From NCBI GenBank assembly GCA_052033375.1, contig JBPOJQ010000010.1, positions 5,941 through 69,940 of the forward strand: a DNA stretch of 64,000 nucleotides, given 5' to 3'. Shown one piece after another: positions 1 through 64,000 of the stretch; the first letter of the stretch is position 1, and each line of letters opens with the position of its first letter. The notes beneath the pieces are model-generated. The model had not been told where the DNA came from. It did not search any database and saw nothing but the letters and a program-made list of their open reading frames with translations. The DNA is from Candidatus Magasanikiibacteriota bacterium (GTDB lineage Bacteria > Patescibacteriota > Patescibacteriia > Magasanikbacterales > UBA922). A program made the translations under genes and the position numbers.

Positions 1-2
1 AT

Positions 3-626
3 GTACCAGCTACTGTTCGGGCAATCGAATATGATCCAAATCGTGGTCCACGTATTGCTTTGGTTGAGTATGCTGATGGAAAAAAGTCGTATATTCTCGG
101 ATACGAGGGAATAAAAGTGGGTGATGTTGTTGTCTCTTCAAAAAATAAACTTGAGCCAAAAAATGGAAATCGAATGCCACTAGAATATATTCCAGCTGGA
201 ATGTTTGTCTACAATGTGGAATTGGAACCAGGAAAAGGTGGTCAACTCGGACGAGGTGCTGGAGTCGGAGTACAGTTGATGGTTATTGAAGGAAAATATG
301 CGCAATTGAAAATGCCATCTTCTGAAGTTCGATTAGTGAAAAAAGAATGTATTGCAAGTGTAGGCCAACTGGGAAATCCAGATTATAAATTGATCCGATG
401 GGGGAAAGCAGGTCGTGTACGTTATCGCGGAATCAGACCGACAGTTATTGGTAAAAACATGAACCCAGTCGATCATCCACACGGTGGAGGAGAAGGACAT
501 TCTCCGATTGGTCAGAGACGAGGACCTCGCACTCCATGGGGAAAACCAGCACGTGGTGTGAAGACCAGACTCAAGAAAGCGAGCGACAAGTTCATTGTTT
601 CACGACGAATCGTTAAAAAGAAATAA
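3..626 (+). CDS. rplB: 50S ribosomal protein L2, 5'-truncated by window edge
   Basis: Frame 3 from nt 3 reads [28 protein letters not shown], continuous with ORF 60..626; C-terminal [25 protein letters not shown] is the L2 signature. Confidence 0.95.
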
Positions 627-638
627 CACATTGTTATT

Positions 639-962
639 ATGTCACGAAGTTTAAAAAAAGGACCATACACTGACACTAAGCTCATGCAAAAAGTAGAGAA
701 GGCTCTTAAGAATGGAGACAAAAAGCCAATTAAAACATGGGCGCGTGCTTCGACGATTACTCCTGCAATGGTAGGTCTGAAGTTTCAGGTACATAATGGT
801 AAAGATTTTCCTGAAATATTGATTGATGAAAACATGGTTGGTCACAAACTTGGAGAATTTTCTTTGACTCGCAAATTCGTTAGTCATGGTGGAAAGATGG
901 CCAAAGAAGAGAATAAGGCGGCGGCAGCTCCTGCGAAACCAGCAGCAGCTCCTGCGAAATAA
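639..962 (+). CDS. rpsS: 30S ribosomal protein S19 with Ala/Pro/Lys-rich C-terminal tail
   Basis: [12 protein letters not shown]...HNGKDF...GHKLGEF matches S19; position after L2. Confidence 0.95.
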
Positions 963-974
963 TTTAGCGTATAT

Positions 975-1463
975 ATGAAGCTTGAATCAAAAGCACAATT
1001 GAATAGTTTACGCATGAGTCCTCAGAAAGTACGACTTCTTGCAGATTTGATCAGGGGAATGCATGTGCAGGATGCGTCAGCTCAGCTTCAGTTTTCTAGA
1101 AAAGCTGCGGCAAAACCACTATACACGCTTGTGCAGTCAGCAATTGCCAATGCAGTACATAATCATCAGATGGATCCAAAGACATTGGTAATTTCAACTA
1201 TTTTTGTGAATGAAGGTGCTGTATTGAAACGATGGATGCCTCGAGCGCAAGGACGTGCGACACCTCTCCGAAAGAGAAGTTCACATATCACTCTTGTACT
1301 CACCGGCGAAGGGGCACAGAAAAAAGAAGTACCTGAAGTTCCTGCTGCATCTGAAGTAGTTGCATCTGAGGCTGATACAAAAAAAACGAGCGTAAAATCA
1401 AAAAAAGCAACAACAAAGCCACGCGCTTCTAAGGCTCGAGCAAAGAAAGCACAAGCTTCATAA
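975..1463 (+). CDS. rplV: 50S ribosomal protein L22 with Lys-rich C-terminal extension
   Basis: Conserved L22 core (SPQKVRLLADLIRG...), operon position between S19 and S3. Confidence 0.93.
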   Translation: MKLESKAQLNSLRMSPQKVRLLADLIRGMHVQDASAQLQFSRKAAAKPLYTLVQSAIANAVHNHQMDPKTLVISTIFVNEGAVLKRWMPRAQGRATPLRKRSSHITLVLTGEGAQKKEVPEVPAASEVVASEADTKKTSVKSKKATTKPRASKARAKKAQAS

Positions 1464-1494
1464 TAATATCTAGATAACGATTTATTTCATTCGT

Positions 1495-2190
1495 ATGGGT
1501 CACAAAGTCCACCCCAAAATCTACCGAACAGGAATTCTCTTCCCTTGGGTCTCTCGCTGGGTTTCTATTTCGAAGTATCCTCAATATTTGGAACAAGATG
1601 TGAGAATACGTGAGTTTTTGTCAGCGAAATTCAAAGATGCTCAAATTGATTCTATCTTTATTGAACGAGGTCCAAAAAATATCACCATTACTATTTTTGC
1701 AGGTAAACCTGGTGTCGTAATTGGACGTGGTGGACAAGGATTAGAAGTTTTGAAGAAAGATATTGAGCGAAAGTTTTTGAAAATGGCGATTGCAGTCAAA
1801 TTGAATGTGCAGGAAGTTCGAAGTCCTTCACTTTCAGCACCAATTGTAGCTGAAATGATTGCTAAAGATATTGAAAATCGTATTCCATTCCGCAGAATCA
1901 TGAAGCAGACTATTGAACGTGTCATGAAAGCTGGTGCGCAAGGTGTAAAAATTTCAGTCTCAGGACGTTTGAATGGTGCTGAAATTGCACGTCGAGAAAC
2001 ATTGTCTTCTGGAAAAATTCCATTGACTACACTCCGCAGTAATGTAGATTATATCCACCACACCGCACAGACTATTTATGGCGCGATTGGGGTCAAAGTA
2101 TGGATTTATTTGGGTGAATCATTTGAACAGATTGATAAATTGGCTGAAAAAACTGAATCAATCAAACGTAACAAAAAGAAACACGAATAA
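1495..2190 (+). CDS. rpsC: 30S ribosomal protein S3
   Basis: MGHKVHP... KH-domain core, GRGGQGLE, operon order. Confidence 0.95.
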   Translation: MGHKVHPKIYRTGILFPWVSRWVSISKYPQYLEQDVRIREFLSAKFKDAQIDSIFIERGPKNITITIFAGKPGVVIGRGGQGLEVLKKDIERKFLKMAIAVKLNVQEVRSPSLSAPIVAEMIAKDIENRIPFRRIMKQTIERVMKAGAQGVKISVSGRLNGAEIARRETLSSGKIPLTTLRSNVDYIHHTAQTIYGAIGVKVWIYLGESFEQIDKLAEKTESIKRNKKKHE

Positions 2191-2238
2191 GATACGTTTT
2201 AACACAGATGTGATAATTACATATACGAAGTACATAAT

Positions 2239-2649
2239 ATGTTAATCCCTAAAAAAGTAAAACATAGAAAGTGGCATCGACCACGACGCATGAACAAGGG
2301 CGTCGCGACACGAACCACGACCATCGCTTTTGGAAGTTTTGGTCTCAAGTCTACCTCACATGCGTGGGTATCAAGTCGACAGATTGAAGCTGCTCGACGT
2401 GTGCTCACTCGATATGTGAAGCGTGGAGGAAAAATCTGGATTCGTATTTTCCCAGATCGACCAGTAACTCGAAAGGGAAGTGAAGTACCGATGGGTGGAG
2501 GAAAAGGGTCACCAGATCATTATGTATGTACAGTGAAGCCAGGTGTAGTAATGTTTGAAATGGAAGGTATCACTGAAACTGAGGCACGTGAAGCGTTGGT
2601 GCAAGCCGCATACAAGCTTCCGGTTACTGCTCTCTTTGTTAAACGCTAA
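2239..2649 (+). CDS. rplP: 50S ribosomal protein L16
   Basis: MLIPKKVKHRKWHR...GGGKGSPDHYV signature. Confidence 0.95.
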   Translation: MLIPKKVKHRKWHRPRRMNKGVATRTTTIAFGSFGLKSTSHAWVSSRQIEAARRVLTRYVKRGGKIWIRIFPDRPVTRKGSEVPMGGGKGSPDHYVCTVKPGVVMFEMEGITETEAREALVQAAYKLPVTALFVKR

Positions 2650-2675
2650 TTACTTGATTATTTATTCTCGTTAGT

Positions 2676-2882
2676 ATGGTTAATGCGAAAGATCTACAAT
2701 TACAAAGTATCCAGGAATTGCATGAAAGCCTTTCTTCAAAACGGGAAGAATTACGCGTGCTCCGTTTTTCAGCAGGAGGCAATCAATTGAAGGATGTGCG
2801 AGCTATTCGCGAAGTTCGATTGGATATTGCTCGAATTCTTAGTGCGATCAACGCAAAAAAGGCTGATAACGTGAAAAAATAA
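2676..2882 (+). CDS. rpmC: 50S ribosomal protein L29
   Basis: 68 aa helical protein; LRFSAGGNQLKDVRAIREVR typical of L29; operon position. Confidence 0.9.
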   Translation: MVNAKDLQLQSIQELHESLSSKREELRVLRFSAGGNQLKDVRAIREVRLDIARILSAINAKKADNVKK

Positions 2883-2896
2883 TATCATTTTAGATT

Positions 2897-3175
2897 ATGA
2901 CTACCGTACCAACCAAAAAAACTGTACAGCGCCGACGATTTGAGGGCGAAGTGGTTTCTACTAAAGAAAACAAGACGATCCATGTTACTGTTGAGAGTAT
3001 CAAAACTCATCCTAAGTATAACAAGCAATATAGTCGAAGTAAGAAGTTTGCTGTACATGATGAGAATAAACAAGCCCAGGTAGGCGATCGTGTATTGTTT
3101 GAAGAGTGTCGTCCATTGAGTAAGACTAAACGATGGACATTGGTTCGTGTCTTGGTACGCGCACAGAATTCATAA
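2897..3175 (+). CDS. rpsQ: 30S ribosomal protein S17
   Basis: RRRFEGEVVS...KTIHV...HDENKQAQVGDRV typical S17. Confidence 0.93.
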   Translation: MTTVPTKKTVQRRRFEGEVVSTKENKTIHVTVESIKTHPKYNKQYSRSKKFAVHDENKQAQVGDRVLFEECRPLSKTKRWTLVRVLVRAQNS

Positions 3176-3195
3176 CATCAAGGTAATTTGCTTAT

Positions 3196-3567
3196 ATGAT
3201 TCAACACAGAAGTATTCTCACCGTTGCGGATAATAGTGGAGCTAAGAGGCTCATGTGTATTCGCGTACTCGGTGGCTACAAGAAACGTTTTGCACGGATA
3301 GGTGATGTAATTACCTGTAGTGTGAAAGAAGCATTACCACGTACCCAAGTAAAAAAGGGTGAAGTGGTGCATGTGGTTATTGTACGTCAGAAAAAAGAAT
3401 TACGACGTAAAGATGGTACGTATATTCGTTTTGATGAGAATGCTGGTGTTATAATTGATAAAGCTTCTGGTGAACCAAAAGGAACACGTATCTTTGGACC
3501 AGTGGCACGTGAACTTCGCCAAAAAGGATACCAGCGTATTATTTCTCTTGCTCCGGAAGTCCTCTAA
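3196..3567 (+). CDS. rplN: 50S ribosomal protein L14
   Basis: [17 protein letters not shown] signature. Confidence 0.95.
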
Positions 3568-3582
3568 TTTTAGAAGCATTAT

Positions 3583-3903
3583 ATGAAAATAAAGACAGGA
3601 GACAACGTAATCGTATTATCAGGAAAAGACCGAGGCAAAACCGGTAAGGTTGTGCAGGTGCTTAATAATAAGACAACCATGCAATCATATGTTGTGGTTG
3701 AGGGATTGCACATGCTCAAGAAACATTTACGCTCAGGACGACAAGGTGAAAAAGGGCAAGTAATTGAATTACCTTCTCCAATACATGCAAGTTCAGTTGC
3801 GCTGGTTGATCCTAAGACGAATAAAGGTACTCGAGTAGGCTATCGAGTCGAAGGTGATACGAAGAAACGCGTTACCAAGGGAAGTAATGAAATTATTGGA
3901 TAA
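3583..3903 (+). CDS. rplX: 50S ribosomal protein L24
   Basis: MKIKTGDNVIVLSGKDRGKTGKV (KOW motif). Confidence 0.92.
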   Translation: MKIKTGDNVIVLSGKDRGKTGKVVQVLNNKTTMQSYVVVEGLHMLKKHLRSGRQGEKGQVIELPSPIHASSVALVDPKTNKGTRVGYRVEGDTKKRVTKGSNEIIG

Positions 3904-3905
3904 TT

Positions 3906-4457
3906 TTGTATATGAAATCATCACTATATCAACTCTATAAAACTCAGGTAGTCCCTACACTCAAAGAAAGAATGGGATATGCCAATGTTATGCAGATTCC
4001 TCGTATCACAAAGGTGGTACTCAATGTGGGATATGGTAAACGTGCCAAGGAAAATGCATTTATCGAACGAGTTGAAGAGACACTTCGAAGAATTGCTGGA
4101 CAGAAGCCTGTTCGAAATAAAGCGAAGAAATCAATTTCGAACTTCAAGCTTCGAGAAGGGACTGAAATCGGATCATCAGTTACTATTCGTGGTGATCAGA
4201 TGTATGATTTTCTATACAAGCTTATTCATTTGACATTGCCTCGTGTTCGAGATTTCCGAGGACTCAACCCAAAGAGTTTTGATGGGAAGGGAAATTATAC
4301 GATTGGATTTAAAGAACACCTTGCATTTCCTGAAATCGGAGGAGATGCTGCAGATCAGATTCATGGATTGGAAATGACAATTTCAACTACTGCCAATACT
4401 AATGATGAAGGACGCGCACTACTCGAAGAACTAGGATTCCCTTTCAGAAAGAAATAA
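3906..4457 (+). CDS. rplE: 50S ribosomal protein L5
   Basis: L5 core VVLNVGYG...FRG; operon position. Confidence 0.95.
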
Positions 4458-4470
4458 ATTATTTACGGTT

Positions 4471-4656
4471 ATGGCAACACAGGCACAGATTTCAAAATCA
4501 CAAAGAAAACCAAAATTCAGCACCCGCGTTGTACGCAGATGCTGGCATTGTGGACGCAAGCGTGGATATATGCGCAAATTCAAATTGTGCAGAATCTGTT
4601 TTCGAGAGCTTGCGAATAAAGCAGCGCTCCCTGGCGTCCGAAAGTCGAGCTGGTAA
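4471..4656 (+). CDS. rpsZ: 30S ribosomal protein S14, zinc-binding type Z (61 aa)
   Basis: 61 aa with [10 protein letters not shown]...CRICFRE Cys4 pattern. Confidence 0.93.
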
Positions 4657-4692
4657 AAGTCGACCTATTCCTAACCTAATTATCTATTACGT

Positions 4693-5082
4693 ATGATGAC
4701 TGACCCTATCGCAGACATGCTCACACGAATCAGAAACGCGCACCAATCGCGAAAGAAGCGTGTGCTTGTACCCTATTCTCGGGTGAAGTTTGCGATTGCT
4801 GAAATTCTTAAAAAACAAGGCTACATTGATGCTGTGGTCACCGAAGAGGGAATGCCAAAGATGATTGCCCTTGATTTGAAGTATGCCGGGAATGTTCCAG
4901 CAATCACTTCGATTACTCGAGAAAGTACCCCTGGGCATCGCATGTATCGCAAATCATCTGAATTGCCAAAAGTATTGAATGGATTTGGTGTTGCAATTGT
5001 TTCAACAAGTCATGGAATTATGACTGCGCAAGATGCACGAAAAAAAGGAATTGGTGGGGAAGTATTGTGTTCAGTTTACTAA
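4693..5082 (+). CDS. rpsH: 30S ribosomal protein S8
   Basis: MMTDPIADMLTRIRNA signature. Confidence 0.95.
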   Translation: MMTDPIADMLTRIRNAHQSRKKRVLVPYSRVKFAIAEILKKQGYIDAVVTEEGMPKMIALDLKYAGNVPAITSITRESTPGHRMYRKSSELPKVLNGFGVAIVSTSHGIMTAQDARKKGIGGEVLCSVY

Positions 5083-5106
5083 ACAGGAACTATTAGCCAG
5101 ACTTAT

Positions 5107-5655
5107 ATGTCACGTATCGGAAAACAACAACTCAGTATTCCTCAGGGAGTAGAAGTAAAGATTCATGAGCAGCTCATTTCGGTCAAAGGACCAAAAGGTT
5201 CGCTCGAACGATCAATCCACCCAGTGGTAACTGTTTCTATTGAAAATGGAATTATTACTGTATCTGTACAGAATCCTGAAGAGAAATCTGAGCGAGCTTT
5301 GTGGGGAACATTTGCTGCACATATCAAAAATATGATTGAAGGTGTGACTAAAGGTTTTGAAAAAAAACTTGAAGTCAATGGAGTTGGTTTTCGTGTGGCT
5401 ATGCAAGGAAAAGATCTCAAACTTGAAATTGGTTTTTCACATCCAGTCGTGTACGCTATGCCTCCTCAAGTTGTTGCTACAGTTGAAAAAAATATCATCA
5501 CATTGACTAGTGCTGATGTGGAAATACTTGGAAAGACCGCTGCTGAAATTCGTGCGTTGAAAAAACCTGAACCATATAAGGGTAAAGGAATCAAATATGT
5601 TGATGAAGTTCTCCGACGTAAAGCAGGTAAAACCGCATCTGCAGGTAAAGAATAA
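5107..5655 (+). CDS. rplF: 50S ribosomal protein L6
   Basis: MSRIGKQQLSIPQGVEVKI... two-domain L6. Confidence 0.95.
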   Translation: MSRIGKQQLSIPQGVEVKIHEQLISVKGPKGSLERSIHPVVTVSIENGIITVSVQNPEEKSERALWGTFAAHIKNMIEGVTKGFEKKLEVNGVGFRVAMQGKDLKLEIGFSHPVVYAMPPQVVATVEKNIITLTSADVEILGKTAAEIRALKKPEPYKGKGIKYVDEVLRRKAGKTASAGKE

Positions 5656-5667
5656 TATTGATATTAT

Positions 5668-6042
5668 ATGAAACAAGCTAATACACGTAGCGCATATCGC
5701 GTACGACGTCACAAAAGAATTCGTAAACAAGTAATTGGTACTGCTGAGAGACCACGACTTTCGATATATCGAAGTCTGCTCAGTATGTATGCTCAACTTA
5801 TTGATGATGCTCGTGGTGTCACCTTGGTGGGAATTTCAGGAACAGGGACATTGACTACGACTGCTGACGCTGGTGAGAGAAAGGGAAAAGTAAAACTCGC
5901 ATATCTTCTCGGACACGAAATTGCTCTCAAAGCAAAAGAAAAGAATATTACTCATGTAGTATTTGACCGTGGAGGATTCACCTATCATGGACGCATCGCT
6001 GCATTTGCCGATGGAGCGCGAGATGGTGGACTCAAATTCTAA
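5668..6042 (+). CDS. rplR: 50S ribosomal protein L18
   Basis: RVRRHKRIRKQVIGTAERPRLSIYRS signature. Confidence 0.93.
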   Translation: MKQANTRSAYRVRRHKRIRKQVIGTAERPRLSIYRSLLSMYAQLIDDARGVTLVGISGTGTLTTTADAGERKGKVKLAYLLGHEIALKAKEKNITHVVFDRGGFTYHGRIAAFADGARDGGLKF

Positions 6043-6059
6043 CCATTTATACTAGCTAT

Positions 6060-6689
6060 ATGTCTAATCAAAAACGTAACGAACGCGGTCCCCGAACACC
6101 CAAAGAAAAACCTGAATTCGATCAGACTATTGTTGATCTTGCGCGTGTAACGCGTGTGACCAAAGGTGGAAAACACATGAGTTTCCGAGCATGTGTCCTT
6201 ATTGGAGATCGAAAAGGGCGCGTGGCATATGGAATTGAAAAAGGAAAAGATGTGCAAATCGCAGTAGATAAAGCAGTTAATCAAGCAAAGAAAAATATTT
6301 TGACTGTGCCTATTTTTAATGGCACGATCCCTCATCGAGTCGAAGCAAAATTTAAAGCTGGAAAAATCATGATTAAACCTGCACCAAAGGGTTCTGGAAT
6401 TATCGCGGGTAGCGCGGTGCGTATGGTACTTGATCTTGCTGGTGTGGGAAATGCATCTGGGAAAATTTTGGGAAAGACTAATAATAAAGTAGTCAACGTA
6501 AAAGCAACTTTTGAAGCGTTGAAAAAATTCAAATCACAGGCAGTTCGTACACTGTCAAAACAACGTCCGGTGGCTCCAGTCGTGGCTTCTGCTGAAGTAG
6601 CGCAGCCTGTTCTTGAGACTGAAACCGTAAAACGAAAACCAGCACGAAAAAAAGCTGCACCAAAGAAGACTGCTGAATCAGCAGCCTAG
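6060..6689 (+). CDS. rpsE: 30S ribosomal protein S5 with ~50-aa C-terminal extension
   Basis: VTRVTKGGKHMSFRACVLIGDRKGRVAYG... S5 core; followed directly by L15 with no L30 gene. Confidence 0.95.
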   Translation: MSNQKRNERGPRTPKEKPEFDQTIVDLARVTRVTKGGKHMSFRACVLIGDRKGRVAYGIEKGKDVQIAVDKAVNQAKKNILTVPIFNGTIPHRVEAKFKAGKIMIKPAPKGSGIIAGSAVRMVLDLAGVGNASGKILGKTNNKVVNVKATFEALKKFKSQAVRTLSKQRPVAPVVASAEVAQPVLETETVKRKPARKKAAPKKTAESAA

Positions 6690-6716
6690 TATAAGGAATT
6701 TCTATAATTTTTTTGT

Positions 6717-7151
6717 ATGTTAACCCCTTCAACAATCACTTCACGAGGCCGTAAACGAAACACCAAACGTGTGGGTCGTGGTAATTCGAGCGGAAAGGGA
6801 AGTTATTCTACACGTGGTATTAAAGGACAGCGAGCACGAACAGGTTCGAGTGGTATTATGCGTCGTGCGTTCAAAGCACAACTTCAGAAAGTTCCTAAAT
6901 CTCGTGGTTTTTCTTCAAGTGCGCTCAGACCTGAGACTGTATCTCTCGCCCAATTGAATACTCTCGCTCAATCAGTTTCTGAAATTACTCCATATGTGCT
7001 TAAAGCGCATGGTTTGATACAGAATGTACGAGCTGGTGTAAAAATCGTCGGCAACGGAGAATTGACTAAAAAAGTAGTATTGCATGACTGTCTTGCTACG
7101 AAAACTGCATTACAGGCTATTGAAAAAGCAGGTGGTAGTCTCGTGATGTAA
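6717..7151 (+). CDS. rplO: 50S ribosomal protein L15
   Basis: RKRNTKRVGRGNSSGKGSYSTRGIKGQ Gly-rich N-terminus typical of L15. Confidence 0.93.
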   Translation: MLTPSTITSRGRKRNTKRVGRGNSSGKGSYSTRGIKGQRARTGSSGIMRRAFKAQLQKVPKSRGFSSSALRPETVSLAQLNTLAQSVSEITPYVLKAHGLIQNVRAGVKIVGNGELTKKVVLHDCLATKTALQAIEKAGGSLVM

Positions 7152-7320
7152 TTTTTCTGTTACGCGCTGACTATTTCTTGATCCAGGTGTACTCTCGTTT
7201 GGTACTGGCTTATAGAAACGAAATTAAAAAAGTATTCGTTAATTCGCACCTTACCTATCAGTAGACAGGCGTAATTTGCCTGGGACTCCTTCATCTACTC
7301 AACCTAATACACGAACCTCT

Positions 7321-8592
7321 ATGTGGAATAAAATACGTCGAATTTGGACTATTCCTGATATTCGCAATCGAGTACTTTTTGTATTAGGAATGCTCGTAGT
7401 ATTTCGTTTGGCTGCACACATTCCTGTTCCTGGAGTGAATACCGAAGGATTGCGTCAATTTCTCGCGGGAAATCAGATTTTAGGTTTACTCAATATTTTT
7501 TCTGGTGGCACCATCGCTAATTTTTCTATTGTGATGCTCGGTGTGGCCCCTTATATCACTGCCTCGATTATTTTCCAATTGTTGACACTTGTAGTGCCTT
7601 ATTTTGAAGAGCTTTCAAAAGAGGGGGAGAGCGGACAGCAAAAAATTAATATGTATACGAGAATTGCTGCGGTACCTCTCGCATTACTTCAGGCATACGG
7701 TACAATAAAATTGTTGCATCAGTCACAGTTTAGTATTATCGGCGATCTCACTACTTTCAAATATATTTCAATCATGATTACCATTACTGCAGGAAGTATT
7801 TTCCTTATGTGGATTGGTGAACTTATTACTGAAAAAAGTATTGGAAATGGAATTTCTTTGCTTATTTTTTCAGGTATCGTTGCTTCTCTTCCTACGTCCA
7901 TTCAGACCGCTATTATCAATTACGATTCCTCACAGCTCTACATTTATTTGTTGTTTGCTGCGCTTGCAATCGTGACTATTTTGGGTGTGGTATTTGTGAA
8001 TGAAGGGCAACGAAATATTCCCGTCAGTTATGCCAGACAAAATCAGGGAACACGTTCGTTTGGTGGTATGACGAATTATCTTCCGCTTCGAATCAATATG
8101 GCGGGGGTTGTGCCGATTATTTTTGCCATTTCAATGGTGTTGTTTCCTCCAATGGTCGCGCAGTTTTTTGTACAGCGTGGCGGGTTTATTGGAAACGCAG
8201 CAACAGCGATTGTTACCATCTTCAATAATCAATTATTTTACGGAATTATATATTTTGTTTTAGTATTTGGTTTTACTTATTTCTATACATCAATTGTATT
8301 CAATCCTCATAAAATGGCTGAAAATTTGCAGCGTCAGGGTGCTTTTATTCTTGGAATCAGACCAGGAAAACAGACAGAAGAATATTTACAGAAGACGATG
8401 ACCAAATTATTATTTTCAGGTGCATTGTTCCTTGGTATTATTGCGATTTTACCTCTGGTTGCACGGGGTTTTACCGGTTCACAGGGATTAGTTATCGGTG
8501 GTACTAGTCTATTGATCGTAGTTTCTGTTGCTGTTGAGACTACCAAACAGCTTGAATCACAATTAAAGATGCATGAATACGATCATGTATAA
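7321..8592 (+). CDS. secY: preprotein translocase subunit SecY
   Basis: 10-TM protein, IRNRVLFVLGMLVVFRLAAHIPVPGVN signature; start at first in-frame ATG (MWNKIRRIW). Confidence 0.93.
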   Translation: MWNKIRRIWTIPDIRNRVLFVLGMLVVFRLAAHIPVPGVNTEGLRQFLAGNQILGLLNIFSGGTIANFSIVMLGVAPYITASIIFQLLTLVVPYFEELSKEGESGQQKINMYTRIAAVPLALLQAYGTIKLLHQSQFSIIGDLTTFKYISIMITITAGSIFLMWIGELITEKSIGNGISLLIFSGIVASLPTSIQTAIINYDSSQLYIYLLFAALAIVTILGVVFVNEGQRNIPVSYARQNQGTRSFGGMTNYLPLRINMAGVVPIIFAISMVLFPPMVAQFFVQRGGFIGNAATAIVTIFNNQLFYGIIYFVLVFGFTYFYTSIVFNPHKMAENLQRQGAFILGIRPGKQTEEYLQKTMTKLLFSGALFLGIIAILPLVARGFTGSQGLVIGGTSLLIVVSVAVETTKQLESQLKMHEYDHV

Positions 8593-8606
8593 TATACTTA
8601 TCTTTG

Positions 8607-8642
8607 AACACGCCTTCTGCTATACTTCGGAGGCGTGTTTTT
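8607..8642 (+). terminator. hairpin (AACACGCCT...AGGCGTGTT) followed by T-run between secY and adk
   Basis: 9-bp inverted repeat plus TTTTT read directly from sequence. Confidence 0.45.
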
Positions 8643-8660
8643 AGTTGTACTTACTTTTCT

Positions 8661-9320
8661 ATGAAAAAAATTATTATACTTTTGGGGATTCCAGGTAGTG
8701 GAAAGGGTACTCAGGCAAAGCGCTTGGCTCAGCGTTTTCAGTATGGACATATTTCAACAGGGGATTTGCTTCGTACTTTTGAAAAAGATCCGAATGCATC
8801 TCCTGCAGATACCGCACTGCTTGCAGATATGAGGGAGGGTAAATTGGTTTCTGATGATTTGATTTACCGTCTCGCATTTACGACCATGGACGCTTATTTT
8901 TCCCGTGGACAGGGTGTTGTACTTGACGGTGCGATTAGGACACAAAAACAGGCATCTGCATATGACGAATATTTTGTTTCAAAGCATGTACACGATGATG
9001 TTATTGTGGTTGAAATTGCGCTAACTGACGAAGATGGTGCATTGAGAATTCTTAAACGTAAATTATGTGAATCATGCGGATTCATTATTCCCTATACGCC
9101 TCACAATGATACACTCACGTCGTGTGAAAAATGTGGCGGTAGGTTGGTCCGTCGGAGTGATGATACCGCTGAAACTGTCGCAAAGCGTATGAGAGAGCAG
9201 GGGAATGACGCAGTTGCACCTGTACGTCAGTATTATCAAGAAAAAGGATTGCTTCGTGTAGTTGATGGTACTCAAGGTATTGATGAGATCGAATCCGAAA
9301 TAGCCTCAATAGTTGCATAA
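8661..9320 (+). CDS. adk: adenylate kinase with Zn-binding LID
   Basis: MKKIIILLGIPGSGKGTQA P-loop; CESCG...CEKCGGRL Cys4 lid; start placed after upstream terminator hairpin. Confidence 0.93.
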   Translation: MKKIIILLGIPGSGKGTQAKRLAQRFQYGHISTGDLLRTFEKDPNASPADTALLADMREGKLVSDDLIYRLAFTTMDAYFSRGQGVVLDGAIRTQKQASAYDEYFVSKHVHDDVIVVEIALTDEDGALRILKRKLCESCGFIIPYTPHNDTLTSCEKCGGRLVRRSDDTAETVAKRMREQGNDAVAPVRQYYQEKGLLRVVDGTQGIDEIESEIASIVA

Positions 9321-9325
9321 TTTTT

Positions 9326-10552
9326 TTGGTATATTTTTGTACAGAAAATTATTTTTTTCTGGTCATACTTTGTGCTATACTATTAGCACATTTTATGTCT
9401 ACACGTTTGAAACATTTTTTTATTCCTCACGAAGAGAATAATTATCATCCACATTCATTACATCATGGACGTGTATTTTTTTATGGTTTTTTAGGGATTG
9501 TTATCAAATCAATTGCAGTTATTACTGCTCTTTTGTTACCTGCACAGGCGTTTGTGGTGCCCGAGGTCTTAGTTGCCCAACAGGAGAGGGTTATTGAGTT
9601 GACTAATCAGATTCGTACGAGAGAGCATGTCCCACTTCTCCAGTATCATGAAGCGCTTGGACAATCATCAGTACACAAAGCTATTGATATGACTCAGCAA
9701 GGATATTTTGAGCATATCAATCCACAGGGCAAGCGTTTGCGTGATTTTTTGAAGGAAGTGGGATATTCATATTCGGTTGCAGGAGAGAATTTGGCTGTGG
9801 GATTTTCTTCTCCTGAAGCTATGGTTGAAGCGTGGGTCGAGAGTCCTACTCATTTTGCTAATTTGATTGACCCTGATTTTACTGATATCGGTATTGGTTC
9901 TTCTGTTGGTATGTATGGGGATAATCTTGCTGTGTATGTAGCACAGCATTTTGGTCACCCATCGGCTGATATGACACACGTGTATGATTCACGTGAGCGG
10001 GTGAGGGGTGTGTCTGAAGATGCATCTGATACTACCGAGGTGTATTATGATTTTGGTTCATCTTCTTTATCATGGGCCACAGAAGGGGAGCAGATGATTG
10101 TGCGCGCACACGCTCGGATTGTTGGATTGGCTCATCGGGTGGTAGTGTTTGCACAGGGGTATGAATTTGAATTATATGATAGTCGTGAGGATGGGGTGTG
10201 GACTGGGATGATTACACTCCCTGAATCACTTTCAGATTTTTTTGCGTCAGTCATTCCTGCTGAAATTTCAATTACCTGGGCTGATGGTACTGTTACCCAT
10301 TCTTCGATTGAGTGGCAATCGATTCCAGTCATACCGATGGGTTCTCTTGAAAAGTATGAGATTTCAAAACGTGCACCGGCAGTGCTTGGTGCGCTTTCAC
10401 CAATATCACGAGGTATATTGTGGGGGATGATTGCATTCTTTTCGATTGCGTTGATGCTTAAAATTTTTATACAGATACGCCATCAGCGGTATCATGTTAT
10501 TGCGTCTGCTCTTACTCTTATTGGTTTTCTTAGTTTACTTCTAATTGTATAG
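9326..10552 (+). CDS. membrane-anchored CAP/SCP (PR-1-like, YkwD-type) domain protein
   Basis: N-terminal TM (GFLGIVIKSIAVITALLLPAQA); HEALGQSS...GYFEHINPQG...GENLAVGF...AWVESPTHFANLIDPDFTDIGIG matches CAP domain motifs; C-terminal TM. Confidence 0.7.
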   Translation: MVYFCTENYFFLVILCAILLAHFMSTRLKHFFIPHEENNYHPHSLHHGRVFFYGFLGIVIKSIAVITALLLPAQAFVVPEVLVAQQERVIELTNQIRTREHVPLLQYHEALGQSSVHKAIDMTQQGYFEHINPQGKRLRDFLKEVGYSYSVAGENLAVGFSSPEAMVEAWVESPTHFANLIDPDFTDIGIGSSVGMYGDNLAVYVAQHFGHPSADMTHVYDSRERVRGVSEDASDTTEVYYDFGSSSLSWATEGEQMIVRAHARIVGLAHRVVVFAQGYEFELYDSREDGVWTGMITLPESLSDFFASVIPAEISITWADGTVTHSSIEWQSIPVIPMGSLEKYEISKRAPAVLGALSPISRGILWGMIAFFSIALMLKIFIQIRHQRYHVIASALTLIGFLSLLLIV

Positions 10553-10593
10553 CTGCTTCACAAATTTCCTCAATCTTGCTAGGATACTAGTCT

Positions 10594-11409
10594 ATGTCAT
10601 ATATTAAAACTAGAGAGGAACAATTGTGGATCACAGAGGGGGGTCATATTTTGGGAGAAATTCTTGAATATTTGGGTACCCTAGCAGTTTCTGGTGCGAC
10701 TGCATATGATATTGATTGTGAAGCTGAGGCACTCATTAAGAAGGCTGGTGGCAGACCTTCTTTTAAAGGTTATCGATCGAGAAGAAGTGATCCGCCATTT
10801 CCAACGACTATTTGTGCCTCATTGAATGAGGAGGTCGTTCACGGTATTGCAACAAACACCAAAGTACTCTCCACTGGGGATATTTTTACTATTGATATTG
10901 GAATGGAATACCCAATGAAGAGTGGTCTTGGGCGATTTGGAAATGGATTTTTTACTGATACCGCACTTACTGTCCTTATAGGACACACAACACCTGATGT
11001 CTCGTTACTTTTTGAACGCACCTATGAATCATTGAAGAAGGGGATTGCTGCAGCAGTGGTCGGAAATACAATTGCATCTATTGGAAAAGCGGTTGAAGAA
11101 TATATTACACCTTTTAAATATGGTATCGTGAGAGATTTGGTGGGGCATGGCGTAGGGTACCAGGTTCATGAGGAACCGCGCATTCCTAATTATTATGATG
11201 CGAGTTTGGAGAAGATTAAGCTCGAACCAGGGATGGTTTTGGCAATTGAACCTATGATCACATTGGGGAGTTATAAGGTGGAAACGGCTCCTGATGGGTG
11301 GGGTATTAGTACGGTCGATAAGTCTATGAGCGCTCATTTTGAGCACACGATAATTGTGACCGAAGGGAAGCCGATTATAGCTACTGCGCGGCCTAGTGAA
11401 AAATTTTAA
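10594..11409 (+). CDS. map: methionine aminopeptidase type I
   Basis: VVHGIA...GDIFTIDIG...VGHGVG...HEEP...LAIEPM...HFEHT metal-ligand pattern. Confidence 0.93.
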   Translation: MSYIKTREEQLWITEGGHILGEILEYLGTLAVSGATAYDIDCEAEALIKKAGGRPSFKGYRSRRSDPPFPTTICASLNEEVVHGIATNTKVLSTGDIFTIDIGMEYPMKSGLGRFGNGFFTDTALTVLIGHTTPDVSLLFERTYESLKKGIAAAVVGNTIASIGKAVEEYITPFKYGIVRDLVGHGVGYQVHEEPRIPNYYDASLEKIKLEPGMVLAIEPMITLGSYKVETAPDGWGISTVDKSMSAHFEHTIIVTEGKPIIATARPSEKF

Positions 11410-11467
11410 CGTGTATCGTTATCTAACTGTGTATTTTTCATGATACCTGGTTTATGATATGTACTGT

Positions 11468-11845
11468 ATGAATATTCTAGCAATCGATTTTGGTACAAAA
11501 AATCTTGGTCTTGCCTGGCTTGCGACTGGAGTGGATGTTGTATTGCCATATGGATGTGTGGATGCGACACAATGGAAAACTGAATTACCGAAATTAATTT
11601 CAGATGAAAAAATTGACATGGTACTCGTGGGAATTCCGTATGGTTCTGATGGTGAAGAAACCAAGAATTCGCAACGTGTCCGTTCGTTTATCGCAGAACT
11701 TGCACGCCGTATTTCAGTTCCTATTGAAACGATTGATGAGAGCTTTACCACTCGTGAAGCTCAGTCGATGGAGGGTGACGCGAGTCTTGATGAAAAAGCA
11801 GCGATGCTTATTTTGTCTGAATATATACAGTTGAAACAGAAATAA
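11468..11845 (+). CDS. ruvX: Holliday junction resolvase-like RuvX/YqgF
   Basis: MNILAIDFGTKNLGLA...VLVGIPYGSDGEE; ~125 aa. Confidence 0.85.
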   Translation: MNILAIDFGTKNLGLAWLATGVDVVLPYGCVDATQWKTELPKLISDEKIDMVLVGIPYGSDGEETKNSQRVRSFIAELARRISVPIETIDESFTTREAQSMEGDASLDEKAAMLILSEYIQLKQK

Positions 11846-11862
11846 ATATTTGATTTGTTAGT

Positions 11863-12594
11863 ATGCCTCAGGGTATCGTGCTTACTCGCATTCCCTTTCG
11901 TGAGTATGATGAAGTGATATCTCTGATTACGAGAGAGTACGGACGGGTTGATGTTATTGCAAAGGGTATCAAAAAAATTACCAGCAAACTGTCAGCACAT
12001 CTTGAGCCTTTTTCACTTGTATCATTTGATCTTGTCCAGGGAAAAGAACTTGTTATTTTAACGACGGCAAGCACCGTACATGTCTTTTCGGGTATACGTT
12101 CTGATTTTATCAAACGTCTGGAGGCAGAGTATGCTGCGCATGCGTTGTATACACTTACTCGACCAGGAAATTTGGAACACGGAATTTTTGATCTATTTTT
12201 TTCATGGCTTGTTGCATATGATGAGGCTCATGTAGTCTCAGATGGGCGTTTTTTGGATTGGTTTATGTTGCATCTTATGGGGGTAATCGGATTTGCACCT
12301 GCATATATCGCCTGTATTGGATGTGGTTCATCGCACCTATTGAGTTTTTGGTCTTTTTCGGGCGGGGGAGTGGTGTGTGGTGCTTGCACAACGAGGTATC
12401 CTGATGCCGGCTCATTGATTAGAATTTCTCCCGAGACTATACACGATTTGTCCCGTTTATCGGCAATTGACATTCAGTCCCTCTCTCAGAGCAGTGCATG
12501 TGTACCTGCGGTCCACCATCTGTTGGTTGGGCATATTCAGTATCAGGCTGATACAAAGATAGGTGATTGGGCATACACTTGCGTTGAAGTGTGA
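11863..12594 (+). CDS. recO: DNA repair protein RecO
   Basis: N-terminal OB-fold-like region; C-terminal CIGCGSS...CGAC zinc motif; 243 aa; ends with TGA. Confidence 0.8.
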   Translation: MPQGIVLTRIPFREYDEVISLITREYGRVDVIAKGIKKITSKLSAHLEPFSLVSFDLVQGKELVILTTASTVHVFSGIRSDFIKRLEAEYAAHALYTLTRPGNLEHGIFDLFFSWLVAYDEAHVVSDGRFLDWFMLHLMGVIGFAPAYIACIGCGSSHLLSFWSFSGGGVVCGACTTRYPDAGSLIRISPETIHDLSRLSAIDIQSLSQSSACVPAVHHLLVGHIQYQADTKIGDWAYTCVEV

Positions 12595-12692
12595 AATGCA
12601 GTAGGATAGCTTTAAACTCAAAATAATAACTTACATCTAAAAAATTAAGTATTAGATAGGGTTTTAAATTTTGAACTGTAATTTTTTTATAT

Positions 12693-14009
12693 TTGAGTTT
12701 TAAGTTTATAACTATGAGAATATTTATTTCTGATATTAAAACACACGTAGGGGAGACTGTGGAGATACGAGGGTGGGTGTATAATAGCCGATCTTCTGGC
12801 GCTATTTCATTTATTGAAGTACGCGATGGTACGGGATTTCTACAGTGTGTGGCAAGTGAAAAAGATGTCGATACGTTATCGTGGAAATCAATTTCTGGAG
12901 CTACCCAAGAATCTTCTCTTTCGTTGACTGGAGTGGTAAAAGAGCACCCCAAAAAACCAGGTGTATATGAGCTTGCGATTGAGAAAGCTGTACTTATTCA
13001 TACTGCAGTGGAATATCCTATCGCGCACAAGGAGCATGGTCCTGATTTTTTGCTTGAAAATAGACATTTGTGGATTAGGAGTAAAAGACAGTGGGCTATA
13101 CTCCGTATTAGAGATGTGGTCGAGACTGCTATTAATGAATATCTACATCAAGAAAAATTTATACGTACTGATTCTCCGATATTTACCCCCAATGCGTGCG
13201 AAGGAACGACCACGCTTTTTCCGGTCCCTTATTTTGATTTGGGAGAAGCGTATTTGTCGCAGTCCGGGCAGCTCTATATTGAGGCTGCAATTGCGAGTGT
13301 GGGACGCTGTTATGATTTTGGCCCCGTGTTTCGAGCAGAAAAGTCTGTTACGAAGCGACATCTCACCGAATTCTGGATGATGGATGCTGAAGCGGCTTTT
13401 GTGGAACATGATGAGAATATGCAGATCCAGGAAGGGTTGGTGAAATTTATTGCTCGCGCGTGTTTGGAAAAATGCAGTGAGGAGTTCGCTATTCTTGAGA
13501 GAGATCCAGAACCAATCCGAAAAATGATAGAACTTCCATTTGTAAAATTGACATATGAGGAATCTATCCCTTGGCTACAAGAACGAGGGAGTGATATCAA
13601 ACATGGTGAAGATTTGGGTAATGATGATGAGGCGCTTCTTACGAAAGATAGTCCCGTGCCTGTATTTATTCACAAATGGCCAAAGAGTATTAAACCGTTT
13701 TACATGAAGCTTGACCCGACTGATCCTACTCGTGTATTGAATAATGATTTGATTGGAATTGAAGGGTCTGGTGAAATAATTGGAGGTTCACAGCGTGAAG
13801 ACAATTTTGATTTACTGCTTGAACGAATTCGCGAAGAAAAATTACCGGAGAGTGAATATAGCTGGTACACTGATCTTCGAAAATACGGTAGCGTTCCTCA
13901 TGCTGGATTTGGAATTGGAGTTGAGCGTATGGTTCGCTGGATGAGTGGGGTTGAGCATATACGTGAATGTATTCCATTTCCTCGATTGGTAAATCGAGTT
14001 CGTCCGTAG
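12693..14009 (+). CDS. asnS: asparaginyl-tRNA synthetase (class IIb); alternative start 12714
   Basis: OB anticodon-binding fold; FRAEKSVTKRHLTEFWMMDAE (motif 2); GGSQRE; GFGIGVERMV (motif 3); ~435 aa fits AsnRS. Confidence 0.85.
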   Translation: MSFKFITMRIFISDIKTHVGETVEIRGWVYNSRSSGAISFIEVRDGTGFLQCVASEKDVDTLSWKSISGATQESSLSLTGVVKEHPKKPGVYELAIEKAVLIHTAVEYPIAHKEHGPDFLLENRHLWIRSKRQWAILRIRDVVETAINEYLHQEKFIRTDSPIFTPNACEGTTTLFPVPYFDLGEAYLSQSGQLYIEAAIASVGRCYDFGPVFRAEKSVTKRHLTEFWMMDAEAAFVEHDENMQIQEGLVKFIARACLEKCSEEFAILERDPEPIRKMIELPFVKLTYEESIPWLQERGSDIKHGEDLGNDDEALLTKDSPVPVFIHKWPKSIKPFYMKLDPTDPTRVLNNDLIGIEGSGEIIGGSQREDNFDLLLERIREEKLPESEYSWYTDLRKYGSVPHAGFGIGVERMVRWMSGVEHIRECIPFPRLVNRVRP

Positions 14010-14014
14010 TATAT

Positions 14015-15259
14015 ATGAAAAAGCTTATTTTCTTACTTTTTCTAATGGTCGCAGGTATTGTTGTTGTAGGGTGGAAAGTGTGGGAAAAATATGATACGAG
14101 CGTGCAACGAATAGAGAGTAAAGATATTCAAGAAAGACGTGTTTCCGCTGAGACACTACTTATCGAAGAAAAGGGTGGAGTGTTCTATTATTATTTATAC
14201 TCTCCAAGTATATCGAGCGAAAAAAAATTGCTTTTTGATCCTCTGAAAGATGGACTCTACAGAGTCGTATATATTACTCCTGAAAAAGATATTATTGCCC
14301 AGACGTACACGAGTGAATTTAGACAAACTATCAATAATGTAGAGTACTATTCCTACACGTATGGCGACTACGTGCGTATTGTTCCGACAGAAGATGGTGC
14401 ACGTGTAGAGCCATATGTTAAAGCCATTGCAACACATAGTGATTCATTTGGATTGTATGGGAGCATACTTCAATCAGAAAATGGAGATATTTTTGTTAAG
14501 TATAATCATCTTGCGCTTTTACCAGGGCAATTACTTAGTGTATTTAGAATAAAAGATGATGGTTCACATGAGCAGATCGCCTCTCAAAAAGCACCTGATT
14601 TCAATAGATTTTTTTATTTGTCTGATGTGGTGGATAATCATTTATATCTGTATCAAACAGGTGGAGATGAATTTTGTACCTACACTGCATTGTTTCAAGT
14701 AGCTGATATCACGAAGCAAAATCAGGATATTACAGAAATTACTTCACATAAATTATGTCGCGATACACTTCCTCAGGAAATGGTGTCCAGCATACTTGTG
14801 GTTGATCCTTATCGACATGGTTATTATGAAATCCGACATACTCCATTAACTAATGGTTCATTTGAAGAAACGCTCATGTTTAGTTCATACGATGGAGCGC
14901 AAAAGAAAGATATATTATCTGTACGTGGACAGTATGGTATACACACGACCAACACCCCGTATACATTGTTCGAAGATGTTAAGATCCATAAGGATCATGT
15001 TGTTTTTAGAAAAAAGAGAGATGCACATGCGACTACATTTTATGTGTACTATCCTGAAACAGGAGTAGTTTCTCCTATTAGGGATAAAACATTTGACTCG
15101 TGGTTACGAATCAGTGCTGTTTTGGCTCATGGAATTGTATATACTGCATATAATACGGAAACTAAGTTAGTCGAAGATTTTTTTCTTTCTCTTGACGGAG
15201 TTCGTCATGTGTTACTCAGTGCAGATGCACGTCCTCGCGATTTGTGGGATGTACAGTAA
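14015..15259 (+). CDS. hypothetical membrane-anchored protein (N-terminal TM, large extracytoplasmic domain)
   Basis: MKKLIFLLFLMVAGIVVVGW TM then 400 aa without recognisable motifs. Confidence 0.5.
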   Translation: MKKLIFLLFLMVAGIVVVGWKVWEKYDTSVQRIESKDIQERRVSAETLLIEEKGGVFYYYLYSPSISSEKKLLFDPLKDGLYRVVYITPEKDIIAQTYTSEFRQTINNVEYYSYTYGDYVRIVPTEDGARVEPYVKAIATHSDSFGLYGSILQSENGDIFVKYNHLALLPGQLLSVFRIKDDGSHEQIASQKAPDFNRFFYLSDVVDNHLYLYQTGGDEFCTYTALFQVADITKQNQDITEITSHKLCRDTLPQEMVSSILVVDPYRHGYYEIRHTPLTNGSFEETLMFSSYDGAQKKDILSVRGQYGIHTTNTPYTLFEDVKIHKDHVVFRKKRDAHATTFYVYYPETGVVSPIRDKTFDSWLRISAVLAHGIVYTAYNTETKLVEDFFLSLDGVRHVLLSADARPRDLWDVQ

Positions 15260-15295
15260 TATCTATATCTAGATTTGGAGGTAATTTTTGGTTGT

Positions 15296-16342
15296 ATGGC
15301 AAAGAAAAAAAAGAAGGGCGGAAAAAATGTATTTAGGAAAGAACTGCCTGAAAAATTTATTGAGCGAGCTTCGCTTATTTTTGGTGCTTCACGTTTTCGT
15401 GAAATAGAGAAAACATTTGTGGGTAGGCCTACGACATTTCGAATTAATACGCTTAAGTCGACGTCGGAAGAAGTATTACCGATTTTATCTCAACATGGTT
15501 TTAAAGTGCAAAAAATAGGATGGTATCCTGGTGCTTTTGTGTTATTGAACAAGTCAAAACGAGAACTCACTGATTTACCATTGTATTCTGACGGAAAATT
15601 ATATATCCAGAGCCTTGCCAGCATGGTTCCGCCGGTAGTGCTTGATCCAAAGCCAGGGGAGAGGGTCCTCGATCTTACTGCGGCTCCTGGGAGCAAAACA
15701 AGCCAGATTACAGCCATGATGGGTAAAAAAGGTGAATTAGTGGCTAATGACAAGAATACCGTGCGTTTTTTCAAGCTGAAGCACAATATGGAGCTTTTAG
15801 GGGTCGCTGACGACCCCTCCCCGACACCTCCCCTTACAGGGGAGGGAAATGCGATTGGCTCTAAGGAAGGGTGGAGATTTGTGTTGCGGATGGAGCATGG
15901 AGCACAGCTTTCGAGAGAGTATGAGAATTATTTTGATAAAATTTTGTTGGATGCACCGTGCAGTGCTGAAGCCCGGTTCGATACGACTGATCCCAAGAGT
16001 TTTGGGTATTGGAGTGAGCGGAAAATCAAAGAAATGGCGTATACGCAGCGAATTTTGCTTCGAGCTGCGTGGCATATGCTGAAACCTGGCGGTGTATTGG
16101 TGTACTCCACCTGCACATTTGCTCCTGAAGAAAATGAGGTTCAATTGCAAAAATTTATTGAGCGTAGTCCTGATGCAGAGCTTATGCCTATTGTATTATC
16201 TGAGCTCCAGGCAGCACCGATTGCGAATTCTTTCAAGAACATATCTATTAGTGAATCAATCAGAAAAAATGCATTTAGAATTTTACCAAACAGTCATATT
16301 GAAGGATTTTTTGTTGCTAAGATGAGGAAAAGAATTATATAA
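15296..16342 (+). CDS. RsmB/RsmF-family rRNA (cytosine-C5) methyltransferase
   Basis: SAM-binding VLDLTAAPGSKT; catalytic DAPCS and YSTCTF (PC and TC cysteines of NOL1/NOP2/Sun family). Confidence 0.8.
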   Translation: MAKKKKKGGKNVFRKELPEKFIERASLIFGASRFREIEKTFVGRPTTFRINTLKSTSEEVLPILSQHGFKVQKIGWYPGAFVLLNKSKRELTDLPLYSDGKLYIQSLASMVPPVVLDPKPGERVLDLTAAPGSKTSQITAMMGKKGELVANDKNTVRFFKLKHNMELLGVADDPSPTPPLTGEGNAIGSKEGWRFVLRMEHGAQLSREYENYFDKILLDAPCSAEARFDTTDPKSFGYWSERKIKEMAYTQRILLRAAWHMLKPGGVLVYSTCTFAPEENEVQLQKFIERSPDAELMPIVLSELQAAPIANSFKNISISESIRKNAFRILPNSHIEGFFVAKMRKRII

Positions 16343-16348
16343 AATGTC

Positions 16349-16368
16349 ATCCCCGCGAAAGCGGGGAT
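16349..16368. repeat. 20-bp GC hairpin ATCCCCGCGAAAGCGGGGAT, left copy flanking GIY-YIG gene
   Basis: Perfect palindromic stem CCCCGC/GCGGGG with GAAA loop. Confidence 0.7.
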
Positions 16369-16387
16369 CTTGTGTAATAGGAGGGTT

Positions 16388-16618
16388 ATGGAATATTTTT
16401 ATGTTTATATCTTAGCAAGTTCTAAAAATGGTGTTTTGTATATTGGAGTTACGAACAATCTAACATGTAGGGTCCAGAAACATAAAGCAGGAATTATTGA
16501 GGGGTTTACGAAAAAGTATTTTGTACATAAATTAGTATATTTTGAGACTTTTACTTCTATTAAAGAGGCTATTACGAGAGAGAAACAAAATCCTGAATGG
16601 AAGGATTTGTGTGACTAG
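16388..16618 (+). CDS. small GIY-YIG nuclease-family protein (YhbQ/COG2827-like)
   Basis: MEYFYVYILASSKNGVLYIGVTNNLTCRVQKHK = GIY...YIG motif; ~77 aa. Confidence 0.8.
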   Translation: MEYFYVYILASSKNGVLYIGVTNNLTCRVQKHKAGIIEGFTKKYFVHKLVYFETFTSIKEAITREKQNPEWKDLCD

Positions 16619-16627
16619 ATTCTAAAG

Positions 16628-16647
16628 ATTCCCGCTTTCGCGGGAAT
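16628..16647. repeat. 20-bp GC hairpin ATTCCCGCTTTCGCGGGAAT, right copy (inverted) flanking GIY-YIG gene
   Basis: Reverse complement ATTCCCGCGAAAGCGGGAAT differs from left copy only by a compensatory C>T / G>A pair. Confidence 0.7.
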
Positions 16648-19600
16648 GACGTATGACTTTTTTAGTCAGGTTTTTGTCTACAAGATAAGAGGGAAGAAGG
16701 TACACACACGTTTTTGTAGCGTGTTATTTTATTTTATGGTATACTTGGTCATGTGTATTTCTAATATTTACTACATGAGGCGCTTTTTTGCACTGGTACA
16801 TACTGGTGTCTCCCAAGCGTACATAAAATTGTTTCCGAACACACTCAAAAAACGGACATGGTGGCCGATTTTTGTCGTTGGTGTGATATTGATTTCAGCC
16901 ATGGCGGTTGGAATTACTCATGCACAATTTGGTCTTGAGAGTTTGTTGAATGGTTTGGTCGAGCTGATTGCGACTATTCTGATTGAATTAGCAAAATTGT
17001 GCATATTTTTGACTATTTTTTTCTTACGTGCCTTCATTACTCTTGCCAGCTACAATAATTTTATTGATGTGAGTGTAGTGAAGCTCGGGTGGGTCATGGT
17101 TCGTGATGTTGCAAATCTATTCTTTATTGTCGGTCTTCTTGTTATTGCATTTGCCACCATTCTTGGTTTTGAGAGCTACGAATGGAAACACGGGTTGGTA
17201 AAAATTGTTCTCATGGCAATTCTTATTAATTTTAGTAATTTGATTGCGCAGCTGGTAATTGATGTTGCGCATATTTTTACGATTACTTTTTTGAATGCAG
17301 TGTCTGCGACTGCTGGTGGAAATTTGATTACGTTGTTTCAGATGGATAAGATACTCGCACTAGCCGCTGGAGCGCCTAATACGCTAGGAGAAACACGAGA
17401 AGTTGCCAGCCTCACTCTATTTGCTGGAGGCGCGCTTGCGTTTATTTTTGCGCTTCTTGCCGCACTCACGGTTGGTGCGTATTTGGTGGTCATGATTTTC
17501 CGTATTGTTATGCTCTGGGCATTGATTGTTCTCTCACCATTTGCATTCATGCTATATGCAGTTCCTAAGGGTGAAGATTATGCGCATGAATGGTGGAGCG
17601 AGTTTAGTAAGCATGTGATAGTGGCTCCCATTATGGTGTTTTTCCTATGGCTGGCGTTTGCGACACTGGGTACTGGTCAGATTATTACTGAAATTCAAGA
17701 TGATCCGAATGTTATTCAGCTTGATTCAACAGGGGAGGAAAAACAGAGCGTCACAGTGCTCGAAATTTCTACGTGGGAGAATTTTGCCAGTTTCCTTCTG
17801 GGAATTGGATTTTTGTGGGTGGGTATCAAAAAGACCGAAGAGACAGGTGCGACTGGGGCTGGGCTTGTGGGAGGTGCGATTGATTTTACCAAGAATGTGG
17901 CAACGATTGCGACTGGATATGCTGCAGGTAGGTGGTTGGTAGGGGCTGCAGGAGAAAAAATCAAATCTGACTTTCCTATTATTGGTGCCAAGTCAATTGA
18001 ACGCAAAGCTGCAGTTGTTAAAGGCGCAATTGGTAAGTACAAATCGAAAGTCGATATGGCAAGAGATGCCAAAGTTCAAGACTGGGAAAAAGGTCTCAAA
18101 GGTGCGTGGGATAAGAGAGATTTAGCGGGTATTTTCAAATTTGGAGCGAAACGTTTCCTTTTGGGGAGTGTTATAGCGTCTAGTAAGAAGAAAGATGCTG
18201 TTGCTGAGACGTGGGAAGAAATGGCTCATCTGGCGGATGAAGAGCACGAAGCACGTATATCGAATAGCGGTACATTTGGTGGTGCGGGTAAGGATGAACA
18301 ACGTATACGGACTGAGCTTGCTGTAGAACTCAAAGAGGCGAAGGGAAAACAGAAAGGTGCCGAAGGTTTGTTGAAGTTGAAGGAAAGTGATGAGCAGGTT
18401 AACAAAGATTTGGATATGATAGCTGAGACAGAAATTTTGGGTCATAAAGCAGAAGAGAGGTTACATACCGAAGAGGAGGAGCATCATTTGCATACAGAAG
18501 ACGAATTGCGTACGAAAGGGGAGTCTGCGTTGGTGAAAGACACAAAAAAATACTTTGACTCAGAAGATGCTAAAAGAAAGAAGGGTGGAAAGCCACCTTT
18601 GACCGAAGAGGAACGGGATGCATATATTCGAGAGAAGTTTAAGGATCTCAAAGGCCCTGCAAAATATGCTGCTCTTTCTAGGGGGTTAAAAGAAATGCAA
18701 GCTCGAAATGAGAAGTATAAGGACGCACTTGAGGATGAAGAGAAAATGAAGAAAGAACAGGCGCGATTAAAGCAGAGTAAGATAAACCCAGACTATAAAG
18801 CATATGATGAACGAGCTACAAAAGCTACGCTTCAGTATGAAAGCGCAAAAGGGGTATATGAAGCTCAGGCAAAAAAAGGTAGTGTTGAGATGTTTCAATC
18901 GTTGATTAAGGATCGTGAATTTCAGGCTGAACAACAGGAACAGGCACGTTTGAGTGGTGAGGTTAAGGCGCTTGAGGATAAAAAAGCTGCCGAAAAAGAA
19001 CTCTTAGCCTTAGAAGAAATAAGAAAAATATTAGCAGCAGGAGGTTTTGCTGAATCTATTGCAGCTCAAGTAGCTCTTGAAGCCAGTAAGGGACTTACTG
19101 ATGCACGAAAAGAATTTGTAACAGGTGAAGAAAGGAAACAATTCGGTGGTCCTGCTGTTAGAGGATTTGATCAGATGTTAGCAGCACAGGCTGTTCTTGA
19201 AAATCAAAAAGAAGAAGCTGAACGTAGTAAAATACATAAACTTGCAGAAGAACGTGCGGTGTTTTATGCAGGACAAGGAGATAATGCTCGTGCTGATGCA
19301 ATTCGACAACAAGCGGCTGCTCAGATTTTAAAGAAAGATAGTGAATTGTTTGCAAATTTATCATATAATCAGCGACGTGGAAGGATGGAAGTAGATGTTG
19401 CTAAACTTGATCAATTACGAGATGTTGTAAGTGCTGCGGCACCAGGTTCTCAGGCACAACAAGTTGCTGCAGAAAGATTAGCTCGAGCTGAAGAACGTCA
19501 GCGTGCCCTTGTCTTAAGTAATATTGCTGATGGATCTCAGACTGCTGAAGCAACTCGTGCACAGGCTGCTCGAGCTCTTGGTTTTGACAAAATAGATAGT

Positions 19601-20458
19601 TCTAATTCTAAAGAATTGGAACTCAGAATGTTGCTTGGTATCGCAAGAAATAAAATTAATCAAGCTACCGGACAAGTATATACAGAACGCGAACTTGAAG
19701 ATATCTTCAATAGTTCTCTTGGAGGTTTAAATGATCCGAGACGAGAAAATTATACTAGACAATATATTGCGGCAAATAAGGTGGCTGCTGGAAAAGGCGA
19801 GTTAGGTGGTGTACGGTTGATGTATGATTTTGTTGGTCCTAACGGTAGAATTGATAATCGTTGGCTAGATCAAACTCAGCGCGGCGATGATTCGTTAGGT
19901 CTTGTAGATTATTTTGCTGCGGATATGTCCCCAGAAGCTGGAGTAAAAGGGCTTGCTGAAGTTAAAAAAATTAATCCTAATACGGGCTCTTCGTCAGTTG
20001 CTAAATTTGGTCAAATAGGACGAAAAGCAATGAGAAAAATAACCAAAGGTCAAACCGGGAGATTTTTTGAAAACAAAAGATCGTTTAGAATTTCTCAAGA
20101 AATGAATGAAATAGAGGTCGATAATAATGAAAGTTTTGATGATTTTTTACAAGTCATCGAAAATTTGAAAGAAGATATGAAAGAACAGGGATTTGAGACA
20201 AGTAAGAGTGCGTGGTCAGAATTTTATAAAAAAATGAGAGAGTACGCAGTTGCTGAAGATGCTGCTGCCATGGCTGATCCAAATTTTGTTGGTCCACCTA
20301 GTGCTGTCTCACGATATGAGAGAGCTATAACACCTCCACCGCGACGACCTCAAGGAGTCGTGGGTGGTAATAATCAACCTCCGGGGGGAGGTGGTAGACG
20401 ACCAGGATTCCGGAGACCAGGGGGAGGTGGTAATAATCCACCACCTCAACAGCCGTAG
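16646..20458 (+). CDS. VirB6/TrbL/ConG-like polytopic membrane protein with ~850-aa charged coiled-coil and Gly/Pro-rich tail (true start likely ~16775)
   Basis: ~8-10 TM helices in first 400 aa; Lys/Glu/Ala-rich predicted coiled-coil; C-terminus PPPRRPQGVVGGNNQPPGGGGRRPGFRRPGGGGNNPPPQQP; annotated 5' end overlaps right hairpin repeat. Confidence 0.55.
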   Translation: MTYDFFSQVFVYKIRGKKVHTRFCSVLFYFMVYLVMCISNIYYMRRFFALVHTGVSQAYIKLFPNTLKKRTWWPIFVVGVILISAMAVGITHAQFGLESLLNGLVELIATILIELAKLCIFLTIFFLRAFITLASYNNFIDVSVVKLGWVMVRDVANLFFIVGLLVIAFATILGFESYEWKHGLVKIVLMAILINFSNLIAQLVIDVAHIFTITFLNAVSATAGGNLITLFQMDKILALAAGAPNTLGETREVASLTLFAGGALAFIFALLAALTVGAYLVVMIFRIVMLWALIVLSPFAFMLYAVPKGEDYAHEWWSEFSKHVIVAPIMVFFLWLAFATLGTGQIITEIQDDPNVIQLDSTGEEKQSVTVLEISTWENFASFLLGIGFLWVGIKKTEETGATGAGLVGGAIDFTKNVATIATGYAAGRWLVGAAGEKIKSDFPIIGAKSIERKAAVVKGAIGKYKSKVDMARDAKVQDWEKGLKGAWDKRDLAGIFKFGAKRFLLGSVIASSKKKDAVAETWEEMAHLADEEHEARISNSGTFGGAGKDEQRIRTELAVELKEAKGKQKGAEGLLKLKESDEQVNKDLDMIAETEILGHKAEERLHTEEEEHHLHTEDELRTKGESALVKDTKKYFDSEDAKRKKGGKPPLTEEERDAYIREKFKDLKGPAKYAALSRGLKEMQARNEKYKDALEDEEKMKKEQARLKQSKINPDYKAYDERATKATLQYESAKGVYEAQAKKGSVEMFQSLIKDREFQAEQQEQARLSGEVKALEDKKAAEKELLALEEIRKILAAGGFAESIAAQVALEASKGLTDARKEFVTGEERKQFGGPAVRGFDQMLAAQAVLENQKEEAERSKIHKLAEERAVFYAGQGDNARADAIRQQAAAQILKKDSELFANLSYNQRRGRMEVDVAKLDQLRDVVSAAAPGSQAQQVAAERLARAEERQRALVLSNIADGSQTAEATRAQAARALGFDKIDSSNSKELELRMLLGIARNKINQATGQVYTERELEDIFNSSLGGLNDPRRENYTRQYIAANKVAAGKGELGGVRLMYDFVGPNGRIDNRWLDQTQRGDDSLGLVDYFAADMSPEAGVKGLAEVKKINPNTGSSSVAKFGQIGRKAMRKITKGQTGRFFENKRSFRISQEMNEIEVDNNESFDDFLQVIENLKEDMKEQGFETSKSAWSEFYKKMREYAVAEDAAAMADPNFVGPPSAVSRYERAITPPPRRPQGVVGGNNQPPGGGGRRPGFRRPGGGGNNPPPQQP

Positions 20459-20485
20459 TTCTTCTTTCAATGTTGAATATATTAT

Positions 20486-21445
20486 ATGCAATCTGAGGAT
20501 ATACAAAATTTAGTTCAAGGTGATTTTTTGAAAGTCGAAGATCAACTTCGTCAACTTATGATTGATCCTGTTGGAGAAGATGTACTACGGAGAGTATTTG
20601 TACAAGTATTTTCAACCTCCTCGTCTGAGGAGGTTAGAAAAAAATGGTGGACTACATATCGACTTTACACTGAACTCAATTGGATGAAATTGAAAGGCTT
20701 ACCTTCTGATTTTGTTGTTGAAACATGTTTTGGAAAACAGTTGATCATGGCTTGTATTCTCAAATTTGAACCAATAGACGAGGTGCTTTGGTTTCTAGCA
20801 GTTCGTTCTCCTGATAAAACTGATGCAATTACCGAATATTCGCGCATACGAGAAGCAGTATTTGAATCAGAGATGGTTGTGGGGATATATAAAAATCAAC
20901 CTCAGAAAGTGAAGGATATTGTACAAGAGATTGTACGTCTTAATCAAATGGATAATCCCTCGCTTGAAGTTGCAGAGTTTAAGGCAAAAGTAGAAACTAT
21001 ATTCTTTTCAGAAATGCCTGATCCTACGTATATTGAACGCTTGGATATTGATAAACGAGAATCGGTTGCTATATTTTTTTCGTTTATTCACTTTCTTATC
21101 GGCGTAAAACCAGAATATATCTATGGACTTGTTGAAGAGGCGTTGCATGCTGATGTGCTAGCAAGGGAAGAGTTACAAAATGAATCTGTTGACACTATTC
21201 AAAATTCAGAGACGGATACAGTTTTAGAACCAGAACAAGAAACTAACACAAATTATTTTGTAGAGATTAAAAATAACATTCAAGCTGATCTCGCAAGTGG
21301 AAAAATAGCGGATGAGGTGGAAGTTTTCGATATCTTGCACGCTTATTCAGAACAGTACAACGATCCTCGTATTCTCGACCTGTATTACTACGATGAACAA
21401 CAAGAAAAATTTGTCTGGAATGAGGAATTATTAAACGAGAATTAA
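20486..21445 (+). CDS. hypothetical acidic protein
   Basis: ORF, no recognisable motifs; within T4SS-like cluster. Confidence 0.45.
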   Translation: MQSEDIQNLVQGDFLKVEDQLRQLMIDPVGEDVLRRVFVQVFSTSSSEEVRKKWWTTYRLYTELNWMKLKGLPSDFVVETCFGKQLIMACILKFEPIDEVLWFLAVRSPDKTDAITEYSRIREAVFESEMVVGIYKNQPQKVKDIVQEIVRLNQMDNPSLEVAEFKAKVETIFFSEMPDPTYIERLDIDKRESVAIFFSFIHFLIGVKPEYIYGLVEEALHADVLAREELQNESVDTIQNSETDTVLEPEQETNTNYFVEIKNNIQADLASGKIADEVEVFDILHAYSEQYNDPRILDLYYYDEQQEKFVWNEELLNEN

Positions 21446-21446
21446 T

Positions 21447-22709
21447 ATGGAAAATAGTTCTAAACTACAACCTACGATTCTTGTGAAAAAAGCGGATGGT
21501 ACGACTGAACGTATTACTCTTCAGGAATTTCGGAAAAGAAAGCAGTCGAGTATCGTACAGTCGCCTGTACCAGAGCCGAAAGTTCTTGAGAAAAAAGTTA
21601 CAGTTATTCCTCCAGCTCCACCAAGACGAGTAATTCCTCTGGTTGAAGAAGTCGAGGAACGGGAAGTTGTTCGTCCTACCATGCCTGCACCTCAACCTCC
21701 GGTACCACAGCCTCCTCGTCGTGTAATACCATTGGTAGAAGATGAAGAGCTTATTGTTAACAACAGACATAGAGAAGAGAAAGAACAGGCGCAGGTGTCC
21801 CCAGTCACTCCTGTGGTTCAAGCTGAGACGCATATAGCAAATACCACACCGGTGACGAAAGTGTTTGAGTCCCCCTATACACATCAGGCTTTGGTGGACA
21901 AACAAAAGTCGAATGGTCATTCCGTCCAAGGCGGATCTGCATTGGGCGAACGGTCACTTCTCGACGAAGATGATTCTGAGATTCGGGTTATAGGCGAAAA
22001 GAAAGGGCAGTTAGTCAGTCACACACCAGCAGTGCCAGTATCATTTTCGAGTTCAGTATCGATCCCAAAAGACTTAGAAGCACGAACATCTTCCCTGATT
22101 TTATCATGGAAAAAAGGAATTCGAGATCAGTATCAATTTATTGAGTATGCCATGAAGTCTCCTTCTGATGGTGGGCTTGGGCTTTCGAAGGTTGATGCAA
22201 CCAAGTTATTTGCTGAAATATCTCAGACCGCAACATTGGGTGCTCCACGTCCTCATACTGGGTCGATTCCCGTGGCTTCTATGACACCTCCTGCACCACT
22301 ACCCACCTCTTCGCAGAAAAAAACAACCGTGCATCAGATTCCATCATCAGCACCATCTGTGATGCAGGAGATTTCTCCTGCACGGGAACGTACTGCTGTT
22401 ATGGGTCCCATTGAAGAAGTAGAATCATTTAGTATTGAAGATTTTCGTAGACTGTCGCGGGTTCCAAAAACTGCAGGTGAAATGCTTCTTGCGAAATTTA
22501 GTGGTTGGAAAGATGAGTCATACTTGCTATACTTACAGGTATGCGAGAGTTGGAAAAAAAGTCTATTGTTTCGATTATATATTGAAAAGACAATTGAGGC
22601 AGTAGAAAAAAATCTTATCATTACTGCGGTATTACAGAATGGTGAATTGACGTATGAAGAATATCTAGCGATTGCAGAAGTGAATAAGAAGTTGGGGCAG
22701 ATGGATTGA
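21447..22709 (+). CDS. hypothetical Pro-rich protein with tandem PPxPPRRVIPLVE(E/D) repeat
   Basis: Duplicated motif PPAPPRRVIPLVEE / PQPPRRVIPLVEDEE. Confidence 0.45.
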   Translation: MENSSKLQPTILVKKADGTTERITLQEFRKRKQSSIVQSPVPEPKVLEKKVTVIPPAPPRRVIPLVEEVEEREVVRPTMPAPQPPVPQPPRRVIPLVEDEELIVNNRHREEKEQAQVSPVTPVVQAETHIANTTPVTKVFESPYTHQALVDKQKSNGHSVQGGSALGERSLLDEDDSEIRVIGEKKGQLVSHTPAVPVSFSSSVSIPKDLEARTSSLILSWKKGIRDQYQFIEYAMKSPSDGGLGLSKVDATKLFAEISQTATLGAPRPHTGSIPVASMTPPAPLPTSSQKKTTVHQIPSSAPSVMQEISPARERTAVMGPIEEVESFSIEDFRRLSRVPKTAGEMLLAKFSGWKDESYLLYLQVCESWKKSLLFRLYIEKTIEAVEKNLIITAVLQNGELTYEEYLAIAEVNKKLGQMD

Positions 22710-22712
22710 TTA

Positions 22713-22819
22713 CAGTCGAAAGTCGTAAAGTCTGTAAAGTTATAAAGTAAAATACAAATAACTTTAGGATTTTATAGATGAATAACTTTCGACTTTATGG
22801 ACTTTTTGACTTTCTGACT
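22713..22819. repeat. imperfect long inverted repeat: AAAGTC/TAAAGT array upstream vs GACTTT array in first 13 codons of next gene
   Basis: cagtcgaaagtcgtaaagtctgtaaagttataaagt ... aactttcgactttatggactttttgactttctgacta. Confidence 0.4.
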
Positions 22820-23257
22820 AAGATTATGCAGCAGTTTATAGTCCCACAATTTATTGAAGTCGAAGATAAAATTTTGGGTCCGATCACGAGTCGGCAGTTT
22901 ATTATTTTATTGATTACCGGCCTGATTGTATTTGGTGCATATCGCTTTGGTGATTTTGCATTATTTATTTTTTGTCTCATATTTTTTGGTATTGGTGGAC
23001 TCGTAATTGCGTTTGTAAAAGTAAATGGACAAGCATTTCATTATTTTTTTCTGAATATTGTACAGACGCTCCGCCGACCGTCACGAAGGGTGTGGCATAA
23101 GACATTATCCAGAAAAGAACTTGAGATGCTCAGAAAGTATGTACCAGAGGCAGTTGAGGTAAAGGAACAAGCAAAACCAGTGAAACGTGAGCGAATTCAG
23201 GATTTGTCATTGTTGGTAAATACTGGTGGGTTTTATAGACCTGAGGATGATCGGTAG
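22778..23257 (+). CDS. PrgI/VirB3-like small two-TM membrane protein
   Basis: KILGPITSRQFIILLITGLIVFGAY resembles GP(L/I)T.RQ motif region of Gram-positive PrgI-family proteins; lies just upstream of VirB4. Confidence 0.45.
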   Translation: MNNFRLYGLFDFLTKIMQQFIVPQFIEVEDKILGPITSRQFIILLITGLIVFGAYRFGDFALFIFCLIFFGIGGLVIAFVKVNGQAFHYFFLNIVQTLRRPSRRVWHKTLSRKELEMLRKYVPEAVEVKEQAKPVKRERIQDLSLLVNTGGFYRPEDDR

Positions 23258-23298
23258 TAATTGTAGCGTTATCGTGCTTAGGTTCAACCCCACCCCAA

Positions 23299-23319
23299 CC
23301 CTCCCCTAAGAGGGGAGGG
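23299..23319 (+). promoter_or_regulatory. GC hairpin CCCTCCCC-TAAGA-GGGGAGGG sequestering the Shine-Dalgarno of the downstream ORF
   Basis: 8-bp G/C stem; 3' arm GGGGAGGG is the only SD-like sequence, 13 nt before ATG 23333; near-copy of element at 15814-15850. Confidence 0.45.
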
Positions 23320-23332
23320 AGAATACTAAAAT

Positions 23333-24028
23333 ATGAAAGATAAAAAAGCAGTACAAAAACGAGCAAAACAATCCAATACCCAGGCGCATCTTCCGATTGC
23401 TGAGATTAAAGATGGAGTCGTAGTTTTAAAGGATGGTACGATGCGAAAGGTGCTTTTGACTTCGAGTATTAATTTTGCGCTTAAGTCAGAGGATGAACAG
23501 AACGCTATTATTTCTGCGTATGTTGGTTTTTTGAATTCACTTGATTTTCCAATTCAGATTGTAGTCCAGTCACGTAGACTACAGATTAAACCTTATTTGG
23601 ATACACTCAGTAAGCTTGAGCGTGATCAGGCGAATGAATTGTTGCGTGTCCAAATCGCTGATTACCGATTGTTTATTGAGGAGTTGGTAGATATGGGCAA
23701 AATCATGACTAAACGTTATTTTGTAATAGTGCCGTATTCGCCGTTGGATAATCAGAAAAAAAGTTTTTGGTCTCGTGCAAAGGAAGTGATTGTACCAGTG
23801 ATTACTTTGAAACTCAAAGAAGAACAATTCCAACGTCGAAAACAAGATTTGGAATTGCGTGTTCGTCAGATTAGTGCTGGTCTGGCTAATATGGGACTTG
23901 AAATAGCTGAGCTTGATACACAAGCGTTGATTGAATTGTACTACAGTACCTATAATCCAGATATATCTTTTGCTGAACAGATGGGCGATGTGGGGGCACA
24001 GCAAGTAGAAGAAAATTTACCTATGTAA
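23333..24028 (+). CDS. VirB4/ConE (TraE) ATPase N-terminal segment
   Basis: IAEIKDGVVVLKDGTMRKVLLTSSINFALKSEDEQNAIISAYVGFLNSLDFPIQIVVQS matches N-terminus of Gram-positive VirB4-type ATPases; same frame as next ORF, separated by one TAA. Confidence 0.7.
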   Translation: MKDKKAVQKRAKQSNTQAHLPIAEIKDGVVVLKDGTMRKVLLTSSINFALKSEDEQNAIISAYVGFLNSLDFPIQIVVQSRRLQIKPYLDTLSKLERDQANELLRVQIADYRLFIEELVDMGKIMTKRYFVIVPYSPLDNQKKSFWSRAKEVIVPVITLKLKEEQFQRRKQDLELRVRQISAGLANMGLEIAELDTQALIELYYSTYNPDISFAEQMGDVGAQQVEENLPM

Positions 24029-24031
24029 TGT

Positions 24032-25894
24032 ATGCCTTTTCAACCTGTCTCATTTGAATCACAAAATAAACGACTGAGTTCGTCCGCAGACAAAAAGAAA
24101 ACGGATGAAACATTGGTCACGCTTGAGGAAGAGCGTGTCTATCGTGAGGGGACTGTATCCCTTCGCGACTTGATTGCGCCTTCAGCTTTTAATGTTGAGT
24201 CAAATTTTTTGCAATTGGGCTCTATATTTTTGCGTACCATTTTTGTGGTGAGTTATCCACGCTATATTTCAATTGGCTGGTCTAGTCCTATTCTCAATCT
24301 CAATTTGACCATGGATGTGGGCATGTTTTTCTATCCAGTCGAAGCTCCTATTATTCTCAAACAATTGAAGAAAAAAGTGGGAGCACTCCAGGCACAGATT
24401 AGTCAGGATACTGAAAAAGGTGCGCCACGTGATCCTATTCGTGAAACTGCGCTTCGGGATGTCGAACAATTGAGAGATGACTTGACTCAAGGAATTGAAC
24501 ATTTTTTCCAATTTGCATTTTATGTAACTTTGTACGCGTCTACCAAAGAAGAATTGGACCGTGTAACTGAGGATATACACAATATTTTTGGATCCAAATT
24601 GATTCACAGTAAACATGTGTTATACCAGTCAGAACAAGGGTTTAATTCTACCGCGCCACTTGGGATTGATGAATTGGTGATTTCATTTAATATGAATTCA
24701 AGTCCCATTGCTGCGTCTTTTCCATTTATTTCGACTGAACTCACTAGTGATAATGGAATTCTATACGGTATCAATAAACACAATAATAGTTTGATTTTGT
24801 TCGATCGTTTTTCTTTGCAGAATGCTAACATGGTGGTATTTGCGACGTCTGGAGCCGGCAAGTCTTATGCTGTCAAACTTGAAATTCTTCGAAGTCTCAT
24901 GATGGGGATTGATGTCATTGTGATTGACCCTGAAATGGAATATGTACACCTTTCAGAGGCGGTTGGTGGAACCTATATCAATATTTCACTTGCGTCTGAG
25001 AGTAAAGTAAATCCATTCGATCTTCCACGTCCTGTGGGGCAACAAATTTCGACTGAAGATGTGATACGAAGCGCAGTTATCACTATGAAAGGACTTCTTC
25101 GTATTATGTTTGGTACACTTACTGCTTCTGAAGATTCGATTCTTGATCGCGCAGTGCTCGAAGCGTATGCAAAAAAAGATATTACCACTTCTTCTGATCT
25201 CGCTACTATTGAAGCCCCGATTATGCAGGATTTGCTTGACGTTCTCGAGGGAATGGAGGGCGCCGATACGCTTGCACTTAAACTTCGAAAATATACTGAT
25301 GGAACGTTTGCTGGACTTTTCAATGCTCCGACCAATGTAAATATGAACAATCAATTGGTGGTCTTTAGTGTGCGTGATTTGGAAGATGAACTACGTCCGA
25401 TGGCTATTTATACGCTTATTAATTATATATGGAATATTGTTCGATCAGAGCGGAAGAAACGCTTGTTGGTCATTGATGAAGCATGGTGGCTCATGCTTCA
25501 TGAAGATAGTGCAAAATTCATGTATGCGTTGGTAAAAAGATGCCGCAAATATTATTTAGGAGTCACGACAATCACACAGGATGTGAATGATTTCTTGCGC
25601 TCTCCATACGGACAGGCAATTGTAAATAATTCAGCATTACAATTATTGCTGAGACAAGCTCCTTCTGCTGTGGATATGATTCAAAAAACTTTCATGTTGA
25701 CCGAGGGTGAAAAATATTTATTGCTCGATAGTGGTGTTGGGCAGGGAATATTTTTTGCCGGAAATCGTCATGCTGCAATTCAGATTGTTGCTTCGTATAC
25801 CGAAGATCAGTTGGTGACTTCGAATCCACAGCAATTATTGGAAATAGAACGCGCAAAGAAAGAATTTCAGAATGAATTTAAGAAAGAATCTTAG
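24032..25894 (+). CDS. VirB4/ConE (TraE) conjugative-transfer ATPase, C-terminal segment
   Basis: LRDLIAPSAFNVESNFLQLG...; Walker A VVFATSGAGKSYAV; Walker B LLVIDEAWWL (DEAW typical of VirB4/TraC family). Confidence 0.85.
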   Translation: MPFQPVSFESQNKRLSSSADKKKTDETLVTLEEERVYREGTVSLRDLIAPSAFNVESNFLQLGSIFLRTIFVVSYPRYISIGWSSPILNLNLTMDVGMFFYPVEAPIILKQLKKKVGALQAQISQDTEKGAPRDPIRETALRDVEQLRDDLTQGIEHFFQFAFYVTLYASTKEELDRVTEDIHNIFGSKLIHSKHVLYQSEQGFNSTAPLGIDELVISFNMNSSPIAASFPFISTELTSDNGILYGINKHNNSLILFDRFSLQNANMVVFATSGAGKSYAVKLEILRSLMMGIDVIVIDPEMEYVHLSEAVGGTYINISLASESKVNPFDLPRPVGQQISTEDVIRSAVITMKGLLRIMFGTLTASEDSILDRAVLEAYAKKDITTSSDLATIEAPIMQDLLDVLEGMEGADTLALKLRKYTDGTFAGLFNAPTNVNMNNQLVVFSVRDLEDELRPMAIYTLINYIWNIVRSERKKRLLVIDEAWWLMLHEDSAKFMYALVKRCRKYYLGVTTITQDVNDFLRSPYGQAIVNNSALQLLLRQAPSAVDMIQKTFMLTEGEKYLLLDSGVGQGIFFAGNRHAAIQIVASYTEDQLVTSNPQQLLEIERAKKEFQNEFKKES

Positions 25895-25934
25895 CCCATA
25901 TACTACGTAATACGCATACCATATATCACAAGTA

Positions 25935-26558
25935 GTGCGGGGTATGTGTCATAACAATTATACATATATGCTTTCTCTTCGAAAACGAATTTTGTTACTC
26001 ATAGGGAGTGTACTTTTTATTATATTATTAATTTTATTGTGGGTTTTCTTCAGAAAGAAGGCCCCGACGGTTGCCCCTGTGGAAACAATTCCAGAGACTG
26101 CTGAAGTCGAGATTGATCCGATTACGACTGTTGAGTATAAGAGACCAGATACCATTCCTACACAGCCCACAGCAGTGTCTGTCCATCCTGATGAGACGTA
26201 TGCAAAACAAACTGCGCGTATTTTTGTTGAACGTTTTTGGAGTTATTCAAATCAGAATAGCAATCAGCACATCGATGATGCGCTGGAGCTTTCTGTTGAT
26301 TCCATGCATACATGGATTATATCTCAGGCGCAAGAGCAAGGTATGCAGTATGCGGGTGCAACTACAGAGGTTTTGAGTTCGAGAATTTTGTCTCTTGATG
26401 CTCTGAATGCTTCAGTTGAGGTGGGCGCACGACAGGTAGTACAGAGTCTTGATCGTGAAGGTGCTATTGTCGAAGAAATAAAAAATATTACAGCCAAAGT
26501 TGATTTGGTAAAAACGGGGGATACTTGGTTGGTATCCGGATTGTGGCTGACTCCATAA
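25935..26558 (+). CDS. hypothetical bitopic membrane protein, possible VirB8-like
   Basis: Single N-terminal TM plus ~170-aa extracytoplasmic domain; position after VirB4. Confidence 0.35.
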   Translation: MRGMCHNNYTYMLSLRKRILLLIGSVLFIILLILLWVFFRKKAPTVAPVETIPETAEVEIDPITTVEYKRPDTIPTQPTAVSVHPDETYAKQTARIFVERFWSYSNQNSNQHIDDALELSVDSMHTWIISQAQEQGMQYAGATTEVLSSRILSLDALNASVEVGARQVVQSLDREGAIVEEIKNITAKVDLVKTGDTWLVSGLWLTP

Positions 26559-26564
26559 TACGTA

Positions 26565-27296
26565 TTGTATTTATTTTTTTGTGGTATGCAAGGGGGGATT
26601 TTTTATTTTGTTGTACACAATATCTTTGAGTATATTTTTCCTGTTTTTTGTATTATCTGTGGACGTGAAGGTTGGTTGATGTGTGAACAATGTGTTCAGA
26701 GTATAGATACACCGGGTGTTTTTTGTTGCCCAGTATGCCATCGTGAACAGCCTGGAGGAGTGTGTTGTATAGAATGTCGGGGCAGTACTCCGCTGGTTCG
26801 TCATGTTGCGATGATGCCTCTCTCTGAGATTTCTCCTATACACAAACTTATTCATGTGTATAAATATGATTATTGTGAAGAAGCTGAATCAGTATTTGAA
26901 AATTTGGTCACTACTTTTTTTGAGACATATATTTTTCCTCAGGTAGATTTTATTGTTCCCGTACCGTTGCATAGAAAAAGATATGTTGAGCGTGGGTTCA
27001 ATCAGAGTGCACGCATTGGGCGCATGATTAGCGCGGCCACTGGTATTCCGTATATTGACGCATTGTCTAGAGTAAAAAATACTGTAAAACAAGCAACACT
27101 TGACCGCGTAGGTAGGGAAGAGAATGTACGCGATGCTTTTATAGTAACAAAAGAATTACATGAAATTCTATCATGTAAACATATTGTTTTGATTGATGAT
27201 GTATATACTACAGGCAGCACACTGAGAGCATGCGCTGCAGCACTTCACCATGCTGGTGTACGTGAGATTTCTGGGTGGAGTGTTGCGAGAGGATGA
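26565..27296 (+). CDS. comF: ComF-family protein (ComFC-type phosphoribosyltransferase domain)
   Basis: N-terminal Cys pairs CIICG..CEQC, CPVCH..CIEC; C-terminal PRTase motif IVLIDDVYTTGSTL. Confidence 0.85.
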   Translation: MYLFFCGMQGGIFYFVVHNIFEYIFPVFCIICGREGWLMCEQCVQSIDTPGVFCCPVCHREQPGGVCCIECRGSTPLVRHVAMMPLSEISPIHKLIHVYKYDYCEEAESVFENLVTTFFETYIFPQVDFIVPVPLHRKRYVERGFNQSARIGRMISAATGIPYIDALSRVKNTVKQATLDRVGREENVRDAFIVTKELHEILSCKHIVLIDDVYTTGSTLRACAAALHHAGVREISGWSVARG

Positions 27297-27299
27297 TTT

Positions 27300-27743
27300 T
27301 TATAGTAGCGCAAGTTCAATTGCTGCGATTGTTGCGTCACTCCCCAGGTTTTTTCGTGCTACTGCCTGACTATGGTTATTGGCAGTGATGATTCCAAATC
27401 CAATAGGGATTTGTTGGTCAAGTGAGACGCGTAATACACCCTCTTGCGCCATTTTGCAGACGTATTCGAAATGTGGAGTTTCTCCTTTGATGACACAGCC
27501 AAGTGCGATAAGACAGTCGTATCGTTTGCTGAGTGCAAGTGATTGCAGTGCAAAGGGTATTTCCACACATCCCGCTACGTGCACTGTTGTGATGTGTGTT
27601 TCTTCTACTTTGCATCCATAGAGCGTGCTCATTGCAGATTCGAGGAGACCTTCGGTGATTTCTGTGTTAAATCGTGCAACCACGATTCCTACTTTTATAC
27701 CATGTGCGTCGATACGTGGTGAGAATTTATGGGGTATTTGCAT
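27300..27743 (-). CDS. ribH: 6,7-dimethyl-8-ribityllumazine synthase
   Basis: GIKVGIVVARFN...VHVAGCVEIP...GCVIKGETPHFEYV signature. Confidence 0.9.
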   Translation of the reverse strand: MQIPHKFSPRIDAHGIKVGIVVARFNTEITEGLLESAMSTLYGCKVEETHITTVHVAGCVEIPFALQSLALSKRYDCLIALGCVIKGETPHFEYVCKMAQEGVLRVSLDQQIPIGFGIITANNHSQAVARKNLGSDATIAAIELALL

Positions 27744-28344
27744 AGGTGAGGAATTGGTTAAGGTATTTTGCTAGTACATCAATTTCGATATTTACCATAT
27801 CACTGGTACGCTTTTCTGACAAGTTGGTATGGTCCCATGTGTATGGAATAATTTTAAACTTAAAATTATTTTTTCCTGTTCCAGTTACTGTCAGGCTGAT
27901 TCCATCAATTGCGATCGATCCTTTTTCGGCAATCATTTTGAGATATTTTTTTTCACGAGGTTCGATGGTAAATATGTATGAGTTTCCTTCTGGAATAATC
28001 GAAACAATTTTGCCGATGGTATCAATATGTCCTTGGACAATATGCCCATCAAGTCGATCGTGTGCTTTCATTGATTGCTCCATGTTTACCACTGATCCTT
28101 TTTTCAGACTAGAAAGATTAGTACGTTCGAGGCTTTCAGGCATATACTCAAATGTCAAACCACCTTTGTTTTTTTTCAGCGTTGAGCATACACCATTTAT
28201 GGTAATACTTGCACCAATTTTTAGTTTCCATTTTTTAGGTTGTGTGACGACGAGGATCATTCCATCTTTGTGTAGTTTTGTACTAACGACTGTTGCTGTT
28301 GCGGTTATTATTCCTGTAAACATATGATACTGATTTTTTACCAC
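27727..28344 (-). CDS. ribE: riboflavin synthase alpha subunit
   Basis: MFTGII...SITINGVCST (lumazine-binding repeat 1) ... SIAIDGISLTV (repeat 2). Confidence 0.88.
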   Translation of the reverse strand: MVKNQYHMFTGIITATATVVSTKLHKDGMILVVTQPKKWKLKIGASITINGVCSTLKKNKGGLTFEYMPESLERTNLSSLKKGSVVNMEQSMKAHDRLDGHIVQGHIDTIGKIVSIIPEGNSYIFTIEPREKKYLKMIAEKGSIAIDGISLTVTGTGKNNFKFKIIPYTWDHTNLSEKRTSDMVNIEIDVLAKYLNQFLTYANTP

Positions 28345-28385
28345 TTAATAGTGTTTTGATACCACTGCCTGATGCATTCAATATG

Positions 28386-29618
28386 TTAGAATTGGTTTAT
28401 ATTTTTTTCCACGTACTCCCACACATATTTTGCAACAGGATTCGGTTTTCCTTCAACAGGGTAGTGGTGGAGGTTGATAAAAGGCACACCATTACATTCT
28501 ATAATACCCCAGATTTGATCGTGTGGTGAGCGTGAAATATTTTCAATAATAAAATCAAACCCTATTATTGGATCTTTTACCGTGGCAGCAGCCCGCTCTA
28601 AGATTGGTGGTATGTCTCGGTGCGTGATATCAGTTACTTCGGCACTATATCCGCCATATGATATTCCAATTTTTTCCAGCAGATCAATCGTCTCTCCTGG
28701 TTTGAGTACATCTTGTATTTTTTTCCCCGTACGTGCCAAAAATTCATAGTGACCTTCGTGTAGGTGTATGTCACTGACCTGTGGATTGCGATTGTTGTTT
28801 TTTATTTCAACTAGCTCTGCAATTGTGTATATACCGTCTCCAGTGATTCGTGGTGGGTCTCCACGCAAATTTCCTGTAAATTTTCCGTCAATCAATGTGC
28901 CGCGGTATACACTTCCTGTGAGATGCTCCTCCATGACTACCCAATAGCATAGTTGTTTCGCGCGCGTGAATGCTTTTTTTAATTCTTCTGTGGTCGAGAT
29001 GTGTGTGGTCGTGTGTCTTCCGCGAGATCCTATGCGTGGCTTGATAATCACTGGCTTTCGTAGTTTTCCAAACATCTCTTTGAGTGGCTTATATCGTGTA
29101 AATGATCCGCCTTGAGCTACGGGAATATGTGCTTTTTGCAATTTTTTTTTCAATACTGCCTTGTCATCGAGCCACCAATCAGCACCATTTTCATTGTGAG
29201 GTGGTCTGGGTAGGCCATTAAATCTTATTTTTTTTCCTTTAATTTCCACTTCATAGATATCAACTGGTTTTTTCCAGACAATAAAACTTTTTATTGGGAT
29301 TCCACGTTGTTCTGCTCCATCCCATAATGCTTTTCCTCGCCAGCTTACTACTTTTTCTTTATCAGTGTTCTCTTCAATTGCTCCAAAAAAATCTAGTATT
29401 TTGAATGTTGCTTGAAAGAACCAGTTTGAAAAAAGTGACACTGCACGTGACACAAAACTTCGTGAGATGAGTCTACCGATTGGGTTCATGATAATCACAA
29501 ATGATTGTGAGAGCCAGGTGAGTCTGTGTGGTACTGGATTATTACCACAGTAAATGCATTTTTTAGACATAGAGTGAGGGTGGTGTATAGAAGTCTGGCA
29601 GCCGTACCTTGGGGTCAA
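28386..29618 (-). CDS. ATP-grasp family protein (RimK/cyanophycin-synthetase-like)
   Basis: KPRIGSRGRHT...VVMEEHLTGSVYR...GIIECNGVPFI pattern consistent with ATP-grasp fold; N-terminal Cys pair. Confidence 0.55.
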   Translation of the reverse strand: MTPRYGCQTSIHHPHSMSKKCIYCGNNPVPHRLTWLSQSFVIIMNPIGRLISRSFVSRAVSLFSNWFFQATFKILDFFGAIEENTDKEKVVSWRGKALWDGAEQRGIPIKSFIVWKKPVDIYEVEIKGKKIRFNGLPRPPHNENGADWWLDDKAVLKKKLQKAHIPVAQGGSFTRYKPLKEMFGKLRKPVIIKPRIGSRGRHTTTHISTTEELKKAFTRAKQLCYWVVMEEHLTGSVYRGTLIDGKFTGNLRGDPPRITGDGIYTIAELVEIKNNNRNPQVSDIHLHEGHYEFLARTGKKIQDVLKPGETIDLLEKIGISYGGYSAEVTDITHRDIPPILERAAATVKDPIIGFDFIIENISRSPHDQIWGIIECNGVPFINLHHYPVEGKPNPVAKYVWEYVEKNINQF

Positions 29619-30999
29619 GACCGTAGAGAATTTTATAGAAATTAGGCATCATCTGGTCGACTGCTTCACCCAGTGTACATACTCCACTGAATTCTTGCAA
29701 TTCATTGTCAGTATTCTCATTTCCATAGAGTATGAGGTCAATACTTGACGCGTGTGCTGTGTGCTCAGAATTTTTGAGTGTCCCGAATACGAATTCTCCA
29801 CAAAAATAATCTGTTTGTGTGTGTTCAATATTTTGCATTTCATCATTTTTTTGGACTCGGTTCAGTAGTTTTAGGTACGCGTTTTTAAGATAGGTAAGAT
29901 ACTGTATTTGCAAAAAGCCTCCACCGCAGGTGAGTCCATAATAAAAACTGAGTATGATGTATGAGAGTGCCATACTTGGCATGAGTTCTTTTTTTTCAAT
30001 TGCTACTTTGATTTCATGGGGGTTCAGAATAAGTTGGTATGTCCCATCATCTGACTCGAGTTTCCCTTTTGTATATTTGAGTCTTTTTCGTACACCGTTG
30101 TGGATTGCCCAAAATAATATAGTTCCTGCTTGTGTGTGTGAAGAAAACGCCCCTTGAATTCCATCAAAACACTCTTTGAAAATTTGTATTGTTGTATGAT
30201 CAGTCAGTAGGTTGGTGATGGGGGTGTATGTGTCAAGATGATGCATAATGAGGAGTCTATTCACTATGTCTTCTTGCTCTAAGTAGATAAGATTTGTTTT
30301 TTCTTGTCCTGGAATTTTTTTCCACAATAGATAATTTGAGTGTGTGATTTGGTCTGCATAGGACGTAGCATTGAGCATTGCGTCAGATGTGTATATGTCG
30401 GTTATTAGGCGCTTCAATTGTATGGGCAGTTGTTGTTTTTCCAGTCTTGATGTTATCTCATGTATAGTATATGCCGGGAAAGAAAATACAGGATGTGTTC
30501 GATATTTTAGACTTACAAAATTATATCTATTCTTAGTGAGATCTCTGTCGTGGAATAGAATACTCCGCGGTAAGGATGAGTTGTTTAGGGAGACACCGCC
30601 ACATGAAAATACAAAAATATTAGCGAGTTGTTTTTTTTGATTCGCAAAAGATTGAATCAGGTGACTATTTACAAAAAAAGGATGTGTGATTGGACCATGG
30701 TGGTCGGCTGTCGACACATAGTAATGATTTCGTAGTTGTTCAATTGCTGTTTCTGCAATTGTCGCGTCAATATGCTCAATAATCATCCGTTTTACGATTG
30801 AGAGCAATTCTTCTTTTCTGTATGCAGTTGTATCATGTGAAAATGCGAGGTTATTTTCAAAATGTTGTCTAAGTGTGTGTGTCCCTTCGTTTTCAAGAGT
30901 TTTTTTCAAGAGTGGTGTTTTTTCGAGTACTTTTTTTTTGATTTCAGCAAAGTTCATAGTAGTTGTGCAGCTTCCCATATTATGGGTGTGTTTATTCAT
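29563..30999 (-). CDS. hypothetical protein (478 aa), overlaps start of ATP-grasp gene
   Basis: Long ORF, no recognised motifs. Confidence 0.45.
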   Translation of the reverse strand: MNKHTHNMGSCTTTMNFAEIKKKVLEKTPLLKKTLENEGTHTLRQHFENNLAFSHDTTAYRKEELLSIVKRMIIEHIDATIAETAIEQLRNHYYVSTADHHGPITHPFFVNSHLIQSFANQKKQLANIFVFSCGGVSLNNSSLPRSILFHDRDLTKNRYNFVSLKYRTHPVFSFPAYTIHEITSRLEKQQLPIQLKRLITDIYTSDAMLNATSYADQITHSNYLLWKKIPGQEKTNLIYLEQEDIVNRLLIMHHLDTYTPITNLLTDHTTIQIFKECFDGIQGAFSSHTQAGTILFWAIHNGVRKRLKYTKGKLESDDGTYQLILNPHEIKVAIEKKELMPSMALSYIILSFYYGLTCGGGFLQIQYLTYLKNAYLKLLNRVQKNDEMQNIEHTQTDYFCGEFVFGTLKNSEHTAHASSIDLILYGNENTDNELQEFSGVCTLGEAVDQMMPNFYKILYGLDPKVRLPDFYTPPSLYV

Positions 31000-32049
31000 C
31001 GTCTGCTAGATTTATCTTTCCGTTATCATATACGTTTGGGATGATTGAACCGCTTACAATTTTTGTGATATCTTGGATTGTCTCAATCATTTTTTCAATA
31101 TTATTGCCACTTGTCATGATGCAGATAATGTATGGACTTTCTGGATCGTACACAATTCCACAATCATGTAGTACGCGTGTTTCTATTGATCCATCAGGAT
31201 TTAGTAATGCTGCCTCTCCAAATTTGTGCGCGATTGTTATTTCTGCGGGTATTACCGCGCGTATACCATATGCAAATGTAGATTCACTCAAATAGCGTAA
31301 TAATTCTTCTGAATACGGTGGCGTGAGGTATGATGCTATGTAGAGACTTCGCAGAATTCCCGCATATAGGCGTACGGTGATATCCCAGTTACTTTTTCCA
31401 TTGTATATGTGTGGTTCAGGTAGTCCAAGGTCACGGAGTACATTGTAGCTATATTCTGCTGGTAGATTTTGGTTTAATGCGTATATCGGATTATTGTCAG
31501 AATTTTTTAATAAATTTTTTATCATTTCTTCGATGGTGTAGCTTTTACCGGGCTGTATGTTACTTTTTACAGCAAAGTATTGTTTTGCATTTTGATCAGG
31601 CTGTTCAGGTGGAATTGCAATTTCTTTTTTTAGTATGTCGGGGTTTGTTTCTGCAAGTTTGTAGTATGCAATTGCAATAGGAAGTTTGAGTAGACTCGCA
31701 GGGTAAAAATTTTTATCAGCATTGATTCCAAACCAACGTCGAGTTTTGAGATCTCGATAGAATACAGATCCCTCTTCGATATCACCTTTTTGTTTTTTTT
31801 GTTCGATGAGCCTGCTTACGTCTATCTCCAGAGCTTTGACTCGTATTATTTTTTCGTTGATTGTTTTACAGTCAATGTGTTGATCAAGTAGTGCATAATC
31901 CTGTCCACAGTTTTCTTCAGTCGTATCTTTTTTGTGGATTATGAAAAAAATACTTACGAGTATGATCGTAGTAGTAAGTATTGCAATAAATATGGGTTTG
32001 TGTCGGTATTTTGGTATGTGACAGCAGGCATGCTCGTGTGTATGTGCCA
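30992..32049 (-). CDS. class-A beta-lactamase/D,D-carboxypeptidase-like serine hydrolase, membrane-anchored (start trimmed to MAHTHE...)
   Basis: SxxK (ASLLK), SDN (SDNN), KxG (KFG) triad; six-frame ORF extends to 32221 but would overlap tRNA at 32149-32235. Confidence 0.6.
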
Positions 32050-32148
32050 TAGTAATGAGCGTAGATTTTCCTCGATTATGCATTGAAGCATATAACAAAA
32101 TATACTTCTTGAAAAGAGTTTTTTTATTTTTAATGTATATTTTTAGTG

Positions 32149-32235
32149 CGGAGAGGGCGAGATTCGAACTCGCGAGACCCTTTCGGATCCGGCAGTTTAG
32201 TAAACTGCTGTTTTCAACCACTCAACCACCTCTCC
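32149..32235 (-). tRNA. type-II (long variable arm) Ser-like tRNA with anomalous anticodon loop UUACUAA (anticodon ACU by canonical placement)
   Basis: GGAGAGG acceptor, GTT/AAC D-stem, GCAGT/ACTGC anticodon stem, 18-nt variable arm, GCGAG-TTCGAAT-CTCGC T-arm; aligns base-for-base with tRNA-Ser(UGA) at 32516-32603. Confidence 0.6.
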
Positions 32236-32321
32236 ATTACTTAGTAGACACACGTCACGTCGTCTTTTCGTTCCTCTGATATGAATTTGTCTCCGTCGAA
32301 CGTCGTTTTGGTGACCATGAA

Positions 32322-32410
<89 letters not shown>

Positions 32411-32515
32411 ATCTGGCCTTGCTTCGCTATGCCAGACAAGGTTTAGAGAAGTAAGAGCCAATAAATTGTAACACAATTGCTTAGCTTACTGGGCAATAGC
32501 ACAGCAAAGCCACAG

Positions 32516-32603
32516 CGGAGAGGGTGGGATTCGAACCCACGGTAGACTAAAAGCCTACAACAGTTTTCAAGACTGCCGCCTTCAACCACTCAGCCACCTC
32601 TCC
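32516..32603 (-). tRNA. tRNA-Ser (anticodon UGA), type II
   Basis: Anticodon loop CTTGAAA; T-arm GTGGG-TTCGAAT-CCCAC; long variable arm. Confidence 0.8.
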
Positions 32604-32740
32604 ATTGTTTTTTATTATGCGTGTATTCTAGAAATTACATCTTTTTGAACAGGATATAGTATAGCGTAATATTCTGTCTGCGTCAACCTCTGTTACCCCT
32701 CTTGTTTAATCCCCGTATACTTTGTATACTTCCTTTTAGT

Positions 32741-33202
32741 ATGAAGCGAAACCAACCATCGCCATCATTTGCTATGATTCTCGAACATGTGTCGAATAGT
32801 GAAGTCGAGGCTACTGCTGTTCCGGCTGTTTTTGGTAATGAATCAAAAGAATGGCATGAGGATTTAGAAGATGGAAAATTATCGGTCGATGTGTCGCATG
32901 ATGATACCTATGTATACATTGTCTCGACAGTGGCGGGCGCTTCACCTGATCGGCTTGAGGTGTATATTCATAATGATTTGCTTACTTTGCGAGGGGAGCG
33001 TGTGAATCCTGTTACACAAAAAAAATCAGTAGAATTTTATCATACAGAATGTTTTTGGGGGCATTTTTCTCGAACGATTGTGCTGCCAGTCGAGGTGAAT
33101 GGTGATCTTGCGCGTGCACAGTATAAAAATGGTGTATTAGAGATTACAGTGCCCAAACGAACTAAGGATAGAAAAATTTCGATTGAAATTGTTGAGGAAT
33201 AA
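32741..33202 (+). CDS. Hsp20/alpha-crystallin family small heat-shock protein
   Basis: Alpha-crystallin domain: DVSHDDTYVYIVSTVAG...LEVYIHNDLLTLRGER...YKNGVLEITVPK. Confidence 0.85.
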   Translation: MKRNQPSPSFAMILEHVSNSEVEATAVPAVFGNESKEWHEDLEDGKLSVDVSHDDTYVYIVSTVAGASPDRLEVYIHNDLLTLRGERVNPVTQKKSVEFYHTECFWGHFSRTIVLPVEVNGDLARAQYKNGVLEITVPKRTKDRKISIEIVEE

Positions 33203-33205
33203 TAT

Positions 33206-35219
33206 GGCTGATATTTCGGTGCCAGGACAACATATGGTTACGCCGCATACGCATTCTCCAAAGAGAAAGATAATCTTTTTTTCGATTCTTATCGCCTTGG
33301 TATGCGGTATCATTGGAATTGGAGTTGCATATGGACAGTCATTTGCTGATCGGGTGTTACCGGGTGTGCGGATCGGTTCGTTCGCTGTTGGTGGAATGAC
33401 TGAGAATGAATTGAGTACCTTTGTTAGTGATATGCATGATAAGCTTCTTGCCAAGGGGATCCAGGTGACTGTTGCCACAGCCACTAGTACACAAAATTTT
33501 GTAATATATCCACAATCAATTGGTGCGGAGTCTGTGGTCGAGTTTATTGAAATTGATTCTCATTCTGTTGCGAAAAAACTAGTTACCCAAGGGAAGACAG
33601 GGAACATGCTTATTGATTCTTTTCGAGCCTTGCATTCGTTGCTTACTACACCATCGGTTCGCATAGATATTAGTGCTTTGTATGAAGATAGATTATTTGC
33701 TGAGATTGATAAAAATATTGCCCCCTTCGTGCGACCTGTGGTGAATGCGGGAGTTATCGTGAGTGACTTATCGCCGCTGAAATATGATATCACTTCATCT
33801 TCACGCGGGACTGCCCTTAATTATACGTATATTGAGGGGGTGGTCAGGGATAGCTGGTCACAATTGGCACAGCCACAGATACAGCTTGAGACTACTGAGA
33901 TTGATCCTCAGATTACTGAGAGTGACGTAGAGCGTGTTATTTCAAATTTATCGGATGCCTTTGATGAAGGCTCTATTGCTATTGAATATTTTAATTCTTC
34001 AACTAAGCGACAGTATGCATGGAAATTGACGCCAGCGATGCTTTCCCGAATGATTGAGGTGGAAAAAAGTTCTGATGCCCGTATTGCTTTTAGACTTTCT
34101 TCGTCATCAACATATGCCTACCTTCGGAATGTAGTAGCGCCGACAGTAGATGTGTTGCCACAGAACGCTAAATTTACCATCAATGATGATAAAAAAGTGA
34201 CTGAATTTAAAGGTTCACATCCTGGAGTAACAGTAGACATTGAACGTACTGATCAACTCATCCAGGAGGTGTTTCGCGGTAGATTTGACACAGTAACTTC
34301 GACACAAAATGTGTCATTGGTTACGAAAGAAGTACAACCTGATATTAAGACAGGTGAAGTAAATGATTTGGGTATTACGGAGGTTCTTGGTGTTGGTAGA
34401 TCAGTGTTTAAGGGAAGTCCGGGAAATCGATACAAAAATATCCGTCATGCCGCTTTTGATAAATTGGATGGACTCATTATCAAACCGGGAGAAGAATTTT
34501 CTTTGCTTGACGCGTTGAAGCCATTTACCTTGGAGGGGGGATATTTACCCGAGCTTGCAATTAAGGGTGACCGATTAGTCCCCGAGATTGGTGGGGGGTT
34601 GTGTCAGATCGGTACAACAATGTTTCGAGCTGCAATGAATGCAGGACTTCAGATTACTGAGAGAAGAAATCATTCATTGATGATTTCATATTACAATGAT
34701 TTGACTAATGGAAATCCGGGAACTGATGCGACTATCTATGACCCAGGGACTGATTTTAAATTCGTTAATGATACTGGACATCACATCCTTATTACCTCTG
34801 AGATGAATAATACTACTGGTGATCTTTATTTTACGTTCTGGGGAACGAGTGATGGGCGCAAGGGATATTTCATACCCCCTACATTGGTACGTAGAATTCC
34901 TGTCGGACCTACTAAAATAATCGAGACGACTGAATTACCTCCTGGAAAAAAAGAATGTCAGCATGCGTATCCTGGTGCGGAAGCATATTTCACGTATGTG
35001 CGTGAAATGCCTAATGGTGAGAAGAAAGAGGTGGTGTATTCCAGTTATTATCGACCATTACCTGAAACCTGTTTAGTGGGCATTAACCCTGAGACTGAAT
35101 CAACAGAGGAAGTGGCACCTCCTTCTACGGTCGAGGGGGATGGGGCGGCACCGAGCGGTGAGCCTGTGTCCTCAGGTCAGGTGGAACTGAATGACCCTAT
35201 CGTGTCTATTGAATCATAG
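33206..35219 (+). CDS. VanW-family protein with N-terminal TM and large extracytoplasmic region
   Basis: GGGLCQIGTTMFRAAMNAGLQITERRNHS matches VanW core motif. Confidence 0.75.
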
Positions 35220-35232
35220 AGTGTGGGGATAT

Positions 35233-35261
35233 AAAAATTGGCTTAAATAAGCCAATTTTTT
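35233..35261 (+). terminator. rho-independent terminator after VanW-like gene
   Basis: AAAAATTGGCTTA-AAT-AAGCCAATTTTTT perfect hairpin plus T-run. Confidence 0.6.
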
Positions 35262-35281
35262 GTATTTATACCCACAACCTC

Positions 35282-35310
35282 TTGACAAAAAAACCAATAT
35301 ATGGTATTAT
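35282..35310 (+). promoter_or_regulatory. sigma70-type promoter TTGACA-N17-TATTAT
   Basis: Consensus -35 at 35282-35287, 17-nt spacer, -10 TATTAT at 35305-35310. Confidence 0.5.
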
Positions 35311-35316
35311 ATGACG

Positions 35317-35535
35317 TCACGTAAATGTATGACAGTGTCCCCACTAGATTGTCTACAGGTAGTAGCAGTTGGCCTAGGGCCAAATATTACTACCTGTACC
35401 ACGACAAGCATGGGGATGTGTCGAAGGAAAGTTCAGGCTTCGGCTCGTCTTCTCCTTTAACACATCTTCTTGGTACGGGTAAGGTTTCAACCCTTAACTT
35501 TAAAAAATCCCCCTTCGGGGGGATTTTTATTTTTC
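35317..35535 (+). ncRNA. candidate ~215-nt structured small RNA bounded by promoter and intrinsic terminator; identity unknown
   Basis: Nested hairpins ACAGGTAGTA..TTGGCC-TAG-GGCCAA..TACTACCTGT; CCCCA/TGGGG; 3' hairpin CCCCC-TTCG-GGGGG plus T-run; no convincing ORF. Confidence 0.4.
35507..35535. terminator. bidirectional intrinsic terminator (A-tract, CCCCC-TTCG-GGGGG hairpin, T-tract)
   Basis: Serves + strand candidate sRNA and minus-strand gene 35527-35982. Confidence 0.6.
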
Positions 35536-35982
35536 TATTGTTTCTGTTTCATCGTTTGGAATTGAGTATAATGCTTTTTTAAGCACCATATACCGTGCTT
35601 CAGGAGCCGTGATATTGCATCCTCGTTTGTGCGCTTCGTTTATTAATTCTTGCGCGGTTTCTAGCCAGTCATCGGGTGTATACCCATTTGATTGTGTTAC
35701 CAACTTGTTTGTCTTACCTCCATCAAGATACTTTGATAGCTCGGTTACTATGTGCATGATTGTGTGAGGAAGTAACTCGTGCAGTGTTTGCTCAAATTTT
35801 GTTTTTTCGTTTACTGTATTTATTCCATTTTTTTCTCCATATTTTATCGCCTGTTCAATTCGTTGTAATGTATTTTTGAATAACGGTACATTGAGCACTA
35901 TCGCTGACATGAATTTAATATTTTCTGTAATGTCATTTTGGAGTTCTTCTGTTAAAAATTCATTATTTCTATACTCACTCAT
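35527..35982 (-). CDS. hypothetical protein (151 aa)
   Basis: ORF followed by strong terminator hairpin; no motifs recognised. Confidence 0.45.
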   Translation of the reverse strand: MSEYRNNEFLTEELQNDITENIKFMSAIVLNVPLFKNTLQRIEQAIKYGEKNGINTVNEKTKFEQTLHELLPHTIMHIVTELSKYLDGGKTNKLVTQSNGYTPDDWLETAQELINEAHKRGCNITAPEARYMVLKKALYSIPNDETETIEK

Positions 35983-36006
35983 AACGTTTTAAGTATTTTT
36001 GTTTTT

Positions 36007-36621
36007 TTATTCTATCACTTTATCAACTAATCCATATGTCACTGCCTCTGCGGCACTCATGAAGTAATCTCGATCAGCATCCTTTTCTACTTTTTCAAGT
36101 GATTGGCCTGAATGCTTTGCAAGAATTTCATTCAGGTGTTTTTTCATTTTTACAATGCGTTCCGCATGAATCTGGATGTCACTTGCTTGCCCCTGTGTTC
36201 CACCCATTACCTGATGAATCATGACTTCGCTATTTGGAAGGCAGAATCGTTTGCCTGCTGCTCCTGCGGCAAGAAGTACTGATCCCATCGATGCCGCCAT
36301 TCCAATACAGATAGTAGAGACATCTGGGGTAATAAATTGCATAGTGTCGTAGATTGCAAGTCCGGCTGTCACTGATCCTCCTGGCGAATTGATATATAGT
36401 TTGATATCTCGTTCTGGATCTTGATTCGCAAGGAAGAGAAGCTGAGCGACTACAATGTTTGCAACATGGTCATCGATTGCAGTACCTAGAAAAATAATCC
36501 GATCTTTGAGTAAGCGTGAGTAGATGTCGTAGGCACGTTCGCCATAGGTAGTTTTTTCAATAACGGTTGGAATGAGGATTTGAGAAGTGACTGGATCAAA
36601 TTCGGAATGTATGTTTTTCAT
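36007..36621 (-). CDS. clpP: ATP-dependent Clp protease proteolytic subunit
   Basis: [11 protein letters not shown]...[18 protein letters not shown]...GMAASMGS (catalytic Ser)...IHQVMGG (His). Confidence 0.93.
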
Positions 36622-36740
36622 ACTAATAATTAGGTATAGTCGTGGATTATATACTCATGTACGAATTGTAAAACCAAGAATTGGAATTCATGTATTATAT
36701 ATCCTCGAGGTTTATTCGTACTGTGCGTATACTTTTTACA

Positions 36741-37811
36741 TTATACGCTTTTTAGGCATTTATTCAAGGTAGGGAGAATTTTTTCGTATACAGAGTTGAT
36801 GGGTGATTCAATCGTAAATCCAGCAGCTTTTTTGTGCCCGCCTCCTCCAAATGATTTTGCAATTTGTGATACGTCTACATCGTCCCTAGTAGTGCGCATA
36901 CTTACTTTTACTACATTGTCAGGTTTTTCACGGAATACTATATGAATTTTACCATCCTTGAGTGTATTCATGAAATTTGCGATTCCATCAGCGCTCTCTT
37001 CATCGACACCACACGATAACATGTCTTCTATTGAAACAGATAAAGAAACAATATCCAATTCATGATCATAGTGTAGGTTACTTAGGGCCTTACCCCAGAG
37101 CCGTAATGTGTGCACGTGTTTATTGTTATACAGACACTCGATTACTTCTTTCATGGACCCCCCTTGTTTTACAAGTGAACCTGCAATACCCAGGCTTCTT
37201 TTTGATGTTGCTGAATTGGTGAACGAACCGGTGTCATATATAATTCCGCAGAGCAGTGCTGTCGCCATGTCTGGAGTTATATCTATGCGGTTGTGGGTAA
37301 AATAGTCGTAGAGAAGTTCGCAGGTAGACGAGTGTGTGAGAGATACTAGATTTATGTCACCAAAATGTGTATTGGTAGCATGGTGATCAATTACAACGAT
37401 TGTTGCTGTATTGTTTTTTTTGAGATATTGACTTACTCCTGCATATTCTGGATCTCCAGAATCGCATACGATGATTGTATCATATTGAGTATCCCATATA
37501 CGCGGATCAGTTGTTACCTCGTCCATTAATGCAAGACCGCGTAGTTGTTCTGGTACTGGAGTAACGCAAAAGATGTCTACTTTTTTTTGGTAGTTTTTTA
37601 TGTACGTACCTAGAGCTGATACTGCGCCGCATGCGTCCCCGTCTGGGTTTTTATGTGGAATAAGTAGTATCTGATTACTCTGCATTATCTGGTCATGTAT
37701 TTGTTTTGCTTTTCGGTGTGGCATATCGTTATACGAACATGGGAGTATAGATGGATTGTAGAGTATTGTCAAGGGGGGTAGAGGAGTGTCAACACTCATG
37801 TAAAAAGCCAC
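36741..37811 (-). CDS. DHH/DHHA1-family phosphoesterase (NrnA-like nanoRNase/pAp phosphatase)
   Basis: HKNPDGDACGA (motif I-II), VIDHHATN (DHH), DHHA1 GGGHKKAAG. Confidence 0.8.
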   Translation of the reverse strand: MAFYMSVDTPLPPLTILYNPSILPCSYNDMPHRKAKQIHDQIMQSNQILLIPHKNPDGDACGAVSALGTYIKNYQKKVDIFCVTPVPEQLRGLALMDEVTTDPRIWDTQYDTIIVCDSGDPEYAGVSQYLKKNNTATIVVIDHHATNTHFGDINLVSLTHSSTCELLYDYFTHNRIDITPDMATALLCGIIYDTGSFTNSATSKRSLGIAGSLVKQGGSMKEVIECLYNNKHVHTLRLWGKALSNLHYDHELDIVSLSVSIEDMLSCGVDEESADGIANFMNTLKDGKIHIVFREKPDNVVKVSMRTTRDDVDVSQIAKSFGGGGHKKAAGFTIESPINSVYEKILPTLNKCLKSV

Positions 37812-37935
37812 AATAGGGTAGAGCTTTTCTTTATTTTTGGAATATGAGAAAATATATGTCGGCTGTTCAGTCAGTAGTCGAAAATGGTTTTCCTTACTTT
37901 CGATTTTATTGACTGTACGACTTTTGATAGTTTAT

Positions 37936-40900
37936 ATGTTTGTGACACGTATTGAAATTAATGGGTTTAAATCGTTTGCTGAACACACGATTATTGAGTT
38001 TCCTAAACCTCAGTCTGACGGGCGACAGGGGATTACGGGAATTGTAGGTCCGAATGGAAGTGGAAAGAGTAATGTGGCTGATGCGATTAGATGGGTTTTG
38101 GGTGAACAAAGTATGAAAAATCTTCGCGGGAAGAAAAGCGAAGATATTATTTTTGCTGGAGGAGACGGAAAGGGTAAAATGAGTCTCGCTTCAGTCACCA
38201 TGGTGTTGGATAATTCGGACAAACGTGCAGATGTGCCCTATGATGAACTCGCGATCTCTCGTCGACTCTATCGCTCAGGAGAGAGTGAATATATGCTCAA
38301 TGGGAGTAAGGTACGGTTGATTGATTTGCAATTACTATTGGCTCGAGCACAATTTGGACAAGGCTCATATTCAGTCATTGGTCAGGGTACTATTGATCGA
38401 TTATTACTCCAGTCACCTGCTGAACGTAAAGAATTTTTTGATGAAGCAGTGGGTATTAAAGAATTTCAGATTAAACGTCATCATGCATCATTGAAACTCG
38501 CACGCACTGAAGAGAACATCGCTCAGGCTGATGCAATTATGGTCGAGATAGAACCTCGATTGAAGTCACTCAAGCGACAGGTCAATAAATTGGAACAACG
38601 TCATGAGGTGGAACAAACACTTCATGAATTACAGGAAGCCTATTATGGTTTTCAGTATCATGCATTACAGCAACAGATTGCACATGTAGAAGAAGAGTTG
38701 AAGCGTGTCGATATCTCGTATGCTGAGGAGCTTCATACACTACAGAATATTCAGACTGAGCTTGCACAATTTGCGCAGGAAAAATCTCGCAGTGATGTAT
38801 TCGAATCTTTGCAGAAAGAATTGTATGAGGTACAGCAGAAAAAAAATAGACATGAAAAAGATCGTGCGGTGTTACAAGCAAAACTTGAGGGTGAATATGG
38901 TAAAGCGGGAAAACAAAATATCGCATGGATTGAAAGCAAGCTTGGTGAGTATCGACAGGTAGAGGGTGAGCTTGCGTTGACTAAGGCTGAATATGAGAAG
39001 AAGTTATCCTCATTACGAAATCTTTTTCAAGAGCGTAATAGTGAAATTGAAGAAAAGCAACGCGCAAAAATTCAATTACAGCAAGAATTATCTCGACTTG
39101 AAAATTCAATGCGAGATATTGTGCGTGAACGAGATTCTTTTTCTCTAGAAGGACTCCGTTCGGTCAATGCTATACTTAATGAGCCACAACGAACTTTTGG
39201 TGGTAAGGTGTACGGTATTTTAGCAGAACTTGCACAGGTGGATGATCGCTATCGCAGTGCGCTTGAGGTCGCAGCAAGCACACATTTAGCATCATTGGTT
39301 GTTGAGAATGATCGTGTGGCTGAATCGTGTATTGATTTTTTGAAACGAAATCATTTGGGTTTTGCGACATTTTTACCTCTCAATACTATCAAACCCAGGT
39401 TTCTCCCGCATGATATTGAATCATTACGTGTGCGAGCGGGAGTGTGTGGGCTCGCTGCTGATTTAGTGAATCATGATTCATTATTTGATCATATTTTTTC
39501 GTATGTATTTGGTTCCACATTGATTGTAGAAACGATTGATGTTGCGCGGCAGATCGGTATTGGAAAGGTCCGTATGGTGACACGAGACGGAGATGTGATG
39601 GAGACCAGTGGTTCGATGAAAGGTGGTTTTCGACATAAACGTACGCATGGTCTTACGTTTGCAGCAAAAGCAGATCAGCTTCCGATTGTTTCTCTCGATG
39701 ATGTGACTGAGGCAACCACCACTATTCGATCACAATTGTCACAGATTGAAGGAGAGATTGAGCAGTTGCGTATTGCTGCTACAGCTCTGCATACTGAATC
39801 AGAAATTGTATCTCATTCGCTTACCGCCCTTGATGAACGTATTGTTAGTAATGCTACAGAAATTTCTCGGCTATCTAGTGAACAGAAAATTCATACCATG
39901 AGTAAGGAGGAATATAGTGATATGATGAAGAATTTTCTTGTTGATCGAGAGCAATTGGAGATTGATATACGGAATATTGATGATAAGATTGCTGCAATCC
40001 AAGAAAAAATACAGGCGTTCAATCGTGAAGAAGAAGAAAAACGGAAACGAGTATTTGCACTTCAGGATGCCATGCAAAATGCACAACAGTCCCTGAATCA
40101 GGTTGCTGATCGCAAACACGCGCTTGAAATGGAGCGTACAAAGCATACGACACATCGTGATGGATTAGATGAAGAAATATACTCTGAACTCAAACAATCA
40201 TTTTTGGCAATTGAAGAAAAAGGGATCCCTCCTCTGACGCATACTCTTGATAATGCAAAGATTGAAATTGAGAAACTCAAATATACATTGAGTCTTATTG
40301 GTGGCATTGATGAAGAAGTTTTGAAAGAGTACGAGGAGACGAATGCCCGGTATGAACAATTGAAAACACAATTGTGTGATTTGAAACAAGCATCTGAGGA
40401 TCTATATCATATGATTGATGAACTTGATACCCTCATGAAAAAGAAACATTCATCAGCGTTTAAAAAGATTAAAAAGGAATTTTCGAGATATTTTTCAATT
40501 TTGTTTGAGGGTGGTAAGGCAGAGTTGGTTGAAGTATACGGGTCTGTTGATGATGAAGAAAAAGAAGAGTCCATCCTTTCCTCAGGGGCTGCGCTCGAAG
40601 GTGTTGCGGATGATAGTGAATCGCCTGCATCAGTAGATAAGAAACGGAATGCGCTCGCAGGTATTGAAGTGTCTGCGTGTCCTCCAGGTAAAAAAATTAA
40701 AAATCTTGCCGCTTTATCTGGTGGTGAACGTACACTTACTTCGATTGCTTTGTTGTGTGCGATATTACATACGAATCCGTCTCCTTTTGTGTTACTCGAC
40801 GAGGTTGAGGCGGCGTTGGATGAGGCAAATACACTTCGATTTACCAAAATTTTACTTGAACTCGCACACCAATCACAATTTATCATTATTACCCATAATC

Positions 40901-40986
40901 GAGTGACTATGCATGCGTCAGACGTATTGTATGGGGTCACTATGGGTGCCGGGGGAGTGAGTAAATTGGTGAGTGTAAAGGTGTGA
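37936..40986 (+). CDS. smc: chromosome segregation protein SMC
   Basis: N-terminal Walker A GPNGSGKSN; long coiled-coil; hinge; C-terminal LSGGERTLTSIALL...LLDEVEAALD. Confidence 0.9.
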   Translation: MFVTRIEINGFKSFAEHTIIEFPKPQSDGRQGITGIVGPNGSGKSNVADAIRWVLGEQSMKNLRGKKSEDIIFAGGDGKGKMSLASVTMVLDNSDKRADVPYDELAISRRLYRSGESEYMLNGSKVRLIDLQLLLARAQFGQGSYSVIGQGTIDRLLLQSPAERKEFFDEAVGIKEFQIKRHHASLKLARTEENIAQADAIMVEIEPRLKSLKRQVNKLEQRHEVEQTLHELQEAYYGFQYHALQQQIAHVEEELKRVDISYAEELHTLQNIQTELAQFAQEKSRSDVFESLQKELYEVQQKKNRHEKDRAVLQAKLEGEYGKAGKQNIAWIESKLGEYRQVEGELALTKAEYEKKLSSLRNLFQERNSEIEEKQRAKIQLQQELSRLENSMRDIVRERDSFSLEGLRSVNAILNEPQRTFGGKVYGILAELAQVDDRYRSALEVAASTHLASLVVENDRVAESCIDFLKRNHLGFATFLPLNTIKPRFLPHDIESLRVRAGVCGLAADLVNHDSLFDHIFSYVFGSTLIVETIDVARQIGIGKVRMVTRDGDVMETSGSMKGGFRHKRTHGLTFAAKADQLPIVSLDDVTEATTTIRSQLSQIEGEIEQLRIAATALHTESEIVSHSLTALDERIVSNATEISRLSSEQKIHTMSKEEYSDMMKNFLVDREQLEIDIRNIDDKIAAIQEKIQAFNREEEEKRKRVFALQDAMQNAQQSLNQVADRKHALEMERTKHTTHRDGLDEEIYSELKQSFLAIEEKGIPPLTHTLDNAKIEIEKLKYTLSLIGGIDEEVLKEYEETNARYEQLKTQLCDLKQASEDLYHMIDELDTLMKKKHSSAFKKIKKEFSRYFSILFEGGKAELVEVYGSVDDEEKEESILSSGAALEGVADDSESPASVDKKRNALAGIEVSACPPGKKIKNLAALSGGERTLTSIALLCAILHTNPSPFVLLDEVEAALDEANTLRFTKILLELAHQSQFIIITHNRVTMHASDVLYGVTMGAGGVSKLVSVKV

Positions 40987-41123
40987 CCGGTGTCCCAGGT
41001 GTATCATTTGTCTGCATGTTTTTTATACTATTGACATCAGGGGTGGGTTGTGATACACTCGGTTTTGAATTAAAACCGTCCTAAACGCTCTAACTTAAGA
41101 CAGTTTTTTATCTGATTATATTT

Positions 41124-41459
41124 ATGTTGACTATTCGACTACAGAGAATTGGAAAAAATAAGCGCCCAACCTATCGGGTGATTGTTTCTGAAAAGGGGAG
41201 AGATCCTCATGCACGAAGTTTAGAAATTCTGGGTTCGTACAATCCACTTGATCCAACAAAAAAGCTCAATGTAGACACTGCTCGTATCACTCACTGGCTT
41301 TCACTTGGAGCGCAGACTTCTGACACTGTATTTAATCTTTTTTTGAAGAATGGCATTGTGACTGGAAAGAAAAAAATGTCAGTCAGTCTCACTAAAAAAA
41401 GACGTGAGAAAATTGCTGCAAAAAAAGCTGATGAGACCAAAGCTGCTCCTGCTGCTTAG
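41124..41459 (+). CDS. rpsP: 30S ribosomal protein S16
   Basis: MLTIRLQRIGKNKRPTYRVIV...SYNPL signature. Confidence 0.93.
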   Translation: MLTIRLQRIGKNKRPTYRVIVSEKGRDPHARSLEILGSYNPLDPTKKLNVDTARITHWLSLGAQTSDTVFNLFLKNGIVTGKKKMSVSLTKKRREKIAAKKADETKAAPAA

Positions 41460-41642
41460 GAGTACATTGTTTGATGGTAACACAACAAAACCGATCGCAT
41501 GATCGGTTTTGTTGTGGATAGGATTCCTATTTGCATTGACGATTTTTTTTGTTTTTGATAGAGTATTTCAGAGAACTGCCCTTCTGAATTTGAGGGGAGT
41601 CGACAGTTTTTCGATTTATTTATTTGTAATTTTATTCATGAT

Positions 41643-41993
41643 ATGGCAGAACACCAGGATCAAATATTTATTGAGTTCGTTATTAAAGCGATCGTCAATC
41701 ATCCAGATAAAGTAAAAGTAACTCGTACTGTAGATGAACGAGGAGTATTGATTACTCTTGATGTAGAACCAACAGACATTGGGTATGTTATCGGTCGACG
41801 CGGTAACACTGTTCGTGCAATTCGAACGTTATTGAAAGTTGTTGGCGCAAAGAATAATGCATTAGTAAACCTTAAAATCAACGAACCAGAAGGTGGACGA
41901 AGAAGTCCTATGCGAGATGATGCACCTCACGCGCCACACACCAGTTCATTGGGTGATGTGGATACAAGTGCAATTGATGATCTCGGTATCTAG
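41643..41993 (+). CDS. KH-domain RNA-binding protein (YlqC/UPF0109-like)
   Basis: VIGRRGNTVRAIRTLL (GxxG KH loop); conserved position downstream of rpsP. Confidence 0.8.
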   Translation: MAEHQDQIFIEFVIKAIVNHPDKVKVTRTVDERGVLITLDVEPTDIGYVIGRRGNTVRAIRTLLKVVGAKNNALVNLKINEPEGGRRSPMRDDAPHAPHTSSLGDVDTSAIDDLGI

Positions 41994-42010
41994 TTTCAAT
42001 ATATTGTATA

Positions 42011-42038
42011 TAAAACTCCTCTAAATGAGGAGTTTTAT
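42011..42038 (+). terminator. rho-independent terminator after KH-protein gene
   Basis: AAAACTCCTC-TAAAT-GAGGAGTTTT hairpin plus T-rich tail. Confidence 0.6.
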
Positions 42039-42167
42039 TATTGACTTTCTGTCTCTTTACGGGTAGTATGTAGTGTGAACAAAGCGTCTGTAGTCGATGT
42101 TTGATTACCTGCCTATTAGTAGGTAGGTGCGTCATAGTGGTTTTCATGACACTTAGTCTAGTTTTTT

Positions 42168-42241
42168 GATCGTTTAGCTCAGTTGGTTAGAGCGTCACAT
42201 TGACATTGTGAAGGTCGGTGGTTCGAATCCACTAACGATCA
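42168..42241 (+). tRNA. tRNA-Val (anticodon GAC)
   Basis: Cloverleaf: GATCGTT acceptor, GCTC D-stem, anticodon loop TTGACAT, T-arm GGTGG-TTCGAAT-CCACT; no encoded CCA. Confidence 0.85.
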
Positions 42242-42382
42242 CAAGGGTTTTTAAGAGCGTACTCCCTTATATTAATTGGGGTACTGGTCAGGGTTTTGGC
42301 TCCTCTGTAACCCTATGGGTATAGAGAATCTTGCAAAAAATCAATTTTCTGTTATACTCTTCTCACACATTTTGTGTTTCAT

Positions 42383-42459
42383 GGGCATGTAGCTCAGTTG
42401 GCTAGAGCGCGTCACTGATAATGACGAGGTCCCCGGTTCGATTCCAGGCATGCCCACCA
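42383..42459 (+). tRNA. tRNA-Ile (anticodon GAU), CCA encoded
   Basis: GGGCATG acceptor, anticodon loop CTGATAA, T-arm CCCGG-TTCGATT-CCAGG, 3' ACCA. Confidence 0.9.
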
Positions 42460-42464
42460 AAATA

Positions 42465-42491
42465 AAGATCGTTCAATTGAGCGATCTTTTT
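42465..42491 (+). terminator. hairpin terminator after tRNA-Ile
   Basis: AAAGATCG-TTCAATTGAG-CGATCTTTTT. Confidence 0.55.
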
Positions 42492-42928
42492 ATATTGAAT
42501 ATCGATTGAAATTCTCGGATTTTGTAGAACTGGGCATGTTTTTGTGTTTGAATCTTAGTGGGTCTGATTGATGTCTGTGCCAGATTGTGATTGTCGTAAG
42601 AATAATAAACGTACTGTGTAGAAATAGAGTATAGGGGCCGAATATATAAGCTGTAGCTGAATCTGCCATTCAATTGACTTCCTTGGGTTTCTTTTCTTAG
42701 CCCGAGACATGTTTGTGCGTACATCCTACTCAGTTAAGCGGGGAGGCTGTGCAATCGATGATTGAGAGCTTGTATGGGTGGGCACATTATACTAAATCTC
42801 TAGTCGCGTTAATCTAAAGGTTTTATTATATCAGCGTTTTACTCTCAGAAACACTTAACGTTTTATATTTGCAATTTTCCTTAAAAAACGCTATAGTACC
42901 CTCTACTTTAAGCATTAGCTATTCGCGT

Positions 42929-43570
42929 ATGTCTGATTTGAATAAAGATCCTCAAAATACAGATAACTTAAACGATGAGGTGTATGAGCGAGGTCTATTG
43001 AGTAAGGTCGCTTTATTTTTTCTAGAAATTATTAAAATTTCTATTCTTGCTGCTGTAACTATTATTTCAGTTCGGTATTTTTTGTTTAAGCCTTTCTATG
43101 TAAAAGGTCAATCCATGGAACCCACATTTCACGAACGTGATTATTTGATCATTGATGAGATTTCATATCGTTTCCGAGTTCCGGAACGAGGGGAGATTGT
43201 AGTTTTCAAGTCCCCAATTAATACTGATTATTATTTGAAACGTATTATCGCACTTCCTGGTGAGCGTGTTAAAGTCGAGAATAATACGGTGATTATTTAT
43301 AATGAAGAAAATCCTCGAGGATGGGTCTTGTCAGAAGTATACCTCGAAGAAGAAACTCCTGGGTCTATATCGCTTACTTTGGCTGAAGACGAATATTTTG
43401 TATTGGGGGATAATCGAGACCAGAGTTTTGATTCGCGTCGGTTTGGGGCTATTAAAAAAGATGTTATTGTGGGTCGAGTATGGTTTCGTGGGTGGCCGTT
43501 TAGTCGGTTGTCGACGTTTTCTCTTCCCGAGTATATCCCTGATTCACGAATCCCAGCGCAAAATTCGTAA
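42929..43570 (+). CDS. lepB: signal peptidase I
   Basis: N-terminal TM; catalytic Ser box GQSMEPT; VVFKSP; YLKRIIALPGE (Lys box); GDNRDQSFDSR. Confidence 0.88.
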   Translation: MSDLNKDPQNTDNLNDEVYERGLLSKVALFFLEIIKISILAAVTIISVRYFLFKPFYVKGQSMEPTFHERDYLIIDEISYRFRVPERGEIVVFKSPINTDYYLKRIIALPGERVKVENNTVIIYNEENPRGWVLSEVYLEEETPGSISLTLAEDEYFVLGDNRDQSFDSRRFGAIKKDVIVGRVWFRGWPFSRLSTFSLPEYIPDSRIPAQNS

Positions 43571-43602
43571 TGCACATTTTTGATTTTCAATGCGTAATTT
43601 AA

Positions 43603-45042
43603 TTGTATATCTCTTCCAAAAATATGAAGAAAAAAACTACCACAGTTCGTTCCAAACAAAAAACTGTTTCAAAATCACCTCGAACCGCTTCTGTAAAAAA
43701 AGTCGTTACACCTGCAAAACCAAAAACTGAAGAGAAAGAAGTCCAAAAGAACATGCCGTATGCCACACTCCGTGGTATGAAAGATGTTTTTGCTCGCGAA
43801 GGATTGGCTTTTCAGCGCGCGTATCATGCTGCCGAGGATATTGCACTTTCATACGGATTTTCATATATCGAGACACCAATTGTCGAACAAGCAAGTCTAT
43901 TTATTCGCTCAATTGGAAAAGGTACTGATGTGGTCGATAAGGAAATGTATACATTTGATGACAAAGATGGCAGTAAAGTCTGTCTTCGACCTGAAGGAAC
44001 TGCTTCGGTCGCTCGGGCATACGTGAATCATGGTATGCATACGCTCCCTCAGCCTGTAAAATCTTGGTATTGGGGACCTATGTTTCGTCATGATCGTCCA
44101 CAGGCAGGTCGATTCCGCATGTTCCATCAGTTTGGTTGCGAGACTATGGGTGAGCACTCGCCAGTTATTGATGCTGAATTAATCTCTGTTTCGTATAATT
44201 TTTTGAAAGATTTAGGGATTGATGCACAAGTGCGCGTGAACAGTATTGGTACGAAAGAAGATCGTGATAATTATTTAGTAGAACTTGTTGGGTATTTGCG
44301 TAGTAAACGAAGTTATTTGAGTGAAGAGTCAAAGAAGAGGTTACTTAAAAATCCTCTTAGAATTCTTGATTCAAAAGATGAGAGTGATCGCTCAGTAATT
44401 GAAGAGGCTCCACAGATTGTTGACTGGCTTGGCGAATCATCAAAAAAGTTTTTTATGTCAGTGCTTGAATATTTGGATGAAGCCGAAATACCATATGTAT
44501 TGACACCTACACTTGTTCGAGGATTGGACTATTACACAGATACTGTATTTGAGTTTGTTGAAGAGGGAGTTGAGGAGTCACAACAAGGGTCTCTTGGAGG
44601 TGGGGGACGTTTTAATGGACTTATCGAGTATCTCGGAGGGCCTGCTACTCCTGCAGCCGGGTTTTCTATTGGGGTGGAGCGTGTACTCGCCTCTCTTAAA
44701 CGTAAGGAAGATGAAGCACGTAAAGAAGGTGCACATGTCGAAGAGGCAAAACAGCCAACCGTATTTTTTGCCCAGCTCGGTGAACAGGCACGTAAGCGAT
44801 CGTTGTTTTTGATTGAACAGTTACGGAGATCTGGGGTTCGTGTAGTGCATAATTTGGCAAAATCATCAATTAAGGCTCAGTTGGAAATCGCCAATAAAAT
44901 CGGTGCCTCACATACCCTTATTTTGGGACAAAAAGAAGTCCAGGACGGTACCATTATTACCCGTAATATGGAGTCTGGAATTCAGGAAATTGTAGATCAG
45001 AAGAAGATCGAGGCGGTGGTCCGGAAGTTGTTATCCACTTAA
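43603..45042 (+). CDS. hisS: histidyl-tRNA synthetase with Lys-rich N-terminal extension (alternative start 43752)
   Basis: Class II motifs; HisRS-specific RPEGTASVARAY and WYWGPMFRHDRPQAGRFRMFHQFGCE; C-terminal anticodon-binding domain. Confidence 0.9.
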   Translation: MYISSKNMKKKTTTVRSKQKTVSKSPRTASVKKVVTPAKPKTEEKEVQKNMPYATLRGMKDVFAREGLAFQRAYHAAEDIALSYGFSYIETPIVEQASLFIRSIGKGTDVVDKEMYTFDDKDGSKVCLRPEGTASVARAYVNHGMHTLPQPVKSWYWGPMFRHDRPQAGRFRMFHQFGCETMGEHSPVIDAELISVSYNFLKDLGIDAQVRVNSIGTKEDRDNYLVELVGYLRSKRSYLSEESKKRLLKNPLRILDSKDESDRSVIEEAPQIVDWLGESSKKFFMSVLEYLDEAEIPYVLTPTLVRGLDYYTDTVFEFVEEGVEESQQGSLGGGGRFNGLIEYLGGPATPAAGFSIGVERVLASLKRKEDEARKEGAHVEEAKQPTVFFAQLGEQARKRSLFLIEQLRRSGVRVVHNLAKSSIKAQLEIANKIGASHTLILGQKEVQDGTIITRNMESGIQEIVDQKKIEAVVRKLLST

Positions 45043-45114
45043 TTTGACTTTTCTTTGTTTTTTGTGTATATTTAGCATATTAATTATTAATCCACCTTGA
45101 GGAGGTGAATTACT

Positions 45115-45363
45115 GTGTCAGAATTGAAACGTAAAAAAAATGAATCTTTTGAAGGATTCATGCGTCGCGTCAAACAACAGTGGCAGCGATCAGGTACTAT
45201 TCTCCAAGCTCGAAAAACTCAATATTTTGAGCCAAAGAAAAGTAAAAATGTTCAAAGAAAGGCTGCAATCAAATATGCAAAGAAACAGGCAAAAACTGAA
45301 TTTTTGCGAAAGATTGGCAAATTGCCTCAGGAAGAAATGAAAAAACGTACTCCAAAGCGTTAA
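45115..45363 (+). CDS. rpsU: 30S ribosomal protein S21 (GTG start)
   Basis: FEGFMRRVKQQWQRSG...KYAKKQAK; SD GGAGGTGA 8 nt upstream of GTG. Confidence 0.88.
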   Translation: MSELKRKKNESFEGFMRRVKQQWQRSGTILQARKTQYFEPKKSKNVQRKAAIKYAKKQAKTEFLRKIGKLPQEEMKKRTPKR

Positions 45364-45371
45364 TTTTTCTT

Positions 45372-45827
45372 ATGTCACTTATCGAACAATTGCAAAAAGC
45401 ACAATTGGTTGCACGGAAAGATCGTGATCAGAAAACACTCGACACCATTCAGATGATCCTCTCACAGATTAAAAATGAAAAAATTAATCTCATGAAGAAA
45501 GAAGATCTGACTGATGTAGAAGTGGTCCAGGTTTTGCGAAAATTTATCAAACAACTCAAAGATGCTTTGACTGATTTTGAGAAAGCCGGTAGGCAGGAAT
45601 TAGTAGAAAATGCACAACGTGAGATTGAATTGGTAAGTCACTATCTGCCACAACAATTGAATGAGTCTGAAGTTCAGTATATTGTAGATGAAGCAGTTCG
45701 TGAGATAGGTGCATTAAGTCAAAAAGATTTTGGACGTGTGATGGCTCTGGTAGTCAAAAAAATTGCAGGGCGTGCTGATGGATCGCTCGTGCAGTCACTA
45801 GTGAAGAAAAAATTACCATCAAATTAA
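45372..45827 (+). CDS. GatB/YqeY domain protein
   Basis: MSLIEQLQKAQLVARKDRD...YLPQQLNESEV...QKDFGRVMALVVKKIAG typical YqeY; conserved rpsU neighbour. Confidence 0.85.
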   Translation: MSLIEQLQKAQLVARKDRDQKTLDTIQMILSQIKNEKINLMKKEDLTDVEVVQVLRKFIKQLKDALTDFEKAGRQELVENAQREIELVSHYLPQQLNESEVQYIVDEAVREIGALSQKDFGRVMALVVKKIAGRADGSLVQSLVKKKLPSN

Positions 45828-45851
45828 TTTATTTGAGTATTCGGTTTTCCC

Positions 45852-48146
45852 ATGCTCCCGAAGACTCGACGAACAATTAATACAAAGTTAAAAGTTACCG
45901 TATGGACCTTTCGTGCGGTTGCTTTTGTTTTTTTATTTATTTTTTCTTTCCACCTGTTCGGCGATGTTTTGTACGCAGCACCTTCGAGTGTGGCAGAAGA
46001 CCAATTTGGTATTGAGGGTGTTGGTGAAAATATTAGCATTCCGTCAGATCCGAATTCTGATATTAGAGTAATTATTGTTCGGATTATCAATGTTGTGTTG
46101 ACTTTTCTTGGTATCGTGGCGGTGGGTTTTGTACTCTATGCTGGTTATCTCTGGATGACCTCTTCTGGGAACGAGGAACAAGTCGCTCAGGCTAAAAAAA
46201 TGCTTGTTAATGGAGTTATTGGTCTTACGATTATACTTTCAGCTTTTGGGGTGACGAGTTATATCCTACGGTCTCTTATTAATTCGATTAATGGTTCAAG
46301 TGGTGGTGTGACGACTGGTACGCGTCCTGCGGTCGCTACGTATACATTTTCTGGTTCTCTTGGAAGCGTGATTAAGGATCATTATCCTCGTCGTGATCAG
46401 CGTGAGGTTCCGAGAAATACTAGTATTGTGGTCACTTTTGGAGTTCCTGTTGCTCCGTCGTCACTGATTGAAAATATTAATCGAACCTGCTGGAGTGATG
46501 ATTGGTCTCAACCAACTACCATATGTAAAACTCCTTCAGGAGGAGTTGTCGATACCAATACTCCGCTTGATCAAATTGTTAATCCGTATTATGGGGACTG
46601 TGTTGATACCAATAATGATGGAACTGTTTCAGTACAATCTGAATGTGATCGACTTATTACTGATCGAGTAGTCTTTGATGAACGTTCATTATTTACTTCC
46701 GCTGTCTCTGAGGGGGGCTCTATAGGAAAATCAGCGGCTGCGCTTACTACGTATGACTTACAGAGAAATGCTTTCACTTTTGTAATTAAGCCATATGAAT
46801 ACTTGGGTTCTTCAAGCGAAGATATTGAGTACCGTGTTCGATTGACCCCAGAAATTATGCGAGCTGATAATGGACAGAGTGTGTTTGAAAATCAATTTTC
46901 AGATGGGTATGTGTGGGATTTTACTACAGGTAATACGCTCGATTTGGCGCCCCCACATGTGTTGAATGTCTATCCTGAGACCGGTTCGATTATTCCAAAA
47001 AATTCAATTATTCAGATTACATTTGACGAGCCGATTGACCCTACTACTGTTGAGAGCATAGTAAATGAGGGTTCGAATAATACATTTGTTTCGACTTTGC
47101 TTAATCAGAAAATAGGCGAGACTCTATATGCTGTGTCTGGATCATGGAGACTGACGAATGGGTATACCACGCTTGAATTTACACCAAGCGCTGATTGTGG
47201 AGTCAATAGTTGTGGGGAGAAAATGTTTTGTCTCGAAGTGGATTGTTCGGGTGCCACCTGTACTAATTCATATGAGGCTCTCCTTCGGACCGCAGAATGG
47301 ACGAGAAATAGTCAATCACCTTTTGAATCCGTACCTTTCTCTGGTATTTATGATTTAGCGTTTAATGGACTCGATAATACAGCAGATAATGAGACGAGTA
47401 ATCATCTTACTAAGCCTGATCTCAATACTGCAATTTTGATTCAACCTGCTGAAAAAAAACCTGATAATTATTGGTGGTCTTTTCAGGTTTCGAATACTAT
47501 CGATCGTTCGGCACCGTATATCGAAGAGATTATTCCAGGTGTTGATGCAGAAGATATTTCTGGTAGCATTCCTGTTTCAATACGTTTTAGCAAACGTATG
47601 ATGTCTGCGACGTTGCAGGGTGTGGATATACGCAGTGGAATTTCTCTGTTGGAGCATCCCACGAATATTTGTTCTGACGCTGCTATTGATACTGAATCTC
47701 CAAATGAATGTTCCGATGACGCACGGTTGGATAATTTATGGTTCAGAGTGGGTAGTGTAATAGTTGGTGATAAGACTCGAGCTATTTTGGACCATCGTGA
47801 ATTTGGACCCAATGGTCTGGATTTGTATTACATTCCAAGTGTTCCTAGCACCGTCAAAAGTGTGACGCAGAATTGTGTATATCCAGGAATTGGCCCATGG
47901 ACAGAGACACCAGCTCCCTCAGGAGAGGCATCTGTATGTGAAGTGACATACGATAAAAATGGATACGTGCAATCGAGTGTGGGCTGTGTCGGGGTTACTC
48001 ATAATGACGCTCTCGAAGATACTGGGTGTGTGTATACACTTGGTTCGGGGTATACTGCTGGAAGTCCAAGCGATCCTATTTTTCGAGCGAGTGACATAGA
48101 GTCTTGTGTGAATCGTCTCTATACTGAGTCTCAGAATTCATATTAA
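45852..48146 (+). CDS. secreted/membrane-anchored protein with N-terminal signal peptide + two-helix pilin-like module and Cys-containing ectodomain
   Basis: N-terminal ~140 aa ~60% identical to N-terminus of the 3433-aa protein (IRVIIVRIINVVLTFLGIVAVGFVLYAGYLWMTS..AKKMLVNGVIGLTIILSAFG). Confidence 0.55.
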   Translation: MLPKTRRTINTKLKVTVWTFRAVAFVFLFIFSFHLFGDVLYAAPSSVAEDQFGIEGVGENISIPSDPNSDIRVIIVRIINVVLTFLGIVAVGFVLYAGYLWMTSSGNEEQVAQAKKMLVNGVIGLTIILSAFGVTSYILRSLINSINGSSGGVTTGTRPAVATYTFSGSLGSVIKDHYPRRDQREVPRNTSIVVTFGVPVAPSSLIENINRTCWSDDWSQPTTICKTPSGGVVDTNTPLDQIVNPYYGDCVDTNNDGTVSVQSECDRLITDRVVFDERSLFTSAVSEGGSIGKSAAALTTYDLQRNAFTFVIKPYEYLGSSSEDIEYRVRLTPEIMRADNGQSVFENQFSDGYVWDFTTGNTLDLAPPHVLNVYPETGSIIPKNSIIQITFDEPIDPTTVESIVNEGSNNTFVSTLLNQKIGETLYAVSGSWRLTNGYTTLEFTPSADCGVNSCGEKMFCLEVDCSGATCTNSYEALLRTAEWTRNSQSPFESVPFSGIYDLAFNGLDNTADNETSNHLTKPDLNTAILIQPAEKKPDNYWWSFQVSNTIDRSAPYIEEIIPGVDAEDISGSIPVSIRFSKRMMSATLQGVDIRSGISLLEHPTNICSDAAIDTESPNECSDDARLDNLWFRVGSVIVGDKTRAILDHREFGPNGLDLYYIPSVPSTVKSVTQNCVYPGIGPWTETPAPSGEASVCEVTYDKNGYVQSSVGCVGVTHNDALEDTGCVYTLGSGYTAGSPSDPIFRASDIESCVNRLYTESQNSY

Positions 48147-48151
48147 TCCTT

Positions 48152-51100
48152 ATGAAACGCCTGTTTTCTTTTGTAAATATAGTATCAATTGGGGTCGTCC
48201 TTTTTGCAGTGTATTTTGGCTTTGCGGGAACTTTTTTCGCGCAAGAAGCAGTAGCTGATACTTTTGGACTCACTAGCGTGGGAGAACAAATTTCTGTGTC
48301 GAGTCAAACTCCTGATTTGAGGGTTACTGTGGTGCGTATTATTAATATTTTTTTGGGTTTTTTGGGAATTGTAGCAGTTTGTATCGTGTTGTATGGCGGA
48401 TATTTGTACATGACGTCGAGAGGGGATGATGAAAAAATCGGTACAGCAAAAAAAATCTTGGTCAATGGCTCAATTGGGCTTTTGATTGTACTTTCTGCAT
48501 TTGGAATAACTTCATTTGTATTATCTCGGTTACAAGATTCAATTTCTGGTACCTCTGGGCCGGGTGGTGGGGGCGGGGGTGGAGGTGAATTACTAGGATC
48601 GTGTGACGATGTTAATTCTCCGTATTATGCGGCCTACGCGACGACTCGTTGTGCACAATTTTGTGATAATCATCCGGTGCAGTGTGCATCCTCTCAGTAT
48701 TTTATTGTAAAAAGTATTACTCCTCACACACCTGATGCTGCTGACTCAACTGGTATGAATAATTCTGTGATTCGCGTGTTATTTAGTAAACAGCCAGCAG
48801 GTGCAGTGAGCGATATCTTTAAAATATTTAAAAAAGAAAGCGAACAAGAAGTTGATATTACGAGTCAATTTAATTTTTCATTTGAGGAGGGTGGTCTTCT
48901 CGTTGCTGCGACGTATACACAAGGACCTGCCTGTGCGTCGGTAAATGGTGTTTCAGTGTATTGTCTTTCGAACGGTGAATATCGGATTGAAGTGAATCAA
49001 AATTTGCGTGACATTGAGGATCGAGCATTGACCCTTGAGGTTGCAAATCAGTCATTTCCTCGAATTGCGACATTTCGTACTGGTTTATCGGGCGACACAC
49101 CTATTATTGATAGTGAATTTTCTGCTCTTGCACCAATTTCTATTGGAGGTTACCACGGTGATGATACTTTTCGAGCAGTCCGCGGAGAGACATATACGAT
49201 TGAAGGCACTCTCGGAGATACTCATGGAAACGCGTACGTGGATATGAAAGTTTATCGTGAAGGTTCATCTGGTCCGAGCGTTGTAAGATATGTTGATGGT
49301 CCACGTGTTCGTGCTACGGGTGGCTCTAGTCAGTCATTTGATTTTGAATACACACTTCGAATTGATTCGAATAAATTTGCCCCTGCAGTGGTGTATGTTG
49401 TGGAAATTATTGCGCATGATATTGATGGAAATACTGCCACCGATATAGTCAAATTTATAGTGGTACCTGCAAGTTGTACGAATGGTCTTCTTGATGCGGG
49501 CGAAACTGACGTCGATCAAGGAGCTGTGTGTGGTGGCGCACAGGGTAATAGTTGTCAATCTCAGAGTGATTGCGCTTATTGGCTCCAATGTCTTGATAAT
49601 GCTAATGCTGCATGTACTGGCTCAAATTGTTCATGTAAAGAAGTTCCTTATATTTCGAGTGTTGAATATATGAATGGTGCGCCAGGTAACTGGATTACTA
49701 TATTAGGTAAAAATTTTGGATCATCTGTTGGGGAAGTTACATTTAATTATGATTTTGATAGCAATGGTACTATAGATTCTCGTGTGCCTGTAGTGCTTGC
49801 TCAATGCCAGGAAGGGACTGTGTGGAATGATTCGTGGATCATTGTTGAAGTTCCTCAGCAGGCGCAATTTGCTTCTGAAGATGAGATCGTCAATCCTTCT
49901 ATTTCAGTTGTTTTACCCTCAGGACTTTCAGATTCTACGGATAATGATTTTGGTCCTCAACTTGGTACCTTTGTATATAATACAGTACAGCGTCCAAATC
50001 TATGTTCGGTTACTGTTGATGGTGATCATTCTGTACCTCTTGAGGATGGTACGAGTGTCACATTACATGCAGGTGATACCGCTGCACCACAGGGAACACC
50101 TGTGATTCTCGAAGGTAAGGGCTTCGGTATGTCTGAAGGTGAAGTTATTTTTCATACTGCTGCCGCAAATGTTGAGTCATGGTCAGGCGATGTTATTAAT
50201 TCTGCTGTACCATTTTTGGGTGAAGGACAGACTTCGGTGTATATTACATCTGATCTTGGTGAAAGAAGTAATCCTGTTTCTTTTATTGTTTCATCACCTG
50301 CTAATCTACGCCCACCAACTATTACCTCGATTGATCCAACGTCTGTGACCAAAGGGAGTTACATCACAATTACGGGTAATCGTTTTGGAGTGAGTGGTAA
50401 TGTGTACTTCACGCAGATTGAGGGTGGAAATTGTCCTGGGGCTGGGTGTATCCTCGGAGGGACACTTCCTCAGTCGTGTGGGAACACATGGAGCGTTAAT
50501 CAATTGATTACCAAGATCCCTGATGATCTTGAGTTTGCACTCGGTACATATTTTGTTGTTGTTGTTCGAGAAGATGGTGTAAAAACTGCAGGGTCAGAAA
50601 GTATCACTGTTGTCGCAGGTCCACCTTCGCCCAGTATTTGTCGTATTGATCCGCATCGTGGGTTTGCACCTATTTTTGATGAATCTGATGCAATCACTAT
50701 ATATGGAGAGAATTTTATCACTGACTCAGCAGTGAAGTTTTGGTACCCTCTCGGACAGTCGCAAGATCCGGATAGCTGGCTTTCAACTCAGTTGGGGGCA
50801 GGTATTGATGGTGGATCAATTTTAGATCTGACTACTCAGGAAATTAAGACGACTATTCCATATGATCCTGATTCTGGGCTTTCTATGTCGAGCGGACCTG
50901 TCAAAATTAAAAATGCCGCTGGATTATTCAGTAATGCAGTGAACTATACGGTATTGGATTGTCGTGATCCTGGTAGTCCACAAATTTCTGGATTCCAGTG
51001 TTGTAGTGAGGGTCCTGAGGCGGGTAGATGGAAACATGGAAATTATGCGTGTGAAAATTCGAGTCGTGAAGCCGGGTATGTGTGGAGATTTTCAAGTGGT

Positions 51101-54100
51101 AAAATGCCACAAAAGTTTTTTGTAAATGAACTTTGTTCGGACAGTGGATCACCCTCACCTAGTCCTTCAACACTCTGGAGCGATGGGTATAACGTATGTG
51201 TGAATGCTCAGTTGACTATTAATTTTAATTTACCAGTGAATCGGGCGACTGTTTTGGATCAATCAGGTAATATCACAAACATTACGATTTCTCAATGTGG
51301 AGGTACTGACACTGCAATTGATTGCTCAAACGATGAGCAGGTTGTTACTTCTGAATTTTCGGGTGAAGAGATGGGGGAGAATGCATTAGTTTTCAGAAAA
51401 AAGGATGGACCAATACTTTCCCCGCAGACGTGGTATCGCGTGGGTCTTTCGTCTGCTGTTTCTTCCCTTAGATTTGAAAATGAACTTGGAGATTTGGTTG
51501 AAAAAACAGAAAATTTGGAGCCGACACGTGAATGTCAAATCAATGGGGCAACCTATGCATATTGTTTTGATTTTAGAACTGGCCCTGCTAATTTTCAATG
51601 TTCACTTGTAGGCGCTGGAATTCATCCTTCAGATTACACCACAACACTTCTTGGAGTGGTACAGGATTCGCGAGGCAATAAAATTTATGATATTAATCGA
51701 GTATTTAATATATCTGCTGTACGTCCGCTAACATATCGTGTGTATGGTAAAAGCAATTTAGCATGTACGACGATTAATGTGGATGATAAGCCATGGGCAT
51801 GGGGTCCAATTGATGATGCGCCTGCGACTGGAAAACAAATGGTTGGACAGGTGCAGTCAAAAGGATATGCGGTAGCCTGGGAGCATTTTCCCGCAGGCTC
51901 TCCTATCAGTGCGACCATTATTGAAAATAGTGAAGAAATTAAGGCAGTGAGCATGCTTAGGATTACTCTTGGAGATCCGTACGCGAAGAATGTCTGGCCA
52001 TCGTGTAATGAGGCGTGTGTAAATGCTGAGATTGGTATTGAGTTCAATCAGATTATGGATGTTCGCACTTTTGATGCTTCGAAGTTGGCATTACATGAAT
52101 GTAGTACCGAAATGTGCGACTCATTAATCGAACCTTCTGTTCCATTGGTAATCACATCTGATTTGCAAAGTGAAACCATTCTTCGTGCATATCCAGCTAC
52201 GCTTTTGAAGAAAAATACATGGTATATTGTTGACTTGGAGGAGGGGGTGCGTGCTATAGGAGGTGTGGCCGAGGGCGAAGGTACTAAACTGGGCAGTAGT
52301 GTGCAGCCAAAACAGTGGAAATTCAGAACCAAAGATTCAGCACAATCATGTCTTGCTGATGCTGTTAAAATTTCGCCTGATCCTTTTTATTCAACTTATA
52401 TCGGAGAAGCGCAGTTATATCGAGCACTTCCTGTCGGTTCCCCAGATTCTTGTAGCGCGTCTGGCCAGCAGCTTAATCCGTGGAGTTATGGTTGGAATTG
52501 GAGCGTCGAAGATTCTGGAGTTGCGAAAGTAACTAACTTTAGTTTCAAAGGTTCTACTAAATCAGCGTGTACTATTGGCTGTACTCCTGTTGGTAGTGAT
52601 ATTTCCCGTCAACTGACGAGTTATCCTGTGTGTGGTAATGGTACTAAAGAGTCGGGCGAAGATTGTGATATTGCTCGTCCGGGTGAAATTCCTGGGACAA
52701 GTTGTTCATTTTCTTGTCTTCGTCCAGGTAGTAGCGCAACGTGTGGTAATGGTATTGTAGAGAATTCTTCAGGCGAAGAATGTGACTATAACGCTCCGGG
52801 TGCGATTCAAGGACTCTGTACGAATACATGTACCAATGCAGGATCTGCTTCACAGCCTGATATCGCTGGGAATGTGAATGCGCCTGTGTGTGGTGGGGGC
52901 GGCATCGGCTACGGCGAGGATTGTGATATTGATGATCCAGCGACCAAACATGGGTGTTCTAATACCTGTGTGAATATTGGTACACCAATTTCTCAGGCAT
53001 GGTGTGATGGGTGGGTGAGTTATTCTCAAAATCCAGGCAGTGTTAGTGCTGTAATGCGTGTACAGTATGCAGAAGTAAGTATGTCTGAATTCACAGCGGC
53101 ATGTGGTTCTGCTACTAGTGTTTGTGGTAATGGAATTATTGAGCAAGGAGAAGAGTGTGAGAGTACGGATTCTTACTGTTCAGCTCGTTGTCTGATTCAA
53201 AATGCATGTAATACACCGTATCAACAGTGCGCGCGTGGTGAAGAAGGTTGTCTCTCGGATTGCACATTTGCAGGTTCGTCGATTATGTACTCTACTCCTT
53301 CGGTTTGTGGAGATGGTATTGTCGGGATTGGAGAATTTTCCTCAGAAGATGATGATATTCGCTCATGTGAATTACCTCTAGCGACTGTTGGTAATACTCT
53401 TGGTGGAAATCCTGTACAGGTGGTCACGGCAGTGGGTAATCCAAGTAATGTTCCAACTACAGGGGTAGTTACTGATATGGAGACTAGGGTACAGGCACAG
53501 GCAAGTGTCGGACGCGATGAAGCTACGGGGAATCAGATTTCGATTGCTTCGGTCGCTGGCGAAGGTGAATATCATCTTCAGTGCGGATACGATGAATATG
53601 CGACCAAGCAAAGCGATGGTTCGTATAATAACTGTCCGTCTAATTCTGATAATACTTTCGGCGTTGCTTCTAATTCGTGCTGTATTGAACGACCGGCAAG
53701 AGTCGAAGAATATCCCATTTCGAATGCGGGTATCGGTGCCGGGAGTACGCCGGTATGCCGTAATACATATATTAGTGTTAGTTTTGATCAGAATATTCCT
53801 GCGGAATATATTCAAAATAACATTCAATTAGTCCAAGGTTTTGCACAGGGTTATTCGTGTTCTGAGCATGGTGGAAAAGATGTGACACTTGCGTTGAGTA
53901 GCGCACTTGATACAAACAGTACACATACTCAGAATTTTTGGGTCCGTGTCTGGAATTCAATTAAAACATTCTTTGCTCAATTGATACAAATTCGTGCACT
54001 CGCAGCACCTCAACCAAACGCATCAGTTCCGGGTGATCTGGTGCTGTGTTCAGGTGTGACTCCGTTTACTGTGAGACCAAGTTATGAAACGAATGCTGAC

Positions 54101-57100
54101 GGTGTGATTACCAAGACACTTGTGTCTATTTATCCAAATCAGGCGCTAGAATCAAATCAATATGTGCTTGTCCTACTTAATGGTGGTGAGGGTGGAATCA
54201 GAAATAATGTAGGAGTAAGTATCAAGTCACCTCTTGGTTCTGAGTTATCTGATTATTGGGTATTTAAGACTGGTGCACAAATTTGTAAGATACAGGAGGT
54301 CGTTGTTGAGCCTGCTTCAGCATTGTACACGGTGCCTAATAGTTCAAAACAATTTGTTGCACAGGCTATTTCTACTGATGCAGTGCGAAATCAAAAAATT
54401 GTGCCTATTCCTTTGCAGTATGCGTGGGAGTGGAATTGGGGACCACAAGAGGATGCTATTTTTGATATTCCTGTCACTGCAAATGCTGAAAATTCAATTA
54501 CTTCAAAAGGCGTTCGTGGACATACTGATGGTATTGTGAGTGCACGTGTAACAGTCGATGCTTCTCAGACGAATAATCAATCAGGTAAAACTTTTTCAAC
54601 TATATACAGTCTTGATGCTTTATTCTGTCAGAGACCATGGCCTCTCACTGCGAATCCGGTAAATGCAGATGATGTGGGGATAGATACGCTTTTTGTTGAT
54701 TTGACTTATAACTTTTCAATGTATTATTGTGCTGACAGTGGAAGTCCGTTGTCTTCTTTTGATGATCTTCCGTACTTTAATCAGATTGAAGTTATCACTG
54801 ATCCTACACAGCTCGGAGTCATTGCTCCGGGGGATTTACCAGATGCCTTAAGGCGTTATCTTTTGTTCGCTGATAAGACCGAAGATGCGATTGGGGTGCA
54901 GATTTTTGCAAATCCAGTCAAACCTGACGGCACTAGGCAAACATTGAACGAGTGGTATATCGGTAAATTTGGTGATCTTTCTGGTGTAAAGCAGGCAAGT
55001 ATCGCGGGGTATGACGCACTTTTGAATGATTTTAATCTGTATGTGAATGCGTATAATTTGTACGATCAATCAGTATATAACAACGTATATTTGTTTAGTA
55101 TTGATACTAATGCGAGCCCTGAAACGAGACAGGTATTTGATCAGTTGATCGCATCTCTACGCTTTAATATCAATCTCACTAATCACAATCGGTGTCTGCG
55201 TGCTGGAGCTTCTGGGGTGAGAGAAAGTCCGAATGAACTGGCTATTCCTTTGATTTCTTGTACCACTGATTTTGATTGCCGAGATAGTGCTGGCGCACCA
55301 AAGACTGGAACGAATGGTACCTGTTCGAATGCACTCACTAAGTTTGGACGTGATGTGAATCGTTTACAGCAGATGTCTCTAATTCAGAAAAAAACAGAAG
55401 CACAATTATCAAATACTGAATTGAATCTGTCGAGTGGCACGTATATCCCAGGATACACAAATTCAAAGTGGTCCTCATGGGGTAAATTAGGAGGAATTAT
55501 TGGCGGTGCTGCAACCGATCCGGTGAATCAATGGGTAGGGTGTAGCCCTCATGATCCTTCGACATGTTGGAGTGCCGACCTCACCACGTTTAGATGTCCT
55601 ACATTTTCTCAAGTGTATGAGTATGAGTATGATTCAGTGACTAAGAATTATGAGTACTATGTTCCATTTGAGTTTATCAATTCCTCTGATGATGATTTTG
55701 CGTCTCAATATGTTGATCTCCGGCATGTCAATTTTGATCGATGGGCACAGTGTAGGGCACCCGGCTCTATTGTGAGTCCATTTGGTGGGCAATGTGGGGA
55801 TGGGAACGTAAATATTGGGGAAGCGTGCGATCCACCAGGGAGAACTACCCTGTATGATAATGCATGTCCGGTCGGGTCATATGCAACAGCTACTTGCAAT
55901 TCTTCTTGTCAGTATACATACGGCGCGTGTAGCGCGAGTGCTGCGGTGTGCGGGAATGGACGAATAGATGCTGCAGAAGCATGCGACGCAGGATCAGAGA
56001 ACGGTACGTATGGAAGTCGATGTACTACACAGTGCCAAGTTGCGACTCAAAGTAACGGCGGACAGTTTTGTGGAAATGGTATTTTGGATACCAATGCTCA
56101 GGGAAATTATCTAGAATTTTGTGAAGAAGTAAATGGTGCTTGTATGCACATTAGTGAGAGCGGACAGATATTGAAGCCTGAAGTACATATTTTGCTTGAT
56201 AATTCTAGTTCTATGTCAGGCACGAAATGGGCAAGTGCTGTAGCAGGTATTCAGAATATTTATGCTGAATTATCTGATAGTATCAATTTCAGTCTGAGCA
56301 TATTTTCTCCGGTTGATAAACTTAATTCTCCTACCACCTGTTCACAGGTGATACCGCTTTCTTCGCTGCCTGCTACACCCAATGCAAACACGCCGACCAA
56401 AAGTGCACTTGCAGAGATATATGCACTGAGAACATCATTGTTTGGTTCTAATGATAGTGTTGCAAAAAAACTCGTAATTATTACTGATGGAGATCCAACC
56501 AATTTTGATTATCGAAATCAATTTGGACAAATAACAGCAAGTTGTCAGGGAAATACTCCTTCAAATGTGGTTAGTGAGATTCAGAAATTTAATCAAGCAA
56601 ATATTCAGACATTTGTCGTTGGGTTTGGTAATCTGAGTCAGAGTCTTAAAAATAATCTCAATTTATTTGCTCAAGCTGGTGGAACTAGTAACCCTGACTC
56701 ACCATCGAGTGATCTGTTTTTCACCGCTGAAAATTCATCCCAGCTGGTGAGCGCTTTTTCTGGTATTTTGGGTTGTTTTGAATACAGTCAATATAAACAA
56801 AACTCATGTTCCTGGAATTGTCAGGAATATGGAGATTATTGTGGTGATGGAATTGTGCAACAGGGGAGCGGTGAAGAGTGTGAGCCCTCTATCAGTGGAG
56901 TGAATACCTGTAGTCCGTATTGTAAATTTGTCGTTACACCAGCTGCAGTGTGTGGAAATTCTCAAGTGGAATCAGGTGAACAGTGTGATGATGGTAATAT
57001 ATCTGATCAGGATGGATGTTCGTCATTATGTTCGTTTGAATCAGTGTCGGCTGCGTGCGGGAACGGCATTGTCGAGACGGTGAACGGCATACAAGAGCAA

Positions 57101-58453
57101 TGTGATTTGGGTTCTCAAAATGGATTATCATGCAATCCGGCATATAATACCCCGTGTACATACTGCAGTAATACATGCACCAATATTACGGTAGATGCTG
57201 TTGCGTATTGTGGTAATGGGAGTATTGATCAGATTAACCCAACTACTCGTGAAGCATGTGATTATGCAGATTCGACCATTGTTGGTGGAACGGGCGCATT
57301 AATTTGTTCTGATAAAGGCACGTATTCGTGTACTAATAATTGTCTGCAGTTGGTGAATAATTGTGTGACGTGTGGAATAAGTACTACGACATTGACTACG
57401 CCTAAAATTTCTATTTTGAATCCGTTGACGCAAGCTGGTAATTCGCCGTACACTCCGACGATTGGGTATGTCGACATATTGCGAGGGAGCACTTCCACTA
57501 ATTTGCAGTGGCTTGGGTATCGGAAAATAAATTATCGGTCAGAAGATCCAAATTCATACATCGATCCATTTGATCCATACACATTACTCATTGATGCAGC
57601 TTATCAGCCGGTGACTAATCAGGGTCTCCAAACTAATGGTTCGTGTAATGGTGAATATGTGCTACTCTTCAATAAGAGACATATTAGTGAAGAAAAAACA
57701 GGCAATACAAATGGACTTACCCATGCACAGATTGTGAATCAGGGTTTTGGTGATTTGTTTGCATATCCAGTCAGTGGTGAGGGTGGTCAAGTAGTGAATG
57801 AAGTTATCCTATCTCCTGCTGTGCCACAGGATCAGGTACGTATTGTGGTGAGATGGAAAAAGAAATCATCAGGCGCGTTATTCACAGGTAATCTGTACCA
57901 GGACAATGCTACGCCAAGTGTGATTAGTTATGTGACGAATGATCGGACGAAGTTGTGTGGAGATATGGATATCACTCCACAGAGTTCGAATTATTATCTT
58001 CCTGTCGGATGCCTTCCTGTAACTCCATCCACGTGGATTCATCAGATTTTGAATCCGAGTGTTACTACCCAGGCAACTCAGGCATTTACTCTATCTGCTC
58101 TTAATCGACAGTCAGATAGGACCATCGGGTTCTATGTTTCTTCGTTATCTGGTCCGATTAATCAGTTTAAAGATTATGAACTATGGGTCGATGTATACGA
58201 GTATCATGCAGGCCAGGTCCCACTCTATTCGGTGTACAAACCAACACATACTTTTTCTTTTGGTGATGCTATCCAGAGTACTAATCCACTCGCACGATAT
58301 TGGCATGTGTTCAATCTTACCATCAGTGGCTCAAATGCGTTGAAAAAGTTTACTGTGCAAACCGTGGCTGGTGCAAATTCTGGAGCTATTGTTACGAGTG
58401 AGTGTGAAGTTCGAAAGAATATGCCAAACACTACACAATGTCCGACTCAATAG
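48152..58453 (+). CDS. giant (3433 aa) surface protein: N-terminal pilin-like membrane module, poly-Gly linker, IPT/TIG-like repeats, three clusters of Myxococcus-type Cys-rich repeats, vWA domain
   Basis: Uninterrupted ORF. IPT-like ILGKNFG/ITGNRFG/IYGENF (49.6-50.9 kb). CGNG/CGDG...GE(E)CD(DGN) repeats at 52631-53350, 55790-56110, 56820-57380. vWA MIDAS LLDNSSSMSG and ITDGDPT at 56170-56780. Confidence 0.7.
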   Translation: MKRLFSFVNIVSIGVVLFAVYFGFAGTFFAQEAVADTFGLTSVGEQISVSSQTPDLRVTVVRIINIFLGFLGIVAVCIVLYGGYLYMTSRGDDEKIGTAKKILVNGSIGLLIVLSAFGITSFVLSRLQDSISGTSGPGGGGGGGGELLGSCDDVNSPYYAAYATTRCAQFCDNHPVQCASSQYFIVKSITPHTPDAADSTGMNNSVIRVLFSKQPAGAVSDIFKIFKKESEQEVDITSQFNFSFEEGGLLVAATYTQGPACASVNGVSVYCLSNGEYRIEVNQNLRDIEDRALTLEVANQSFPRIATFRTGLSGDTPIIDSEFSALAPISIGGYHGDDTFRAVRGETYTIEGTLGDTHGNAYVDMKVYREGSSGPSVVRYVDGPRVRATGGSSQSFDFEYTLRIDSNKFAPAVVYVVEIIAHDIDGNTATDIVKFIVVPASCTNGLLDAGETDVDQGAVCGGAQGNSCQSQSDCAYWLQCLDNANAACTGSNCSCKEVPYISSVEYMNGAPGNWITILGKNFGSSVGEVTFNYDFDSNGTIDSRVPVVLAQCQEGTVWNDSWIIVEVPQQAQFASEDEIVNPSISVVLPSGLSDSTDNDFGPQLGTFVYNTVQRPNLCSVTVDGDHSVPLEDGTSVTLHAGDTAAPQGTPVILEGKGFGMSEGEVIFHTAAANVESWSGDVINSAVPFLGEGQTSVYITSDLGERSNPVSFIVSSPANLRPPTITSIDPTSVTKGSYITITGNRFGVSGNVYFTQIEGGNCPGAGCILGGTLPQSCGNTWSVNQLITKIPDDLEFALGTYFVVVVREDGVKTAGSESITVVAGPPSPSICRIDPHRGFAPIFDESDAITIYGENFITDSAVKFWYPLGQSQDPDSWLSTQLGAGIDGGSILDLTTQEIKTTIPYDPDSGLSMSSGPVKIKNAAGLFSNAVNYTVLDCRDPGSPQISGFQCCSEGPEAGRWKHGNYACENSSREAGYVWRFSSGKMPQKFFVNELCSDSGSPSPSPSTLWSDGYNVCVNAQLTINFNLPVNRATVLDQSGNITNITISQCGGTDTAIDCSNDEQVVTSEFSGEEMGENALVFRKKDGPILSPQTWYRVGLSSAVSSLRFENELGDLVEKTENLEPTRECQINGATYAYCFDFRTGPANFQCSLVGAGIHPSDYTTTLLGVVQDSRGNKIYDINRVFNISAVRPLTYRVYGKSNLACTTINVDDKPWAWGPIDDAPATGKQMVGQVQSKGYAVAWEHFPAGSPISATIIENSEEIKAVSMLRITLGDPYAKNVWPSCNEACVNAEIGIEFNQIMDVRTFDASKLALHECSTEMCDSLIEPSVPLVITSDLQSETILRAYPATLLKKNTWYIVDLEEGVRAIGGVAEGEGTKLGSSVQPKQWKFRTKDSAQSCLADAVKISPDPFYSTYIGEAQLYRALPVGSPDSCSASGQQLNPWSYGWNWSVEDSGVAKVTNFSFKGSTKSACTIGCTPVGSDISRQLTSYPVCGNGTKESGEDCDIARPGEIPGTSCSFSCLRPGSSATCGNGIVENSSGEECDYNAPGAIQGLCTNTCTNAGSASQPDIAGNVNAPVCGGGGIGYGEDCDIDDPATKHGCSNTCVNIGTPISQAWCDGWVSYSQNPGSVSAVMRVQYAEVSMSEFTAACGSATSVCGNGIIEQGEECESTDSYCSARCLIQNACNTPYQQCARGEEGCLSDCTFAGSSIMYSTPSVCGDGIVGIGEFSSEDDDIRSCELPLATVGNTLGGNPVQVVTAVGNPSNVPTTGVVTDMETRVQAQASVGRDEATGNQISIASVAGEGEYHLQCGYDEYATKQSDGSYNNCPSNSDNTFGVASNSCCIERPARVEEYPISNAGIGAGSTPVCRNTYISVSFDQNIPAEYIQNNIQLVQGFAQGYSCSEHGGKDVTLALSSALDTNSTHTQNFWVRVWNSIKTFFAQLIQIRALAAPQPNASVPGDLVLCSGVTPFTVRPSYETNADGVITKTLVSIYPNQALESNQYVLVLLNGGEGGIRNNVGVSIKSPLGSELSDYWVFKTGAQICKIQEVVVEPASALYTVPNSSKQFVAQAISTDAVRNQKIVPIPLQYAWEWNWGPQEDAIFDIPVTANAENSITSKGVRGHTDGIVSARVTVDASQTNNQSGKTFSTIYSLDALFCQRPWPLTANPVNADDVGIDTLFVDLTYNFSMYYCADSGSPLSSFDDLPYFNQIEVITDPTQLGVIAPGDLPDALRRYLLFADKTEDAIGVQIFANPVKPDGTRQTLNEWYIGKFGDLSGVKQASIAGYDALLNDFNLYVNAYNLYDQSVYNNVYLFSIDTNASPETRQVFDQLIASLRFNINLTNHNRCLRAGASGVRESPNELAIPLISCTTDFDCRDSAGAPKTGTNGTCSNALTKFGRDVNRLQQMSLIQKKTEAQLSNTELNLSSGTYIPGYTNSKWSSWGKLGGIIGGAATDPVNQWVGCSPHDPSTCWSADLTTFRCPTFSQVYEYEYDSVTKNYEYYVPFEFINSSDDDFASQYVDLRHVNFDRWAQCRAPGSIVSPFGGQCGDGNVNIGEACDPPGRTTLYDNACPVGSYATATCNSSCQYTYGACSASAAVCGNGRIDAAEACDAGSENGTYGSRCTTQCQVATQSNGGQFCGNGILDTNAQGNYLEFCEEVNGACMHISESGQILKPEVHILLDNSSSMSGTKWASAVAGIQNIYAELSDSINFSLSIFSPVDKLNSPTTCSQVIPLSSLPATPNANTPTKSALAEIYALRTSLFGSNDSVAKKLVIITDGDPTNFDYRNQFGQITASCQGNTPSNVVSEIQKFNQANIQTFVVGFGNLSQSLKNNLNLFAQAGGTSNPDSPSSDLFFTAENSSQLVSAFSGILGCFEYSQYKQNSCSWNCQEYGDYCGDGIVQQGSGEECEPSISGVNTCSPYCKFVVTPAAVCGNSQVESGEQCDDGNISDQDGCSSLCSFESVSAACGNGIVETVNGIQEQCDLGSQNGLSCNPAYNTPCTYCSNTCTNITVDAVAYCGNGSIDQINPTTREACDYADSTIVGGTGALICSDKGTYSCTNNCLQLVNNCVTCGISTTTLTTPKISILNPLTQAGNSPYTPTIGYVDILRGSTSTNLQWLGYRKINYRSEDPNSYIDPFDPYTLLIDAAYQPVTNQGLQTNGSCNGEYVLLFNKRHISEEKTGNTNGLTHAQIVNQGFGDLFAYPVSGEGGQVVNEVILSPAVPQDQVRIVVRWKKKSSGALFTGNLYQDNATPSVISYVTNDRTKLCGDMDITPQSSNYYLPVGCLPVTPSTWIHQILNPSVTTQATQAFTLSALNRQSDRTIGFYVSSLSGPINQFKDYELWVDVYEYHAGQVPLYSVYKPTHTFSFGDAIQSTNPLARYWHVFNLTISGSNALKKFTVQTVAGANSGAIVTSECEVRKNMPNTTQCPTQ

Positions 58454-58496
58454 GTAATGGTTTTGGGATATGATATACTTTATACAGATTTAATTT

Positions 58497-58850
58497 ATGA
58501 AACAGAAGTTTTTTGTGATCGTTGGTGTCTGTGTTCTTTTGGGAATTCTTGGGTTTGGCGTGTGGTGGTTTATCTCCCATCGACAGAATCCGATTGTGCC
58601 AGAGGTGTTTGAGATTCCTGAATGGTATTATGTTGATAAAGACGGTGATGGAATTACTGATACACAAGAGACCGAACTGGGTACCAGTGTAATTGAATCA
58701 GATACTGACGGGGATACTATTTCTGATAAGCTTGAAATAGAAGTATATAAAACTGACCCCCAAAATCCTGATACCGATCAGGATGGTTATTGGGATGGAC
58801 TTGAGTTAATTCAAGGACATGACCCACTTGAAAAAGCATCTATTAATTAA
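58497..58850 (+). CDS. membrane-anchored protein with bacterial thrombospondin-type-3 Ca-binding repeats (paralog 1)
   Basis: N-terminal TM; DKDGDGITDTQE, DTDGDTISDKLE, DTDQDGYWDGLE. Confidence 0.55.
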   Translation: MKQKFFVIVGVCVLLGILGFGVWWFISHRQNPIVPEVFEIPEWYYVDKDGDGITDTQETELGTSVIESDTDGDTISDKLEIEVYKTDPQNPDTDQDGYWDGLELIQGHDPLEKASIN

Positions 58851-58859
58851 TTTTATTGT

Positions 58860-59741
58860 ATGTTTGACGATGTGCAACCTCCAAAACCAGGCGCTACGCC
58901 ACCGAATCTTCCTCTTGGCGAGCCCGAAGATATTTTTGAGCGTAATGATGTCGTTGAATCCAATGACAGTGCGCCTATATCAGAGCCGTCTCCCGATTCT
59001 ACTTCCCCCGTCCTCACAAACACCGCTCTTGATATGGGTGTTTTGAAGCCAAAAAACTCTCTACAAACTACCAGTACTCCTGTCCAATCACCAGTTTTTT
59101 CTTCAGAGTCGAGTCAATTGAATCCTCCAGCACCTCTTCAGAATTACACAATTCAGGCTCCACCAGCTCCTTTTTTAGCCGAAGAACGAGGAATGGCGCC
59201 TACTCCAGCTGGTGTTCCTCAGGAAGCGCCGTTTAGTGGAAGAAAAATATTAATGATTATTGCTGTGTTAGTAATAGTGGTTTTGATTGGTTTTGGAAGT
59301 TTGTGGATTTATACTTCATTTATCAAAAAAAATATTGATCAAAATAATTTTATTTCTCCTGTAATCACTCCTACATCCTCATCATCTGATTTTTCCGATA
59401 CACCAGTGGAGGAATCTTTACCCGTGAATTCCACCTCTACTAATATTGAGGATAGCATTCTTTTTGGTGAGCCAGTAGATACTGATAATGATGGAATTTT
59501 AGATATACATGAAGTAGAGTACGGCACGGATACACTTAATTGGGATACTGATCAAGACGCACTTTCTGATGGTGATGAGGTGTCAGTGTGGAATACAGAT
59601 CCTTTGACTTTTGATACTGATGGCGATGGGTATTCAGATGGAGTTGAAGTGAAAAATGGATACAAACCTACTGGACCAGGTAAATTATTTGATCCACCGA
59701 CCCAGACAAGTACTCCTAAAGCGACGACCACTTCAATGTAA
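58860..59741 (+). CDS. TSP3-repeat membrane protein (paralog 2), Pro/Ser-rich N-terminus, central TM
   Basis: TM ILMIIAVLVIVVLIGFGSLWIY; DTDNDGILDIHE, DTDQDALSDGDE, DTDGDGYSDGVE. Confidence 0.55.
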   Translation: MFDDVQPPKPGATPPNLPLGEPEDIFERNDVVESNDSAPISEPSPDSTSPVLTNTALDMGVLKPKNSLQTTSTPVQSPVFSSESSQLNPPAPLQNYTIQAPPAPFLAEERGMAPTPAGVPQEAPFSGRKILMIIAVLVIVVLIGFGSLWIYTSFIKKNIDQNNFISPVITPTSSSSDFSDTPVEESLPVNSTSTNIEDSILFGEPVDTDNDGILDIHEVEYGTDTLNWDTDQDALSDGDEVSVWNTDPLTFDTDGDGYSDGVEVKNGYKPTGPGKLFDPPTQTSTPKATTTSM

Positions 59742-59751
59742 ACCTTTTGAT

Positions 59752-60876
59752 ATGAGCTTATTTAGCTCGAAGAAAAATTCATCACAGCCGATCCCGAGTA
59801 CTGCTGAATTGTCTATACAAAAAATACCAGATATTTTTTATGGTGGGAATAATCCTGTTATTTATGAACCCACGCAAGAAAAAAGTCGGGTGGTTTCAAT
59901 TTCAAAGCCATCTTCTCCAAAACCGAACAATCCTGTATCATCATCTGAATCTGCGACACAGAAATCTCGTGTAGTTTTATTAATTATAGTCCTTGGCTTG
60001 TTGGTAATTGGAGGGGCGTCTGCCTATTACGTGTATCAATATCGTGCAACTCAAAATGCACGAGTAGTCACGCCATCATCTGTTCAAACACAAACGACAA
60101 CTGAAGATACAGCTCCCACATCAATCACTCCCTCGATTACTACATCAACGTCGATTGGTGATCGTGCTCCAAGTACCACACCTTCTCTTACTTCTAGCTT
60201 CCTTGAATTTCCTTCGGTGAATTTGGGTACTAGTGCTGATACGGATTTGGATCAGCTGACTGATGTCGAGGAGGTTCTGTACGGTATTGATAGTGGAACA
60301 TGGGATACTGATCAGGATGGGTATTATGATGGGCAGGAGGTCATCAATTTGTATAGTCCTCGTGGAGGTTCGCCTATGAAATTAATTGATTCTGGATTGG
60401 TTCGAGAATATATTAATCAGTTTTCTGGATATCGAGTATATTATCCACTGCAATGGAATCAGGGAGGAGTTGATGCCCAGGAGAAGCATATGTTGTTTAG
60501 TGCTATTTCTGGCGAATATGTTGAAATTCGTGTGTTTGAAAAGAGTCCAGGTTCTACATTTTCTCAATGGTTTCAGATACATGCCCCTGGAGAGCAGTTT
60601 AGTTTACTTTCTCCGTTTACAAACCGTTTTGGGTTTGATGGGTGGAAACGGACAGATGGGCTTGTAGTGTATTTTGATACCCCCTCTTTTGTATTTACAA
60701 TAATTTATCAGCAGGTGGATACTGTCACACCTGTACCATACCGGACCACAATGGAGATGATGTATCAGAGCTTTAGACCAACTGCCACTTCGCGAACACT
60801 GCCTGAACAGATACCATTGGTGTTACCTTCGAATACAGTTTCTTCTAGCGCTACGAGTTCGACGACTGCACCTTAA
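59752..60876 (+). CDS. TSP3-repeat membrane protein (paralog 3) with C-terminal globular domain
   Basis: TM VVLLIIVLGLLVIGGASAYYVY; DTDLDQLTDVEE, DTDQDGYYDGQE; start set at ATG 59752 to avoid overlap with paralog 2. Confidence 0.55.
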   Translation: MSLFSSKKNSSQPIPSTAELSIQKIPDIFYGGNNPVIYEPTQEKSRVVSISKPSSPKPNNPVSSSESATQKSRVVLLIIVLGLLVIGGASAYYVYQYRATQNARVVTPSSVQTQTTTEDTAPTSITPSITTSTSIGDRAPSTTPSLTSSFLEFPSVNLGTSADTDLDQLTDVEEVLYGIDSGTWDTDQDGYYDGQEVINLYSPRGGSPMKLIDSGLVREYINQFSGYRVYYPLQWNQGGVDAQEKHMLFSAISGEYVEIRVFEKSPGSTFSQWFQIHAPGEQFSLLSPFTNRFGFDGWKRTDGLVVYFDTPSFVFTIIYQQVDTVTPVPYRTTMEMMYQSFRPTATSRTLPEQIPLVLPSNTVSSSATSSTTAP

Positions 60877-61338
60877 TTGTTGTATTATATGACTTCACGA
60901 GGTTCAGCATCAGAATGTTTAATTTTTTCGACAGTCAAATCATCAGTTCTTACGTCTGCTCAAATTACGCGTTCGGTTGAATTTATTTTGAAGAAATTAC
61001 GTGTGATTGGTTCACTTAGTATACATTGTATCGGTGATACACGGATGCGTACATTGAATTTTCGGTATCGAGGTAAGAATTCTACGACTGATGTCCTTAC
61101 TTTTCGTCTTCCTGAAGGAGAAGCATTGTTTGGTAATACGCGTGAGCTTGGTGATATTTTTATTTCAGTACCACAGATTATACGACAAGCCCGCGGTCTT
61201 CGTATTTCTCCACGTGAAGAATTTATACGTATGCTAATTCATGGTATTTTGCACATTATAGGATATGATCATGTGACAAAACGTGATGCTCAGGACATGT
61301 TTCGTATTCAGGAACAATTACTCAAACAGTTAGTATAA
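60877..61338 (+). CDS. ybeY: rRNA maturation endoribonuclease YbeY
   Basis: HGILHIIGYDH metal-binding motif. Confidence 0.85.
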   Translation: MLYYMTSRGSASECLIFSTVKSSVLTSAQITRSVEFILKKLRVIGSLSIHCIGDTRMRTLNFRYRGKNSTTDVLTFRLPEGEALFGNTRELGDIFISVPQIIRQARGLRISPREEFIRMLIHGILHIIGYDHVTKRDAQDMFRIQEQLLKQLV

Positions 61339-61342
61339 TCAT

Positions 61343-61699
61343 ATGTTTATCGGAAAAAGTATCCAGTATGCATTGCGAGGGATTTTGTATACGTACCGCC
61401 ATGAACGTAACTTTCGTATTCAATTTTTTGTAGGCGTTGTAGTCTTGATTGCTGCTTTTGTATTGCACATGCGTTCATATGAAAAGATTATTTTAGCCAT
61501 GATGATTGCATTTGTTTTAGTACTTGAGCTTCTGAATACTACTATTGAAATGTTTCTTGATCTCTTGAAACCACGACTTTCTCCACAGGTGGAGCTTGTC
61601 AAAGATATTATGGCTGGAGCAGTACTACTTGCATCAATTGGGTCTATTATTGTGGGTAGTATCATTTTTATCCCATATATCATTGAGTTCATACCATAA
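61343..61699 (+). CDS. dgkA: diacylglycerol kinase (prokaryotic DgkA family)
   Basis: 118 aa, three TM, NFRIQF...ELLNTTIE...KDIMAGAVLL pattern. Confidence 0.85.
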   Translation: MFIGKSIQYALRGILYTYRHERNFRIQFFVGVVVLIAAFVLHMRSYEKIILAMMIAFVLVLELLNTTIEMFLDLLKPRLSPQVELVKDIMAGAVLLASIGSIIVGSIIFIPYIIEFIP

Positions 61700-61730
61700 A
61701 AATGGTATACTATCCTGGCTTAATAAAATT

Positions 61731-62990
61731 ATGGCACGACGCAAAATACATACAGAAATAATTGTGGGTCTTGATGTTGGATCTACTGCGGTTCGCGTAG
61801 CAGTGGGGCAGTTGACTACCACTCGAGAATCAGCGCCAGAGCTCCAGCTTATTGGTGCAGCAGAAGTTCCTTCTGAGGGGATACAGAAAGGGCAGATTGG
61901 AAGTATCGAGGATGCTGTCTCTTCTGTTTCGAGTGCATTGGAGCATGCTGAAAAAATTGTCGGACTTCCAATTGAACATGTGTGGGTGGGGGTGTCGGGA
62001 ACTCAAATTATTGCACAAGAGAGTAAGGGTATTATTGCAGTTTCTCGTGCAAATAGTGAGATTACTGAGGAGGATATCGAACGCGCTGTTGAGGCAGCAA
62101 AAAATATTGCCACTCCGCTCAATTATGAGATTTTGCACGTATTGCCTCGAAGTTACTCAGTTGACACCCAATCAGGTATCAAAGATCCTGTTGGAATGAC
62201 CGGTATGCGTCTCGAAGTGGATACAAAAATTATTCATAGCGTTTCTTCTCATATTAAGAATTTGAGTAAAGTGGTGTATCGAGCAGGGGTCGATATTGAT
62301 GATTTTGTGCTTTCAATTTTTGCTGCGGGTGAGGTGGTCGCCACACCTCGACAGAAGGAATTGGGCTGTGTCGTGATCAATATTGGAGGTCCTACCACTA
62401 GTATGGTGGTATACGAGGATGGAGATGTAATACATAGTTCAGTTATCCCGATTGGGTCGTCTCATATCACCAATGATTTGGCTCTTGGTCTTCGAACCTC
62501 AATTGACATTGCTGAGAAGGTGAAATGTGACTATGGTGAGTGCGTGAGTAAGAAGCTTAATAAAAAAGATACCATTGATTTGTTTGATTCAGGTTCTGCA
62601 ACTTCTGAAATTGTTTCTCGTTACTATATTGCTCAGATTATTGAAGCTCGGGTGACTGAAATTTTGGAGAAAGTCGATGATGAATTATCGACCATCGGAC
62701 GAAGCCGTATGCTTCCTGCAGGGGCGTTATTTGTGGGTGGTGGCTCAAAAATTCAGGGCTTGATTGATTGTGCAAAGGAAGTACTCGCATTACCTAGTCA
62801 GATTGGATATCCACTCTCAGTCGAGAGTATTACTGACAAGGTGAATGATATTGCTTTTGTTCCAGCGGTCGGTCTGGTAAAGTGGGGGAGTGCCTTTACC
62901 CAGTCTCCGGGTAAGCGCGTCTCATCGTCTGATATTGCTGGAAAAGCGGTGGAAAAATTAAAATCGATTTTTAAAAATTTTGTACCCTAG
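61731..62990 (+). CDS. ftsA: cell division protein FtsA
   Basis: IVGLDVGSTAVRVAVGQ (actin-fold phosphate 1)...FVGGGSKIQGL; followed by ftsZ. Confidence 0.9.
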   Translation: MARRKIHTEIIVGLDVGSTAVRVAVGQLTTTRESAPELQLIGAAEVPSEGIQKGQIGSIEDAVSSVSSALEHAEKIVGLPIEHVWVGVSGTQIIAQESKGIIAVSRANSEITEEDIERAVEAAKNIATPLNYEILHVLPRSYSVDTQSGIKDPVGMTGMRLEVDTKIIHSVSSHIKNLSKVVYRAGVDIDDFVLSIFAAGEVVATPRQKELGCVVINIGGPTTSMVVYEDGDVIHSSVIPIGSSHITNDLALGLRTSIDIAEKVKCDYGECVSKKLNKKDTIDLFDSGSATSEIVSRYYIAQIIEARVTEILEKVDDELSTIGRSRMLPAGALFVGGGSKIQGLIDCAKEVLALPSQIGYPLSVESITDKVNDIAFVPAVGLVKWGSAFTQSPGKRVSSSDIAGKAVEKLKSIFKNFVP

Positions 62991-63186
62991 TGTGTGCACA
63001 CATGTTGGGATTTTCTATATTCTTCTGTCATACGGAGAGTTTTTTCTTTTTTTAGAGTGGTTATTGCAAGATTCATGCTTTCTTGACACTGGTATGTAAA
63101 ACCTTTACACTGATATTGCGTGCATAGTATACTTGTTCAAATATTATAAAGTTGAATACAAATTGTACTCATTAAGTTACAACGGT

Positions 63187-64000
63187 ATGCCACAGGTAAA
63201 ACCAGATATTGAAACATTTGCAAAAATTAAAGTGGTCGGCGTGGGCGGATCCGGCGGTTCAGCTGTTGCTCGAATGGTAGAGAGTAATATTCGTGGTGTA
63301 GAATTTCTTGCATTAAATACTGATGTACAAGCACTCCACCATAATCCTGCAGCAAAAAAAATTCATATTGGTAGGACAGTTACTCGTGGTCTTGGTGCTG
63401 GAATGAACCCTGAATTAGGTAAGCGTAGCGCTGAAGAATCTCAAAATGAAATTCGTGAAGCATTGAAAGATACTGACATGATTTTTATTACCTGCGGATT
63501 GGGCGGCGGCACTGGTTCTGGTGCTGCACCTGTCGTAGCTTCGATTGCCCAGGATATGGGTATTTTGACTGTTGCAGTGGTTACCAAGCCTTTTTCTTTT
63601 GAAGGTCCTCAGCGCAAAGCAATTGCTGAAGAAGCCTATGCTCAATTGGTGGGACACGTGGATACGATTATTACTATTCCAAATGATCGAATTTTACAAA
63701 TCATTGATAAAAAAACTTCGCTTCTTGATGCGTTTAAAATCGTTGATGATGTCTTGCGCCAGGGTGTGCAGGGTATTTCCGAATTGGTCACTATTCCAGG
63801 GTTGATTAATGTTGACTTTGCTGATGTGAAGACCATTATGAGTAATACCGGGTCTGCCCTTATGGGTATCGGTATTGGAAGTGGTGAAAATCGTGCGATT
63901 GAGGCTGCTAAGGCTGCGATTTCTAGTCCACTGCTTGAAATTTCGATTGATGGCGCACGTGGTATCCTCTTTACTATTACTGGTGGCACTGGGCTTGGTA
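63187..64000 (+). CDS. ftsZ: cell division GTPase FtsZ, 3'-truncated by window edge
   Basis: ATG 63187; [15 protein letters not shown]...[13 protein letters not shown] (tubulin signature) ...[11 protein letters not shown]; open to window end. Confidence 0.92.

What the first reader, a model, noticed from the sequence alone, without database searches (positions are those of the whole stretch)
48152..58453. 3,433-aa giant surface protein: pilin-like anchor, IPT/TIG repeats, vWA domain and three arrays of Myxococcus-type Cys-rich repeats
A single uninterrupted 10.3-kb ORF. After a signal peptide, two-helix membrane module and a G11 linker, the ectodomain has at least four IPT/TIG-like beta-sandwich repeats (ILGKNFG, ITGNRFG, IYGENF). 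It has a MIDAS-containing vWA domain (LLDNSSSMSG...ITDGDPT). It has more than 12 copies of the CGNG/CGDG-x(4-8)-GE(E)CD(DGN) repeat in three clusters. The architecture is that of an adhesin or host-interaction protein. Giant proteins of this kind are typical of episymbiotic CPR but are individually uncharacterised.
Basis: partly seen in the sequence, partly recalled or inferred. Interest (0 to 1): 0.7.

Follow-up and report, generated by a model that had tools for sequence, protein, structure and literature searches.

The report
Conserved giant pilin-anchored surface protein
This is a real 3,433-residue surface protein of an uncultured ultra-small (Patescibacteria) bacterium; it belongs to a large family of giant proteins, for which I found no published description, that always sit in the same five-gene cassette and probably form the cell's long attachment fibre.

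Summary
It has a signal peptide, a VirB2-like two-helix hairpin (PF18895), a Gly8 hinge, four TIG domains, three Big_5 domains, 12 Cys-rich repeats in three arrays, and a vWA domain with a complete MIDAS motif.

Four points are new.
1. It is not a one-off. An exhaustive search with its Pfam-less central region found 1,075 representative proteins. Most are 3,000-5,000 aa and colinear from end to end. The named ones come from Magasanikbacteria or Uhrbacteria (class ABY1).
2. In 43 metagenome loci the gene sits in a fixed cassette: a ~700-aa partner with the same hairpin, the giant, then three TSP3-repeat membrane proteins.
3. The vWA is a fast-evolving, non-universal insert. Relatives carry LamG, BACON or beta-propeller modules instead.
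4. The gene has split at least twice at one seam (aa ~2420). Each time the downstream gene gained its own signal peptide, which defines an anchored stalk and a separable head.

The most likely function is a membrane-anchored, disulfide-rigid attachment fibre. This is inferred, not shown. [quoted passage not shown]

The parts
48152..58453 (+). Giant gene, 3,433 aa, single ORF
   Evidence: Colinear with 11 family members.
48152..48250 (+). Signal peptide (aa 1-33). The cleavage site near AQEA|VADTFG is approximate.
   Evidence: Hydrophobic segment at aa 4-22. The cleavage position is inferred.
48314..48532 (+). VirB2-like two-helix hairpin (aa 55-127). TM1 is aa 63-81, the cytoplasmic loop is TSRGDDEKIGTAKK, and TM2 is aa 106-124.
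   Evidence: PF18895, 31.3 bits on the N-terminal fragment. NF045849 Mbov_0395 pilin-like, 33.7 bits. Hydropathy. Motif conserved over 57 sequences.
48563..48586 (+). Gly8 hinge (aa 138-145)
   Evidence: A Gly-rich stretch is conserved in the family consensus.
48629..49591 (+). Membrane-proximal region (aa 160-480). It has no Pfam hit and ends in a Cys-rich knot (aa 442-495).
   Evidence: Detected in 62 of 150 homologues.
49643..50956 (+). Array of four IPT/TIG domains (aa 498-935)
   Evidence: TIG found in 12 of 12 family members.
50957..52606 (+). Two Big_5 Ig-like units, each with a following beta domain (aa 936-1485)
   Evidence: Weak Big_5 hits. Internal repeats 1003-1106 / 1276-1369 and 1338-1454 / 1985-2100.
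52619..53386 (+). Cys-rich repeat array 1. Five repeats start at aa 1494, 1531, 1580, 1658 and 1719.
53387..54433 (+). Third Big_5 unit (aa 1862-1928) plus a repeated beta domain (aa 1985-2100)
   Evidence: Big_5, 42.9 bits. Internal repeat.
54434..55786 (+). Family-hallmark central module (aa 2095-2545). It has 10 invariant Cys and no Pfam or PDB sequence match.
55406..55459 (+). Seam (aa ~2419-2436) where orthologues are split into two genes
55787..56155 (+). Cys-rich repeat array 2. Repeats start at aa 2548, 2600 and 2640.
56174..56776 (+). vWA domain with a complete MIDAS motif (aa 2675-2875). It occupies a variable slot.
   Evidence: Only 41-44% identical to the closest relatives, against about 70% for other modules. 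Found in 9 of 150 homologues.
56804..57376 (+). Cys-rich repeat array 3. Repeats start at aa 2897, 2934, 2969 and 3020.
   Evidence: TIGR02232, 39.1 bits..
57377..58450 (+). Conserved C-terminal beta-rich domain (aa 3076-3433). It ends in C-x-V-R/K-x-N-M-P-N-T-T-x-C.
   Evidence: Found in 95 of 150 homologues. No Pfam or PDB sequence match. The AF2 model was unusable, pLDDT 43.
45852..48146 (+). Partner gene, 764 aa. It has the same signal peptide plus hairpin module (55% identity over 117 aa) and a Big_5 domain. Its stop codon lies 5 nt before the giant's ATG.
   Evidence: Present in 30 of 31 loci with upstream coverage.
58497..58850 (+). TSP3-repeat single-pass membrane protein 1 (117 aa)
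   Evidence: Conserved position in the cassette.
58860..59741 (+). TSP3-repeat single-pass membrane protein 2 (293 aa)
59656..60876 (+). Single-pass membrane protein 3 with D-x-D-x-D-G repeats. The ORF is 406 aa. The true start is probably the ATG at 59752.
   Evidence: No Pfam hit.

Best explanation
The gene encodes the main component of a conserved cell-surface apparatus of an ABY1-class (Magasanikbacteria-like) Patescibacterium.

Proposed assembly:
1. The protein is exported by Sec, and its signal peptide is removed.
2. A VirB2-like two-helix hairpin then holds it in the cytoplasmic membrane, with both ends outside and a short charged loop inside.
3. A Gly8 hinge follows, and then a ~3,290-aa ectodomain rich in disulfide bonds.

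The ectodomain has two functional parts.
- The stalk (aa ~150-2419) consists of Ig-like TIG and Big_5 domains, the first Cys-repeat array and the N-terminal part of a family-specific central module.
- The head (aa ~2436-3433) consists of the rest of that module, Cys array 2, a variable ligand-binding slot, Cys array 3 and a conserved C-terminal beta domain. In this protein the slot holds a MIDAS vWA domain. Relatives carry LamG, BACON or beta-propeller modules there or elsewhere in the protein.

Proposed function: the fibre reaches out from the tiny cell and binds a ligand on another cell or surface, here in a metal-ion-dependent way through the vWA. It works together with its cassette neighbours. 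These are the 764-aa partner, whose hairpin co-evolves with the giant's and probably pairs with it in the membrane, and three Ca-binding TSP3 membrane proteins.

Shown here: the ORF, the domains, the hydropathy topology, the family, the cassette, the variable slot and the seam.
Inferred: adhesion itself, the ligand, hairpin pairing and head-stalk docking.
For: - ORF and domains.
- Topology: three hydrophobic segments only, all N-terminal. There is no LPxTG motif, no RTX repeat and no C-terminal hydrophobic tail.
- Cysteines: the protein has 127 Cys, and about 110 are invariant or nearly invariant across 12 family members. This fits an extracellular, disulfide-bonded protein.
- Family: 1,075 representative homologues of the central module. 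Most are 3-5 kaa, with the hit at the same relative position. The module order is conserved in the top 150. Pfam found T4SS_pilin, TIG and Big_5 in 12 of 12 members.
- Cassette: partner, giant, then three TSP3 proteins, in the same order, in 43 metagenome loci plus 4 others.
- Variable binding modules: vWA in 9 of 150 and 2 of 12, Laminin_G_3 in 3 of 12, beta-propeller in 1 of 12. L001 has a LamG insertion, and L001 and L002 carry 8 BACON domains.
- vWA is the fastest-evolving module: 41-44% identity against 62-79% for most other modules (C-terminal domain 48-59%). Its MIDAS motif is intact.
- Seam: independent gene fissions at aa ~2420, each with a new signal peptide on the head gene, in the L001/L002 lineage and in the L028/L029/L033 lineage. 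The seam lies inside a module that AF2 predicts as one compact unit (pTM 0.85).
- Hairpin: the motif is conserved over 57 sequences. Within-genome identity between giant and partner (median 49.7%) exceeds giant-giant identity across genomes (44.6%).
- Context: giant membrane proteins are thought to mediate host attachment in CPR (PMC8080830), and adhesins are essential in Saccharibacteria (PMC10633639).
Against: - There are no experimental data for any family member, and no ligand is known.
- The gene's strict conservation, single position and neighbourhood (HisRS, S21, YqeY upstream; YbeY, FtsA downstream) look more like a core structural component than a typical fast-turnover adhesin.
- The vWA domain, the most adhesin-like element, is not a family-wide feature.
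- The central module and the C-terminal domain have no recognisable functional homologue.
- The host-dependent lifestyle of ABY1 bacteria is itself inferred.
Confidence: 0.55

Rival explanations
1. T4SS-coupled 'giant pilin'. The N-terminal VirB2-like module is not just an anchor. It is extracted from the membrane, or docked, by the Patescibacteria T4SS encoded 22 kb upstream, perhaps as a short hetero-oligomeric pilin stub together with the partner. The giant ectodomain would then be the target-cell contact device of that secretion system, a functional analogue of PrgB-type mating adhesins.
For: - PF18895 and Mbov_0395 pilin-like hits in both the giant and the partner.
- VirB4 and TrsD in the window also match best to the same Mycoplasma/Clostridium ICE families.
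- The giant and the partner are the only hairpin-bearing ORFs in the 64-kb window, and no small pilin gene fits in the T4SS cluster.
- Invariant Gly and polar positions in the hairpin, and the within-genome co-evolution of the two hairpins, suggest specific helix packing.
- Literature: predicted T4SS pilins are essential in Southlakia (PMC10633639), and no PrgB-like adhesin was found in Patescibacteria (PMC12102498).
Against: - The cassette is never next to T4SS genes within +-10 kb in 47 loci.
- In an ABY1 genome listed in the supplement of PMC12102498, no PF18895 gene is associated with TrsD-VirB4.
- A 3,300-aa C-terminal extension seems sterically incompatible with a homopolymeric pilus. 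This rests on general knowledge of VirB2/TraA pili and was not tested here.
Confidence: 0.2
2. Core envelope scaffold. The cassette builds a structural surface layer or a spacer needed for envelope integrity or cell division, rather than for binding another cell.
For: - Rigid synteny with ybeY-ftsA (and ftsZ in L004) and with housekeeping genes upstream, across relatives only 27-70% identical.
- End-to-end colinearity and near-invariant cysteines.
Against: - Accessory modules that come and go (vWA, LamG, BACON, beta-propeller) are typical ligand- or glycan-binding domains.
- The distal third evolves fastest.
- A protein anchored by a single hairpin, 3-5 kaa long, is unlike known lattice-forming S-layer proteins. 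This rests on general knowledge.
Confidence: 0.2
3. Artefact. The ORF is a chimeric or collapsed assembly, or a pseudogene, or the domain hits are chance matches.
For: The repetitive protein architecture could in principle mislead an assembler. One relative (L004, 2.3x coverage) is riddled with frameshifts.
Against: - No DNA repeats longer than 26 nt and no tandem repeats.
- Full colinearity with many independent assemblies.
- Domain scores are well above the curated cutoffs.
Confidence: 0.02

Closest known systems
VirB2-like T4SS pilins of Patescibacteria (Pfam PF18895; essential pilin array of Southlakia epibionticum; PMC12102498, PMC10633639)
   Same: The N-terminal signal peptide plus two-helix hairpin matches PF18895 and the Mbov_0395 pilin-like family. 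The window also encodes a TrsD-VirB4-PrgI T4SS.
   Different: Those pilins are treated in the literature as small proteins, often in arrays beside virB4. Here the hairpin is about 4% of a 3,433-aa protein and lies about 22 kb from virB4, in its own conserved cassette. I found no description of such fusions in the papers I read.
Giant membrane proteins of the CPR predator Vampirococcus lugosii (1,392-4,163 aa; PMC8080830)
   Same: Very large, membrane-associated, multi-domain proteins in a CPR bacterium, proposed to mediate host recognition and attachment.
   Different: They belong to a different lineage (Absconditabacteria) and have a different domain set (WD40, PKD, integrin, fibronectin). 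No sequence relationship was tested. No conserved cassette or pilin hairpin is reported for them.
vWA-containing pilus-tip adhesins (for example PilY1 of type IV pili and RrgA-type tip pilins; recalled from general knowledge, not tested here)
   Same: A MIDAS vWA domain is held at the distal part of a long surface fibre, for metal-dependent ligand binding.
   Different: In those systems the fibre is a polymer of pilins and the adhesin is a separate subunit. Here the stalk and the vWA are one polypeptide (or two in split orthologues), and the vWA is dispensable at the family level.
Myxococcus-type cysteine-rich acidic repeat proteins (TIGR02232 / DUF4215)
   Same: Twelve CGNG-x-GE-x-CD repeats match TIGR02232 above its cutoff.
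   Different: The repeats are only spacers, about 17% of the protein, and the organism is a Patescibacterium. No function is known for the repeat itself.
PrgB / aggregation-substance adhesins of Gram-positive conjugation systems
   Same: A possible functional analogy: a large surface adhesin serving an MPF-FATA-type T4SS.
   Different: There is no LPxTG sorting signal, no adhesin-domain hit appeared in the Pfam and NCBIfam scans of the protein, and the anchor differs. PMC12102498 reports that no PrgB homologues occur in Patescibacteria.

Membership tests
Pfam PF18895 T4SS_pilin (VirB2-like) | HMM score at or above the gathering cutoff (26.6 bits) | tested here: inconclusive
   The giant scores 31.3 bits as an isolated N-terminal fragment but 25.3 bits as the whole protein. 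The partner scores 32.0 bits. All 12 family members match, best E 1.5e-12.
Pfam PF18895 T4SS_pilin (VirB2-like) | Signal peptide followed by two hydrophobic helices joined by a short charged loop | tested here: met
   Hydrophobic segments at aa 4-22, 63-81 and 106-124; loop TSRGDDEKIGTAKK.
Pfam PF18895 T4SS_pilin (VirB2-like) | Small stand-alone pilin encoded within or beside the T4SS gene cluster | tested here: not met
   3,433 aa, about 22 kb downstream of virB4. No T4SS genes within +-10 kb of the cassette in 47 loci.
Pfam PF18895 T4SS_pilin (VirB2-like) | Polymerises into, or is handled by, a T4SS pilus | not testable with these tools
   Needs structure or experiment. The only indirect hints are the conserved motif and the co-evolution with the partner hairpin.
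IPT/TIG (PF01833) | HMM score above the cutoff (20.9 bits); repeated beta-sandwich units | tested here: met
   39.5-48.2 bits with 3 stretches, plus a TIG_SUH hit on the first unit. Four G-x-x-F motifs.
Big_5 bacterial Ig-like (PF13205) | HMM score above the cutoff (23.6 bits) | tested here: met
   42.9 bits at aa 1862-1928. Two further copies fall below the cutoff but are linked by internal repeats.
von Willebrand factor type A (PF00092) with MIDAS | HMM score above the cutoff (23.8 bits) | tested here: met
   35.1-40.1 bits at aa 2678-2866.
von Willebrand factor type A (PF00092) with MIDAS | MIDAS residues: DxSxS, a downstream Thr, and Asp in a TDG motif | tested here: met
   LLDNSSSM, TPT and ITDG are present and align with other vWA-bearing family members. 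Metal binding itself was not tested.
TIGR02232 myxo_disulf_rpt (cysteine-rich acidic repeat) | HMM score above the cutoff (20.8 bits); tandem CGNG...GE.CD units | tested here: met
   39.1 bits. Twelve motif copies in three arrays.
DUF4215 (PF13948) | HMM score above the gathering cutoff (27 bits) | tested here: not met
   21.3-23.4 bits. Eight of 12 family members match at E<=1e-3.
LPxTG/sortase-anchored Gram-positive adhesins (for example PrgB) | C-terminal LPxTG motif followed by a hydrophobic segment and a basic tail | tested here: not met
   No LPx[TSA]G anywhere and no C-terminal hydrophobic segment.
RTX / T1SS giant adhesins (LapA, SiiE type) | C-terminal GGxGxD nonapeptide repeats and a T1SS signal; no N-terminal signal peptide | tested here: not met
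   No GGxGxD motif, no such Pfam hit, and the N-terminal signal peptide and TM hairpin are present.
ABY1 giant hairpin-anchored cassette protein (family defined here) | End-to-end colinearity: hairpin, TIG, Big_5, Cys array 1, central module, Cys array 2, slot, Cys array 3, C-terminal domain | tested here: met
   Module map of 150 homologues. 12-sequence alignment with about 110 conserved Cys.
ABY1 giant hairpin-anchored cassette protein (family defined here) | Position in the cassette: partner, giant, then three TSP3 membrane proteins | tested here: met
   The window has all five genes. The same order is seen in the related loci.

The most novel reading that the evidence does not exclude
In ABY1 Patescibacteria a conjugation-type VirB2 pilin hairpin has been turned into a mounting module for giant adhesins. 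On this reading, the giant and its partner form a hetero-oligomeric pilin-like stub that the chromosomal, relaxase-less T4SS assembles or docks. The cassette would then be the 'missing' contact device of the Patescibacteria T4SS. The separable head (split off as a secreted subunit in some lineages) would be an exchangeable specificity cartridge. This would give a concrete role to the enigmatic T4SS 'pilins' of these bacteria.
Probability: 0.15. Interest if true: 0.85.

Novelty: new variant of a known kind. Interest (0 to 1): 0.6.

Why it matters
How Patescibacteria outside the cultivated Saccharibacteria attach to and exploit other cells is an open question. So is the function of their conserved, relaxase-less T4SS and its pilin-like proteins.

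This analysis turns one anonymous giant ORF into a defined target that can be recognised in other genomes:
- a family with about a thousand representative members;
- a diagnostic central module, with a confident predicted structure and no close solved-structure relative;
- a fixed five-gene cassette;
- a variable ligand-binding slot;
- a natural stalk/head seam.

This makes several things directly testable. They are phylogenetic profiling of the cassette against T4SS presence, metaproteomic detection, cryo-ET searches for fibres, and expression of the autonomous head for ligand screening.

It also warns that HMM-based censuses of 'VirB2 pilins' in Patescibacteria may include proteins thousands of residues long.

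Tried and rejected
- Word-indexed homology searches were nearly useless here. The whole-protein query timed out. The central region gave 0 hits, and its profile gave 1 fragment. The C-terminal domain gave 2 hits. The exhaustive HMMER search was what revealed the family.
- The exact-sequence look-up of the giant found nothing, so the window's genome is not in that collection.
- AF2 of the C-terminal domain with a 3-sequence alignment gave pLDDT 43 and was discarded.
- The afdb50 fold library was unavailable.
- Foldseek of the central module against the PDB gave nothing below E 1e-3. BFVD gave only weak partial matches to phage lipoproteins, TM ~0.2.
- Profile searches of the central and C-terminal modules, and a single-sequence search of the vWA segment, against PDB sequences gave nothing.
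- I first read the split ORFs in L001 and L002 as a frameshift artefact. I rejected this because the junction carries a clean stop codon followed by a new start and signal peptide, and the same seam is split in a distant lineage.
- The apparent split in L003 is an N-gap artefact.
- Alternative genetic code (code 25) as the cause of the L004 fragmentation was rejected. The pieces change frame, and code 25 does not join them.
- BLASTP of the 231-aa ORF against VirB4 gave nothing. NCBIfam later identified that ORF as TrsD-like.
- The supplement of PMC12102498 gives no protein lengths. I could not tell whether giant proteins were counted there as VirB2.
- Literature searches for a prior description of this family found none. 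The library is incomplete, so this is not proof of absence.
Full report
**1. The observation**

The window contains a single uninterrupted ORF at 48152..58453 on the + strand, 3,433 aa with an ATG start. Hydropathy analysis finds three hydrophobic segments, all at the N-terminus: aa 4-22, 63-81 and 106-124. The loop between the last two is charged (TSRGDDEKIGTAKK). Nothing comparable occurs in the remaining ~3,300 residues.

| Domain | Position (aa) | Score (bits) | Cutoff (bits) |
|---|---|---|---|
| T4SS_pilin (PF18895) | 63-123 | 31.3 isolated N-terminus; 25.3 whole protein | 26.6 |
| IPT/TIG | 498-935 | 39.5-48.2 | 20.9 |
| Big_5 | 1862-1928 | 42.9 | 23.6 |
| VWA | 2678-2866 | 35-40 | 23.8 |
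| TIGR02232 Cys-rich acidic repeat | best hit 2933-2963 | 39.1 | 20.8 |

- Self-comparison links two further Big_5 units (1003-1106 with 1276-1369) and a repeated beta domain (1338-1454 with 1985-2100).
- The four quoted TIG motifs lie at aa 519, 655, 742 and 852.
- There are exactly 12 CG[NDG][GS] repeats, in arrays of 5, 3 and 4.
- The glycine run is G8, not G11.
- The MIDAS residues (DNSSS, TPT, TDG) are present and conserved among vWA-bearing relatives.
- The DNA holds no tandem repeat and no direct repeat longer than 26 nt. The protein aligns colinearly with many independent assemblies. I therefore see no sign of misassembly, although reads could not be inspected.

**2. The organism and the window**

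- S5 is followed directly by L15, with no room for L30 (ORF coordinates; identities). Absence of L30 is a known CPR trait; this rests on my own knowledge.
- The window encodes a Gram-positive-type T4SS of the kind described for Patescibacteria:
  - a 1,270-aa protein with seven predicted TM segments and a long charged tail (16646..20458);
  - PrgI/VirB3 (22778..23257);
  - a TrsD-like protein (23333..24028);
  - VirB4 of the CD1110 family, 352.6 bits against a cutoff of 325 (24032..25894).
- Named homologues of the giant come from Candidatus Magasanikbacteria, Uhrbacteria and 'Patescibacteria group'. The supplement of PMC12102498 places Magasanikbacteria in GTDB class ABY1.
- The three closest genomic relatives (L001-L003) carry record titles saying 'uncultured Gammaproteobacteria'. 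Given the gene content, I regard these titles as mislabelled.

**3. It is a family, not a one-off**

- The central 600 aa have no Pfam hit. An exhaustive HMMER search with this region against 1.84 billion representative proteins returned 1,075 hits at E<=1e-3, of which 225 were at E<=1e-30. Most are 3,000-5,000 aa long, with the match at the same relative position.
- Mapping the window's modules on the best 150 shows a conserved order:

| Module | Homologues with it (of 150) |
|---|---|
| Hairpin | 114 |
| TIG | 114 |
| Central region | 146-147 |
| Cys arrays | 123-132 |
| C-terminal domain | 95 |
| vWA | 9 |

- A full-length alignment with 11 members is colinear, with about 110 invariant or near-invariant cysteines.
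- Pfam over those 12 sequences finds T4SS_pilin, TIG and Big_5 in all 12, Laminin_G_3 in 3, Big_7 in 3, VWA in 2 and a beta-propeller in 1.
- Database names are generic, and I found no paper describing the family.

**4. The hallmark module**

- AF2 of aa 2095-2545, using a 22-sequence alignment, gave a confident model: pLDDT 86.6, pTM 0.85.
- Foldseek against the PDB found nothing below E 1e-3.
- Profile searches against PDB sequences found nothing.
- The C-terminal domain (aa 3076-3433) likewise has no Pfam or PDB sequence match. Its AF2 model, built from a 3-sequence alignment, was unusable.

**5. A conserved five-gene cassette**

- The gene immediately upstream (45852..48146, 764 aa) carries the same signal peptide plus hairpin module, with 55% identity over 117 aa, and a Big_5 domain. 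Its stop codon lies 5 nt before the giant's ATG.
- Downstream lie three single-pass membrane proteins with TSP3-type calcium-binding repeats.
- A metagenome scan with the central-module alignment returned 43 loci.
- Wherever the flanks are present, the order is the same: partner (~680-765 aa), giant (3,065-4,985 aa, one ORF in most loci), then three TSP3 proteins (~140, ~290 and ~390 aa), then YbeY, a small ORF and FtsA. HisRS, S21 and YqeY lie upstream.
- No T4SS gene lies within +-10 kb of the cassette in any locus.
- Across 57 hairpins a specific motif is conserved: G..DiR..II...LG.LGi..lY.G...MT..G...aKki..N..iGL.IILs.
- Giant and partner hairpins from the same genome are more alike (median 49.7%) than giant hairpins from different genomes (44.6%). 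This suggests the two hairpins co-evolve. It argues for a specific interaction rather than a passive anchor.

**6. Variable slot and fast-evolving head**

- Against the closest relatives, most modules are 62-79% identical. The vWA is only 41-44% identical and the C-terminal domain 48-59%.
- Relatives add binding-type modules. L001 has a Laminin_G_3 insertion after aa 586. L001 and L002 carry eight BACON domains beyond the C-terminal domain.

**7. A natural seam**

- In L001 and L002 the orthologue is two genes. The first ends with a stop codon after the long helix of the central module.
- About 110 nt that are absent from the window supply that stop and a new start with a signal peptide (MFHRFHFFLSFVFIVFGFTFG...). 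This lies just before the conserved SGTYIPGYTNSKW motif.
- The same seam, at window aa ~2416-2426, is split in L028/L029 and in L033. Each downstream gene again has its own signal peptide.
- L028/L029 and L033 are each other's nearest neighbours. L001/L002 nest among fused forms (the window and L003). So there were at least two independent fissions.
- Split forms also occur among the representatives: P0004 ends at the seam, and P0108, P0110 and P0139 start there.
- The seam lies inside the module that AF2 predicts as a single compact unit. The simplest reading is an anchored stalk and a head that can be secreted separately and docks non-covalently. The docking is an inference.

**8. Mechanism**

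- Best supported (confidence 0.55): a Sec-exported, hairpin-anchored, disulfide-rigid fibre. Its distal head binds a ligand on another cell or surface, here through a MIDAS vWA. It works with the partner and the TSP3 proteins.
- Rival 1 (0.2): the hairpins are handled by the T4SS, and the cassette is that system's contact device.
- Rival 2 (0.2): the cassette is a core envelope scaffold.
- Rival 3 (0.02): artefact.
- Literature context:
  - Giant membrane proteins are proposed attachment factors in the CPR bacterium Vampirococcus (PMC8080830).
  - In Southlakia the T4SS, its predicted pilins and several adhesins are essential (PMC10633639).
  - A phylum-wide survey found VirB2-like pilins in 1,948 assemblies and no PrgB-like adhesin, and does not mention pilin-domain fusions (PMC12102498).

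**9. Comparison and verdict**

- The protein works like a long surface adhesin. It is not an LPxTG or RTX adhesin.
- It carries a PF18895-type hairpin, but it fails the 'small pilin in a T4SS cluster' feature of that family.
- It is a new variant of a known kind (giant CPR surface proteins), defined by a new central module, a conserved cassette and a stalk/head seam.
- Interest is 0.6. The family-level picture is new and testable, but the function remains inferred.

Noticed in passing
window 16646-25894 (+): A chromosomal T4SS cluster of the Patescibacteria/MPF-FATA type. It comprises a 1,270-aa protein with 7 TM segments plus a long charged coiled-coil-like tail ending in a Gly/Pro-rich stretch, two ORFs with no hits (319 and 420 aa), PrgI/VirB3, a TrsD-like protein and VirB4 (CD1110 family). 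No relaxase or coupling protein was seen among the ORFs scanned. There is no room for a small pilin gene.
   Followed up: partly
window 6060-7151: Ribosomal protein S5 (ends at 6689) is followed after 27 nt by L15 (starts at 6717). No L30 gene lies between them, consistent with a CPR genome.
   Followed up: partly
window 32148-32603 (-): Three tandem tRNA-Ser genes with anticodons ACT, GCT and TGA. An ACT (A34) serine tRNA is unusual, and the ARAGORN call overlaps the 5' (start) end of the beta-lactamase-like ORF 30992..32221 (minus strand). Rfam supports all three as tRNAs.
   Followed up: no
L001-L003 (CAYUTO010000007.1, CAYSXR010000010.1, CAZCHJ010000020.1): The record titles call these MAGs 'uncultured Gammaproteobacteria'. 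Their gene content is syntenic with the window and with Magasanikbacteria-type loci, so the titles look like mislabels.
   Followed up: partly
L001 13150-13420; L002 12700-12980; L028/L029; L033 ~10974: Recurrent gene fission of the giant at one seam, with a de novo signal peptide on the downstream gene. L028/L029 have stop-AAAT-ATG, and L033 has a 4-nt overlap. At least two independent events occurred.
   Followed up: yes
L004 (ERZ2470813 NODE_296, coverage 2.3x): A syntenic homologue broken into about 10 pieces by frame changes. FtsA and YbeY are also split. This is most likely low-coverage assembly error, not an alternative genetic code.
   Followed up: partly
window 58390-58450 (aa 3414-3433): The extreme C-terminus carries a family-conserved motif, C-E-V-R/K-x-N-M-P-N-T-T-x-C: two Cys flanking an N-T-T sequon. 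It is terminal in 56 of 92 homologues and internal in those with BACON or other extensions. Its role is unknown.
   Followed up: no
window 27300-28344 (-): Genes for lumazine synthase and riboflavin synthase (Lum_binding), a vitamin-biosynthesis fragment in an otherwise reduced-looking genome.
   Followed up: no
window 33183-35219 (+) and 30992-32221 (-): A 678-aa VanW-domain protein and a class-A-like beta-lactamase-family protein, both probably related to the cell wall.
   Followed up: no
window 59656-59741: The third TSP3-type ORF overlaps the second by 86 nt when read from its first ATG. The in-frame ATG at 59752 is the more likely start.
   Followed up: no
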